DNA of 64,000 nucleotides from Flectonema sp. DT1601 (taxonomy: Eukaryota). Location of the stretch: contig OZ025800.1 in the NCBI GenBank assembly GCA_964019425.1, positions 186,001 through 250,000 on the forward strand. Direction: 5' to 3'. Shown here piece after piece: positions 1 through 64,000 of this stretch. Made by a program: the position numbers and the translations under genes. The notes beneath the pieces are model-generated. The model was not told where the DNA came from, ran no database searches, and saw only the letters and a program-made list of their open reading frames with translations. Within the stretch, counting starts at the first letter, position 1; each line of letters starts with the position of its first letter.

Positions 1-3000
1 AAGTCGACAGTTCTCAGTACAGGTATTGCTTCAGCTGTTGCTGCAGATCCCAATGAAACACTCGCACATACTTCAGGTTCTTTTCCTTCATCTTCATCAC
101 CAAAATAATTCCAAAGACCTCTTTCAGTAAATCCTCTTCTTATTTTTACACTAAAGACAGGAAGACCTGATCCACAAACAGTAGGAACCCTACAATGATA
201 TTTAACGTACGGATACAACTCCGAAGGTATCGGAACATCAAAATCAGGCAACGTTCCAATAAGACAAAACTTATCCCGTTGTAAAGCTGCTGATGACAAA
301 GAAAGAGCAAGATTAACAGCTGGTCCGATTATGGTTGCAAGAGATCGATGTTTCCCAATAACTTTTCCGTAATACAAACACCCGCATACAGCACCCACAG
401 ATGAAGTAATCCATTCAGTATCAGCAGATAGAAGTGTTGAGTATCTAACAATTGATGTTAAGTGATTACCTGTTGAAGGTTTAAATGTTCCCCAACTGAC
501 TAATAAAATAGAACCGATTGACGTAATTAAGGAACCAGCGCTTTTGTGAAGAGCTGACTCACAGGCGCTTAGGAAAGCTCCCATTTGATTGGCGATAATT
601 TCTTGAGCGAGAGGATCGATTCCGCGGTAGTACATTTCTGTTGAGGCAACTGCACCGCAAGACATCTCTAAACGAGGGAGACATACTCCGACTGATGCAG
701 ATGGATGGTTTCCAATTATTTCACTGTAGTTGTGAGTACAGGCAGTCCTACCAACAAGTGGATTGCTGTGACATCCTCCACGCTCAACACCTTGAGTTTC
801 TTTCTTTCTTGTTAATTGAAGTTGTAGTTCAGGTTTTCTCCCGATTAACGGATTTGGTATCAAACCAACGACTTCATGTGGTTCAGGAAATCCTTTTAAC
901 GGTTGCTTACCATATCGAACTTTAGAACATTCTGAATCGAGTCCAGTTATTGCAATGACATCTTGAACTTCTTTGCTACAAAGAACAAGTCCTCCGCAAG
1001 CGATTGACTCAATTCTAGCAGCCATGTTGACAACACTACCTGAGTAGTCAGCTCTTCCAAGGATTGGATTTATTGCCATCGTAGTAGGTCCGTAATGGAT
1101 TCCAATACGAACTCGAAGACCGTTCCATATGACGGCTCCCCCTGATGTCCGTTCCTCACACTTTGTCTCTGTTAATAAATCAGCAGGCCACTCCTGGTGT
1201 AGTAGTTCCATTTGAGCCCACAACCCGAAGTTAACTGCGTCAACAGGCGATTCAAAGGCGACCATAAACGCATCGCCAATTGTTTTTATTTCGTATCCGT
1301 TGAATTTCGCAATAGCTCGTCTGAAGAGCTGATTGTGAATCGCGAGGGATGTCTTCATTCCCTGAGGATGAGCTTCCCACAATGGTGTCGAACCTTCGAT
1401 ATCTGTAAATACGATTGCTACATTACCAGTCGGAGGGGATACCTGTTTGTTATTTATAAAAACCTGAAAGTAGAGTAATGCGATATCACGGAATTCAATT
1501 TCATACCTTCGCAACAATAAAGTCCTCATCATTACGTTGAACGTCTTTTAAAATAGCAGCCGGGATGAACGAACGATACTCTCCGAGGATTGAAACCATT
1601 TTATCAAATGATTCAGTCAAGTAATGAAGTTCTTTAATAAATGACGTTCGATACTTTTCCTTTTCTCTCTTCTCGTGAATATGTTCAAGTTCCATAGTAC
1701 AGGCCAAGTCAAAGTCTGCAGTTATACTACCGATGGGACGAACGAAGAAGAAATAAGTAAAAAGTAACAACAACACGAGTGCAAACCCACACATGGAAAG
1801 AGAGATCGCTATTGTATTATTGCGACGTTCCTGAACTCTGGATAAGTAATCATCTTGTGGAATGACTACAAATAAAATCCAATCGATATTATGAATATCA
1901 TTCGGTTTAATAGAAACAACAGATATCCAATAGTCTGCTCCAGTGATACGAACTTCAGATCTGGAAGTTCCTAAAGTAAGAATTCGATTCTTTGTATTTG
2001 ATCCAACAATAGCGTCAAGTATTCTTACAACTTGTTGTGGACTGTATTCAGTATCCCATGCGCTAAATGTAGTGTTAGCATCTTTATACTCTCCCAAACT
2101 CGTTCCAATTAAGGTCGCATTTATGTTCCTTTCAACCAGGAATAGCCCTCCTGTCTTCCCGACTGTTATCTCGTTAAGTTGTTGACGAAGAGACCACGAT
2201 TCATAATCTGCGATTGCTGATCCGACGTACATGCTATTTTCTGATTGGATTCCATCTCGTGCTAAGCTACCTACTTGCGTGTTTGATATAAACATCGTGT
2301 CTTCATCTAAACAGGACTGACAAGCGAGAGCTACAAACTGACGTGGGATAATAGTTGGCGCTGATGTGTTTGAATATCTGATGGTGATGTTGTTTTGTAT
2401 TTTGATATCTTTTTTTTGTTTCCCCCCCCATTATTAAATACTAAAAAAAAAAGAAAACCAAACCTAACAACTAAACTATGCGTGTCAGATGCCTGAACTG
2501 AGTAGTTCAGTACCTCACCGCGGAGTTTTTTGTGTTGCGGAGCCCAACCAGGACGAAGTGATATAGGAAGCACTGACGGATTAAATGAAACAATACTACC
2601 AATACGAGGAACTTTACTGTAAATAGGCATAGCAGCCGTTAGGCAAGACCTACCAGAAGTAAAACAGATGTAAAGTCCTGTGTAGTATTTTGACCCAGCA
2701 GGTAGCTTAGCTGTTTCTATGAACCAAATTCTGTTTCGAGGATCGAAGTCATTACGAGTTCGTAAATGATGTCCTGTTGATTCTTCATAATAAGTTCGAT
2801 TAAATTCAGGACATGGAGGGTCCAAACAAACCTCAAGAGACGCTACTGCATCATCACGACATTTCGGAGCAATACTTTTTTGATAATAATCGGATTCAAT
2901 ATACCAATGAGGCTTACATGGATAGTCTACTATCTCTTTATAACCAAAACAAGTTGGTAAATCATTCGATAAACCAACACAATTATTACTACTTATTGAC

Positions 3001-3485
3001 GCATTACATGATGGTGAGTAACGACAAGGAATTGTCCAAGTTGGAGTGTTCTTTTGAATTTGATCAATCGGCGGCATAGTTGTTACCTCATTTGATCCAC
3101 ATCTCGCAGAGCAGAAGTGTCCGTGACTATTACCTATGTACATACCAGATACGGCAGAGATATCTGTGCAACGTTCTGAAAGCCAATAAATACATCCCAG
3201 AGAAGTGTCACCCTTCGCTAATTCATAAGCATCTAATCTGTCAACCGAAAATAACTTCTCATCCATCATAGCGATAGTCTTTTCCAGTGATTGGAATGGA
3301 GCTTGCATGAATTCCTTTATCTCAAGTACAGCCGCCTGGGTTATCGTAGCCGCTAATGAGTCAGCAACTTCATCAATCCCCTCCTCTGTACTCCTCCATC
3401 CGACATACATAACACTGAGCATTGAAGCAGCGATAACCAGCCCCAATAAAAATACCAATGAGGCTAAGTGCACCGTGACCTTCAT
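1..3485 (-). CDS. Receptor-type adenylate/guanylate cyclase (TM - extracellular Cache-like region - TM - HAMP-like - class III cyclase - second degenerate cyclase domain); 3 exons, runs off the window at the 3' end
   Basis: GT-AG introns 2388-2463 and 1443-1506 join ORFs 2331-3485 and 1501-2295 in frame to an exon reading VSPPTGNVAIVFTDIEGST...GYEIKTIGDAFMVAF...LRVRIGIHYG...GSVVNMAARIES (class III cyclase motifs). Two hydrophobic helices flank the extracellular part. Confidence 0.92.
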
Positions 3486-3627
3486 CTTACCGGTCGGTGG
3501 TACCTGTGAAGAGAATTAATTTCTTTATTTCATTTTACTTGTCCAACAAAAGAAACTGGGGGAGAACTCCTTCCCCATTCGGACAACAAACATCAGGTGA
3601 CGTACAGAGAGTAACAGGTTGTAAAGA

Positions 3628-4641
3628 CTAATTGTCTTTTGTTTCGTTGTCTTCCTTAAGTCTCTTAAAGCAATAAGCGTGTTCATAGAACAGAGGATAG
3701 ATGAGGACTCGATGATGAGAATGGAGATACCATCCTTCATTTCTATTTATAAGATATCTGCCGACATCACAGCTTCCACCGATAGCACCTGTTCCAACAA
3801 GGATGACTGTGTCACCATTCCAGTTATCGAGTTCAGTAAGTTCACGATCTGGGAAGACTGCGAGGATTGTATCTTTGTCATGAACACCATTTGCAAATTG
3901 TTTTTCTCCAGAGTCTTCAATTACTTCAGTGAAAGGTTTGTGTCCTCTTCTTGTGTATGGAATATTCCACACTTCGTAAGCAACTACCGGCACATTCATT
4001 TGTCGTAATTGAGCTGCCCAGTACCCAAGTTTTGCCTGAACTTCAACAACGTTAGCACCAGGTGACACATTACTAACAATCCACTTCAGGACTACATCAC
4101 AAGGAGGACTTGGACTGTATTGTAATCTAAGTTTCTCTCTAATAGCCATCAATGCCTGTCTTGATCCATGAATCGCACGTTCTGCGGTTTCTTGAGCATG
4201 AGCTTTGTTCATCGAAAAAGTCTGATAAACATTTGTCGTCGCAGTTCGATACTCTTTCAGGTACGGATCGTTTCTTTCTGTGAAGAGCCAACCTTTCTCT
4301 TCATACCATTGTGTCACAGGCATTGGATGCATTGCCTTCATGTCGTTGTAGAATCTTTTCCATAATTTCAGAGTAAGAGGTTTGCTTGTATCAGGTAAAG
4401 GAATTTCTGAATTTGGCGGTAGGCGATCCATTACTTTTGACACCCAGAAATGTTCTAATCCTTGATCGTTCATACGACCAAACGTTACTGGGAGTTCGAT
4501 GCTGCTCTCCCATGCGAGTTTAGGTACTTTCTCATGAGGTGTATCGCCTCTAGACTTTGGGAAGTACCAACCATCCGTTAACCATCTTCTCTGTCTTATT
4601 GTTGTTGTTTTAGTTAGGACTCGACAAGGATATGTTTTCAT
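3628..4641 (-). CDS. Hypothetical protein with a divergent SAM-methyltransferase-like C-terminal fold
   Basis: 337-aa ORF. VVEVQAKLGYWAAQLRQMNVPVVAYE resembles class I MTase motif I/post-I; the basic N-terminus could be an organellar targeting peptide. Confidence 0.6.
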   Translation of the reverse strand: MKTYPCRVLTKTTTIRQRRWLTDGWYFPKSRGDTPHEKVPKLAWESSIELPVTFGRMNDQGLEHFWVSKVMDRLPPNSEIPLPDTSKPLTLKLWKRFYNDMKAMHPMPVTQWYEEKGWLFTERNDPYLKEYRTATTNVYQTFSMNKAHAQETAERAIHGSRQALMAIREKLRLQYSPSPPCDVVLKWIVSNVSPGANVVEVQAKLGYWAAQLRQMNVPVVAYEVWNIPYTRRGHKPFTEVIEDSGEKQFANGVHDKDTILAVFPDRELTELDNWNGDTVILVGTGAIGGSCDVGRYLINRNEGWYLHSHHRVLIYPLFYEHAYCFKRLKEDNETKDN

Positions 4642-5911
4642 TTTTGTAGTTAAGATTTTTTCTTATAATTTTAAAATAAAAAAAGAGAAATAAATAATAC
4701 AGAAAACACCTCACACGTTATCACAACAATTCTGAATATCATAACTACACAATTCACACTTGCTAAAAAAAACGAATGAATTTTTAGTTTCTTATATTCA
4801 GATTCGTAACAACGAAAACTGAACTGGGAAGGTGAATAACGGGAAAGGAAAATTGCTCGCAAAAAAGAAAAGAAGAAAAATTTAAAAAAAAAAAAAAGTA
4901 ATTATTTTAGAGAGGTGGCAAGGCAAACATAACATTGTTCTCTCACTCTATTCGAGATACAATATCAACCTCAAATAGCACCTCCACATTTTATACGCAC
5001 CGAAAGTGAGACAATTCTTACTCAGACTGGAAACTACTCCATTCAGTTAGTATTGATGGCTATCAGTAAATTAAACTACAGAGAGTAGTTTTGAGTAAAA
5101 TGAAACATGGCGCAAAAAAGAAAAAAAAAAAAAGAAGAAGAAAAGAACTTCCACTTCACAGGTAAGACTACACATTGTAATCAAGCTGAAGAAGTTAACA
5201 AAACTGGCGGTTATGCGCACAATAATTTTGCTTTTAAAGTGCGCACGACCTTTGCCAAGAATCGATTTTTCTCTCACAGGGTAGAAACAAAAGGTGCTTA
5301 CCCACTGAAGACTACCTAAAGAGCAACAACGCTTCAATAAGGAGCTCTCATGCGGAATACTCTAAATAATACTTCTCATACATCGTATTTGAGGAGTAGT
5401 TTGGCAGTTATGCGACACGACCTTTGTAAGAATTAATTATCCTCACAAGGTTACTACAACCAACTAAAGATTAAAGAATTCGAAAACAGGTACTTGTTGA
5501 CGTACGAGTCTCCCAAACAACATGACTATGCAGCTGCCTATCAGGTGCGCTTCAATCATAAGGAGCCTTCATTCGGAATGCTCTAAAACGAAAAGGAATC
5601 AAAACAAGAAAATATCAAAAAAATAAAACGAATTAGTCGACTCCAATAAAGGAGTCGAGCATGCAACGAATCTATATATAGTTCGTTAAACAAGAGAGTG
5701 CAGCCGATAAAACAATCAGTTACTCTTGTGTGTAGCTGGAAGACGAAAAGAAGAATATCTGACTATTGTTTTTACGATATTTGAAAGGCAATCGTTTTCT
5801 CATCACAATTTAACACCTTTCTCATATCACATAAAAAGGATGCGATGCCTTTCATGAAATGCAGTTCACAGCGGCACTTTAAAATGGTTCACCAGAAGTA
5901 GCCAAGTAATG

Positions 5912-7667
5912 CTACTTCGACGGCTTAAAAAATTGCGATAACGTAAGTCGCAGTTGCGCAAACATTTCTGCATTGCCCTGCTGGAGAGACACAGTGAGAG
6001 AAGTCTTCTCAGCGTTGGTAGCTGCAAAATCAATCGTGAATGTTATCTGTTTTTTTTATTTTATTTTTTTAATTATTATAATTTTATTAGTTAAATTAAA
6101 ACAGATACTAACATACTAAACCAAAAGAGTGAGGAGAAGCATGACAGACTATGCGAAGTCCATTAGTTTCTTTGTGTTGTAACATTGATGGACAGCATTC
6201 AATACTTAGAAGGATATCAAATAAAGCCTTCCACACAAAGTGAACCTCTGCGGCTACATCACAAGACCACATGCGGCTAGGATCGGATTCCGAAGGGACA
6301 GTGAGGTTTGATATTTTGTATTGAGAAGCTTTTGGTGGAGCTGCAGTACACGATTGGAATCCCTTCACAAGTTTGTACTCGTGACCTTCAAAAAGATCAC
6401 TCAAATGGGCAGATACAACCGTACAGAGATTTTCAAAAATATGTGTTGGACCTCGTTCCAAACGATTAACAATCACCATCATATGAGGAGGTCTGGCTTG
6501 CAATTCTGACGTAAAAGTCAGAACGTCATTGAGAACTGGAACATAAATAAACAAACAGAGTCTACCACCTGTTGTGTTAGCGGCATTACGCTGTTGAACT
6601 TTACATTTCATTTTTTCATAAAGATCTATGACTCGAGTGAAAGCAGCATGCATATCCTTAACTGTTAATAAATATTTAACATCAGAGCCTTTACCGACTA
6701 AGGCATCAACGTCACCAGCTTGTAAACCAGCTATTACTGAGAAGGCGTTACCGCTGGCTTGATCAAGCATAATACGTTCAATTGCGCCTCCTAAGTCTTC
6801 GGGTGTAACTTCATCTCGTACTTGTTTCGTTTCAGACAGCATTGCTTTTGCTGACCCATTATAATTAATTAAAAACCATGGATCAGATACAACGTTTTCC
6901 AGTGAGAATCTTTTATTTGGATCGTTTGCCATCATTCCATTTATTAAAGTATTACATCCTTGAGAAACATGCCTAGGAACAGTATAATCACCTCCCTTGA
7001 CACGTCGAAGGGTAGTCGTTTCACTCTCACTTTCGAAAGGACGAGACCCAGTGACCATAGTAAATAACACAGTCCCACAGCTATAAATATCAGCCTTGAA
7101 TCCGTTGTATGATTTTTCTTTAACAATTTCCGGAGCGCAGTAATCCGGAGATCCAACAATAGTACTCATGAGTTGAAATTTGTGTCGCTCGTCATCTTGG
7201 GCGATGTTTGCAAGTCCGAAATCTGCTACTTTAATAACATTTCTCCTGGTGACTAATATATTTTCGGGTTTTAAGTCTCGATGGACTACACCCTGTCCAT
7301 GCATGTATGCTATCGCATCAACTATTTGATGCATGTAGTTTCTAGCCTCATCCTCAAGGAGTTTCTTAACACGACTGATAACGTCAAGGAGTTCCCCTCC
7401 AGATATATATTCCATTATCATATGTAGTTGATCACCAACTAGAAGTACTTCGTATAGTTTAACTATGTTTGGATGCTTTAGTTTTCTTAAAACAGCAATC
7501 TCTCGTCGAATCCATTCTTCCTTATCTTTAGATTTATATTTCTTGTTGTCAATAATTTTTATCGCAACGTGGTTTCCAGTTTCACTGTGCGTGGCTTTCT
7601 TTACCTTGCTGTACGCACCCTGACCGAGTGTGCTCCCTATCACATATTTTCCCACTCTTTTTCCCAT
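5912..7667 (-). CDS. SNF1/CAMK-group Ser/Thr kinase, CIPK-like (NAF motif); 2 exons
   Basis: LGQGAYSKV, VAIK, HRDLKPEN, DFG and APE motifs; GNAFSVIAG after the kinase domain. Intron 6047-6116 (GTATGT...AAACAG) extends the ORF to a TAG at 5912-5914. Confidence 0.92.
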
Positions 7668-8555
7668 CCCGCGATGTCTGTAGAATAGAAATAATCAATA
7701 CGAGTGAATCGATTTCTTCTTCTAATATAATTCTTCTATGTGGCTGTTAAAAAGGTAACTTATTCTTCAATCATCAATCAATAACACATTGGAATCATAA
7801 ATACAGAGATAACAAGACAAAACAAATGGTTTCGGGTTGGTGAAAAGAAAAAGAAAACGGGGAAGAGCAGGCAAAAGTTTTTTAGCCAGTCGATTCGGAT
7901 ACAACAGGAAGGCTTTACTAACAACTTCATTCCCGAGACAAGTCTATGACTGCTTTCGTAGCAAAGAGGGAATCAAAAACACAGATCTGCATTATGATCA
8001 CTATCAAAAATCCTTTCAAAGCATTTCTTCTGATGGCCACCGTACGGTATAGAAACCTAATTGCTTAGGATACCAATCAGACTCGTTTAATGCGTCTGTG
8101 TACTGCGCTCGCAGCCTAGACATTTAGGAGCATCACAGACCTGCTATTGGCTCGCTCTTGCACGTGCTAAAGGTTCACACAGTCCCTTAAGAAGGGCAGT
8201 GCTTAGGAAAAGGACGCAGTACTAAAAAGAGTCGAGATCTCGTTCGTTAACGGAATCGGTTGGGCACTCAGGCCATACAGTGAAATGAATAGGTGAAAAA
8301 CAGTTGGGAAAACAGGCTCGAAATTGAATTTCTAAAAAACAAAAAGGGGGAAAGGAAACTGTGATACAGCAAGCCCAAGTTGGTCAAAATAGGCACAAGT
8401 CATTCACCAAACGAGAACAACGGACGTAACTAAGTCAGAACATGGATCTTCTCAAATGTGATCTTGATCTATAAAATAGAAAACAGCACAAAAAACGTAC
8501 GACATTTAGATGATCGGGTTTGGTGAAAAATTAAATTCATAAAACTATCCCTGTA

Positions 8556-9863
8556 CTAAGAAACAGAGTCCTTGGCTCTTGGTTTTGCCAGATTATAGTA
8601 AAACTCATTTCGTGTGCTTGCTGCTCGTTTTTCAGGAGAGGGAGATCGAACGCTTGATGCGTTCTCAGTCATTTCCGCATCACCATGTTGCTTTGCAGCA
8701 CTCGAAGAAGTTGCATGTCGACTCAGGTTTTCATAGAAAGATTTTTTTCTGCTTTCGCGTTTAGTCATGTCCGCAGGGGTTGCAGATGGCTTTCTGACTA
8801 TTGGAACCTTACGATCCTGATACAATCGGTTAAAACAGGTACCTGCTTCACGTTTATTGCAGCGATAAAGAAGGTTTCGAGGCCAAACTTCTGTCAAACC
8901 GTCATCAAATAAAATAGCTTCCGCCTCTGGATTACCAGCCAAGATGTCCACATCGTAAGAATCCTTAAAGGCATCGTTATAGTCGACTGCTGTACCTGTT
9001 TTTCTCAGATAGTGGTATCTTTTCTTAGCTATGTGTCGCTGAAAAGGTATGCCAGCAGCTGCAAATTCGTCTTCAATTTTCCGCATCCCTGGAGATGCGG
9101 AAAGTGACACACGTCTGTTTACTACTGTTCGGTGATCTTCATCTTGCTGTCGACGGTGTTCTTGAAGCATCTCAGACTTGAAATCCTTTCTTGCTTTGCT
9201 TAATCTTGCATCTTCATACAGTCTTTGCCAAGACCTGCTATTGACTTGACTATGAGAGTGTGTTGGAGAACCTCTTACAGAACTACTGTGATATCTAAAA
9301 TTCTGTTCTAAGTCATGACGAATCCCTGCATGGTTACACATAACTATTAACCTTGAAAGAACATCAGCTGGGGATACTACACATCCACCAATACCGTTTT
9401 GATCGTGAATGATAGAGGTATTAGGATCAAAGGTAAGCGATTTCGCTTTTGAAATCTGTTCCGAACCACAGCAGACCAACAAGTATCCAGCCATCGGTAA
9501 GGGTGATAGATCAGCTCTTTGTGGGTAGCAGTAAGTTAATGGGTTTAGAAGGTGACCTGCGAAATTCGTAATTTGAACTGTCACCTGAGGACTCACAATA
9601 ACAACTGGTGGTGATTTCGGTGAAATCGGTGACGATGGCGGATCTCTTATACTCGCAGAGCTCATTTCCGCAGCTCGCGTAAAACTATTACGAGAAAAGC
9701 TGTACGAAGCCATCGTAGTTGGTGAGTGATCGTCATCAACTTCAATAAATCTAAGCGGCGAAGATTCTGCTGCGGAAGCTCTTGTTTTTGGAGAATGAAA
9801 GCTATAGAAACTAAGTTCTGATGACGACTCCAGCGAACGCGTATTAGATCCCCTTCGAGTCAT
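8556..9863 (-). CDS. Hypothetical Ser/Pro-rich protein with short RLY(E/Q)D-type repeats
   Basis: 435-aa ORF with an AG acceptor just upstream of the ATG; repeated WQRLYED, FNRLYQD, FYENLS, FYYNLA motifs. Confidence 0.7.
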   Translation of the reverse strand: MTRRGSNTRSLESSSELSFYSFHSPKTRASAAESSPLRFIEVDDDHSPTTMASYSFSRNSFTRAAEMSSASIRDPPSSPISPKSPPVVIVSPQVTVQITNFAGHLLNPLTYCYPQRADLSPLPMAGYLLVCCGSEQISKAKSLTFDPNTSIIHDQNGIGGCVVSPADVLSRLIVMCNHAGIRHDLEQNFRYHSSSVRGSPTHSHSQVNSRSWQRLYEDARLSKARKDFKSEMLQEHRRQQDEDHRTVVNRRVSLSASPGMRKIEDEFAAAGIPFQRHIAKKRYHYLRKTGTAVDYNDAFKDSYDVDILAGNPEAEAILFDDGLTEVWPRNLLYRCNKREAGTCFNRLYQDRKVPIVRKPSATPADMTKRESRKKSFYENLSRHATSSSAAKQHGDAEMTENASSVRSPSPEKRAASTRNEFYYNLAKPRAKDSVS

Positions 9864-10419
9864 ACTGCTGAGTCCTAAAATAATAAAAATAATAAAGTTA
9901 TTAAACTAAAACTGTTTTCTGCACAAGTACAATTCCTATTGCTGCGGTATTTATCTAGTTCACGTATATAAACCTAAGTCTAAGTAAGATAAGAAAGACC
10001 TACGACGCAACCTCATAACGTAGTGCAACAGTGACACAAGCTAAAATTAGTATCTTATATAACTTGTTTTTCAAGAGTGGGGTAGGGATGGTGGGAATTC
10101 TTAGAAGCTTCATCTTCAGTCATAAAAAAAAAAATCTTTTATTTTTAATAAGCACAAAATAGAGAGTGCTTTAATAATAGACAAATATGATGTGAAGTGA
10201 CTCGCAAATACAGCGGTACACGTCTCTAAACTGAAATGGTGCAATTGCTTAGGTTGCTGTATTACCTTAGGTGAGTTAAATAAAAAACTAAAAGTGAGGT
10301 TTTTTATATACAACTGTCCTTGAGGTGTGTAACCCACATAACAGATGGGGCGGTACCTTCAACAAGATCGATAAAACATCAAAAAGGAGAACACACGAAA
10401 CTGAATGAAGCGACTGACA

Positions 10420-13400
10420 TCACAACCCACGAAAGAATCCACGATTGGAAGACCCGACAGAATCAGGTCGTGACCTAGGCGTGTCAAATTCGTCTCCACT
10501 AAAGTGCGTTAGGTCGCTCATAGAATCTGTTTTTTCTTTTTTTTTTTTTTTTTTTTCCCCTTCCCTAAGCTAACACTGTAACAGTCACATAAAAACAAAA
10601 AAGACATACCAAAACCAGATCTAATTGGAGAAGACGGGTCAATCTCATCATTATCACCAATCATTTGATATTGAGGAACAGATGGAATTATTCCTCCAGT
10701 TGGAGCCCCCCAACGAAATTGACCACCTCCACTAGTTAGCCCATCCCTCCCCTGCACCGTTTTCGCAATTTTTGGACGTCTTCCAGACTTTGTTGTCGCA
10801 AGTTCGACAGCTTCTCTGAACCACGCGTTAGCTTTTTTACGTCGGGGTCGAATCTTTTTTTTGGGAAAACTGGTTGGGGTTGATTGTGAAATGGGTGAAT
10901 TTAATACAAGTTCGTCAGCTGTCAAATCATCAGTGGAATTGACACCATAACCGCCCTTCCCCCAAGGACCAGTAGTTGGAGCAATCAAGTCTATTTGAGG
11001 GTCATTTTCGTTATCTGTTCCGAGTAGTTTTCTGATGTTATCGTAGGCTGCATCATTACGTAATTCTAAATCTTCATCAGGATCTGGTGAAACAATGCGT
11101 TCCTCTCGTTCGCATAATTTCATGTATGGCTTTACTACCTTTCCTTGCTGTTCTAACAGCTCTGTCTGTGATTTAACAAATCCGTTCAGAAATGACAAAG
11201 AGTCATCAGACTCCTGTGCAATTCCAGTACTGAATGGAAGAGAGAGTTCCTCAAAAATAGATGCATCTTCAGTGTTTGTCGGTGCCAGCATAGCATTTTT
11301 AGTTTTAAAATTCTTAAGCACATCGATAGCATATCTTATTAAGAAAAGAGATTCTCCCGCTGTTGATGCAACGGTTGTGTCTCGTGATCGCGTTTTTCTT
11401 TCCAATATTTGTTCAGCATCCTCTATTGCGTCAACAGACAATGAGGTGCTTCTGCCATTTACGACAATCGGTTGTTCTGTTAGTCGCAGCTGAGCGTATA
11501 AAAATACTATTTTTGACATAGCCATTATCACACCAGGTGCTGGTGATAAGCTTCCATGTAGATTCTCAATCAGTAGTAGGAATAATCCATTTAGTTGACA
11601 GTCGTGTGGTGCAAATGCTGGTCCGAATTCACCAATCACCCACGATGCTACCCTCACTAAAACTGGTTCGGTTGGTGGTAAAAATATCGGATCGTTTCGA
11701 TAAACAAACTTGCTTAGTCCGTTATGAAGATTCTTCGTGTATACCTGAAGAGTATTGAGCATGTGTTTGCAGACTTGTCGTCGAAACAAATTTCGCTCTG
11801 ATCCTGCTCTTGTTGCTGTATTTTGGAGGTCAACTCGTAACTCTAGATCTCCGTGACCGAAGATTGGCTCACCCGCTTGAAGGGAAAGCTCTTCATGCAA
11901 CCAATCTAAAATAGCGAATCCCTGTGCCTCTTCCTCCGATTCTACGCCAAACATAGATGAGCTGCAGTGTGTGAGCAACAATGAAGCTGCCTTCAAATGC
12001 AATTCCGGATTTGCAGTTTTTGCTACTCTCCAACTCAATTCATTCGCCCTGCTTACCAATGCAACCCGAAGGTTGTTGATAGTCGCAAAGTTTGTTATCC
12101 GAGACGGAGGTTTTCGAATGAAATTAAGCAACTGCCTCAATATCGCACGAACATTTGTAGCACGTGCAGCAGCACATAAAACATCAACACTAGCCAGTAA
12201 CACAGTCGGATCTGTGCTGACAAGACCGCGGAGGACAGGTGCATGACGGGACATACCTCGATCTCTGTCGCAATTAGACAACAGTGAAATACATCTTATG
12301 GATATGTAGGCCATATTGAGCTCCATTTCAGTGGGTTCCTTTTTACGTTTTCTCCTTCGAGTATAGCTCGGAGACGACTCATCCTCACTACTCGAGTCAT
12401 CAATATATATTAGTGAGTCTGCGAATGCAAACAAAGACGATAAATACATAGATATCTTAGGTGTTTTATTCCCCTTAAACAAACTGAGGTATGGTTCCGT
12501 GGCCGCCAAGCGTACCATTTCATATTTAGTTGCATTTGGTACAATATCGATGTTAGTTCTATGAAATTCACAAATCTCATCCATAACTTGTGGGAATTCA
12601 GGTATGTTTACAGAAGTAGATAGAGCTGCCGCCAAAAGTCTCAGCCAGCTAACTTGCATAATACAGACCTTGACGTGAGGTGTAACAGCATCTCCATTCG
12701 CGAAGAAATTGCGTTTTCCGAACTCAAAAATGTGTTCAAGAACACCAAACGTTACATCCAATGGTACACCGCCCTTCATAGGCGCTGTCTCTTTGCCTGT
12801 CGTTGTGTGAATAATTATCGTTTTACATAATTCCATTGTACTTAAGTGAGAACCTCTTGAACTCGCCTTTAACAAGCTAATCAGTAACTCGTTTTTATTT
12901 CTGGCTGAAAAAACAGTGTCACTGCAGGGAACTGCTGAGGGCGGCTCTACTGCTAACCTGCAAGAAGCATCAACTTCAGGAGTTTTATGAAAACCGCATT
13001 GCTTCAACAAAAAAGAATGTAATGTCACTAATGCAAGTTTTCTTATATAAATATCTGTTGTGTTGTCAGCGTGTTTCCATATAAAAGGTAGCAGCATATC
13101 ATAGTGCTGTGGAGGAACACACTTCGCAGCTGCTCGCAACGCCGTGCTTATTGTTACACTATCAGTCGCTTGTAGATCCTTGTGAATGTTATTTACAAGT
13201 AATATGGTTTTTTCATCATCTTGATCCATACACATTGAACACAATAAATAACCAATCTTCTTTTGGAGTAGGGTTGCGCTTGGGTGAGCCGAAAGCTTGA
13301 TCGCATGAATGTATGCAAAATCAACTTTACAACCTAACAATTCCAAGAACAAAGCTGTTAGCAAACAGTCTTCAATATCGAGGAGGGTAAGATCAGGACG

Positions 13401-13772
13401 TTCAAGAATAGATCTAATCCCGTGTTCGAATGCGTACATTATTCTCATAGGACAGTTGTACTTGACTGACTCTAGAATTGCTTCAACATGACACCAGTGC
13501 CCTAAATCTTTGCGCCAGCGTCTTACAAATTTTTTGCTTGCTAATTGTGGTGACCCATCGTCCTCAACATCTATCAATCTCTCTGTTTCCGCCCCCCCTC
13601 TCTCGTGGGGATGTCTTCCCCTATTGGTTATACCTCTTCGTAGTACATCAAATGTTTGTAGTGCCGCTTCCTTAACTGCAGCTTTCATCCTTCCTCCGGT
13701 TCCAAATATCGTGCTGCCATCCCCATCGACTTGTGTGTACTTCAGTGAAGTCGGAGAGTTGACGGAAGTCAT
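10420..13772 (-). CDS. AP4E1: AP-4 adaptor complex epsilon subunit (adaptin N-terminal HEAT region); 2 exons
   Basis: FAYIHAIKLS...QKKIGYLLCS...ILLVNNIHKDLQ and WVIGEF match AP-4 epsilon. Intron 10527-10609 extends the ORF to a TGA at 10420-10422. Confidence 0.82.
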
Positions 13773-13978
13773 TCATCTATTTGTTTAAGACTTCTGGGGG
13801 GACAACGAACTAGAAAATGATACCTAACATTCTTACACGTTGACAAACATTTTCATCGTACACATTTACGATATATAAAAGTTAGCGCAGAGGCATATTC
13901 CATTTGTTCAGTATTCAAACAGACGCGTCGGCACCGTTGACCTCGAAATGAAACACTTGTACGCTTTTAACCCTACAC

Positions 13979-14650
13979 TCACACTCCACCGTAATTATGT
14001 TGGCGCAGAGCAGACAACCCTGGGGTTACTGGTGGGGCATAAGACTGGCCACTGTAAGCAGAACTTGAAGCATAACGCGACTGTCTAGCAGGTGTGCTAT
14101 AATAGTGCTGAGGCCGACCCTCAGAAAGGAGTGAAATCAAGTGAGCTATCGGATCAGCAGGTCGAATGGCAGCAACTTCGTTAATAGCAGGAGAGAGTTT
14201 AGGGAAAACTACACGATTTAGATAATCGAATGCTGCCTCAGTCACCGGATCCTTGTCACTTGAATTTTGCGACGCTACAGCTTGTCCAGAAGTTTGGAGT
14301 ACCGAGCGAATCTCCTTGCAGGCCGTTAGCTCTTCAGCAGTTTGACCTGAGTCATTACGTGCTGTCGGATCAATGGTTCCCTTTTCAATCAAATATTCAA
14401 TTAACTCCTTGCGTGAAGATTCGACTTGTCCTTCCGCCTCGCCGTCGTTCGATCTACAAATATGGTGCAATAGTGTTCCTCCACAATCTGCTCTGTGGTT
14501 GTCTACTGCAAAACTATACTGCTGCAATACACTTACAGATCCTAACTTAACGGCAGTCTTGATAACAATCGACTCGTCTCCCCCTTCCACGACCCACTTA
14601 TCTATGTTTTCATAGTCACGATTAGAAATCCATACCTCAAGATGTGCCAT
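13979..14650 (-). CDS. Ankyrin-repeat protein with C-terminal Dpy-30-like dimerisation motif
   Basis: GGTLLHHIC...LIEYLIEKG..DPTARNDSGQTAEE (ankyrin); YLNRVVFPKLSPAINEVAAIRPADPIAHL (Dpy-30/RIIa-like). Confidence 0.8.
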   Translation of the reverse strand: MAHLEVWISNRDYENIDKWVVEGGDESIVIKTAVKLGSVSVLQQYSFAVDNHRADCGGTLLHHICRSNDGEAEGQVESSRKELIEYLIEKGTIDPTARNDSGQTAEELTACKEIRSVLQTSGQAVASQNSSDKDPVTEAAFDYLNRVVFPKLSPAINEVAAIRPADPIAHLISLLSEGRPQHYYSTPARQSRYASSSAYSGQSYAPPVTPGLSALRQHNYGGV

Positions 14651-15073
14651 TGTTTTAATTGCCGGCCTGAAATCTTAAATGAATAATGATTCCTCAACTA
14701 CATTTTTCAGGCGCTTCTGATGCGGACAGAATAATAAAAACATCTTCTCAAGGACATCGTACAGACCGGAAAGAATGCCCCTCTATCAACAAGAGACGTC
14801 TTCGAGTCTCAGCCCAGTCCTACCATCTACGTGCCGTCCCAAGAATCTCGTCATCAGCATCTCTAAGCGATCCATCCTGCGTTCCATCGTGTCATGTTCT
14901 GCCTTCGACTTCGTCTCAGTTTTCTTTAACACAACTGGCACCACTGAAACCACTTCTTTTAGTGCTCCCTTCCTCTCCTCAATCTTCTCACCCGTTTCCC
15001 GCCAGAGTTTCTTCCCTCTGAAAGGACAGCCAATGCTGGTGTTGACCAAAAGATTTTTTTTTTTTTTAAAAGA

Positions 15074-17224
15074 ATGAATGTAGGCCTGTTCCAATGCTGG
15101 AACGAGGCGAACTCGATGGTGTCAGGCTACGCGGCGGCGAGACACAAGAGTTTCGCAAGCAAGGGGGAGGCGGAGGGATACCTCCGAACCCACCTGCTGG
15201 GGGAGGTGGTTGGGGAAGTAGGGACGAGGTACACCTTGGTGTACGCGTGCGAGGTAGACCCGATAACGGGCCGTCTGGGGGCGGCGGCGAGCTGGCTGGA
15301 CACACACCGGTTCGAGGTGTTGGGCACATGGTCAGCTGGCCTGCCAGCGGGAGACACACACTGGGGGCGATACTTCGCAGCCCTGGTGGGGCTGGTAGCG
15401 GCCAAGGCGTGTGGAGGCCTCGTCCCAGCGGAGGCATCCCTGCTGCTGCGAGGAAGCACGACACACTGGTCGACGGACCAGAGAGAGGTGCTGGAGGAGG
15501 CGGATTTGATGGGGAGGCGTACGACGCTGGTGGAGATGCCAGAGGGGATGAGAACACACGCGACGGAGGAGGCGGAAAAAGCGGCGAAAGAGGGCTCGAC
15601 CTCAGTGACGGAAGCCGTGATGAAGGTTTTCACAGAGGGGGCAACGAACTGCCTGGGACACGGGACACGGACGGGGAGTCCCTTCACGGTGCGGTGGGAG
15701 GGAAGACAACTGCGTCTGGAACCCCAGTACACGGAAGGGGGGACGGGATCGTCAGGCGGCCGAGAGTCGGTGGAAGGAGAAGACGCGAGGGTGGAGGGCC
15801 GAGACGAGCAGAGCCCGGTCCCAACCCCGAAGGGGGCCGTACAAAGGGTAGAGGCGGGAGTCCTGGAGTTGAGCTCGGAAGGGTCGGAGGGTGTTGACGA
15901 TAGATCATCCTCCCCAGCGACAGGGCAGGACGAAGGGAACGGTTCCATGTCGGGAGGCTCCTTGGGGAGTCCAGGGACGTCGGACACGGAAGCGGAAGAA
16001 CAGACGGAAGAAATGGACCAGTCCGTAGACCCGTCGGCAGCAGAAACCTCAGGCGAAAACCATCACCTGGCCGAGGACCTGCAAGCCGAGAAGGGGGACG
16101 AGCTGGACGAGACGTCCCACCACTCAGGAGAGCCACCGTCGTCAGACGGCATGGACGGAGTGGAGGGGTTGAAGGACCTAGCAGACTCACAGTCGGAGAT
16201 GGAAGTCGACGGAGAAAATGTGACGGAAGGGTCAGTAGTCCAGTACGTCGAGGAAACGTCAGAGGACGTGGCCCAGGTGGCAGAGTCGGACACAGAGGAG
16301 GAGGGATCGTCAGACTCCCAAATGACCATGACGGTCGATGAACAGGAATTGGAAGAAAGAGCGGCGCCCGAGGGGAACGCAGGTCAGATGACCTGGATGC
16401 TGGGACTACATCCAGAAGGGGGGAACGCGGATACACGACGGGAGGGCCGATCGGAGCCCCTTTCAAAGCTGGTGAACTCAGGCGAAACAAAACCAATGGC
16501 CGAGAGATCTAGTTTGGGGGCGAAGATGGGACCACGCACAGTGGGTAGTGTCGGGAGCGGGGAAGACGCAGAGAGATCGCCGGGCACGGTGTCGACACCG
16601 AGCACGAGAGGGAGGACGAAGTACAGAAAGGTGGAGGAGGAGAGGGAGGAGTGTGTGTCGCCGAAGACAAATACGGGAAGGGGACGCACGAGAGGCCGGA
16701 AGGCAAAGACGGGGGCAAAGGGGGCCGGAAAGGAGGACCCGAGTCCGCAGGTGTTGCAGGCGGAAATGGGAGAGTCCACCCCGAGCTCAGGTGAACGGCA
16801 GGCGAGGAGGAGGTACAGGAAGGGAGAAGAGAGGGAGAGGATAGAGGTTCTCTCCCCAGACCCGAGCAGGAAAGCGAAGAGGAAGAGACGCAAGCAGAAG
16901 GAACCGGAGCCAGTGGAGGGCACCACGAGGGAACAGGCGCCGCGGAGTTACAACAGGAAACCCACACTGCGTCGGGTAGGTAAGGGAGACTCACCCGACA
17001 CAATGGGGTACGCACACGGGCCCCCGGGCTCCCTGACCTCGTACACGGACGCGGGCGTACGCCCGGAGCCGGCGGAGCGAGACGGACAAGGTGTGGCAGG
17101 AGTAGAGTTGGTCACAAGGTCGTCGTCACAGAGTGAGAAAAGCACCCAAGGAGAGATGAGGGAGAGAGAAGGGGATCCAACGCGAAGGGTCCTGGACTTC
17201 TCGTCGAAAGGGGTAAGGCGCTAG
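15074..17224 (+). CDS. Truncated retroelement ORF: RNase H1 N-terminal (hybrid-binding/Caulimovirus viroplasmin-like) domain, degenerate RNase H-like segment, long acidic/basic disordered tail
   Basis: VGLFQCWNEANSMVSGYAAARHKSFASKGEAEGYL matches the RNase H1 HBD pattern. The ATG straddles the insertion junction, so it is probably not the native start. Confidence 0.7.
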   Translation: MNVGLFQCWNEANSMVSGYAAARHKSFASKGEAEGYLRTHLLGEVVGEVGTRYTLVYACEVDPITGRLGAAASWLDTHRFEVLGTWSAGLPAGDTHWGRYFAALVGLVAAKACGGLVPAEASLLLRGSTTHWSTDQREVLEEADLMGRRTTLVEMPEGMRTHATEEAEKAAKEGSTSVTEAVMKVFTEGATNCLGHGTRTGSPFTVRWEGRQLRLEPQYTEGGTGSSGGRESVEGEDARVEGRDEQSPVPTPKGAVQRVEAGVLELSSEGSEGVDDRSSSPATGQDEGNGSMSGGSLGSPGTSDTEAEEQTEEMDQSVDPSAAETSGENHHLAEDLQAEKGDELDETSHHSGEPPSSDGMDGVEGLKDLADSQSEMEVDGENVTEGSVVQYVEETSEDVAQVAESDTEEEGSSDSQMTMTVDEQELEERAAPEGNAGQMTWMLGLHPEGGNADTRREGRSEPLSKLVNSGETKPMAERSSLGAKMGPRTVGSVGSGEDAERSPGTVSTPSTRGRTKYRKVEEEREECVSPKTNTGRGRTRGRKAKTGAKGAGKEDPSPQVLQAEMGESTPSSGERQARRRYRKGEERERIEVLSPDPSRKAKRKRRKQKEPEPVEGTTREQAPRSYNRKPTLRRVGKGDSPDTMGYAHGPPGSLTSYTDAGVRPEPAERDGQGVAGVELVTRSSSQSEKSTQGEMREREGDPTRRVLDFSSKGVRR

Positions 17225-18150
17225 GGACTCCACGAAGGAGGTCTCAAGAGTCGAGGAAAAGACAGAGCCAAGACCCCAGAGCCAACCCAAAACACATGGT
17301 AGAGGACGAGGGAGAACAAGAGCGGGAGCGAGGTTAGAAACGTGACCAAAGCCCCCGCGAAGCAGGAGACACAACCTGCAACCAGACCCCCCCCAAAAAA
17401 AAAACCCCGGTCAACGAGGCAAACTCGGACCAAAACATGCTTTTCACCCCCCCCAGGAAACACCGACCAGTGGAGCCAAAGGCCGCACACATATTATAAA
17501 AATCAAAGGCCGCCCCCCAACCCAAGAAAAGGATGAAAAACTTTCAAGCGAAAAAACTTGACGTCCGTACGCCCCAGAGATCAAAGGACGGACGACTCAT
17601 ACCCCCTTCTTTCGCCCCATTTTATTTACTGGTACAGCGACAAATGTAAAGCTGGGTAGACGACGAATTATTTTTTGTGCACAGAGACAAGGGATCCATG
17701 AGAACAAAGGATCAAGAGAAGAAGTGCACATTCCCCATCCCAAACCCAGAAACATGAGAACTCATTAAATTGAAGGGTCATGTCTTTTCAAGTCGAAAAA
17801 TGCTTAAATGCTAAAGAAGACTGTCGTCCCCAGCTCGCGGGTTTTCCCTGTCGCTGTATGTCGAGACAACGATCAGAGTCAGTAGAAAGATTGTACAAAT
17901 TTGTTGTATAATGAGAAAGGACAAAGAAAGTAGTTTCCATTTTATCTTCCCGGGAAAAAAAAAAAAGAAAAGAGGAAAAACCCGCAAGTTTGCGGGTTTG
18001 CGGGTTCGGGCCCCGGACTTTGAGAGCTTGCTCGCCTTCCAAGTACACACCTTCACTCACCTACCAACAGAAAGGGTAGAGAAAGGCGACTCACTTAGCA
18101 GGGGTTGAAAGTACGGCTAGGAAGGTTCCCAAAAAAAAAAAAAAAAAAAA
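15076..18150 (+). mobile_element. 5'-truncated non-LTR retrotransposon (element 1), related in its 3' architecture to element 3
   Basis: Abrupt GC- and purine-rich block ending in a ~24-nt poly(A) at 18131-18154. Candidate TSD AAAAGAAT at 15068-15075 and 18151-18158. No RT retained. Confidence 0.75.
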
Positions 18151-18523
18151 AAAAGAATTTAATAATTTAAAAAAAATAAATAAAAAAAAAGTTTTATTTA
18201 TTTATTTATTTATTTAGTCACATCCCCCCTGTCTTTCCACTTTATTTTTCTTCATTCTGAGCATTCTTGCCCTTCTTATTTTTTGATAAAGTAAACAAGT
18301 AAAAACAAGCGCAACTGACCTGAGTCCGTTGGAGGACTTCCCCGGATAGGAAACTCAAGACACAGTTAATATAAAGCGAAGGATCAGTACAGGGACGGTG
18401 GCCAAAGACCACTGGGTTACCTACGAGCCATGAAGCTCTGCGGATGTCCTCAGAGAAATTAGGAGATGATTAAGGAGTGTGATAAGGGAGAATGATACTA
18501 ATGAATTAGCAACTACCAATCAG

Positions 18524-21134
18524 TTAACAGTTTGATAAGCCTGTTCGTTGTTCCAAATGCCATAAGTAGCCGGCTAGGGCGTGAAGATTTCTCGTCGCAA
18601 ACATTATTGAAAGATTTAGTTTGGTCTCGGAGATTCTCGCTTCCTGAATGTTTGATCTAATTGTTCCTTCTCTAATGCGGACCACGTCACCATCCTCGCA
18701 ATCAAATATTAGATGTCGGGCAGAAGAGTCTGTTCTTTTGCAGAAGGGGCACTTTATCGGTAGTTCATTTACCCTGAGCAGGGGGTGAGAGCCCGTTCTG
18801 AACCTGGCTATCCTTATCTCTGATTCTCTCAGCATGTCCTTGGGGTATCGAGCCGCTCTCAGGCCTCCGGTAGCATCAAGATATTGCCTAAGCATCACCC
18901 GTTTGATCGGTGGTTTCGCCCTTGTTGAACCCTCCATAATCTTACCAAACAGCTTTCTGTTAGCTTCTCTCACTATCCTTGACTTATGTGCGAAGAAGTC
19001 CATAGTCGTTGACACCGGCTTGCTCTTAACATCTTTTGAGATCTTTTTCGCCAGTTCATCTGCCTTGTCATGCGGTTCAATTCCCACGTGAGCTGGGATG
19101 AATTGAAGGTGTACGAATGAGTCTAATTTTCTTATCCCTTCTAGTATCGAGAGAGAGTTCAGCTTCCTCTGAGCCGCAATTCCACCACGCAGCTCATCCA
19201 GATTGGATTTAGAATCACTGAAGACTCTCGTGATTCCAGATCTGGGACCCAAGACAGAGGTTGCTTTTCCAAATTCACTTATTAACAGCTTCAGAGTTAC
19301 CTGTTCCGCTTTATAACTACTTTCCGTTGCAACAAGTCTCGATGCCATGGTCCGTTCACACGGCGTGATCTGCACTGCCGCTGCGCCTGCCGTGTAGTTG
19401 ACAGGGTCGTGGGATCCGTCAACAAAAATGGACGAGGTACATGGCCTAAGTTCGCTGCAGTACTCCTCGAACTTAGCCTTGTCCACTTCAGCAACACCGG
19501 TCTTCGAATGTCCATATCCGCAAGATATCTCCAGGTTCGGAACATCTATCCATGGCTCGATGCTGTCAGGCATGACAATCCCCTGGATCTCCATATTACG
19601 GTCCTCGGCCGGTAAAGTTGAACTCCAAGTTCCACTAGCGATTCCCTTCGTAGAAGGAACCCAATCCAGTGACCGATACCTAAATAAAGCAATCCTGGCT
19701 TGCTTCTCAATCTGCAGTCTCATCGGGAGTATGTTCGCCTCCCACAGTAACGGAAGGGACCTTGTGTTGAAGCCGCAGCCGGTGATCTTTCTAGCTATCT
19801 TCCTCAGATTCAGGTCAATAGGTTTAAGCTGTTCATCTGTCAGGAAAGGTCCATAGCTCTCGAGCCCATACAGAATCCTTGAGAGGATGTATAAGTTCTT
19901 GATCATGTTCAGCGTTTTGAAATCAAAGTTGAATAGCTCCAACTTTCGGAGCAGAACAAGTCCCTTCCTCGTCTCATCAAGTAGTTTATCCACTTGCGTA
20001 CCATATTTCAGGTCATCGTCAATATGGACACCCAAGTACTTAACACTATCCACCATCGGCATGAGTACGGCAGTCAGCAACTTCACCCAGGTCGGATCCG
20101 GTCCCACTGGCATCAGTGCAAGAAGTTCACTTGCCTTCGTAACCTCAGTATCACCCAGCTTGAGGATCATCGCCCCATTTCCAAGTAATGGCCTACCTTC
20201 TTCATTTGACCGAATCATCCCAGCTAGTTCTTCCCTACTGATCCGAAAGAAGTTCTCTCCTGACGTTCTGGGGAATCCCAGCCTCCAATACATATTCCTA
20301 GGACAATCCACCGGCATCCCGCAGGTCTTCGAAACCGACAGTGCCATGTCATTATCTTTGCACCAACGATCTACTAACCCAAGGACTAATTGCGCCATCC
20401 GGTAAGTTACTTTAAAATCCTTATTCGAAACCACACAAGCTGTGTCGTCTGCGTAGAGTGCTGAAACACATCCAGTCTTCTCAAGTTTCTTAGCCAGGTC
20501 GTCGACATATATCAGATAAAGGAGAGGCCCAACAATCGACCCTTGCGGAACACCTTTCGTCACAGTTCTGTATGCGCTCAGATTGCCATTGACACTAACC
20601 TTTGCTTTCCTTCGCGTCAGAAAGTCAGCAACCCATCCGATGAATGGTGAAGGAATCCCCATCGTCACCATTTTAGCAATCAGTTTAACATGATTTATCC
20701 TATCAAAAGCCTCAGTGAAGTCGAAAGAGAGTAGAATTGAACTCTTACCACCTTTTCTCGCACCATGAAGCGCATTGACCAGCAGTGAGATTTGCTCGCA
20801 AGTATTCCTACCCCTTCTGAAACCTGCCTGAATCGAGGACAAGGCATTATTTGACGTCAACCAATACATCAGCCTGTCGTAAATTATCCGTTCAAGCATT
20901 TTACCGACTACAGATGTCAACGTGATCGGCCTGTAGCTGGATAGCTTTTCCTTGGGTTTACCCGGTTTGTATACCGGTTTAATCATACCCTCTTTCCAGA
21001 CCTTCGGAACTCTAGCTGAGAGCCAGGAGTCGTTGAATACCGATAAGAGAAATCGTCTACCGGTTGCTGATAGGTTCTTCAGCATCGCCCCGTGGATTCC
21101 ATCAGGACCAGGAGCCTTACCAGCTTTTACCTTC
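18524..21134 (-). CDS. Element 2 ORF, 3' part: reverse transcriptase, RNase H, CCHC zinc knuckle
   Basis: KAPGPDG, SYRPITL, DFTEAFD, GVPQGS, YADD, KYLGV; RNase H FVDGS...AE...SDSKS...IPAHVG...DKADELAK; CPFC...RHLIFDC. Confidence 0.95.
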
Positions 21135-21543
21135 TTTTTTTTTGAGGGAGGTGAGAGGCAAGTATGGCAGGAGAGCAAACCCTCGGAACCAGCGATCCTT
21201 ATGTTACATGAGTGTGCGCTAAAAAGATAAACTGCAACACAAGTTTTGGGCCGGTTTTCTAGGTCCTACCATATCTGTCGCCGAAGCGAAGAAAAGAAAA
21301 AGGAAAAAAAAAAACAATATTTGTGGTTGTGTTTGCGCTGATGGTTGCACTCCCACTTCCAGCGTGTTTTTTCTTTCTTCTTACATTTACATACAGTTTA
21401 CATACAACTCTGTCTTCCTTTTCACTCTTCTTTTTTTTTTTTTTTTCATTTTTCTTTTAACATGTTTGCTTCTTTACATTTTTTACAAGTTCACTTCTTT
21501 ACATTTAATTTTTTCCGTTCATTCACTTTCCGTTTCATGCTTC

Positions 21544-24500
21544 TCACATGGCATCGTTTTTCGATCGCGATCCCCGTGATTTCCTTTTCCTCTTCTCTTT
21601 CCCACGCCGCGATCTCTCCAACAATCCGCAGCATTCAGCGTAGTCACACTTCACGCACATGACTACCCGCGTTCCCTTCGCGATCCGCTCTCCACACCTA
21701 TCACACCATCCCTTCGTCGGGTGTTTCACCGGATTCTTGATCGCTGCTTGCGGTATCTCCTTTCCGCACCCACACATCCCTACTGGGGGGCGGTCTTCTT
21801 GTGTCGGTGGGGAGCAGATCGAGCTCGAGTCTGACGTCATCTTGTCTGAGTCATGGTCCATGGTAGGCTCCGTGGTGGTTTCAGGCACAATATTTTTCTC
21901 GTGTGTGCTTGTTACCGCCTGTGAGACTTCCTTACCGTTCTCCTCCTTCCACTTTAACAATCTCCTCCCGACTTTTTCCTCACCTCTCACCCATCGGTAG
22001 GCCTCTTCGCTGGCTTCGGGGGGCAGGCGCTCCAGCCTCAGCGTTGATCCAAGTCGATGCGCCATTCTCTGCGAGACCTCGATGTATCGTCGGTGTGACT
22101 CTACTGAGTGCTCGAGTGAGCCGTACGCCACTATTTCCTTCACTGCGTCTCCGTAACTTAGCAGCTGCGCCATCCCGATCCCTAACGCCTTACCCTCGCG
22201 GTTCGGCGAGCATTCCTTGAGGGGGAATCTCCACATGTGGATCACTTCACCGCCACTTACAACACACGTTCTCGTCTCCCTCTGTGTTGCTGCGTAGAAC
22301 AGTTCATAGATGGGCTTTTCAGAGTGCCATTCTATGAGCTCGATCTTCGCCCTCTTCTTCGAATCTCTAAAAGCCGCTTCCGGTTCCGACTGTCCTCGCA
22401 CTCCCTCCTCAGGCTCATGGATCGCACTTGGGCGCCATCCTATTCGGGGCTCACGTCCATGGTGGGGATCTGCCGATCCTTCCTTCGGCTCCTCGACTGG
22501 TTCCGCTGGCTTCGGTTTCTGTTCTACCTCTGTTTCGCCTGTCATCACTTGGCACACCCACTGGTAAGCTGTGTGCTTTACTTCGACAGGTAGGTCCGCC
22601 AGCCTCAACACTAGTCCTCGTGCCCTTACCACGCTACTTATCGCCCCGAATTTCTCCCACCGTTCTCTCGTCCACTGTTCCAAGGGTGCGTATGCTTGCA
22701 CTTCCACGGGTCCCTCCAGGAGGCCCTTCCCTGTGACCCATTCCAGTGCCAATTCTAGTGCGGCCAGCATGGGGTCTTTTTCCTCTCCTGTGGTCTCATG
22801 CCACTTCTTCATCACTGGTCCTCCGCCACTCCGCACCAGGCACGCCCTTCCGGTTTTGCCTAAGAAAAGGTACACAGCTGGATGTGGTGGTGTTGGCTGC
22901 GTTAACCCTTTCGTGGCTCTGTGCTCTTCGACGTACTCCCGTGCTCTCCTGTCCGTGCAAAGCTTCTTCACCTTCCCACCTGGACAGCGTAGCACTTGCA
23001 GTGAGGCTTCACTCCATGTGCTGTACGTTCCTGGACGCCGTCCACACGGGACCGCGTACCGCCGATTTCTGCGTGGGCCTTTTACTGGCTTGTCTGCTGT
23101 CTTATACTCTGGGTCAGTGCTTCTCAGGAAAGCCTCCGCCTCCTCTCCATTATTGAAGCCCTGATAAACAGCGCAAGAGAGTCCCTTCGTCTGTTTCTCG
23201 GCCTCTGCCCAGCTATTCACGATGGTAGTGCGTCCCCTTCCCTTCGAGATAGCATAGAGCTTGAACTTGCTCTCCATTCGCGTCGCCGGTTGACTCCTCT
23301 GGCCTTTCGTTGTGTGTGCTCGTATTGTGACACGCGTGGCGTTCTTCTTCTCGCACCGACCTAGTGTCTTCACCGTCCTTAGCAGGTTCGGTGGGTTTTG
23401 GGTCCGTGTTGATTGTGGTACTTCACACTGTGTCCGTGACTTTTGCGTTCCAGGCCGTATGAGCATTTCACTGTTCACTTGCCTATAATCCCTTCCTTCC
23501 ATTCCGTGCTGCTCTGGGGGCGTTACCCTGACCACCTGTGGAGCTAGTCGTGGCATCATCGGAACTTCATTTGCGCAGAACATCTCCTTTGTAGCTTGTC
23601 TTCGCAGGAATAGCACGTAAGGGACAGACGACAGCACCTCTCGCCAGCTTGTTGCTCGCTCCACCTCATCGTCCTGGTACCTCCAGCCGCCCGGTGATAG
23701 GGTGAAAGACGTGTAGTGACCCGATCCCAGACACCCCTGATGGACCACCACAGCGGACACCCTATAGTCGGCCTGTATCTTGCTGTTCCGCATCGACACT
23801 TGTTCTCCCAGCGCCATTTTCGTGGCATTCTCGTTCACAATGCATACGATCATCGTTTCCGGCGCCTCCATCAAGATCCTGCGCTCCTGCAAAGACCCCG
23901 TACCGCACAGTCCGCACACGTAGTCCTGTGGTATCGTCGTCGACTCCAGTGCCGACTGTAGGTCCCATCCCCGCAGTATCAGGCCGCAGTCCAGCTCGAT
24001 TGATTGGCTCCCTCCGCCACAGCATATGCACGTGCGTTCTACTGCCACCATGCATGTGAAAGCGTTTGCTAAGAGGTCGCCTGGTCTTGCTCTTTCCTGC
24101 AGGTCCGACACTATGTGTAGTAGGGCTCCGTGGGCGTCCTGTTGTCCTCTTCCCATCCATTCTCTTGTGATCCTCGTTATCTCTCCTTGCGACCCACCTC
24201 CCTGCACCAGTGCTAGTGCGCACACTGTGCACCTCGTCCCGCATACGTGAGGGGTGTTCCGTGCCCGCTGGAAATCCACATGCGACCCCTTCAGTAGTGC
24301 CTGCAAGGTGGCGTTCAGGTAACACGAGTCTCCGAGGTTCGTCAGGCCCTCCATCCAGGTGGTCCGCGTCTGGATATTCGTCCCACCCCCTTGGCTCTGC
24401 GGTTCGGTGACGTCCGGGCCTCTGCTACCAAGACACGGGGCCGCTGGCGCTACCCGCGTGCAGAAAAGGTTTGATTCCGGTTCACAGTCCTCCATGAGTA

Positions 24501-27500
24501 TATCACCCCCTTCATCCATTCCATACGCTAGCGGCTCGCTCGTTTCGGCAATCTCCCCTGTAACTTCCTCCATTAGTTCCTGGGAGTTCGCCCCTTCCTG
24601 GCTCTCATAGTTCTCCATCTGTACATCAGCTTCTCCGTCTGTTCCACGCGCTGTCGGTTCGTCATATCCCTCGCGGTCTTCCTCCCGAGCGTTTGCTTCC
24701 TGTGGTACCAGTGGCTCCCTCTTTTGTTGGGCCTCCTCTGGGTCTTGCTCTCCTTCCCACGGTGCTGTCTCCCACGTGGTCGGTCCTGTTGCGTAAAAGC
24801 CCAGTTTTAGACCTTGCTCCCTAGACGTCTTAGGTTCTGTCGGCTCCCTTCTGCTCTTCTGTGGGGCTGCTCCTTCTGAAACCAATCCATTCGCTTGCGT
24901 CTGTGCGCCCTCTGTCGGTTTCACAAGTGCATGCGGTTCTCCCTGCTCGGGATCACGCAACGGCTGCGTAGGCGTCCGCACGTCCTGGCTTGGTGTTGAA
25001 ATAGACACCGGTGGTGAAAGGTTCCTCGCCGGCAGGTTCGACTCTTCTTTTACCGCAGGCGGCGCCTCCGGTTCTTTCGACCGCTCGGCTACTTTCACCG
25101 GGACCTGTAGCAAATCCTGTCCTGTTTCTTGTAGTTTTAATACGGACTGCTGGGGAGCCGGCGGTGCCTGTCGTCTATCCTGGTCCTCCGGTTGCTTTGA
25201 CAGCGTCAATGGCACCGCACTCAGTCCCTGTGGCATCCGCTCGACATTTTCGTGGGGTTTCACAGGCGGCGGTTCCGATAGCGACAGGGATGTGTCCGAG
25301 TAATTCCCTCCTGCGTGCGATCCTGTCCCCGCCGACGGTTCGGTGACGTCTTTCGTCTGGTCGCTCCCGTCCATTCGCATTGGTTCCGTTGTTGAGCCTT
25401 CTGCCCGCTCTGGACTCCGCGCCTCAGACTTGAGCAGCTGGGGCGGCGGCGGCGCCTGTTGCCCACCGTCCCCTTCGGAGCGGTTAGTTTGTACTGGTGG
25501 CGCTTCCTTCGTCTCCTGCGTCAGCTTCGCAATGTCTCCGTTTGATGCTGGCTCCAAAGTCTCGACATTTCCGTGGGGTTTCACAGGCGGCGGTTCCGAT
25601 AGCGACAGGGATGTGTCCGAGTAATTCCCTCCTGCGTGCAATCCTATCCCCGCCGACGGTTCGGTGACGTCTTTAGTCTGGTCGCTCCCGTCCATTCGCA
25701 TTGGTTCCGTTGTTGAGCCTTCTGCCCGCTCTGGACTCCGCGCCTCAGACTTGAGCAGCTGGGGCGGCGGCAGCGCCTGCTGCCCACCGTCCCCTTTGGA
25801 GCGGTTAGTTTGTACTGGTGGCTCTTCCTTCGTCTCTTGCGTCAGTTTCGCAATGTCTCCGTTTGATGCTGGCTCCAAAGGTTTCGGCTCCGACGGGGAT
25901 GGTGGTTGCTCTGCCCTCGGCTTTTCCACATGCAGAACTGGCTCTTCCCTCCTTTCTACCACCGCCTCCTTCGCTACTTGTGTTTTTTGGTCAAAGTACC
26001 GCCGCCTCGCTCGTCCCGATTTATCGTCCATTGGGCGTGGCTTCAGTGCTCGGCTTGTCCGCATGCGGTGGTCTATGGAGAGGAGCTTCTCACTTAACAG
26101 ACCCTCCGTTCCTTCGATTCTCGTATACACCCAATAAAGCGGCCCCGTGCCTGGTCCTTCTTTGCTCCGCACCCGTTCGTCGCTCACACATGCCCATCGG
26201 TTCCTCGGCGTTCTTACCATTGTCATTGCATGTCTCCCATTGCCACATACACTCCCCGTTAAAACATAACTGCGTGGCCCGCTTTCAGTCTCTACCTGAA
26301 AGGCGGCCCTCGTCGTCTGTTCCACTCTCTCCTTCGCGAACAGGATCGGCGGCATCTCGGCGAATCTCCACTGCACAGTGCAGTCTCTGTTTGGCGATCT
26401 ACACCTCTCGCAGATCGTTGGACTCTTCGTCTCTTCTTCGAGCGGCCCTCCTAAGAGGATGATCTTTGCTGTCTCCGGCTTGGTCTTTGGGTCCAAGACC
26501 ATGAAACTCAGCTGCACCTCCTGCCTCACAAACCCACATACACACCTGTGTGTCGCTTTCAATCTGGATTCGAACAGGCTCCTCAGAGTCCCCCCCCACA
26601 CCGCGCATTCCTTCAGTGCCAGGTTATTTAGGATCTGTTTAAGGAAAGCCAATGGCGAACCTCCTGCCAAAGAATACCTTGTTATCTCCTTCCTGACCGT
26701 GTCCGCCGTGAAGTCCTGGATCGTGACTCGTGTCTCCTCCATTAACCCGTCCAGTCTTGGGTGGTCTTCTTTAGACATCTTCCACAGTACACAGGCGAGA
26801 CATCCCCCTACGCACGTTTTATCCGCCGTTTCTTTCTCTCTCATCAACCCTATTAGTGGTGTGGCCCATATTAGGCTGCAGACTGTTGCTGCGGCGTAGC
26901 ACGTCCCTCTCGTGTTCTCAAATCCCCTCACATCCGATGTGGCCCACTTGTCATCTTGTTTTCCCGACGCCTCGTAGGACAATAACGGCCGCTTCGTGAT
27001 GTCTAGGTCCGCCATATCTCGCTCTAGCTGGGCCATCACATCTCTGCCATGTCCTTTGAACCTTGGAACACTTCCTGGCTTGCCTTCCGAAACTACCAGC
27101 TTCACCACCGGGGCGCCCGGCAACCGTCCTGTCTCTTTCGTCGTGGGTCCCGGTCCCTCAGCTCGTGAAGGCTCCGTGATTGCGTTCCCTCGGTCCGGAG
27201 TTGGTCCCTCCGCCGGCGTCCTCCCTCCGACTCCAGATTCCTCAGTTGACGGTTCCTCCGTTCGTGCCTCCCCCGGCTCCCCTGCCCCTCCGTGAGTCTG
27301 CTCCAGTTCCTTCGGCTCCTGCAGGGTGGACCTCGTCCCGCTTTCCGGGGCTTGCACCTCCCTCTGGTTGCCTGCCTTCTGTGTGCTATCTCTTGCAGCT
27401 TGGCCAATCTCCGGCGCAGCGTCCGGTCCGGTAGTCCTTCCCACACTCCGGTCGGCCTCCGACAGTAACCGCCCCGATTCGTCTGGCCCCTCCCCGATGC

Positions 27501-30500
27501 TCCCCATCTTGTCGACCAGGTCTTGTATCTCGTCTTCCCACTCATCCTCCTTGAATATCGGGGGTAGATCCGTACTGATAGGTGCTCCGTCGCCCCCCAT
27601 CAGCAACTCCCCCCTATCTTCGACCGCTCTCGCCCAGCTATACGCTAGCGTTGTTGATATCTCTTTCGACAGTGCCCTCCACGCCTCTGCCGGTCTCCGT
27701 GTCCTCAGAGAAATCGCCTTGATGAAGGCCGCAGCTGCCTCATTCATGGCCCCGTCGCGCGTGAAGACTAGAGGAACGAAAGCTATTCCCTTCGAGCTAC
27801 ACTCCTCCCCGTATTTCTTCACCTTTTCCCTCTCCTTCGCCTGGATGACCCGCCTCGCATCCAAGTGCGATCCCCGGGACAGACTTGTCTGCGAGCATAC
27901 CTCGATGACCGTCACGTCGTACGCCGCCGGTCTTCCTGTCCAGTTTCGTGTCGTTCCCGGCACTGCCTCGCTTACCAGGATGTCGGCCGGTTTCCTCCCT
28001 CCATCTAGGATTCGTTGCGGCTCCATTTCCACGGACATCCCCGTCACCCTTGCCTGCTTCGCCAGGAAATCCCTGACTAGGTTATGGCGTATGGTTGGCG
28101 TTGCCCCCCGGTTACACATCCCTGCGTGCACCCCCCGAGGGTCTAGCTTAGCGTTGCACCTCTTGCATAGCTGTCCCGCCTGTAAGACCTCCAGCCCTAA
28201 ATGCGCCCTGATCGCGGTCCGGAAAATTTGTGACGGCATCACGGTTCCCGTGTCGCTTGCCTCCGCCAACCACGCACTCGCCCTCGGCATGGACACCGCT
28301 CTGAAGTGTGCAAGTCTTTCTCGGTCTCCGCTCCCCTTCAGGTCGTTGACCATCTTCGTTTTCAGCGAGGCGTCGATCTTCATTGACAGCTCTCTCTGTC
28401 GCACTACCTTATCGAGGTCCAGGTCGCACTCCTCCGAGGTCTCCAGCGTCAGCGCTTTACACACCCCACTCCACTCCTCAGGGTCGACTTGGTATTGGGC
28501 GTCCAGCTCCACGCACAGTTTCCTCGTCGCAGTGGCCGACGCTGCTCTGCCCGCCGCCGCGTGTCTCCCACAGTTTCGCAGGCCCACCCCCCCTTCCCGC
28601 AAAGGTAGCTCCGCCTGTAAGTGCGCCCGCTCATCCATATCCCCACCCACGAGACCCCGCAACACGCTTCTCACTACCGCATCGAAATCTGCCAGACCTG
28701 ATCGCTGGTCCTCCAGGTACATTGACCTCATCAAGTATACCATCTTCCCATACGAATGGCAGTATCGTAGCTGGGTCAGCGCTACGTGCCGATCCGGTAG
28801 CATCGTCAGTGACTCGCTTACTTTCTTCAGCTTCGTCACGTACTGCAGCAGGTATTCCTTGCAGTAGCTCCCACTCCCTACCGGTAGCTTGAGAATGGTG
28901 AAGTTTCCCTCGGACTCTTGTTTCACCTTCTCCAAGCCCCCCTTCGGTTCCAGGCCCACCCGCAGAGGTACGAATACGCACTTCGCCTCCTTTACCTTTA
29001 GCCCCAGGCTTGATGCCTTTTGAACCAGGTAGTCGTACGCCTTCGCTAGTTCGTCTACGCCTCCCATCAACACTCCATCGTCTAAGAACCAGAGGCTTCC
29101 ATCCAGTCCCATCTTCTTGAGTCCCTCCAGTAGGCTTTTTATCCCGAGTGAGAAAAGGAGAGGCCCCGCCGGATCCCCCTGTTGGGCCCCCTCCCTCGAC
29201 GGAATCGTGGTATCCTCAAAAAAGAGGCTCGTCGGTCTCTCGTAACACCACGATGCCAAAGGCAACAGTTCCGGCAGCGTGGACGCCAGCTCACGCAGGA
29301 ACACCGCCCTCGAGACACAGTTAAAAGCGTTCTCAAAATCAATGGTCAGGATTGCCTTGTTGGCCCCCCTGTTCCTCCTCGCGTAGTCCCGTACTATTGC
29401 GTACACCGCCTCCACCCCACTGGGTACCGCCACCCCCAGCTGTCCTCCTGGCTTTAAGAGGTTTGGTATCTTGGGCCTTATTTTTGCTAGCACTATCTTC
29501 CACGCCCACCTCCGCAGTGATTCCCCTACTGCTATTGGTCTATACCCGGTCGGCTCTTTCTTCAGCGCGATCAGGCGAGCTCCTGCCAACACCGGTGCCG
29601 CCTCATAAGGTACTTTCCCTCTTACCAGTAGCTCTAATGTAGTGCAGAGCGTTGGCATCAACCCTCGCAGTCCCGTGTCGCACGCTTGCTTCAGGAGCTC
29701 CACGCTTAATCCCGACGGTCCGGCCCCCGTGTCCTTCGGGAATGTCTTCAGCGATGCTAGTGCTTCCTCCGGCGACACTACTGTGTTCCCCGTTCTCACC
29801 CCCTCCAGGTCTATCTTCTCGTGCATGGGACTCGGGTGGATGGTCTGCATCGCCGCCAGGACTTCCGGCGCGTTCGGCGCTAGCCCGCTCGACACCAGGC
29901 ATTTATTAGCCTGCGCGTACCTCCCTCTCCTGCTCAGGGCGCAGCACCGCTCATACCGTTCTCCCTGTGTCGTTTCCTTCTCCCGTCGTCTTTTGTTCCT
30001 CTTTGCCCTCGTGCTCCACATCGCTACATACTCTCCCCTCAGCCATCCTTCCAGCCTGCTCGTCAGCCTCTCCCTATGCGTCTCTGTCCCCTTCTCATCC
30101 TTCCGCACCGCCGGCGTTCCCAGGCATGCTTTCGGGAGCATCAATAGCAGCTTCCATGCCCGCGGGTCATTCCGCTGTGCTATCCGTTGCAATGTTGCCA
30201 TGAGAGCTCTCGCCCACAACATCGTCAGCCTCTCGTCCAACTTTTTTGGCACCACTACCTGTGCCGCCCCTATCTCCTCCCACGACGGCAGCTCTCCAAG
30301 CTCTTTTTCGTCTGGCCACGGGGCGTTCTGAACCTCTTCCTCCCCCCCATCTAGCGCCATGGCTTCTCTACATCTCGGGTGGACCCCGGTGCTGCTTCCC
30401 GTCAGACACCCACACATCGTGCATGGTCGCACCCCCATCGCCTGCTGCTCCGCCTCCGTGAGAGGGCGATCTGACAGGAGGTGCTCCTTGTTCAAGTGGC

Positions 30501-31624
30501 CTAATAGTCCTCCCCAGTTCTTATATCCCTCAAATCGCTGGGCGCGTGATCGCGAGCATTCTCCCCTGGGGCAGTAGTAAGGCCCAGACCCCCTCAGTCC
30601 CGCGCTTGGTCCCGTCCCCAGGCCTATCCTCACCGCAGCCTCTTCAGCCGTTTGTTCGGAGAGCTTCAGCACATACACCGCCTCGGCTCTCTCCTCCACC
30701 CGATTGAGCATTTCGGCGTCCGCTTGGAGCACTGCCTCGTAGTGTTCTTTATCCAGCACTATCCACAGCGGGATGTCCTCAGTCCTTCTCAGGGGCAGCA
30801 TCTTTAGGAGTCTCCCCGCCTCCCACACTATGATCACTACTCCCATCTGGTCCGCCGCAACCTGCAGCGCTACGTTGTCCCCCCATCCCTTGTTCTCCAG
30901 TCGTACAGCGTAGTCCTCCTTGGCCAGTCCGTTGACGAACCATTGGTCCGTCCTCTCTTCACCTCTCATGTATTCCGCGAGTCTCTTCCGCAGCACCCTC
31001 GCACCCACTCGCCGATTCCATTCTCCCTTCGCCAGTAGGATTGCTCGGAACATACAGTCCCCATCCCCCTTAGTCTTGGTTACACTGACTCTCGGGAACT
31101 CCCTCTGTAGCTCTATGGACGTGCTTGGCGTTGCTTCCCCCTCCACCTCTCTGGAGCTGCTCAACTTCCTACACCTTGGGTGCATACTGGCCGTCCCCTT
31201 CATTGCTCGTCCGCAGTGTCCGCACGCCTTCATGCCGCAGTCAGCCCACTGGTCCTGTCCCAATTGACCTTTATGCTTCCCATCTATGTGTGCCAGCAGG
31301 CCATTCTCCGTCCCAGACCACTCACACACTGGGCAGCTCGCACCCCCACCTCTCATCTCGTGGGGTTGCTGCTTGCAACTGCTTCTCGGCTTTGACGTCG
31401 ACTGTTCATCTTCCGGCGCTCTCTCTTCCTTTGTTCGTCCCCCACTTTTCGTTTTCCGGGCCTTTTCCCGCTTCTTCTCTTGTTTCTTGTGCCATCGCGC
31501 TGGTGGACTCAGTCTCCACCTGTCGCTCGCCCGGTTTGGCCCCCTCACCTGTTGCGTGATTTCTTCCTGATACCTCTCGGTCTCATTCGTTCCCGCGCAA
31601 CCCACTAGCTTTGGCTGGGGGAAT
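21544..31624 (-). CDS. Element 3 polyprotein (~3360 aa): ZnF - OTU - ZnF - RT - RLE - USP - repeats - USP - 2x RNase H1 HBD - 2x degenerate RNase H-like - ZnF
   Basis: RT: YRPIAVGESLRR, IDFENAFN, QQGDPAGPLLF, WFLDDG. RLE: CKRC...HAGMC, RHN, PAD, YDVTV, KEREKVKKY. OTU: GDGDCMFRA...WG...HYEA. USP: GFENTRGTCY and GLTNLGDSCYLNA...QQDA...VVVHQG...GHY...DD. Confidence 0.9.
25241..25881. repeat. Two near-identical 321-bp (107-aa) in-frame tandem repeats within the element 3 ORF
   Basis: LEPASNGDIAKLTQETKE...LSEPPPVKPH occurs twice; TCGACATTT at 25241 and 25562. Confidence 0.92.
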
Positions 31625-32747
31625 AAGATAGCGCGCTCAAGCTCAGACATCACCAGAGGTCCACAAGCACCTGCGTAATCACTTGGCTTCAGCTTCGGAG
31701 ATTTCAAACGTTTCCTGACAGAGGTCTTAACGAACTGATCGAGAAATTTACTGGGGAGTTGGTCCTCACTGAATTCAGGGATTTGGATGTCTTGACCCCC
31801 ATCGGCATCCAGGTCCTTAATCTTCTTGAAGGCGAATGCAAAACCTTCACCTTGTGCAAGTTTCTCAGCAACGAACTTTCCCTTCGCTTGTTTGGTCTCA
31901 GGGGTTGAGGAATTCCACAATCTCCTCCTCTTACCCTGGATCCTGAGCCTTCTGCGGATGTTCTTCTTCGCCACATGAAGCAGGATACGGTTAAATGTTG
32001 CCGCTCTGATACCCACCTTCGGAGGACTGTTCACCTTGCTAAGTCGGTAGTCCAAATCAAGACGGAACGAGTACCAATCAGCTGTATTAAAGTCCCAGAC
32101 TGATTTTTTCGATGCCTGGTTGTTCACTGTTTCCAGCGGTGAGAACGTGTCAAAGACTGCAGCAAGAGGTAAGTGATCAGACCCATGTTCAGAGCCATCA
32201 CCAATTAACCCGAAGTGTAGTAATTGTAACTCCTCGTGGTGGAGGATTGCATCCGGTGAAGTCCCGTGTCTCGGCAACGTTACAAATCCCGGATCGTTTG
32301 CAATTAGAAGGTTATTAGATCTGCACCACTCCAGAAGCTGGCAGCCCTTCGTATCCGTCTTCTTTGACCAGAGTTTATGATGAGCATTGAAGTCACCAGC
32401 AAATATAAACCTTTCGTCACGCTTCAAAGGGAAGAGATCAAAATCTATCTTAGAACTTGGCGGCGAATACACGTTGAGAACATTTACCTCATCATTAATC
32501 CTGACACCCAATGTCTCAACAATTCCTCTAACCGAAGGGATACAGACTTCATAGCAAGCATGCTGAAGGCCTCTCTTCACCATGGTGATTATACCGCCAC
32601 CTCTACCCGGTCTATCTCTCCTGTACGTGATGTAGTTCCAGTGGTACAGAGGCTTCCGAACTGAAGTTTCCTGTAGGCATAATACATCAGGGCTATACTT
32701 ACCCAGGATGTTTCCTATGAACTCCTCTCTTCCGTTGATCGTTCTGC
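31625..32747 (-). CDS. Element 2 ORF, 5' part: apurinic-like endonuclease (APE) and linker
   Basis: PDVLCLQET, GGG, NVYSPP, AGDFNAHH, TSPD and GSDHLP motifs. It starts at CRTING, i.e. lacks the first few APE codons. Confidence 0.92.
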
Positions 32748-32776
32748 AATAAATAAAAAAAAAAAGAAATTTATAT

Positions 32777-32858
32777 GGCGAGATGGCCGAGCGGTCTAAG
32801 GCGTTGCGTTTAGGCCGCAATATCTTCGGATGCGTGGGTTCAAACCCCACTCTCGTCA
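32777..32858 (+). tRNA. trnL-TAG: tRNA-Leu (anticodon TAG)
   Basis: GGCGAGA/TCTCGTC acceptor stem; A box TGGCCGAGCGG; anticodon arm TTGCG-TTTAGGC-CGCAA; long variable arm; B box GGTTCAAACC. Confidence 0.96.
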
Positions 32859-32859
32859 G

Positions 32860-32864
32860 TTTTT
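32860..32864 (+). terminator. RNA polymerase III terminator (T5)
   Basis: TTTTT one base after the tRNA discriminator. Confidence 0.8.
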
Positions 32865-33438
32865 CAAGATGAAAATCCTGTTTAAAAAATTACTCATAAG
32901 TTTTAAACACTTCAATTAGCTGACCTAGCCGCATATTCGCTTTGTTTTGTACTCCAGCAAAAACATGGGCGAAGGAGTTAGAAGGGGTGACAGATGATCC
33001 AAGCAAACACGCAGGTCAGTGAACCTCATCTATGCCCAGCGAGGGACACGTTTTTGAAGATCTGACCGCAGATGCAAGGAAACATAACAGAATAGAGAAG
33101 AAAAAAAATAGAACCAAGAAATCAAAAAAACCGACACAGAGTACCGAAAATGAAGCCTCATCGTTCGTGGCTTCCCAAGTTTCTCAGGAAAAAGGAAAAG
33201 AGTAAACCAAAAAAAAAAAATCGACTGATGACAATGCAAATAGAATTGTATTCAAAGCGTTTCTTCAACAGCGAAATTACGTTGGGAAATGGGAAGAGCT
33301 CGCATCGGTTGATGCCAACTGAATTGAATATTGCGAATATTAAGTTTTGAATATTGTGACGTGAACTTGTATTTTTTGTCGTGCTCATTAAATGAGCACG
33401 ACAGGCAGTGAGGAAATTCTTTCAAAATATAAGTTTAA

Positions 33439-35156
33439 CCCTTTAAGCCCTGAAGGCCACTATAGTGGCCTTTCGCGTTTTTTTTTTTTTGACAAAGGGG
33501 AAAAATGTACCTTGTGAGTATAAGGGTGGAGCCAGAGCTGCCCAAAAACGACAAATTTTATGTGGGATCGTGCTGCAAAAATCACCAGCTTTTTCTGAGA
33601 AAAAGTTCATTTTTTTTTTTCTGCACTGGGAACAGTCTTAGCCAGGTTGCCCATGACTATCCCATGTTTTCAGCCAAAAATTAAAATCCCTAAAACTATT
33701 TCCATCGAAAATGATTCAGTAGGGTCACCTATCCCAGATTCGGGTGCTCCTGAGTCTTCTTCGAGCGATGAAAAGAGTACAATAGAGCCAAGCATTTCCC
33801 CTCTGAAATGGAGCAAGAAAATCACCAAGGTAAGACGACACACGTTTCGGCGGTCCTTGCAGGACATGTCAGACCTGAAATTGATGAAGGAACTGCAGAA
33901 ATTTGAACTTGTGTTCACCCCAAAGGTGATGAGATGATTTCGCACTGCAGCAACAACTAGGCACTCAATCTTAACGTAGCTGAACTCAAACTCTCTTTAG
34001 GACTCAATATCCTCGTGGGTCTCTGTGATAAGCCAAATATCCTAAGATTACAGGAACGGTACATCAGACCCAGCGTACACACCCCACTTCGCTTCCTGAG
34101 ATCGGTTCCTCTAAATTTGAACCAATCTAAAGTTTTACACTGTCACCAACCCCGTACCTACTGACAAGCTCTACAAAATCCGCAGCTTTTGGGAAACAAT
34201 AGTTCCCAAATAGTCCGAGATCAATAAGGCGGAGGCGCAGGGACGGGTGGAGAAGTTCTCTGCCTCGTACTTTCAGTCCTAGCACAATGTGCATCACATA
34301 AATTCAGGGACAATCCAAAAGAAGTACATGTCTTCAGCACATTGCCTCTCGAGGAGAATTATGAGACAGCCACGTGATGGACTAAAATAAGGAAATCTAT
34401 CAAAAAGTGACTATCGACTTACCGGTACAGATCCATCAGTACAACAAACTGATGGGTGGTGTTGACCTCGTAGACGGTATCAGGGGGAAGGCAAGAAGAA
34501 CTCTGATGACAAAACGCTGGACCCTGAAAGTCTTTCACTACTTGTTAGAGATTTCTATCTTCAATGTTTTCACCCTCCAAAAGAAGTCTGAAAAAGACGT
34601 CGGGACATATGCTCAGTTCAAAAAGAGGCTATGTTCTCAACTTATTGATCACGGAACACACCAAACTCACACAAAATGTCACTACCTACGAAAATTTGAT
34701 ATTTTTGGGGACTGCAGTTCACGGATTTGTTCTCAAAAAAAGTAAGGTCATCGATTTCTTGTTCAAAAAGCGAGGTTTTCTTATGCATGGATCCCTGCTT
34801 CGAACAATATCACGAAAATATTGACAAGTATTCAGCCCCTGTTTGCAACAACCATACCTTTGCTACACACAATCATATCCCACCGAAAAACATGAAACAG
34901 AAGCACTCTACTCCTACAACATTGCCAAAATCAAAGCGAACCCAGGGGTCCTAAGTAACAGTGTTTTTTTAGGCTGTTGTTGCATTTTCTCAAGTTATTT
35001 TGGCCCCCTTGCGGGCTGACCTCAGTTTTTTTTCAATGCGCGGGGGGGTGTCTTTCACCCTGTAATTTTTTTGTATTTTTCCCCACACCCCTTTTCCCCT
35101 TTGTCAAATTTTTCGATTTTTCTCAAAAACAGGGTTTTTGGCCTCTTATTAGAGGG
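33439..35156 (+). mobile_element. Defective (internally deleted) piggyBac DNA transposon, 1.7 kb
   Basis: TTAA at 33435-33438 and 35157-35160. Ends CCCTTTAA.../...TTAGAGGG with imperfect TIRs; transposase remnants inside. Confidence 0.9.
33900..34894 (+). pseudogene. piggyBac transposase remnant (stops, frameshifts, central deletion); boundaries approximate
   Basis: ELKLSLGLNILVG, DKLYKIR, YNKLMGGVDLVD...TKRWTLKVFHYLLEISIFN and a frameshifted Cys-rich tail CSKSEVFLCMDPCFEQYH. Confidence 0.85.
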
Positions 35157-38100
35157 TTAAATTAAATGGTGATCACTTGACGATTCAACCTTTAACTCCA
35201 TTGTTGGTGGCATCGTCACTTCCAGGACCCCATTTGCGTTTCTCCTTTTTTTCACTAACAATACAACACCAATAGCAAGAAACATCACGCCGCATGTTGC
35301 ACCCGCTGTGAGAGCGATAACCCATGCTGGTATGCTGTCGTTTGAATCATTTGGGGAATTATTTACACTCTTCTGAATGGTTGCGTTTTCTAGAATGAAT
35401 GCGTAACCGTCACCGTTGTTAGAAAAAGACCCTTCGTTGGTTGTCGCCAGCTTGCTTGCCTGCTTGAGTTCGTTGATTGCTATTTCACTGTTGGTTTCGA
35501 AATCTACAAAAACATGTTCATGTTCTCCAATTCTGGACTGCGAAGATCCACTGAGAAGCGAACCCCTGGCCTTTGTGTCAAATTCTATAATGTCGGATTC
35601 CTCTGACCAAAGCACACTAACTCTGATTCCATGTTCCTGTAAGTTCTTTGTTGGAGGTAGGTCTCCATTGCTCATAACCCAACCGATAAACTTTATCTTC
35701 AACAATGATGGATTGTTCAGCAGTGTCGCTGATGCCCTAATTAGAGTTTGCTGCATGTGTTTGTGAAAGCGCTTTGGGTTCGACTGTACCATACTAAAAG
35801 CACCTCTGAAACTGATACGGAAATCGATGTCTGATGACTCGTGAAAGAAAGGATCCGTGCATCGAAGCCCCTTTAACTCACAACAGTATTGAGAATGCTC
35901 CATTGATAGTAGTTGTGGACTGTTGCAATCAACAGGACAAGCAATGTTAAATTCACTGCAACACCAATTCTGTTGTTCTGAGGACCACACACTTGCCGTT
36001 GTTGTAAAGCAATCGAACTTTTCTGAATGACATCCCACACCTACTCTGTTGCAGCACTCTTGTTTGTCAAATAGAGTATCTTTCAGCTGCGCAGTTCTAC
36101 ACTTATGATACAGCTCGATATCAATTTTAGGCGGACAGTTGATGTTTTCAGCCGCGCAGCAGTACTGACGCTTTGTTTCTGACCAGGGGAGCCTTTGACC
36201 ATCGGAGCAGTCAGGCTTCTCTTCAACAGGACATCCAATATTGTAATGTTTGCAACACACATTTTGATTATCTTTATGGACCAACAGGTCCTCAACTCGA
36301 GTTCCAAATAACTGACTTTTCAAGGTGCAATCATACTCTGGGATTGGGCATCCCATTTTTTGGTTGTCGCAGCACCATTGTCTCTGCTGAAAACCCCACA
36401 GTGTGGTTTCTGTTTTGCAACGATATCTGTCTCCCACAGCCTTGCAATATTCATTGTCCGTTGTACAGCAGTCTTCCATCTGCTCCTCTGACAAAGAGCG
36501 TGCATGAATACACTTCCCTGTAGTTGGTTTGTCAAGGCAAACTGGTTGACACTCTTTATCATCAGTACATGGCATACATCCTGAGCAAACCTTTTCTGGA
36601 GGGCATCGACCCGTTGGCGAGCAAAGAATAGCAGATTTCCGGTCGGATTGACATTTTGGAGAATATTGGCAAGTCCAGCGTTTCTCAGCCTCAGAGGCAT
36701 CTTCTGCGCAAACAAGAGGACTGACACACGACGAGCTTCTATCAAAGGAGTTAAAACCAGCAGTCTTGCAAACATCACCCTCTTCCATTACCTTCTTGAC
36801 ACACACTCCTGGAATATCAGCAATCTTTTCGTTGTAAGCACATTCAAAATCTGGATGACAGGCTTCCGAAAAACAAATCATGGTGTACCCCCCACAGTAC
36901 TCACCCTCGTGCGAATAAGGAACACAGGCCTTTTGGTTATCATAGTCACACCCACCCTTACTGTCAACAACCTGTCTGCAGTGTTTAGTGTTGGAACAGT
37001 CATCATTGCTTTCACACGGTTCTGGGACCCGACAAGTTTGGACATCATCAAGGGAATCTTTAGTATCGCAGATAAGTCCAACAGGGCAGTCGTATCTTCG
37101 CGACACTTCCTTTCCAAAGCAAACGTCGCCCTCTGCAAGCTTTCGCGGCGGGGTTGGTGTCAACAGCTGACAACTCCATTCTCCATTTAGGGTTCCATCT
37201 CTCGGAGAGCATGTAAGCCCAACTTCACACCTGCGTTGAGCAGCAAGCTGTCCAGCAGCTTTGCATGTATCCCCCAGAGCCAATGCTTCAGATGGATCCT
37301 GACAGGTACCCGGCGCATCGGCAATGAATTCATTGTAGATGCATTTAAGGTTCGGGTGGCAAGTCTTTGCGAAGCAGGCCGGCATGAAGCCACCGCACGA
37401 TTCTCCCTTCGATGCGTATCTCACACAACCTTTTGGACCAGTTCGTTCACAACTTCCATTAGGACCTGGAGTTTGGCGACAAACGTGGGACTTGATACAA
37501 TCCTTGTCAGTGTGACATTCTTCAGGTTGCTGGCAGGTGTATCGATTGCTGTCCAAAGCATCACAAACAAGACCCGAGTCGCAGTCGTATTCACGGTTGA
37601 TGTCTGCGGTTTTGCAGACCTCTCCTTCTCCGAGCTTGATGGAAGTAGATGCTTTCGTACAAACCCATGAACCCTCAGCATTGCTGAGTTGCAATGACTT
37701 ACAAACTAATCCATCACCACACGACGAGCTTCTATCAAAGGAGTTAAAACCAGCAGTCTTGCAAACATCACCCTCTTCCATTACCTTCTTGACACACACT
37801 CCTGGAATATCAGCAATCTTTTCGTTGTAAGCACATTCAAAATCTGGATGACAGGCTTCCGAAAAACAAATCATGGTGTACCCCCCACAGTACTCACCCT
37901 CGTGCGAATAAGGAACACAAGCCTTTTGGTTATCATAGTCACACCCACCCTTACTGTCAACAACCTGTCTGCAGTGTTTAGTGTTGGAACAGTCATCATT
38001 GCTTTCACACGGTTCTGGGACCCGACAAGTTTGGACATCATCAAGGGAATCTTTAGTATCGCAGATAAGTCCAACAGGGCAGTCGTATCTTCGCGACACT

Positions 38101-41100
38101 TCCTTTCCAAAGCAAACGTCGCCCTCTGCAAGCTTTCGCGGCGGGGTTGGTGTCAACAGCTGACAACTCCATTCTCCATTTAGGGTTCCATCTCTCGGAG
38201 AGCATGTAAGCCCAACTTCACACCTGCGTTGAGCAGCAAGCTGTCCAGCAGCTTTGCATGTATCCCCCAGAGCCAATGCTTCAGATGGATCCTGACAGGT
38301 ACCCGGCGCATCGGCAATGAATTCATTGTAGATGCATTTAAGGTTCGGGTGGCAAGTCTTTGCGAAGCAGGCCGGCATGAAGCCACCGCACGATTCTCCC
38401 TTCGATGCGTATCTCACACAACCTTTTGGACCAGTTCGTTCACAACTTCCATTAGGACCTGGAGTTTGGCGACAAACGTGGGACTTGATACAATCCTTGT
38501 CAGTGTGACATTCTTCAGGTTGCTGGCAGGTGTATCGATTGCTGTCCAAAGCATCACAAACAAGACCCGAGTCGCAGTCGTATTCACGGTTGATGTCTGC
38601 GGTTTTGCAGACCTCTCCTTCTCCGAGCTTGATGGAAGTAGATGCTTTCGTACAAACCCATGAACCCTCAGCATTGCTGAGTTGCAATGACTTACAAACT
38701 AATCCATCACCACACGACGAGCTTCTATCAAAGGAGTTAAAACCAGCAGTCTTGCAAACATCACCCTCTTCCATTACCTTCTTGACACACACTCCTGGAA
38801 TATCAGCAATCTTTTCGTTGTAAGCACATTCAAAATCTGGATGACAGGCTTCCGAAAAACAAATCATGGTGTACCCCCCACAGTACTCACCCTCGTGCGA
38901 ATAAGGAACACAAGCCTTTTGGTTATCATAGTCACACCCACCCTTACTGTCAACAACCTGTCTGCAGTGTTTAGTGTTGGAACAGTCATCATTGCTTTCA
39001 CACGGTTCTGGGACCCGACAAGTTTGGACATCATCAAGGGAATCTTTAGTATCGCAGATAAGTCCAACAGGGCAGTCGTATCTTCGCGACACTTCCTTTC
39101 CAAAGCAAACGTCGCCCTCTGCAAGCTTTCGCGGCGGGGTTGGTGTCAACAGCTGACAACTCCATTCTCCATTTAGGGTTCCATCTCTCGGAGAGCATGT
39201 AAGCCCAACTTCACACCTGCGTTGAGCAGCAAGCTGTCCAGCAGCTTTGCATGTATCCCCCAGAGCCAATGCTTCAGATGGATCCTGACAGGTACCCGGC
39301 GCATCGGCAATGAATTCATTGTAGATGCATTTAAGGTTCGGGTGGCAAGTCTTTGCGAAGCAGGCCGGCATGAAGCCACCGCACGATTCTCCCTTCGATG
39401 CGTATCTCACACAACCTTTTGGACCAGTTCGTTCACAACTTCCATTAGGACCTGGAGTTTGGCGACAAACGTGGGACTTGATACAATCCTTGTCAGTGTG
39501 ACATTCTTCAGGTTGCTGGCAGGTGTATCGATTGCTGTCCAAAGCATCACAAACAAGACCCGAGTCGCAGTCGTATTCACGGTTGATGTCTGCGGTTTTG
39601 CAGACTTCTCCTTCTCCGAGCTTGAGATTGATGGAAGTGGCGCAGATCCAAGGAACCTCTCCACCAGGAGCAGCGACATCTTCCCTTGGCTTACATAGCA
39701 ATCCCTCAGCGCACATATTTCTCTTGTCCATAATGAATCCGCTTTCAACGCCACCAGATTTACAAACCTCACCTTCTTTCAGAATCTCAGCTACTTGACA
39801 AATCCAGTCACTACTTGGTGCAACTAAACAGGATAATCCCTTGTCGCATCTGTGTGACAGGTCGAATCCTTCGAAATGACTGACATCATAATTACGTGTC
39901 TTGCACACCTCACCCTTCTGAATGATGTCACGTACACAAACACCCGGACCATCAACTTGCTGCTGATCTCCTTCACAAGTCATTCCTAACTCGCATCGGG
40001 TTACCATGCAATACGGAACAAATCCTCCGCACTGAGAGTTGATTTCTGTCCGTTTACTGCAAACACCTTTTCCACTGTACGGTTCTTCACAGAAACCTGT
40101 TGATCGTAAGATGAGGGGTTTGCAGAATTCAGTATTCTCAATGCACTCACCGTCTGTAGAACAACTTGTCATGCATATCCATTTACCATTTTTAATATCA
40201 GCGAATGATTGAGGCTGGCACAGCAATCCGGAATCGCATTCGGCACCAACTTCACAGAAGTCTCCCAACTTACCAGCCGAAGAAAAAGATTGCTTGCAGA
40301 CCCAGTCGCCGTCACCGTCACGTAGCGCAGGCTGGCAAGATAACCCACTTTTACATCTTTTAGAAAGATCATATCCGATATATCCTCCGATTTTATAATC
40401 CCGAGTCTTGCACACCTCACCCTTCTGAATGATGTCACGTACACAAACACCTGAACCATCAACTTGCTGCTGCTCTCCTTCACAAGTCATTCCTAATCCG
40501 CATTTGGTTTCGAAGCAGGGCGGGGAGTATCCCCCACAACGAGAGTTGAATTCTAATCGCTTGATGCAAACGCGTTCGCGAAGCTGATTTTGAAAGTCAC
40601 AATCTCCCGTTGGCAAGAAGGCTGCTTTGCAAAATTCGAATCTCTCATCGCAGTCAGCGTCAGAATTACATCTCGACTTGCACACCCATTGGTCACTTGG
40701 GTAAAGTTGAGGTTGGCAAGACAGTCCTGAGTCACATTTCGGCTCACTCGCATCGCAATGATCTCCAAGTTGCGGTGGCTGGGAAAAAGGACAACCCATA
40801 TTACGAACTTCACAACACCACTTGGTCTTCACTTCAGTCCACAGTTCACGAGTTTTGCAGTTGTAGCTGCACTCGTTCATAATTGAGCAGCACCACATTG
40901 ATTTCTTAATGGACCATTCTTCATCTGTTTGACAATCAAAGTCACAAATATGTTCTTCCTTACAACACCATGATTTCTTTTCATCTGACCATGATGTAGT
41001 GGACTTACAGTCGAAGTAACATTCTACATCTCCCGCAGCACTGACACGACAGTCTCTATCTTTGCAATTGTCACCACAAAGAGACTGCGCCGTGACACTT

Positions 41101-41138
41101 ACTAATAAAAGAGCCACAATTACCTCTCTCATCTTCAT
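35157..41138 (-). CDS. Large Cys-rich type I membrane (surface) protein with internal tandem repeats
   Basis: 1993 aa. Signal peptide MREVIVALLLVSVTA; many GExC...C..GLxC and WCC-x5-C modules; TM helix WVIALTAGATCGVMFLAIGVVLLV followed by KKRR. Confidence 0.9.
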   Translation of the reverse strand: MKMREVIVALLLVSVTAQSLCGDNCKDRDCRVSAAGDVECYFDCKSTTSWSDEKKSWCCKEEHICDFDCQTDEEWSIKKSMWCCSIMNECSYNCKTRELWTEVKTKWCCEVRNMGCPFSQPPQLGDHCDASEPKCDSGLSCQPQLYPSDQWVCKSRCNSDADCDERFEFCKAAFLPTGDCDFQNQLRERVCIKRLEFNSRCGGYSPPCFETKCGLGMTCEGEQQQVDGSGVCVRDIIQKGEVCKTRDYKIGGYIGYDLSKRCKSGLSCQPALRDGDGDWVCKQSFSSAGKLGDFCEVGAECDSGLLCQPQSFADIKNGKWICMTSCSTDGECIENTEFCKPLILRSTGFCEEPYSGKGVCSKRTEINSQCGGFVPYCMVTRCELGMTCEGDQQQVDGPGVCVRDIIQKGEVCKTRNYDVSHFEGFDLSHRCDKGLSCLVAPSSDWICQVAEILKEGEVCKSGGVESGFIMDKRNMCAEGLLCKPREDVAAPGGEVPWICATSINLKLGEGEVCKTADINREYDCDSGLVCDALDSNRYTCQQPEECHTDKDCIKSHVCRQTPGPNGSCERTGPKGCVRYASKGESCGGFMPACFAKTCHPNLKCIYNEFIADAPGTCQDPSEALALGDTCKAAGQLAAQRRCEVGLTCSPRDGTLNGEWSCQLLTPTPPRKLAEGDVCFGKEVSRRYDCPVGLICDTKDSLDDVQTCRVPEPCESNDDCSNTKHCRQVVDSKGGCDYDNQKACVPYSHEGEYCGGYTMICFSEACHPDFECAYNEKIADIPGVCVKKVMEEGDVCKTAGFNSFDRSSSCGDGLVCKSLQLSNAEGSWVCTKASTSIKLGEGEVCKTADINREYDCDSGLVCDALDSNRYTCQQPEECHTDKDCIKSHVCRQTPGPNGSCERTGPKGCVRYASKGESCGGFMPACFAKTCHPNLKCIYNEFIADAPGTCQDPSEALALGDTCKAAGQLAAQRRCEVGLTCSPRDGTLNGEWSCQLLTPTPPRKLAEGDVCFGKEVSRRYDCPVGLICDTKDSLDDVQTCRVPEPCESNDDCSNTKHCRQVVDSKGGCDYDNQKACVPYSHEGEYCGGYTMICFSEACHPDFECAYNEKIADIPGVCVKKVMEEGDVCKTAGFNSFDRSSSCGDGLVCKSLQLSNAEGSWVCTKASTSIKLGEGEVCKTADINREYDCDSGLVCDALDSNRYTCQQPEECHTDKDCIKSHVCRQTPGPNGSCERTGPKGCVRYASKGESCGGFMPACFAKTCHPNLKCIYNEFIADAPGTCQDPSEALALGDTCKAAGQLAAQRRCEVGLTCSPRDGTLNGEWSCQLLTPTPPRKLAEGDVCFGKEVSRRYDCPVGLICDTKDSLDDVQTCRVPEPCESNDDCSNTKHCRQVVDSKGGCDYDNQKACVPYSHEGEYCGGYTMICFSEACHPDFECAYNEKIADIPGVCVKKVMEEGDVCKTAGFNSFDRSSSCVSPLVCAEDASEAEKRWTCQYSPKCQSDRKSAILCSPTGRCPPEKVCSGCMPCTDDKECQPVCLDKPTTGKCIHARSLSEEQMEDCCTTDNEYCKAVGDRYRCKTETTLWGFQQRQWCCDNQKMGCPIPEYDCTLKSQLFGTRVEDLLVHKDNQNVCCKHYNIGCPVEEKPDCSDGQRLPWSETKRQYCCAAENINCPPKIDIELYHKCRTAQLKDTLFDKQECCNRVGVGCHSEKFDCFTTTASVWSSEQQNWCCSEFNIACPVDCNSPQLLSMEHSQYCCELKGLRCTDPFFHESSDIDFRISFRGAFSMVQSNPKRFHKHMQQTLIRASATLLNNPSLLKIKFIGWVMSNGDLPPTKNLQEHGIRVSVLWSEESDIIEFDTKARGSLLSGSSQSRIGEHEHVFVDFETNSEIAINELKQASKLATTNEGSFSNNGDGYAFILENATIQKSVNNSPNDSNDSIPAWVIALTAGATCGVMFLAIGVVLLVKKRRNANGVLEVTMPPTMELKVESSSDHHLI
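36725..39623. repeat. ~2.9 copies of a near-identical 993-bp (331-aa) coding tandem repeat
   Basis: CACACGACGAGCTTCTATC at 36725, 37718 and 38711; the ORF track repeats with a 993-bp period. Confidence 0.95.
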
Positions 41139-41388
41139 GTGTTGTTTTTAGCTGTAAATAAATAAAATGGTAAGCCAGCTTGTGGTAACACGTGTTTGGT
41201 ACTTTAGCAAACACATTTGTATTTACGTAATTAAAATAATATGACAGTTGTCAGCCCTGAAGTAGATAAATAACAATCAAAGTGTATGTGACGAACTCAG
41301 AAAAACAAAGACTCTATTACTCAAGGGGGATTGAACCCGCAAGCAAGAACTAACTACTTAACTTATCAAAGAAACAAAAAAGGAGGGG

Positions 41389-43960
41389 TAATTTGATACT
41401 GCATTTTCAAGCTCAAAAGGAACAACAATTTCTCCGACAATCTTGACTGTCAGCGGCAGCGTAGTAAATGACTGCAAATATATAAATAATACCACTGGAG
41501 GCCACGTGAACATAGTTGAGCGCCACTTGCCTATGTTACCGTAACAGCTTTTTATAAAACTCATGAGTACTTAATTAATACATTATATTGTCTTGAAAAT
41601 TAACCATAGAAAAAGACGAACACCAGGAAGGGGGGCGGCTCTTTGTCAATAGCCGTATATACTGGTATTTGATGATACGAAAACTGTATTAAAAGTAGTT
41701 CAAGATGGCGAAACACGTTGTGAAATAAATAAACGTAGCACATCTCACTACTAACAAAAAACCTAAAACAAAAAGGAAACGTGATAACCCGCATATACGG
41801 TCAACAGCCGGTAAGTGGCAAAGTGCCATTCCCTCGCTACACTCCACTCCCCCTAGCTGTCACAAATGTAAATCAAAATGCCCTTCATGGCTAGTCACTA
41901 CAATTAAACTTCCCGGGGGCGACGGGATTGGAAATAAAAGAGGGAAAAGAAAGATTGTCTTCGATCATGCCGCTCCAAAATTAAAAAAGGGGCGAGCAAA
42001 ACATCCTCATAATTCACACAGGGAGAGGGGGACACCACGCGGACTAGCCGCCGTTTTTTTGCTAATTTTGTCCCTTGGGAAGTGCATTAAACTTGTCCAC
42101 TTCAACGGTGGATAGCACGCACAGTCTCCCGTTCCTGCCCAGACCTAGGCAAAGTGTGTAACTTTAAACGTGGGTTGCATAAATAATTAGGAAAGCAACA
42201 CTGGATGAGTGGTCAGTTGTACATAGGCACAATATGGTATACACTGCTCCACGCCAGTACAGAGATACCGGGGTACAGTGCAAAGAGGGGTAATTTGATA
42301 CTGCATTTTCAAGCTCAAAAGGAACAACAATTTCTCCGACAATCTTGACTGTCAGCGGCAGCGTAGTAAATGACTGCAAATATATAAATAATACCACTGG
42401 AGGCCACGTGAACATAGTTGAGCGCCACTTGCCTATGTTACCGTAACAGCTTTTTATAAAACTCATGAGTACTTAATTAATACATTATATTGTCTTGAAA
42501 ATTAACCATAGAAAAAGACGAACACCAGGAAGGGGGGCGGCTCTTTGTCAATAGCCGTATATACTGGTATTTGATGATACGAAAACTGTATTAAAAGTAG
42601 TTCAAGATGGCGAAACACGTTGTGAAATAAATAAACGTAGCACATCTCACTACTAACAAAAAACCTAAAACAAAAAGGAAACGTGATAACCCGCATATAC
42701 GGTCAACAGCCGGTAAGTGGCAAAGTGCCATTCCCTCGCTACACTCCACTCCCCCTAGCTGTCACAAATGTAAATCAAAATGCCCTTCATGGCTAGTCAC
42801 TACAATTAAACTTCCCGGGGGCGACGGGATTGGAAATAAAAGAGGGAAAAGAAAGATTGTCTTCGATCATGCCGCTCCAAAATTAAAAAAGGGGCGAGCA
42901 AAACATCCTCATAATTCACACAGGGAGAGGGGGACACCACGCGGACTAGCCGCCGTTTTTTTGCTAATTTTGTCCCTTGGGAAGTGCATTAAACTTGTCC
43001 ACTTCAACGGTGGATAGCACGCACAGTCTCCCGTTCCTGCCCAGACCTAGGCAAAGTGTGTAACTTTAAACGTGGGTTGCATAAATAATTAGGAAAGCAA
43101 CACTGGATGAGTGGTCAGTTGTACATAGGCACAATATGGTATACACTGCTCCACGCCAGTACAGAGATACCGGGGTACAGTGCAAAGAGGGGTAATTTGA
43201 TACTGCATTTTCAAGCTCAAAAGGAACAACAATTTCTCCGACAATCTTGACTGTCAGCGGCAGCGTAGTAAATGACTGCAAATATATAAATAATACCACT
43301 GGAGGCCACGTGAACATAGTTGAGCGCCACTTGCCTATGTTACCGTAACAGCTTTTTATAAAACTCATGAGTACTTAATTAATACATTATATTGTCTTGA
43401 AAATTAACCATAGAAAAAGACGAACACCAGGAAGGGGGGCGGCTCTTTGTCAATAGCCGTATATACTGGTATTTGATGATACGAAAACTGTATTAAAAGT
43501 AGTTCAAGATGGCGAAACACGTTGTGAAATAAATAAACGTAGCACATCTCACTACTAACAAAAAACCTAAAACAAAAAGGAAACGTGATAACCCGCATAT
43601 ACGGTCAACAGCCGGTAAGTGGCAAAGTGCCATTCCCTCGCTACACTCCACTCCCCCTAGCTGTCACAAATGTAAATCAAAATGCCCTTCATGGCTAGTC
43701 ACTACAATTAAACTTCCCGGGGGCGACGGGATTGGAAATAAAAGAGGGAAAAGAAAGATTGTCTTCGATCATGCCGCTCCAAAATTAAAAAAGGGGCGAG
43801 CAAAACATCCTCATAATTCACACAGGGAGAGGGGGACACCACGCGGACTAGCCGCCGTTTTTTTGCTAATTTTGTCCCTTGGGAAGTGCATTAAACTTGT
43901 CCACTTCAACGGTGGATAGCACGCACAGTCTCCCGTTCCTGCCCAGACCTAGGCAAAGTG
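41389..43960. repeat. ~2.85 copies of an apparently identical 902-bp non-coding unit, flanked by a 13-bp direct repeat
   Basis: TAATTTGATACTGC at 41389, 42291 and 43193; AAAAAAGGAGGGG at 41376-41388 and 43961-43973. Confidence 0.93.
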
Positions 43961-44091
43961 AAAAAAGGAGGGGGGAAAAAATTAAAGGGGATAGAAACTT
44001 TGCGTCACAAATATTTATACAAGTACAGAACGGGCGCTGCTTAATTTGGATTTTCCTTTTTCTTTTTTATATATGAATAGCAAGGCGCCCA

Positions 44092-44439
44092 TTACAATCC
44101 AGACATTGGGGGTACATAACCGTCTTCTCCTGCAGCGAAGGAAACCCTTTTTAGAGTAGTATTTGGGCTGACAGTTCTTCTGTATGGAACCAACGTTGCC
44201 TGCAATGGGTGAGTATGGTAGCCGCCACTCCAGACCTTTCGAGTTGGATATTTTCGATTGCTGCTTAAGTATTCCTCAATCTCTGCATCTAGTATGTCTG
44301 TTGCTTGAACTGGAGGAGACTCTAAGGCTGATAATATCCTGTCCTGTGTATGTTTTATTATTAGGATTGTACTTGTACTGGATAGAAATGTCACAGTCCA
44401 CACTAGGCACAATGATGAGGATAAAAACAGAACGAACAA
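44092..44439 (-). CDS. Small hypothetical protein with hydrophobic N-terminus (may be an exon of a larger gene)
   Basis: 115-aa ORF; no recognisable domain; non-ATG start in the ORF track. Confidence 0.35.
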   Translation of the reverse strand: MFVLFLSSSLCLVWTVTFLSSTSTILIIKHTQDRILSALESPPVQATDILDAEIEEYLSSNRKYPTRKVWSGGYHTHPLQATLVPYRRTVSPNTTLKRVSFAAGEDGYVPPMSGL

Positions 44440-44684
44440 TCTTGCTGAGAATAGGAAGCAGACAGAGCTAAGTTAGTAGGTAAGAAAATAGAATTCATAG
44501 CAGACTGCCGCCCCGGCGTTCATGCCTGACGTCTCAGGTACCTTGACTTTGTTCTTATGTCGAACAAATTGGGACGAAGCAGGCTACCGTTTTCGTTTAG
44601 GAGCAATACCAAACATATGAGTGTCAGGTTGACCTAGAAACAAAGGAACTGAAAATGGACACGAAGAAGATTGCCAAAAGATTT

Positions 44685-44999
44685 TCATACCTGTTCCTTC
44701 CTGCCTTCATCAAGCTGTTGAAGTGACCTGCAAGATAGCTCAGCTTCTTCTCTAGCCTCCTGCAACGTAAGCGTTCTTTTGTACATCAGTGCAAGTGCAA
44801 TGGTCAAACAGATAATAATTAATAATATACTTACGAGGAACCAAATAGGGATCCTAACGTCTCCATCATCGTTTGCGGGTAAGATAATATTTTCGACGGG
44901 CTCACCACCAGTATCCGGAGTGTCGTTGGTGGTGTTGTCTTGGCAAACTGATGTCTTAATAGAAATTAACACCATCACCGCTACATTGATGCTTCTCAT
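44685..44999 (-). CDS. Small type I membrane protein
   Basis: Signal-like N-terminus, acidic ectodomain, TM IPIWFLVSILLIIICLTIALALMY followed by KR. A possible donor (CAG|GTATGA) at 44690 means the 3' end may be spliced. Confidence 0.65.
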   Translation of the reverse strand: MRSINVAVMVLISIKTSVCQDNTTNDTPDTGGEPVENIILPANDDGDVRIPIWFLVSILLIIICLTIALALMYKRTLTLQEAREEAELSCRSLQQLDEGRKEQV

Positions 45000-45274
45000 T
45001 GCTCTCTCTCTCTCTCACTCTATTCTGTACGACATTTAGTAAGAAAGAAATCCTGTTATTGGAAATAGTCATCACATTCTTCAGTAAAACACTCTTCTGA
45101 AGTAGAGTTCATCATAGCTTTCTGTCTCTGATAAAATAAAAGTTCAGAACATAAACAGATGCAAACTATCCAGACTATAAAATAATTAACAAGTTCTCGG
45201 TAGAGTAACTTACTAAGAGGTTAAAACAAATGTGTAAAAAGACTTTTAAAAAAAAAAAAAACAACGACTTTAAA

Positions 45275-46390
45275 TTAATGATGTCGAACTCTTGGTTGTT
45301 GACGCGGAAATAAAGGAACTAAAGTAGAGCTGTTTTGTTGTGGTCCTTTGTCGACCATCATAATAACGAACTCATTAAGTGTTAAGGTGTTTGATCCGTC
45401 AGCGTCGAAGAGAGTTAGCTTTTCAAGTGCGTATTCATCAGAGGGAGCGATACCAGAAATACTAGTAATCATCGCCTTTAGCTCTTGGAGATCAATAAAT
45501 CCGTTAGAGTCAGAGTCATATAAATAAAATATTTCCTTGATCTTCAGAATCTCACTGTCACTAAAAGCAATGTCATCGACCATTGATATAACTAAGAACG
45601 CTTCCCATGTAATTAACCCCATCAGATCAGCATTACATCTCTTTTTTAACCCTTCATAAAAAGCAACAGAGCGACTATCTAATTCATTCTCTCTTGACTG
45701 CATTCTCATGTTCTCCTTGTAGCCCTCGATTGCACATCTTTTTGGAATCTTTCCTTCGGTACCTTCACGTGTTACTAGTTCATTGTACATTCTCTTAAGA
45801 GCCCGTATTCGTATTGCTAGAGGGTGGTTGGTTGGGTTAGCACCAGTTACCTTTTTGCGTGCTTTCGCTGCTTGATTTTTACGAGTGTGATTTTTTATTG
45901 TTTCAATGATATTGGGTTTTAAGAATGTCCCTTCCATGTCAATACGTTGAATGCTTTGGTTGCTCGCAACTAAGTCGATTATATGCATGCCTGCCGTCCA
46001 AGAAATTGGATTTCCTGAAACGTCAATGGCTTCAACAGTTGGATGATCTCGTAGTGCCATTGAGATTGATCGAACAGCACCGTTATCTAGATAGTTGTTT
46101 TTTAATATTATCTTTCTCAATGTTTTTGATAGTCTGGCTACTTCCATGACAGGAATCATTCCTTTTGATCCAACCATGTTTGCAGTCAGATCTAAGCAAT
46201 CAATATCAAAGTCATCAGCCAGTAACGGAAGTTTTGCTGCCACACCAGAGTTTACTTTACATGCATGTTGCCTGCATAACATACTATATACATCTTTACA
46301 GGTCATTCCCTTATAGGGTTCCCGTCTCGTGTCCATATCCACTGCACAGCAGTGAGTAGCATCGCGTAGGTCTTCCTGGATCACAGGCAT
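45275..46390 (-). CDS. Leucine-rich-repeat (RNI-like) protein with C-terminal EF-hand pair
   Basis: LDLTANMVG, IILKNNYLD and IDVSGNPIS LRRs; DSDSNGFIDLQE and DADGSNTLTLNE EF-hands. Likely start MPVIQ at 46390 after an AG acceptor. Confidence 0.88.
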   Translation of the reverse strand: MPVIQEDLRDATHCCAVDMDTRREPYKGMTCKDVYSMLCRQHACKVNSGVAAKLPLLADDFDIDCLDLTANMVGSKGMIPVMEVARLSKTLRKIILKNNYLDNGAVRSISMALRDHPTVEAIDVSGNPISWTAGMHIIDLVASNQSIQRIDMEGTFLKPNIIETIKNHTRKNQAAKARKKVTGANPTNHPLAIRIRALKRMYNELVTREGTEGKIPKRCAIEGYKENMRMQSRENELDSRSVAFYEGLKKRCNADLMGLITWEAFLVISMVDDIAFSDSEILKIKEIFYLYDSDSNGFIDLQELKAMITSISGIAPSDEYALEKLTLFDADGSNTLTLNEFVIMMVDKGPQQNSSTLVPLFPRQQPRVRHH

Positions 46391-46460
46391 CTCTAGTGTA
46401 GTCTGAATTAAAATAATCAAATAAAAAAAAACTATAACAACTAACAAGTAATGCATTCTC

Positions 46461-47207
46461 TTAATAAGAGTTTCTCGATGACTCAAATGAGCACAATGCT
46501 ATTGACCTGTAAGCTGCTGCTATCACATCCGGTGATACAAAATGACAACTTTCAATTTGGGTTGCGATGTCTTTTGGAGGGATTAGCGTCAAGCGTACAC
46601 AATCAAATATAGAAATAGCATCGGGTGTTGATTTATTATTAATAAACCACTTGGTACAAAATGTATAAATTGAAAGTTCAGACCCTACAACCAAGTCGTC
46701 AGATGATATAATTTTAATAACTAATTGTAATGGGAGATCACAGGCTTTCTCACATCTCAGTAATTGCTCTCCGTTTCCTATCAGTAATCGTACTGCCGGG
46801 TTGTATATTTCCGCATCACCGATGAGAAATCCCTGGACTGCTACACAGCAGCAGGTCTCAACACTTTTGATCATTCTTTGCTGAAGCTGGTTGTGTAAAA
46901 GTGTACGGAGGTCTGTAAGTTCGAAATAGTCTGCTGCTGTCAACTGTTCTATCAGTTCATCATCCTCCATCACCATCACCTCTTCAGTGTAAATGTAGCG
47001 AATGATTCTTTCAAATGCCTGCGGTCGGACTTCGTTTATAGCTATTTCTCTACCTCCGTGCCGAAGTACTTTTTCGAAATATCCGGACCTGGTAGCCAGA
47101 ACACACCTGTGACCTTTGTATTGCATAGCACCATTATCAACGGTGATCAGAACATCAGCATAGTATTTGTCTGGATGCTCAAACAACATTGAGAAAGAGG
47201 AATTCAT
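46461..47207 (-). CDS. BTB/POZ-BACK domain protein
   Basis: ADVLITV...GHRCVLATRSGYF...FERIIRYIYT...AADYFEL (BTB); IISSDDLVVGSELSIY...W...VRLTLI (BACK). Confidence 0.9.
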   Translation of the reverse strand: MNSSFSMLFEHPDKYYADVLITVDNGAMQYKGHRCVLATRSGYFEKVLRHGGREIAINEVRPQAFERIIRYIYTEEVMVMEDDELIEQLTAADYFELTDLRTLLHNQLQQRMIKSVETCCCVAVQGFLIGDAEIYNPAVRLLIGNGEQLLRCEKACDLPLQLVIKIISSDDLVVGSELSIYTFCTKWFINNKSTPDAISIFDCVRLTLIPPKDIATQIESCHFVSPDVIAAAYRSIALCSFESSRNSY

Positions 47208-48093
47208 CTTCCTCCAGTAGATACCTGTATTAAGATATTTTAAGACTCAAAGTGGTGCATCATGAAACACGTATTTTTGTACATCTGTTATTCGTTTCTG
47301 CAAGAGAAGAAAAACAATCGAACACGGTATAACAAACAAACACATCTAAAGGGACCTACCCATATCGAATAATAAAAAAAATAGTAACAATAACAACTAC
47401 AATACTCTTATCACATTTTACTGCGAAAGGAGGGGGGATTTTTTTTTGGGAGCTTTTATATGGGTGCTTTTTTTATTTGCTTTATCACGGGGTTGTAGCG
47501 CGCTACAAATCAGCCCATATATATGGGCTCTTTAAAAAGAAATATGGGCTGATTATTGGGCACCAAGGTATCGCTTTCGTAGCTCTTCCCTATTCTGTCA
47601 TCATCGTATGAAATTCACATCTTAATATTCTTGTTCTACTTAACAAGGGTTAGTTTGGTGCAAGAAAAGTGGCTCCATATTTTTTTTGTGGGCACTACAA
47701 CTATGTTTATTCCCTTTTTTTAATACCTCGAGTTTACAACTTGTTGACAGCTTAGCTTAGGTTTTCAAGTGTTTTTTTTTTATCCTTTAACAAAAATGTT
47801 AAAAAGGAAAAAAAAAAAAAAAAAAAACATAACACGGACAACACATTATTTCCACAAAGGATGTGGAGATAATTTATTACTTTCTTTTTTGTGTACAATT
47901 TAAGTAATTATTAATAATAATAAAAGAAACATGATAAAGAAGACCTATTTTGTCTACAGTACAAGTACATTACTTTTTTCAACCACAGAAAAAATGCGGC
48001 GAAATACAACCTTGGTGTGAGCAGTAACCACTGGTGGAATGAATACCTACCTCGATAAGCGTTTGGGATCCTAACAACCTTGAAGTCCTAGTA

Positions 48094-49164
48094 TCACGTA
48101 GGTCGAGTCCACTGTCTATTTCCTGTCACATGTCTGTAGAAAACGTGTCCCTTTGATGATTGGACTTGTGACCATCCTGGTGGTAATGTTACAGTTTTCT
48201 GAATTGGTTCTGGTCCGTACCTTTTAACGAGACTGTGCATCAGAGCTTCTTCACAACCGTGATACTCTCGAAGAAGATTTGGTATCGAAGGAAGTCTGTG
48301 TGGGTTATAACGTTCAAACATATTAAGTAAACGATCTCTATAAACAGCGTTAACAGCTGGTTGTGCTTTTCTAGGAGATTGCGTTATTACCATAGGAGAC
48401 ATATCACCGGCAGGAGGAATGTCTTCACGTTTTGGTGAAGGTCCAGCATATGGATCCCTTCCTTCCCAAAGCATTCTTGCTAAATGTGTTTCTATGGATC
48501 GACTTGTGAGGTCGAATGGCTTCCCTCCAATACAAATCTCACAGGGCTCTACATTTAATGGCTCACCCACATATGACTCAAATAAGACAGCTATTCTACC
48601 AGGATCTCCAGTAGTGGCTGGTCCAAGAACAGTTCCAATATCACCTCCCTGTACAATCATTACCTTCTCATCATGAAGCATAATGTGAAGAGGGTGAGCA
48701 GCTTCTACCTGTTGACCTGTTGCGTATCCGTGAATGAGTAACCCGCTAACACCAGCTCCAGGAACAGAGTCACCAGCACTGTACTCTAAAGACTCAGACA
48801 TTGGTAAAGCTGTATCTCTATTCGTTGATCTGATTCTTAAGGCTCCTTGACTGTCCATTCCTAAATTCAATTGCGGGGTATCAAACCTTCCTCCGCTAAA
48901 TGCCGGACTAGCAAATGCATGTCCAGGATAGGGTACGCCTTGTCTAGATACTGGAGATCCACTGTTAGATCCCAATAACGGAGAGTTATTTATGTTCAGA
49001 TTCGTAAACGGACTCGTTCTCGGTGGGGACTTGCCGTTAACGTACTCATCAAAATGAACACCCCTTCCGAGAGTCGGTGAAGTATTTCCCACTCCAATCG
49101 AATGAATTCCTGCGTTTACCTCGTCAAGGCCGCTCACCGCAGCTGAAATGTCTCCCAAACCCAT
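48094..49164 (-). CDS. Hypothetical protein with C-terminal WW domain
   Basis: LPPGWSQVQSSKGHVFYRHVTGNRQWTRP (WW), preceded by an RL..F..YNP...L...YGPEP helical module. Confidence 0.85.
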   Translation of the reverse strand: MGLGDISAAVSGLDEVNAGIHSIGVGNTSPTLGRGVHFDEYVNGKSPPRTSPFTNLNINNSPLLGSNSGSPVSRQGVPYPGHAFASPAFSGGRFDTPQLNLGMDSQGALRIRSTNRDTALPMSESLEYSAGDSVPGAGVSGLLIHGYATGQQVEAAHPLHIMLHDEKVMIVQGGDIGTVLGPATTGDPGRIAVLFESYVGEPLNVEPCEICIGGKPFDLTSRSIETHLARMLWEGRDPYAGPSPKREDIPPAGDMSPMVITQSPRKAQPAVNAVYRDRLLNMFERYNPHRLPSIPNLLREYHGCEEALMHSLVKRYGPEPIQKTVTLPPGWSQVQSSKGHVFYRHVTGNRQWTRPT

Positions 49165-49537
49165 TCAGTTTCCTTATATCCCTTTATTAAAAAATAGATT
49201 TAAATATAACAGTAAATAATGAAAGAAGTTACTGGAGATTGTATCCCAGACTAAAAAAAAAAAACCAATTAAAAAGTGGAAGTTGAGTTTTCATTGACAA
49301 AATAAAATTTCTGCCCTGCGAGTTATAACATCAATGAACTACCCACGAAGGGAGCAATGGAAGAGAATAGAAAAGGGAAAGACAAAATACTTCAGCAAAG
49401 TAAGAAGCTTGATATTCCGACAACCAAAACGGCAAAGAAAAGGTGGAGAGCAGCCGATGAATCCAACTGCAACCCACCATTCGCTGCGAGAAGGCAAATA
49501 AAAAAAAGACGTTGGAAGGTAAAGAGAGAAATAGAAG

Positions 49538-49801
49538 AGGTAGTTCTGGTGAGCTCTCTGTCCGGCGTTGAATTTCAACCACTCCTTGTATGGGAGCTTA
49601 GCAGCGTGTCTGCCATCTCCCATGTCTGGGTATCCTCCCTTTGGGATATCATGACCGTACAGATGTGCTCATTGTATTCCGTGTTTTCTTCAAGTAAAGT
49701 CTCTCTTATGAAATTTATATTTAAGATGCGCAATGAAATGCAATTATAATTATTGAAAACAGAGCGTACCCGTAATCTTCAGGGAAGTAGCAATGACCAT
49801 T
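49538..49801 (-). pseudogene. MAPEG pseudogene fragment (frameshifted, internally deleted, 3'-truncated)
   Basis: The 5' part matches the 50151-50672 gene with a frameshift and a deletion; the 3' part (HAAKLPYKEWLKFNAGQRAHQNY) matches the 51646-52167 gene. Confidence 0.8.
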
Positions 49802-50150
49802 GTTATGTCAACTACTTCGCCATCATAGTTTCCGAAGATATGAATCTCCTTAGCAAGCGGTGGTAGATAGGGAAGCAAATATATTGCATACAAAATAAAA
49901 AAGAAAAACAAAATGCAAGATTTTAAGGAAGAGAGCAACTTTCTGGCACCGAAGAGAACAGAAACGGGGAAAGACAAAACTCTTCAGCAAAATAATTATG
50001 AAGATTGATATTCCAGAGAGCAGTGAACGATAACCAAAACGGCAAAAAAAGGTGGAGAGCAGCTGATGAATCCAACTGCAACCCACTATTCGCTGCGAGA
50101 AGGCAACGAAAAAAAAGACGTTGGAAGGTAAAGAGGAAATAGAACGACAC

Positions 50151-50672
50151 TTAGTCAAATAGCCTGGTGAATGATAACGAGGTATAGGCGGCTAAACCAA
50201 AGAGACCAAGAAGGGGTAAAAAGAAAAACTCACCCCAAAATCTGCCTTTAGGTCCAGCTCTACGGTATCCAATACAATAAATTTCTCTTCCAATGACATA
50301 GACGAGAGACATTATTGCAGTAGCAATCGGATACTTCAATCCAGCAACCGCTATGGAGCTCAACACTAATGGAAGTCCCTCGACGTAGTTCTGGTGAGCT
50401 CTCTGTCCAACACTTAATTTCAACCACTCCTTGAATGGGAGCTTAGCAGCGAATCTGCCATCTCCCATGTCTGGGTATCCTCCTTTTTGAATATCATGAC
50501 CGAACAGCTCATTGTATTCCGTGTTCTCTTCAAGTAAAGTCTCTCTTATGAAATTTATATTTAAGATGCGCCCTCTTCCGTTGCGGTACCCTTGAATAGT
50601 GCAATGAAATGCAATTATAATTATTGAAAACAGAGCGTACCCGTAATCTTCAGGGAAAGTAGCAGTGACCAT
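50151..50672 (-). CDS. MAPEG family protein (microsomal glutathione S-transferase 3-like)
   Basis: GYPDMG, QRAHQNYVEGLP, GLKYP, GREIYCIGY...GPKGR; four hydrophobic helices. Confidence 0.92.
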   Translation of the reverse strand: MVTATFPEDYGYALFSIIIIAFHCTIQGYRNGRGRILNINFIRETLLEENTEYNELFGHDIQKGGYPDMGDGRFAAKLPFKEWLKLSVGQRAHQNYVEGLPLVLSSIAVAGLKYPIATAIMSLVYVIGREIYCIGYRRAGPKGRFWGEFFFLPLLGLFGLAAYTSLSFTRLFD

Positions 50673-50971
50673 TGTTGTGGAATTAAACCAAATCTTAAAG
50701 AGGGAAAAAAAGTAAATTAGAAATCCGAATACACGTCACAATTTCATCGCAGTCATAGTTTCGAAGATACGCATCTCCTTAGCAAGCGGTGGTAGGTAGG
50801 GAGGCAAAAACATTGCATACAAAATAAAATGAAAAACAAAATTTTCAACAAGAAATAATCGTTAGCCTTTCAAAAAATATATCTCGGGCTCCATAAACTT
50901 TCTGAAAGTAATTTCTATTTTTTTTTTTTTTTTTCTCCCCTTTATTTGCATTTCTTTTTTAATACTCAACG

Positions 50972-51245
50972 CTACGCCAAGTTAAGGAAGTTGGTAAACG
51001 ACAAAGACGTTTGGGCGGAGGCACCAAGTAGAAGAATAAGAGGAATGTTAAACCAGATTCCTCTCAATCTACCATTAGCACCATTAGCACGGTATCCAGA
51101 ACAGAAGAACTCTCTTCCAAGGATGTAGACAACAGCGTTAACAGCAGTAAATAAAGGATACTTCAATCCAGCAATCGCTACAAAGGTCATAATGGTTGCA
51201 GATAGTTTAGTTCAACCACTCTTAGTACGAAAGCTTAGCAGTTTA
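50972..51245 (-). pseudogene. MAPEG 3'-half fragment
   Basis: Near-identical to the 3' half of 51646-52167; only a decayed match upstream (51210-51245); no N-terminal half. Confidence 0.8.
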
Positions 51246-51645
51246 TGAAGGTAAGAATAATAATTTACTAATAGTAATGGGAAACAATACTTGGTAACAG
51301 GGTAATCATCAGTTATGTGTATAATCTACTCGAAAGTTGTCACAAAAAGGAAATATTACTTTAGAAGGGTGTGTTGAATTAATGAGAATCTGATTTACAC
51401 GGCTGCAAACATTCTTTCTCTTCAATTTGTGAATTTTTATACGTGATTTTTTTTTTTTTTTTTTTTTTTTTTAAGTATCATTTTTTGAAAAAAAGTATCT
51501 TCATCTTCTTCCTCTTCTTGAGAAATTCTGAATTGGAATAACTTTCTTTATATTTCTTTTCTCTTTCTCTTTTTTTTTGTTCTGAATGCGTTCGAATTTT
51601 TTTTTTTTTTTTTTTTGCTATTTTAGGTGACTGACTACTTGACAC

Positions 51646-52167
51646 CTAATCCAGGAGGTTGGTAAACGACAAAGACGCTTGGACGGAGGCACCAAGTAGA
51701 AGAATAAGAGGAATGTTAAACCAGATTCCTCTCAATCTACCATTAGCACCATTAGCACGGTATCCAGAACAGAAGAACTCTCTTCCAAGGATGTAGACAA
51801 CAGAGTTAACAGCAGTAAATAAAGGATACTTCAATCCAGCAATCGCTACAAAGGTCATAACAATTGGAAGTCCCTCGAGGTAGTTCTGGTGAGCTCTCTG
51901 TCCGGCATTGAATTTCAACCACTCCTTGTATGGGAGCTTAGCAGCGTGTCTGCCATCTCCCATGTCTGGGTATCCTCCCTTTGGGATATCATGACCGTAT
52001 AGCTCATTGTACTGCTTGTTTTCATCAGTGAGATTTTCTTTGATGAACTGCAGGCTCATGAAGTTGTATCTTCCGATACGGAGCGCCTGCGTAAAGCAAT
52101 GGAACGCAATTCCAATCAACGACAGGAGAACGTATCCATACTCTTCAGGGAAGGTAACAGCAACCAT
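51646..52167 (-). CDS. MAPEG family protein (microsomal glutathione S-transferase 3-like), paralogue
   Basis: GYPDMG, FNAGQRAHQNYLEGLP, GREFFCSGY; same length (173 aa) as the 50151-50672 gene. Confidence 0.92.
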   Translation of the reverse strand: MVAVTFPEEYGYVLLSLIGIAFHCFTQALRIGRYNFMSLQFIKENLTDENKQYNELYGHDIPKGGYPDMGDGRHAAKLPYKEWLKFNAGQRAHQNYLEGLPIVMTFVAIAGLKYPLFTAVNSVVYILGREFFCSGYRANGANGRLRGIWFNIPLILLLGASVQASLSFTNLLD

Positions 52168-52553
52168 TGTTGTGAAGATAAGGTTAATTTACTGGAGGAG
52201 AGTAGGTAGAATTAATTTTAGGAAGCAATCTACTACTCAGAAATACACCTCAAGAGTACCTATCAATAGGAAGTAAGGAAATAGTAAGTAACCTGTAATA
52301 TGGGAAGAGAAGTTTATTTCTATTATTTTATACAAGTTATAAAGCAGCATAAGAGTATTTCACTTTTATATTTATTCCATCTCATCTCCTCCGACATGTA
52401 TGAGATGTTTAAAAGAAAAGTTTAATAAAAAGGCAACACAACAAGAGTCTTAATTGTTAACATGAAAGATGGTACGGTTTATGCTTAATCAGCAATACGT
52501 TTTTTATTGGAAAGAAAAGGCTAGACGGTAAAGAGGAAAAAAAAAGAAATAAT

Positions 52554-53174
52554 TCACTGCATTGGGTTCATAGAAACAAATCCCTCGACAACTCTAAGCA
52601 GGTCAACAACATCGTCTCTGTAGTTTCCGACTTTACCAATTGGGTTGCGAGTTAGTCTTCTGAGTTGTGTTATCAAGTCATTAACAATAGTAGTCATCAC
52701 TGGTTGAGTTAATACTTCGCCCCACATCTTAACACCTTCATATAGCATCACTAGACTATTGTAAGCAATAACTGGATCTTGAAGCCAGAGTATCAATGTT
52801 GGAAGAAGTTTTTGAAAACCGAGAGTACCAATTGTCTTGTATTGATTTAGTCCAACTGATACTAATAATGTTCTCACATCACAACCACTGTTGAGGGCTA
52901 TCAGAAGTTTATCTCTAAATGACGAATCAACAACAGTATTTGAAATAACATCTTTGTCATCGACTGCAGTATTGGTGTTGGTGTTTATACTGCCAGCTTC
53001 TAAAGTAAATCTGAACCTTTCAATCACTTCTCCAATAGCAGCAATCGCCTCGTGATGCTGTCGATGCCAACGTAGGGACTGTTTGTGATATTCTTCAATT
53101 CTCTCTTCTTGTTTTGAGAGTGCTTCAAGTGCAGTTGTCAGGGCATGTTTCACATCATCACATTCGTCAGTCAT
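52554..53174 (-). CDS. Hypothetical protein: N-terminal coiled coil, helical C-terminal domain (weakly katanin p80 C-terminal-like)
   Basis: 206-aa ORF; the domain resemblance is by eye only. Confidence 0.6.
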   Translation of the reverse strand: MTDECDDVKHALTTALEALSKQEERIEEYHKQSLRWHRQHHEAIAAIGEVIERFRFTLEAGSINTNTNTAVDDKDVISNTVVDSSFRDKLLIALNSGCDVRTLLVSVGLNQYKTIGTLGFQKLLPTLILWLQDPVIAYNSLVMLYEGVKMWGEVLTQPVMTTIVNDLITQLRRLTRNPIGKVGNYRDDVVDLLRVVEGFVSMNPMQ

Positions 53175-53728
53175 TTTGTGTAGACTTAATATCTAACTTG
53201 AGTTATACTTTTTAATAACATAAATTCACTTCCATCAGAAGCGGAAGAGAGAAGATAAAATAGATTTTAAAGATTCATAAAGAGGTAGTCTTTCTCAACT
53301 CTTTCACTGTTGAAGAAGAGTAAAGACAACGAAGGGAATAACCATATCCAGGCTCACATGTGCTATTTATTCACCAATCCAGTGTTATCATTATTTGATA
53401 GAAGTATCACAATCTTGGAATGCGAAGGAAAGGCAGAACGAAATCAGAAGATATTGTGAAAGTATTTTGGTTGTTTATTCAGCCAGTGACTGTCAGATAG
53501 TACCGATCCAATGTTATCATCATTTGGGAAGCAGAATGACACAAATAACAGAAAAGAGAAGTTGCGAACTCGTACATCAATGTTACGAACACCTGCGAAG
53601 TGAAAAATAGATAGGAAAAGTAGTGAACACATCAACGTATTAAGAGATCAGTTGGTGTCTATACCAACAGTGACTATCTGTAAGTACTCTTGATAACGAC
53701 AATAGTAAAAAAGATTAAACAGCTTTAC

Positions 53729-54859
53729 TTAATAATCAACAGAGTCGATCCATAGATCGTATGACTTGTCTGAAATAGAAACTTCAAGTTGACCTTCTGC
53801 TGTGACTGACACTACTGTTGCAGAAACACCAGACTGTTCCTTCACTTCGAAGTCATCTCCTTCAATGTCACAAGAAAGTTTAACTTCTTGACCGACAGTA
53901 GGAAGTTTTTTATTTATAATTTCGATATTATGTGAAGTGGCGAATTCGAGTATATCATCAAATGTATTCGAACTAAACATTGCTACTCTCGTCGAGGAAA
54001 CAACAGCTGGAAGGAATGCAATGAGTGATTGATCTTTAAAAACTACTAAAGATGTTGTTGCAGGACGCCTGTCGTCATTTAATAATAAAAACAATCTTTT
54101 TTCACCAATGTCGTCCTTGCGCAAATTCCAAACATCTCCATCAGTATCGGTGACTGCTAAGGTTGTTGCCTTCTTTGTAGTTGAATTTCTAATAAAAGTA
54201 TACAATATGTATTCATCAGAAGGGGTGTCACTGTACTTCTCAAGAGACTGTTGTGAAACATTAAAGTTTAGACGTTCCATTTCCTCAAAGAAGATTAAAT
54301 TATCAACCCAATCACCACGATGCTCATAGGCCAATAGAATTTGTGTGGTATCACTTGCTAAGTTATCAAATGTTGCGGCAAGGTTGATAAGGTCTTCAGC
54401 TACTTGCATGTAGACTACATCAGCAGCGAGTAAGAAGTCAATTGGTGGCTGGTCAGCAGTAACAGCTTTCATATCTGAGTCGTTTCCCCACCATAGGCAG
54501 GCAGCTTTAGCAGAATTCTGTTGCTGATTGATTTGAATATTATTTTCAATTAAAGGAAGAACATCATCAACATCTGTGATCACACTTTCGGTTGCTCCTA
54601 AAGCTGCTGCGACAATACCAACCAAACCAATTCCAGATCCAAGCTCAACCACTCGTTTCCCTTTTATAGATTCTCTAATCGCAACTAAGTGTTTTGATAA
54701 AAGGATCGCAACTTTCCAAATCACTTCTTCAACTCTTGATACACATCCCTGTTTTAACAATAATTCTATTCCACCTTCACTAAATAAAACTTCTTTGCTC
54801 CGTTGCATTTTTGTATAAGCCAATGAGTGATTGACATTTTCTTGCTCATCGAGACCCAT
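53729..54859 (-). CDS. METTL21/Methyltransf_16-family protein-lysine methyltransferase
   Basis: VIW..A..L, KRVVELGSGIGLVG, VITD, LWWGN and LLAADVVY motifs. Confidence 0.9.
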   Translation of the reverse strand: MGLDEQENVNHSLAYTKMQRSKEVLFSEGGIELLLKQGCVSRVEEVIWKVAILLSKHLVAIRESIKGKRVVELGSGIGLVGIVAAALGATESVITDVDDVLPLIENNIQINQQQNSAKAACLWWGNDSDMKAVTADQPPIDFLLAADVVYMQVAEDLINLAATFDNLASDTTQILLAYEHRGDWVDNLIFFEEMERLNFNVSQQSLEKYSDTPSDEYILYTFIRNSTTKKATTLAVTDTDGDVWNLRKDDIGEKRLFLLLNDDRRPATTSLVVFKDQSLIAFLPAVVSSTRVAMFSSNTFDDILEFATSHNIEIINKKLPTVGQEVKLSCDIEGDDFEVKEQSGVSATVVSVTAEGQLEVSISDKSYDLWIDSVDY

Positions 54860-56588
54860 AATTTTACGTGATGATGTCTGGGGTTTGGTAAAAATAGTAT
54901 TCAGACAAACACAAAAATTGTATTAAACTTTATTTTGCTATTCTTGCTTTTATCGAGGGAAAGATCGGGAACAGAATAACCATATGGAGATGAGAGAACT
55001 CTCTTCTCCTCTGTTTTTTTTATATATATATATTTTTTTATATTTTTTAAAAAAACTAATACCAACAACTACCAATTATACATTATCCACTACAATCCGG
55101 TAGCTTTATAAATATATTTCTTCGTTTTTTAACAAAGAATTATCCAAAATCTACTTTTTATCTGCTGCTCAGGTTTCCACTGTCTGAAAATTCATGTGGT
55201 AGATGGTAACAGCATAATACGAAACAGTAAAGACTTAGTGTTGTTAGCCTTTTCTCTGATAAGGAATAATAGGAATATATAAAAAGAAGAATTTCGAAAA
55301 AAAACGTAAGAAAAAGTGAATTGATGAGAAGATCCTTTATATAAAAAAGGAACCATCACAAATATAAAAAAAAAAATAATAAAAAAAAATGAAAGAAAAA
55401 ATTCAAAACCAGCAAACAAAATCTCCCTCTAAACTCTAAAAAAAAAAAAAAAAAAAAAAAATCAATTCTAAAAAAATAAAACACAAAAATTAACTTTTAG
55501 CTAAAATCAACAATCCTAATAGTTTCTTAAAACAGTTTTCAACATACTACGAACTAATACGAAACGAGGTAAAGACGAGTCAATATTTTTTCTGCTCGTC
55601 GAAGTCACAGAGAGTACTGTCCTGCTTTCCAAAACCATCTCATTTGTTGTTCCACTCCAAATCCAAGTAATATTTCTATTCAATGCTGGTCAGCAATAAA
55701 AAGCATTTGTCAGCTCGCTGCCAACGGCCTCAATGCAGACCAAATAAATAATAGAAACAAAAGATAAATGACCGCTTGCTCTTTCTTTGAAGGCAACATT
55801 ACTCGCTTTGTGTGAGAGGCAATGCTTATTGAGGTATTTTTCGCATAAGAACAATCACAGCCAATCAAAACTTCTCCGCTTCATAGCAACGTTAAGAAGT
55901 ATATTGGCGCATGTCCTAAAAAGAAATTTAAAAAAAAAAAAAGAAAAAGAAACTAATTTCGCATTTAGGAGGGGGGCTGCTATTGGCAGTCGCAACTATT
56001 TGAACAATTTCTTATTAATTGAAGTCAAGGAAGCCAAACACAGGAGAGGATCGACCCCAGAAGTATACGACTACTCAGATTTAACGATATTATTAAGTCA
56101 CTATACAGACCGTTGCCAAGCGGAACAAGGGTTTAAGAAATTTAAGAAGTCACGTTGTAACAAACATAAGACACAAATCAAAACAAAGGTCTGATGCACA
56201 ACAGACAACATGACAACTGTGCAGCGACGAGTCAGAAATGTACCAACCTCACAAATAGATGAAACTTCGCACTTTTAAGAAAACGCAATTAGTGTTGTAG
56301 TCAGTCAGTGTACAGGACTCCGACTTTAACATAAAAAGAAATTGCTTTTGTGATTTCAGGCAGTAACCTAATTAATGTAAACAATCAAAGAAAAGACTAA
56401 CTTAACCTGAATGAACTTCTTCTACAATCCACACAGAGTTCTGATATTAATAACGAGTAGCTACTAATGTCATCAATTAATTACGAATAGCGTCATGAGA
56501 TATTTAAATGTAGGCGGAAGGTGAAATCACGCATAACATATCCAGACACGTGATTGATTGAAAACAAGGCAGCAGTAAAGTAAAAGGT

Positions 56589-56625
56589 AATCACATCCAA
56601 TCACATCTAATCACATCCAATCACA
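56589..56625. repeat. Minisatellite (AATCACATCY) x ~3.5
   Basis: aatcacatcc aatcacatct aatcacatcc aatcaca. Confidence 0.75.
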
Positions 56626-57560
56626 GTATAATCATCCGACTCAAAACCACAACAGACACGAACTTAGTATTTGATTTCACAACTGAGAGAGGAAGACTCG
56701 CTGTGTGTCGTTCGGGCGAAGCCTGATTATGGCTGTCGCAATCTCGTAAATGGGTAGTGATAAGAAGAAGAAAGAAAAAAAAACGAGATTATATAAATCT
56801 TTCAACGTGGAGGAGGTTGCATGTTCGATTTTGTAAAAATTACAATTGTGTTGTATCATAAAAACATGAAGATAACTAATTTAACATTAGTTTTAGATAC
56901 AGTGATTAAGGGTGATGCGCAACTTGGAGGAGGGGAGTTGAAAAGCGAGTTAATTTAACACGATAGTTAGCATTGGGTTTATTGTTAAAAAAAGAAATGT
57001 ACTTAAAAATATCAGATAAACGAAAACATCAAATAAATCGTTGTTCTGCTGTTCCATATAATATTAACGGAAAACGTAGTTTCAGTAGGGAGTTCGTTCG
57101 TTCGTTCTTTTTTTTTTTCGAGAAAAAAAAAAAAAAACACACACACACCACGCACACTTCATATTGAGTGTAGTTGGGAAAAAACAATTAAAAAGAAAGT
57201 TCAGAAACAAACAACTTTTAGTTACGTAATGACATTGGTCGGTATTATAAATATATTTAACATTTCAGTTGGCTGCCTGTCCCCTTAGGCAATCCTTGAT
57301 GGGAATGCTAATGATACGCCACCGAACGCAAGAAGCTATGCTTTTATTGTTAAAATATGCAAAGTAAAGTAAAATAAAAATAATTTACTGATAGAAGCCA
57401 AAAACCTCAAAATAAGTATTCAGGGTTGTTTCTTTTAACGTTCATAACCAACACAACCAATAGTCGAAGTCTCTCCCAGAGGAGGACACTAATTGGTCCT
57501 TCGCCAGGAAGACGAATTGACAACAAAAATGAAACAACTAAAAATTAATAACAAAAACGG

Positions 57561-57862
57561 TATCGAAATTTCTGTTTGATTGATAATAAAAATACCTGTT
57601 GATTACTTTATAGTACCATGTACAGGAGACTCTCACTGAGGATGTAGACTCTGCTGAGAACCAGTACAAACCTTTCTTCTTGCTGATGCAGACTTACTGG
57701 CACTGACAAAATAATTGGTTTCTTCTCCGACTTCGTCGGTGCATAAAGAAAATAATATCGAAAGTTCTGTTTGTCCATAAATTCAAAAAGAAAATTGATT
57801 GATAATAAAAGTACCTGTTGATTACTTTATTGTATCATGTACAGGAGACTCTCACTGAGGAT
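57561..57862. repeat. Imperfect ~80-bp direct repeat in intergenic DNA
   Basis: TTGATTGATAATAAAA.TACCTGTTGATTACTTTAT.GTA.CATGTACAGGAGACTCTCACTGAGGAT at ~57576-57643 and ~57795-57862. Confidence 0.85.
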
Positions 57863-58720
57863 AAGATACGAGATGTAATTTGTTATTTAATCCAAACGTT
57901 GCTGTATATTATGAGTGCTAGGTGACTCACAGCAACAAAGGACCCAATCCGTAGCCAATGATGAGCAGCTAAATAATTCATTCCTTGTTTTTCTTTTTTC
58001 TAGTGGAGGGAAATTATCTGCAAGAAGTTGAAGAACGGAACAAAAAAAAATAATTAGTGGGAGATCTCTTTTTTTTTTTTCTTTAAACCAACCTTATATC
58101 ATACGAATGTAGATCTTGTTTATTATTTTTAGAACAAAATACTTTTTTTCCCCCCCACCCATTTCTTTTTCCATTCAATTTCTTTCTTCAAAACAGTTAC
58201 GGGTAAGCTATGCAGAAAATCACGTAATAAAAATTTCAGGTAAGTGATAACCTAATGTTAAAGGGAAAAAGAAAAAAATTGAGACCAATATCACCCTCGA
58301 TGGCCTACTGTGATTCACGCTTTAAATCAATTTCACACAGGAAAAAAAAAAAAAAAAAAAAAAACTCACTGACACCAGATCTCTCTGCGTCCGGTAGTAA
58401 AAAGAATACTCTTGCGTGACAGTATTGTAATAGTCACACAGAGAGAAAGGGTGGAATTCAAGTTAACGACATTTTTTCTAATCAACTAACGCTATCTGAT
58501 CAGGGCCTAGTGTTCTATTGCCTTGACGATACGGTCAATTAATTGAAATAAAAAAAAACCCCCCAACAAGGGTACAAAACAATAACTGAACGCAGAATCC
58601 ATAAAGAAAACTGATTAAAAAAATTTGGTGAAGAACGGGAGACAAGGGGAACATAAAAAAAAAAAAAAAAAAAAGAATAAAAAATCAATCGTAATTTCGT
58701 CAAACAAGGAGCAGCCTTAC

Positions 58721-59965
58721 TTATGGAACAGCAACATTGCGACCATTACTGTTACGGTTCGCACCGGATGACGTTGTGAGTGTTGATGATCGGGGTTTGT
58801 TAGGACGCGCTACTGAAGAACTGAGACCCGTCATGATTTTTTTCAAAGGCGGGGATTGAGCTTCTCCATTATTAACGCGACGGGCACTTAACGGTCCATT
58901 AAAAGAATTGCGACGAGGAGTATGAAGAGGAGCACTTAAACGTGAAGCAGAACCAACAAAGGAACCAGCTCTACGAGCCGATGCAACAGATGTTTCAATA
59001 ATTGAACCCTTACGACGTGGAGTAGGTGTCCCTCGAGTACTTAACGAAGGCTGAGATGCTCTTCGAAGTTGAGGGCTGTAAGAGTTATTATTTCTAGGTG
59101 TCTTTAATAAACTTGGACTTGGCAATACGGTTGCGCTACCACGACGCCCAGCTTCTCGAGGAGTTGGTGGTTGTGGATCTGACGTAACTTTGATTTCTTC
59201 AGGAATAGGAGATGGATCAGCACACCTCTCACTTTTTTCTTCACTTTCCAACACCTGTAATCTTGGTACTATCTCAGGTGATAACGAAGGAGACAACGGT
59301 ACCGATTCAGCATCGACGTCATCCTCATTATCTGACATAGCATCCGGATCTTTTTGTATCATCAGTTTTTCCTTGCGAATACAGTCTACAATTCGTTCTA
59401 TTTTTTCTTCCTTTAAACCAGTTAGGCATAGCTTGTGAACTTTTAAAAAAGGATGGAGTCTTGCAACAGTTAGAGTCTGTAGTTTGTTGTTGTTATAAAG
59501 TGAAACAAAGTCTTCTTCGAGCATTTTTCCGCATACGCAACGAGCGCTGAGGGTTTTTGACATGCTGCGGTCGACAGAGCAGCCGGATGATAACTCCGAT
59601 GTGTCTTCTCCAGAAAATGATGAGGAGGTACTACAACTTCCATCAGACTCTACTTGTTCCATATCATCACAAGGGTAAAGAATATTATACATCTTCTTCT
59701 CAACTGATCTCCACTGTCCTCTTAGTTTTGATCTCCACTTCGTGTCGTCAGGTATTTCTGACAACACTCCTTCAAGTTTTTTCATCAATTTAATTGCCTG
59801 ATGAAGATTATCCCTCGCTGCTACAGATACTCGAGGAGGCTTTTCTGGTTCAATTGCCCGATGATCACCAGCATCTACCAGTTCCTTACTAATCCCTCCG
59901 AACTCGAAATCATCATCACTCGGGACCCTCTCTCTGTAGGGAGGCATTAGCCTGCGTTTCATCAA
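58721..59965 (-). CDS. SAP-domain protein with Ser/Arg/Pro-rich C-terminus
   Basis: LQTLTVARLHPFLKVHKLCLTGLKEEKIERI fits the SAP motif; 414-aa ORF (the track starts at a TTG one codon before the ATG). Confidence 0.75.
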   Translation of the reverse strand: MMKRRLMPPYRERVPSDDDFEFGGISKELVDAGDHRAIEPEKPPRVSVAARDNLHQAIKLMKKLEGVLSEIPDDTKWRSKLRGQWRSVEKKMYNILYPCDDMEQVESDGSCSTSSSFSGEDTSELSSGCSVDRSMSKTLSARCVCGKMLEEDFVSLYNNNKLQTLTVARLHPFLKVHKLCLTGLKEEKIERIVDCIRKEKLMIQKDPDAMSDNEDDVDAESVPLSPSLSPEIVPRLQVLESEEKSERCADPSPIPEEIKVTSDPQPPTPREAGRRGSATVLPSPSLLKTPRNNNSYSPQLRRASQPSLSTRGTPTPRRKGSIIETSVASARRAGSFVGSASRLSAPLHTPRRNSFNGPLSARRVNNGEAQSPPLKKIMTGLSSSVARPNKPRSSTLTTSSGANRNSNGRNVAVP

Positions 59966-60600
59966 TTAACTATTTTAAGTACTAGCCTGTTGTGGGAATA
60001 GTAGTAATGTGAAATAGACTTCGGATGTTCTCTGTTGTGAGACTCTCACGGGGCGATAAAAAAACATGAATTGACCAGAAGTAAATAACTACCCACACGA
60101 AGGAGGCAGTGTAAGAGGCCAAATTTTCGCCAAGGGAGGGACAGCACGCCATCGTTTAGATTACGAAAACAAGTTAGTTCGTTCGTAGCGCAATACTAAC
60201 GGCGGGCATTTTTGTTAAAAACAAGAAGTGTAACATTTCGAAGTGTGATTGAGAGGAAGAAAAAAAAATATAAAACCATTCAGAAATTAGCTATATATTT
60301 CATTGAACGCAGCAAGAAATAACGGCTTTCAATCTGAATAGTTTCTTTTCCGACCATCGTCGGTTCGAAGAAAAAAAATGATTGCTAAAATAGTATCGTG
60401 AGTACTGGCTAACTAAAAACTGATAACGAACGTGGTACCACTGTTTAGTAAGCCTCGTATGAAAAGGAATTTCCTATCACAGCCACAGAGGAAAGAAAAC
60501 TTATTTTAAAAAAAAGAGGTTCGGATGGAAGAAAATATTCTTTGCCCGAAAACTGGAAAAACGTCTCCCAACTCAATTTGAAACAGCTCGTGACTGGGTT

Positions 60601-61254
60601 GTGCCATTACTATATATTATCACGTTGGCATTATTCATTGGCGTTGAAGCAAAGGTCGCAGATTATCGCCACGTCTGCGTCACCCCTTGCGGAGGAGAAT
60701 GTGACTACCAAGGAAACCCAACACGTGACCCCATACCAGACCACCACCCAAAATGTAAAATACCACCCAACCAATTTGGGCACATCTTTGAGCCGATAAA
60801 ACTAAGTACTGCAAACGTTGAGGTACTACTCTCTCTCATACTACGAGCTGGAGGTAAGGGAGTTCACGATAGCTGTCATCCGAATGTCACGGCAACTGTG
60901 CAAGATCCGAGTGGACAATTTCATGTTGAGCAACTAGACATTAAGCACTGTGAGGAGGTATCACATGATCTCTGTGCGATACTGCTTTACTCATCACAGA
61001 TTGGTAGTAATCGAGAAGGTCAGTGGGTCTTCTCGGTATCTCACAGTAGCTGTGGCGAGGATGTACCACTCTTGGCGGAAGCAGTCGTCTTTTATGGAAA
61101 CCGTCATTGGTTTTATGTTGAAACAGTTGTCCGATACACAAGCTTTGTGCTCATCTGCATTGGAGTAGTCATTTTGTTATTGCGTCTGCGGAGAAGAGTT
61201 GCTGCCACGAAGCCCCAACACTGCCTACTCTGTTCTCACCCGATGCGGCCATGA
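60601..61254 (+). CDS. Probable type I membrane protein with Cys-containing ectodomain; true start not identified
   Basis: Signal-like hydrophobic N-terminus; TM FVLICIGVVILLL followed by RLRRR. The ORF begins at GTG with no in-frame ATG nearby; an AAACAG acceptor at 60581-60586 suggests an upstream exon. Confidence 0.6.
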   Translation: MPLLYIITLALFIGVEAKVADYRHVCVTPCGGECDYQGNPTRDPIPDHHPKCKIPPNQFGHIFEPIKLSTANVEVLLSLILRAGGKGVHDSCHPNVTATVQDPSGQFHVEQLDIKHCEEVSHDLCAILLYSSQIGSNREGQWVFSVSHSSCGEDVPLLAEAVVFYGNRHWFYVETVVRYTSFVLICIGVVILLLRLRRRVAATKPQHCLLCSHPMRP

Positions 61255-61552
61255 CCTCGAGAGAAATTCGGGTTTGCGGAACTCTTGCGTACCGTTGCTT
61301 TAAGTAACCGTCTAATCGTCCCGTAGATGTGTCAGTGTCTAGTTGGTAACTTGCCTTTGCACGTTTGTTCCTAATCTCTTTGATGCTGTTTTTGGCGTTT
61401 GTTTCGAATATGATATTATTTTCTTGATTAGAACTAAAAGACTTTATTAAGCTTCCGTTAGTATCTGCCCCGTCCATTTCATCATCCGATGAGGAAGTTA
61501 CCTCCTCCGCATTAGCGATTGGCCAATCCATCTTTTTCTTCTCTCGTTGCAT
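61169..61552 (-). CDS. Small hypothetical hydrophilic protein
   Basis: ATG at 61552 after a CACAG acceptor; acidic SSSDDE stretch; the 3' end overlaps the plus-strand ORF. Confidence 0.5.
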   Translation of the reverse strand: MQREKKKMDWPIANAEEVTSSSDDEMDGADTNGSLIKSFSSNQENNIIFETNAKNSIKEIRNKRAKASYQLDTDTSTGRLDGYLKQRYARVPQTRISLEVMAASGENRVGSVGASWQQLFSADAITK

Positions 61553-62518
61553 CGGATAACCCTGTGGGAGAAATATGGAATATTGTATCACTACTCGCGA
61601 CATAAATAAATATTTTTTAACCGAATGAAAGCGTTTTCGGTTTCTGAAAGGGAAATTCTGAAAGCGACCATTAAAACCTGTAAAATAAATCATTAAGAAA
61701 AAAGAACAAAACTCTCCACACTGATGATACAGGAATTGTATATTGCACACCGAGACTAAGGAATAAAGTAACTCCCGTAAGTGTACTGAGTTTGAACATT
61801 TGGGCACGTTGAGTCATGTGATCACGCGTCTTCGTGGATACTCTCTGAATCCAACCTGACTATTCGTTAGCCAGGTAAGCATCTATATACCCGTTAAAAT
61901 AAAGGAAAAACAAAGTGGATAGACCGGATAATTTTTTTTTTTTTTTTTTTTTTTGTTGCTGCTTCAAAGATTTTACAAAAAGAAATGTCTATCACCGCCG
62001 CTCCTTTTATGATGTGAACAGGTGGATAGCAGGATATTTTTTTTCTTTTTGCTTAAAAGCAATAAAGAAAGATATAAATAATAATAAAAAACGACAAACA
62101 AACAGAAGTAACATGCCGCAAACAACATTAGATGCATGCCTACTTCAAATATACTAGCTAGTCCAGTAGGATTAATAACGAAATAAAGCCGAAAGGAACA
62201 AAACAAAAAAAACTACGTAACTTGGAGTGAGAGTGAGGGGACAAAGAAGAAGGGGGAAAAAAAAAAAAAAATACTGAAACACTGAAAATATTGCAATAAA
62301 ATAGGAGGAGTCAATCGCAGCAGTAACGCATGTCCTAATAATTATCGAGGTACAGTTTTCATAGTTAATTGTGTGATCACACCTTTTTGGATAAATTCCA
62401 ACTTAACGTCAGCAGCACACTCAAAAAAAAAACCAAAACATTGTGGATGACCTGCACAATATAATTATCAGTATCCTTTTTAAGGCGCACCCATGAAAAA
62501 GAACTCTCTCTTGCCAGA

Positions 62519-64000
62519 CTAAATGTTGATAGAAGATTCAGCTCTCGGACCGAGTCCACCAGCGAACTGATCTATTGATTGCGTGATGTTATTTCCTTGA
62601 TAAGTTGCTTCATTGATGTCTCTTGGAGTCGAGTTATTCCCTTTCGTTACTTTCCTATTACGCGATTGCCTTGCAAGAATTACTGGTGTTTTCAATAACA
62701 TAGCCATGGCTCTGGCAATTTGAAGTGCCTTGGCAGGTTGGTGAAGTGGAGGGTATTTTCCATTTCTCCCAAATGAAATATCTAACAAACCGCTGTGTTG
62801 AAAACTCTCAATCGAATCAATTTTTGGATCAACCAGCTTTACGGATCTCATTGTGTGAGGAAACCAATTACACCGCTCTAGTTCTTCTTCATGCTTTTCA
62901 CCCACATTACGAGGTTTTTTACCTTTGTTCGTAGCCTTGAATATTGAACCTATTGTGTTCCTCATCTTTTCAGCTTCGGCTGCTGTCCTACAAACTAAAT
63001 TAAATCGGATTTCAGATCCCCATCGGCCGTCAACACCTTCAGATTTGGTTGCTACGGCGTTTATCAATACAGCTGGAAATCTGTTTTTTTTTTTTTTTTT
63101 TTTTTTTTTCCCCCAAAGTTTCTATCAAGTGACAATAAACAAAACTACATACTCAAATAAATCAGAAAGCTCGTTTTCATAAAGCGCGTCGTTGTCGGTG
63201 CGTTCCTCGTGTGTGATTTGCTTTCCTCGAAGCACATGCGGGAGCTCAAAAGTGACGTCATTATCTCTTATAGTAAACTGACCAGTAATCACAGAAGGAA
63301 CTTCAGGAAACAGTTGACAGAAGTCATCAACGTACCTGCTGAGTTTGTACTTTCCTTCAGTAGCACCGATACTTTCTCCAATGTTACTCGTTGTTAAGAA
63401 TTTCAAACAATAAAAAACCATAGCATGATGAAACAAATGAACCAATAAGAAGTACACAATCGATCCGATGGCTGAAAACAGTTCATTGTAGTCACTCTTC
63501 AGTTCACTTTTACTCATTAAGGCTGGTATAAATGCGAGCATAGCAGCAAACAAAGATGCGACTAAATGAGTATTTGCATAAATACGAACAATGAAAGCGA
63601 ATTCCGGCTTCTTTGCAATTCCCCGAGGAATGCTGCCGTCTTCTTGCCAATTGTCTTCATTGAACGGACGGTCGCTGACGACAGTTCCAAGAACTGCTGT
63701 CGAGTGAGTGGCGAGTAGCAGTGGGACAATTAACTCATCGGTGTCTACAAACGAAATATTCAAATGATGTGTTGATATGTAGAGTAGTCCGTACACGATA
63801 ATATACGCAATATCCATGGCCCTCGGGAACCTTACGATCTGAACAGAAATAGTCAAAATAAAACCAAAACTGAAAACAGTAGCAGCAGTAATAAGAGCAA
63901 CCAAAGGAGCATCACGTCTCTTACCAATTGCTACTGTTACCAATCCTGCAAAGAGTGATACAGGAAGGTACCCAACGGTCGCCCAAAACTTTTGCACGAA
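62519..64000 (-). CDS. Multi-pass membrane protein with soluble C-terminal domain; 5' end outside the window
   Basis: Intron 63081-63152 (GTATGT...AAACAG) joins ORF 63125-63997 in frame to ORF 62519-63067 (...DLFE|FPAVLINAVATK...); about 6 hydrophobic helices. Confidence 0.8.

Follow-up and report, generated by a model that had tools for sequence, protein, structure and literature searches.

A nested, 5'-truncated RLE retrotransposon in Flectonema sp. DT1601 with three predicted deubiquitinase-type protease domains

The window analysed here is a stretch of 64,000 nucleotides from Flectonema sp. DT1601 (GenBank assembly GCA_964019425.1, contig OZ025800.1, positions 186,001 to 250,000), to which all coordinates refer. 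At 21137..31626 (-) it carries a 5'-truncated copy (~10.5 kb) of a non-LTR retrotransposon whose endonuclease is of the restriction-like type (RLE), here called family A. The ends of the copy are defined by the host element that it splits (tblastn), and its GC content is about 57-58% against a background of 34-43%. The domain order is ZnF-OTU-ZnF-RT-RLE-USP-USP, followed by two RNase H1 N-terminal domains. An earlier note, made from the sequence alone, had described a giant RLE element with one OTU and two USP domains. This is borne out: OTU, RVT_1 and UCH (for USP2) all pass the curated Pfam cut-off, PDB and ESM Atlas comparisons agree, and USP1, which lies below the Pfam cut-off, is supported as a member of the fold family by the Atlas and by profile. 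The architecture as first read lacked the 5' truncation, the nesting, the two Cauli_VI domains and the wider clade.

The note had also reported one uninterrupted ORF of ~3360 codons. The element part (31626..21547) does contain 3,360 codons with no stops, compared with 196 and 98 stops in the other two sense frames and a longest ORF of 472 codons in 200 base shuffles, but the ORF runs on to 32889, fused in frame with an APE gene. The stop-to-stop ORF (32889..21544 (-), 3,781 aa), which provides the residue numbers used below, is a chimera because the copy splits a host element at the boundary of codons 319 and 320 while keeping the reading frame. This host is a separate APE-RT-RNase H retrotransposon of 1,189 aa, unrelated to the insert and with 74 cluster members. 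Its 5' half, encoding the APE endonuclease (PF14529), occupies 31627..32743 (-) in frame with the insert (aa 1-319 map to 32583..31627 at 99.7%), and its 3' half, the RT and RNase H region, occupies 18524..21136 (-) (aa 320-1189, 99.9%; both by tblastn), with a (TAAA)n tail near 18190-18215. The insertion is clean: host codons are neither lost nor duplicated at the junction. The 3' UTR of the copy (21137..21543 (-)) ends in a run of nine A (21143-21135), and host codon 320 can account for two of these; the poly(A) at the 3' junction is 7-9 A. A Dualen-like reading of the fusion was rejected, since the APE corresponds to aa 1-319 of the separate host element and only mimics Dualen; the full copies P0009 and P0011 are without it. 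An Rfam scan of 14000-35000 gave tRNA-Leu as its sole match, and a promoter scan with bacterial models, irrelevant here, was empty.

All features of the copy lie on the minus strand. The remnant of an N-terminal leader (31357..31626) comes first; the final ~55 aa of this remnant are also conserved in a second family, B (score 67, reached by 0 of 2000 shuffles). It is followed by a [Leu/Met]-x-Gly-Gly motif (31345..31356), a candidate self-cleavage site that resembles the ubiquitin C-terminus. Two conserved Cys/His pairs of zinc fingers flank the OTU domain: a C2H2-like plus a Cys/His finger at 31147..31344 (36% identity to family B) and a second pair at 30352..30594 (57%). The Pfam C2H2 match is weak (E 0.067, in P0104). 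The OTU domain itself (30712..31095) matches PF02338 over aa 607-692 (E 8.6e-8), with Cys612 and His716. The RT with its N-terminal extension (28537..30351) matches PF00078 (RVT_1) over aa 1110-1307 (E 5.8e-13), with the catalytic pair Asp1270-1271 at nt ~29082. The CCHC knuckle and RLE (27607..28191; Cys1575, Cys1578, His1588, Cys1592 and Asp1636) were assigned by motif comparison with PMC12857005, the spacing departing from the SLACS/CRE motif at two places, each time by a single residue, and through an insert of ~8 aa.

Downstream of the endonuclease lie USP1 (26113..26943), a 321-bp tandem duplication in a low-complexity linker (25240..25880; the frame is kept, and the duplication is also present in P0009 and P0011) and USP2 (23593..24354). 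USP2 is a canonical USP, in which the Cys box, switching-loop box, His box and Asp/Asn are all present (Cys2856, His3058, Asp3073). It matches PF00443 (UCH) over aa 2848-3094 (E 5.3e-15). In the PDB it matches 54 sequences at E<=0.001, and every one among the matches listed is a USP; it scores 86 bits on a profile of cellular USPs (maximum for shuffles, 5.2).

USP1 is a divergent USP (peptidase C19). The earlier note held that it keeps Cys, His and Asp. Cys1997 and His2220 are confirmed, but the third triad position, usually Asp or Asn, is Ser2236 with Asp2237 adjoining. This is the same in both families, as are the retained Cys, His and oxyanion Asn and the replaced switching-loop box. Pfam gives UCH_1 alone (E 0.046). 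The top ESM Atlas match is 0.96 (191 of 256 features in common), all ten of the ten best family-bearing matches belong to one family or clan, and a two-sequence profile finds USPs in six of seven PDB rows (best E 0.0022). On the cellular USP profile USP1 scores 5.4 and 7.7 bits, values reached by 1/500 and 0/500 shuffles, and the hhalign comparison with cellular USPs is weak (probability 14%, E 0.0019). AlphaFold2 models have a mean pLDDT of 33 alone and 36 with one homolog. Foldseek with the second, low-confidence model retrieves solely USP-family chains among the matches listed (best E 6.8e-5); with TM ~0.2 and rmsd 15-23 A, this does not amount to structural proof. USPs of Nucleocytoviricota make up its three nearest clusters in the Atlas, and these taxa are no evidence of transfer. 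With its altered box, USP1 may prefer a ubiquitin-like modifier.

The C-terminal part includes two RNase H1 N-terminal (Cauli_VI) domains (22921..23274; PF01693 in two stretches, E 3.4e-18; 46% identity to family B), predicted to bind RNA/DNA hybrid or dsRNA. The conserved domain that follows (22537..22890; 33% identity to family B) is possibly a catalytically dead RNase H fold, a lead only: its RNase H row in the ESM Atlas reaches just 0.87, Pfam gave no RNase H match and the first-strand Asp is absent by eye. A second, diverged copy of this domain (21970..22332; E ~1e-4 to 6e-4) occurs in family A only. The protein ends with a Cys-rich motif and then a basic tail (21622..21819; 42% identity to family B).

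Family A has 26 members, with full ORFs of 4,614 and 4,730 aa (up to 14.2 kb) and, in the full copy P0011, a leader of 1,460 aa. The recent activity proposed earlier fits the copy described here, which has no amino-acid differences from P0011 over residues 1371-4730; the data indicate a young, recently copied, multi-copy element. Other copies do keep the USP region. The whole layout is common to four long copies (P0001, P0009, P0011 and P0047), each on a contig of a different length; the same junctions, compared at the protein level, occur in proteins from contigs of 13 different lengths among the 16 members seen; and most shorter members retain the C-terminus. Family B preserves the order of the domains along with all catalytic Cys and His residues. 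Its identity to family A is 41-62% across OTU, RT, RLE, USP1, USP2 and the Cauli_VI pair (62% for RT and 41-42% for the USPs) compared with 9-23% in the four linkers. There is no close cellular donor of the USP domains among the USP matches, the best non-element match having an E of at least 2.4e-7. For the leader, Glyco_hydro_11 and FLYWCH Pfam matches on 29-aa repeats were taken as repeat artefacts; a vWA-like reading by eye of aa 1-467 in P0011 was dropped (no PDB match at E<=10, no fitting Pfam match); and a membrane anchor was rejected, hydrophobic segments being absent in families A, B and P0115.

In the RT tree, families A and B fall in a clade of 13 rows (100/98), together with a Diplonema element, and 12 of the 13 have OTU- or USP-like domains. 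The N-terminal OTUs keep Cys and His in all eight cases. Additional OTUs follow the RLE in P0002, P0183 and P0220, and dead or partial ones occur in P0182, P0220 and P0181. Different deubiquitinase folds, OTU or USP, therefore fill the post-RLE slot, and the clade appears to have gained such domains repeatedly. The tail of P0293 may hold half of a USP-like domain, but the match is borderline (7.2 bits; 0/500 shuffles on one profile, 24/500 on the other) and a lead only. The unusual ~2,000 aa after the RLE remarked on earlier measure 2,055 aa in the present copy, against a median of 48 in relatives (127 of 146 measured); this length is at most 329 aa in 66 of 80 loci of relatives. Pattern searches of viral contigs gave 23 matches, none confirmed as an RT relative.

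The RT followed by a CCHC knuckle and a PD-(D/E)xK-type endonuclease, the poly(A) 3' end and the 5'-truncated copies are those of RLE non-LTR elements; in family A the endonuclease is not the last domain. A possible placement in the CRE group is consistent with an automatic annotation (SLACS 132 kDa) of the nearest named relative, a Diplonema papillatum protein; the trees cover search matches only. R2 and L1 structures match the family A RT weakly (E at least 5.9e-6). Elements of the narrow CRE1/SLACS/CZAR type target spliced-leader genes site-specifically and leave a long duplication of the target; the present copy splits a retrotransposon rather than a spliced-leader gene or telomere, and no codon is duplicated. 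Family A resembles the wider group (CRE1/2, SLACS, CZAR, Cnl1, MoTeR and FoTeR) in having an N-terminal ZnF, RT, CCHC knuckle and RLE in one ORF and a poly(A) end, but differs in the ~2,050 aa after the RLE, the three protease domains and the two RNase H1 N-domains. It also resembles FoTeR in its tandem repeats toward the 5' end (PMC12857005).

Accessory proteases are known in other mobile elements. Dualen/RandI carries a Josephin-like protease, and part of PMC4640811 describes an Ulp1 cysteine protease in the non-LTR elements NeSL and Utopia-1_TSP. These accessory proteases belong, like those of family A, to the ubiquitin/SUMO field. Each of these elements has one N-terminal protease, whereas in family A an OTU precedes the RT and the two USPs lie downstream of the RLE. 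One or several deubiquitinase domains also occur in Helitron/Helentron (VTD and OTU, the VTDs shown to be active) and Ginger1 (OTU/Ulp1), and part of PMC2836005 describes a USP-type domain (peptidase C19) in one DNA transposase, from Trichomonas. In contrast to family A, a retrotransposon, these are DNA transposons with other protease combinations. Viral OTUs, the polinton vOTU and the small USPs of giant viruses offer a further likeness: viral OTUs serve both in processing and in deubiquitination, as described in part of PMC11071308; family A differs in being a cellular retrotransposon.

The [Leu/Met]-x-Gly-Gly motif stands ahead of the first conserved domain in seven of eight clade members (P0300 is the exception) and in 0/55 other relatives, counts to be read with the knowledge that the pattern was first noticed in the same proteins and that the eight are kin. 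Among controls, bare Gly-Gly occurs in 16/55 and the full motif, with a wider window, in 2/55. Leaders are open for 106-1,460 codons in six of the seven motif-bearing proteins. The motif is a possible self-cleavage site; it could also be a start site, because four of the seven have Met at the first position. It gives the earlier idea of self-processing a sequence lead. The pattern is found 10 times in P0011, several within folded domains, and five times in P0104.

With little more than even confidence, we lean towards the reading that the OTU and the two USPs are likely deubiquitinases shielding the element's own protein-RNA particle, and that the OTU likely also frees the protein from its leader. 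In target-primed reverse transcription, established for RLE elements, the RLE would nick the target and the RT would copy the RNA from its poly(A) end; starting there, the process yields many 5'-truncated copies. The predicted proteases would strip ubiquitin from the element's protein, averting ubiquitin-driven destruction, while a predicted OTU cut after Gly-Gly would take the working protein off the long leader and the two RNase H1 N-domains would putatively bind RNA/DNA hybrid. Helitrons provide a parallel: part of PMC9741609 describes interchange of deubiquitinase domains and VTDs active on K48/K63 chains, and proposes that the VTDs keep proteins needed for transposition from being lost to the proteasome. 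Viral OTUs are credited with both polyprotein processing and deubiquitination (PMC11071308, in part). Against this reading, three proteases look excessive for self-protection alone.

It is also conceivable, if unlikely, that the USPs, held on the RNA/cDNA hybrid by the RNase H1 N-domains, de-ubiquitinate chromatin or repair factors and steer repair to complete insertion. USP2 adjoins the two hybrid-binding-type domains in both families, the insertion is clean and a repair role has been suggested for OTU/Ulp1 in DNA transposons (part of PMC2836005). However, a profile search found no such domains in the OTU-only clade members, most relatives lack a tail altogether and transpose all the same, and no result of the analysis points to a chromatin substrate.

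Slightly less probable still is that the proteases mainly mature a polyprotein into leader, RT-RLE core and C-terminal part, with no important host ubiquitin substrate. The conserved motif at the leader boundary, the long unconserved linkers between domains and the release of terminal protein by vOTU proposed for polinton polymerases (PMC11071308, in part) are in keeping with this; yet none of the motif occurrences in P0011 and P0104 is common to both in a post-RLE linker, one protease would suffice whereas the clade keeps adding more, and USP2 retains the canonical boxes used for ubiquitin. It is highly improbable that the USP region represents neutral cargo (a host gene captured once) or results from a chimeric assembly: the 5' end of the ORF is indeed a chimera and the other copies were compared as proteins only, but the junctions recur on contigs of 13 different lengths, family B keeps the order and active sites at ~40% identity and the USP matches include no close cellular donor.

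Alongside the preferred reading of protection by deubiquitination we raise, tentatively and with more doubt than confidence, a broader history: that a lineage of LINE-type retrotransposons, probably in diplonemids, became virus-like polyproteins in which the OTU separates the RT-endonuclease from a leader that can be exchanged, cutting at a site that mimics the ubiquitin tail, while OTU or USP deubiquitinases came to fill the post-RLE slot on several independent occasions, in an evolutionary arms race against a ubiquitin-based host defence. If this history is true, the in-frame insertion of a truncated copy into the ORF of another element, as seen here, need not prevent a complete protein from being released from the host transcript.

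RLE retrotransposons are regarded as LINEs of the compact, ancestral type, in which the endonuclease comes last. In family A the ORF can reach 14.2 kb and includes three predicted protease domains from two deubiquitinase families, kept across two element families that are only ~40% identical in those domains. Why transposons carry deubiquitinases is a question raised for Ginger, Helitron and NeSL. Members of the clade form a natural gradation, from one OTU through two OTUs to an OTU with two USPs, with dead copies as well; Diplonema papillatum, the model diplonemid, has a member in its genome, and a specific cleavage site is predicted. Together these make the question directly testable. If active, the domains would add small divergent USP enzymes, and, if the protection reading is true, they would suggest that euglenozoans control retrotransposons at the protein level, through ubiquitin.

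The open frame from 32889 to 21544 on the minus strand comprises 3,781 codons, and residue numbers refer to this ORF (32889..21544). Pfam places an APE endonuclease at its start and identifies, on the same strand, an OTU domain (E 8.6e-8), an RT (E 5.8e-13), a UCH domain (USP2, the second USP after the RLE; E 5.3e-15), two Cauli_VI (RNase H1 N-terminal) domains after UCH (E 3.4e-18) and a weak UCH_1 match below the cut-off (USP1, the first USP; E 0.046). At aa 1575-1658, the residues of a CCHC knuckle and of the endonuclease agree with the SLACS/CRE motif given in PMC12857005, with slightly different spacing. The OTU, RT, RLE and canonical USP described in the earlier note are thus all present. 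Its ~3360-codon ORF holds for the family A part, whose 3,360 codons contain 0 stops (200 base shuffles gave no ORF longer than 472 codons), but not for the whole frame, to which the APE of a host element is fused 5'. GC content is about 57-58% in the family A copy against 34-43% in the gene-bearing flanks.

The APE and the RT ORF at 18524-21265 are two halves of this one host element, whose cluster has 74 members (intact 1,189-aa ORFs in 5 of 15 among the matches listed). Residues 1-319 of the intact host protein map to 32583..31627 (99.7%) and residues 320-1189 to 21136..18527 (99.9%). The giant element (31626 to 21137) therefore sits between two adjacent host codons, with none lost or repeated; it ends 3' in 7-9 A. 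Its in-frame fusion with the host APE can be chance. A Dualen identity for the APE-RT-RLE ORF was rejected: the APE belongs to the separate host element and the ORF is a chimera.

In the host RT (protein P0034, aa ~590-675; window ~20070-20320), about 85 extra aa are inserted downstream of the catalytic motif. In the stretch 32743-32859, a tRNA-Leu(TAG) gene (32776-32859, plus strand) lies head to head with the host APE element, about 35 bp from its apparent 5' end; tRNA-targeting elements are similarly placed beside tRNA genes. A T-rich tract ending in AG upstream of the APE frame is a possible splice or trans-splice acceptor. In this frame, as in intact copies, the first ATG comes after residues conserved at the APE N-terminus.

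The window ORF is a member of a 26-protein cluster at 90%; 16 of these proteins are among the matches listed, on at least 13 different contigs. The proteins of three other copies, P0009 (4,614 aa), P0011 (4,730 aa) and P0001 (3,746 aa), have an identical Pfam layout, USP region included. The window copy begins at P0011 residue 1371 and shows 0 differences from there to the end, in agreement with the recent activity already proposed; among 11 members compared, the other 10 have between 0 and 11 differences. The C-terminus is retained in most shorter members; this is expected of 5'-truncated copies, and frameshifts would look alike. Full copies add a leader (hydrophobic start, Cys-rich part and 29-aa repeats whose number varies between copies), which had no match in Pfam or PDB searches.

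A search with USP2 returned 52 matches. The top one (40% identical, E 3.9e-44) is P0048, a protein of a second giant-element family, family B; the others are weak (E at least 2.4e-7), those named being mostly cellular USPs. The P0048 cluster contains 10 proteins, including P0104 (3,667 aa) with OTU, RT, UCH and two Cauli_VI domains. We infer that families A and B and the host element belong to one assembly. Identity between A and B is 45% in the OTU, 62% in the RT, 59% in the RLE, 42% in USP1, 41% in USP2, 46% in the Cauli_VI pair, 33% in the domain after this pair and 42% in a C-terminal Cys motif, against 9, 22, 12 and 23% in four linkers. All catalytic Cys and His are conserved. Judged at the protein level, conserved domains beside diverged linkers are the pattern of purifying selection.

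Against a profile built from 49 USP domains among the other matches of the USP2 search, USP1 reached 5.4 and 7.7 bits (shuffles as high: 1/500 and 0/500), and hhalign gave a probability of 14%. Its ESM Atlas score is 0.96, with 191 common features; the nearest clusters are small USPs of Nucleocytoviricota, with PF15499 (SUMO-isopeptidase family) in 10-25% of their members. USPs make up 6 of its 7 PDB rows, and Foldseek on a poor model listed exclusively USP-family chains, weakly suggesting the same fold. The earlier description was right as to divergence and the catalytic Cys and His; instead of Asp, both families have Ser at the position that holds the third triad residue in most USPs. USP30 also has Ser there. 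The switching-loop box is altered in both families and may resemble that of the SUMO protease USPL1. USP1 is probably an active USP fold of uncertain modifier.

Relatives were 146 new proteins among the 150 best matches in 1.84 billion representatives. The length after the RLE (measurable in 127) had a median of 48 aa and a maximum of 1,083, against 2,055 in family A and 2,110 in family B; that such elements normally end soon after the endonuclease, and that ~2000 aa is unusual, is supported. Of 449 confirmed metagenome loci, 80 were kept; the maximum here was 329 aa (66 measurable), and OTU, USP and Cauli_VI profiles had no match. A search restricted to 1,798-5,723 aa found 3 proteins (7,976 candidates scored) and missed family B because its cluster representative is shorter; length-restricted searches therefore undercount.

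RT trees were built with FastTree (209 domains, with copies of families A, B and C and of the host excluded and 10 sequences removed on coverage) and IQ-TREE (49 hand-chosen rows from that set, LG+G4, unrooted). A and B are sisters (100/100) within a 13-row clade (100/98), and 12 of the 13 rows carry a deubiquitinase-type domain. Eight have an N-terminal OTU with Cys and His (A, B, P0002, P0112, P0115, P0181, P0187 and P0300). In P0002 (whose family has 187 members), P0183 and P0220, OTUs stand downstream of the RLE; dead or partial ones occur in P0182, P0220 and P0181. P0293 has a borderline USP-like half domain, and the sequence of P0240, beginning within the RT, gave no deubiquitinase-type match. 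Outside the clade, the OTU profile, built from clade members, had no match among 292 sequences. A Pfam scan of 32 hand-picked long RLE relatives gave Ulp1 matches in P0316 (above cut-off) and P0275 (weak), both outside the clade.

Within the group of P0002, P0183, P0220, P0182 and P0181, OTUs stand either side of RT-RLE or in tandem after the RLE; some are catalytically dead, and Cys-rich fingers then follow in several. Other RLE relatives carry Prim-Pol (P0215, P0219), MLLE (P0195, P0189) or, weakly, RNase H ahead of the RT (P0228). P0115 is a Diplonema papillatum protein with a SLACS-like label. The window's ORFs, long and mostly on one strand, resemble the co-transcribed gene clusters of Diplonema (PMC10161547). 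Taken together, the P0115 relationship and this arrangement suggest that the host is a diplonemid.

Elsewhere in the window, a fragment of a third GC-rich element (15074-18190, plus strand) contains a 716-aa ORF with one Cauli_VI (E 4.3e-6), a domain that may be a dead RNase H-like one, and a long, acidic tail of low complexity. The fragment ends in poly(A) at 18131-18190, with its tail facing that of the host element. It matched none of families A, B and C by tblastn, and its ORF is absent from the protein collection (two alternative starts tried). A 1,996-aa Cys-rich, signal-peptide-like ORF (35157-41147, minus strand) with three near-identical 993-bp repeats had no Pfam match; 902-bp repeats (41380-43960) lie next to it. 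Clustered diverged direct repeats (49360-52174; 100-440 bp, 75-98% alike) lie amid short ORFs.

The motif [Leu/Met]-x-Gly-Gly, a pattern picked after inspecting these proteins, was sought in a span reaching from 45 aa upstream of the first conserved domain to 8 aa inside it. Of the 8 clade members that have an N-terminus, which are kin, 7 carry it there (P0300 lacks it), against 0/55 other relatives whose N-terminus has a finger; across these proteins, 0-10% of all equivalent spans contain it. Bare Gly-Gly is present in 16/55 controls; when the span is widened to 80 aa, the motif itself is found in 2/55. Its first position is Met in 4 of the 7. The window copy keeps the site (31345-31356, minus strand). 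The motif resembles the ubiquitin C-terminus, Leu-Arg-Gly-Gly. Upstream, 6 of the 7 proteins have an uninterrupted frame of 106-1,460 codons, and the last 55 aa of the leader are alike in A and B (0/2,000 shuffles), which favours a predicted cut after a translated leader over a start site. The USP1 box replacing the switching-loop motif (aa 2073-2079) also starts with [Leu/Met]-x-Gly-Gly in both families; either coincidence or a substrate mimic within the domain could account for this.

Repbase reportedly includes a choanoflagellate CRE family with an OTU; the OTU by itself may therefore be known already in such an element. OTU/Ulp1 occurs in Ginger1, Helitron and Mutator and peptidase C19 with a Trichomonas transposase (PMC2836005), Helitron VTDs are active, 121 also with OTU (PMC9741609), and Ulp1 occurs in NeSL and Utopia (PMC4640811); viral OTUs combine polyprotein processing with deubiquitination (PMC11071308). 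Passages of PMC9940879, PMC6431247, PMC5348765 and PMC5678591 yielded nothing relevant. By title and abstract we found no non-LTR element with OTU and USP, though supplements and Repbase Reports may describe related ones, and in the literature searched no earlier description of the USP pair, 2,000-aa tail, clade-wide pattern or Gly-Gly motif.

As is established for RLE elements, nicking of the target by the RLE provides the site where the RT primes, starting from the poly(A) end. On balance, we favour a scheme in which the OTU would release the working protein from its leader, and OTU and USPs would strip ubiquitin off it so that it survives until integration. That the proteases act instead where the element inserts, on factors of repair or chromatin, steered by the RNase H1 N-domains, is possible but unlikely; that they serve processing only ranks next and is doubtful. 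That the USP region is cargo or an artefact is very improbable. The family A element is real and recently copied, and is a new layout within a known class, with a predicted function: deubiquitinating its own working protein so that it would last to integrate.
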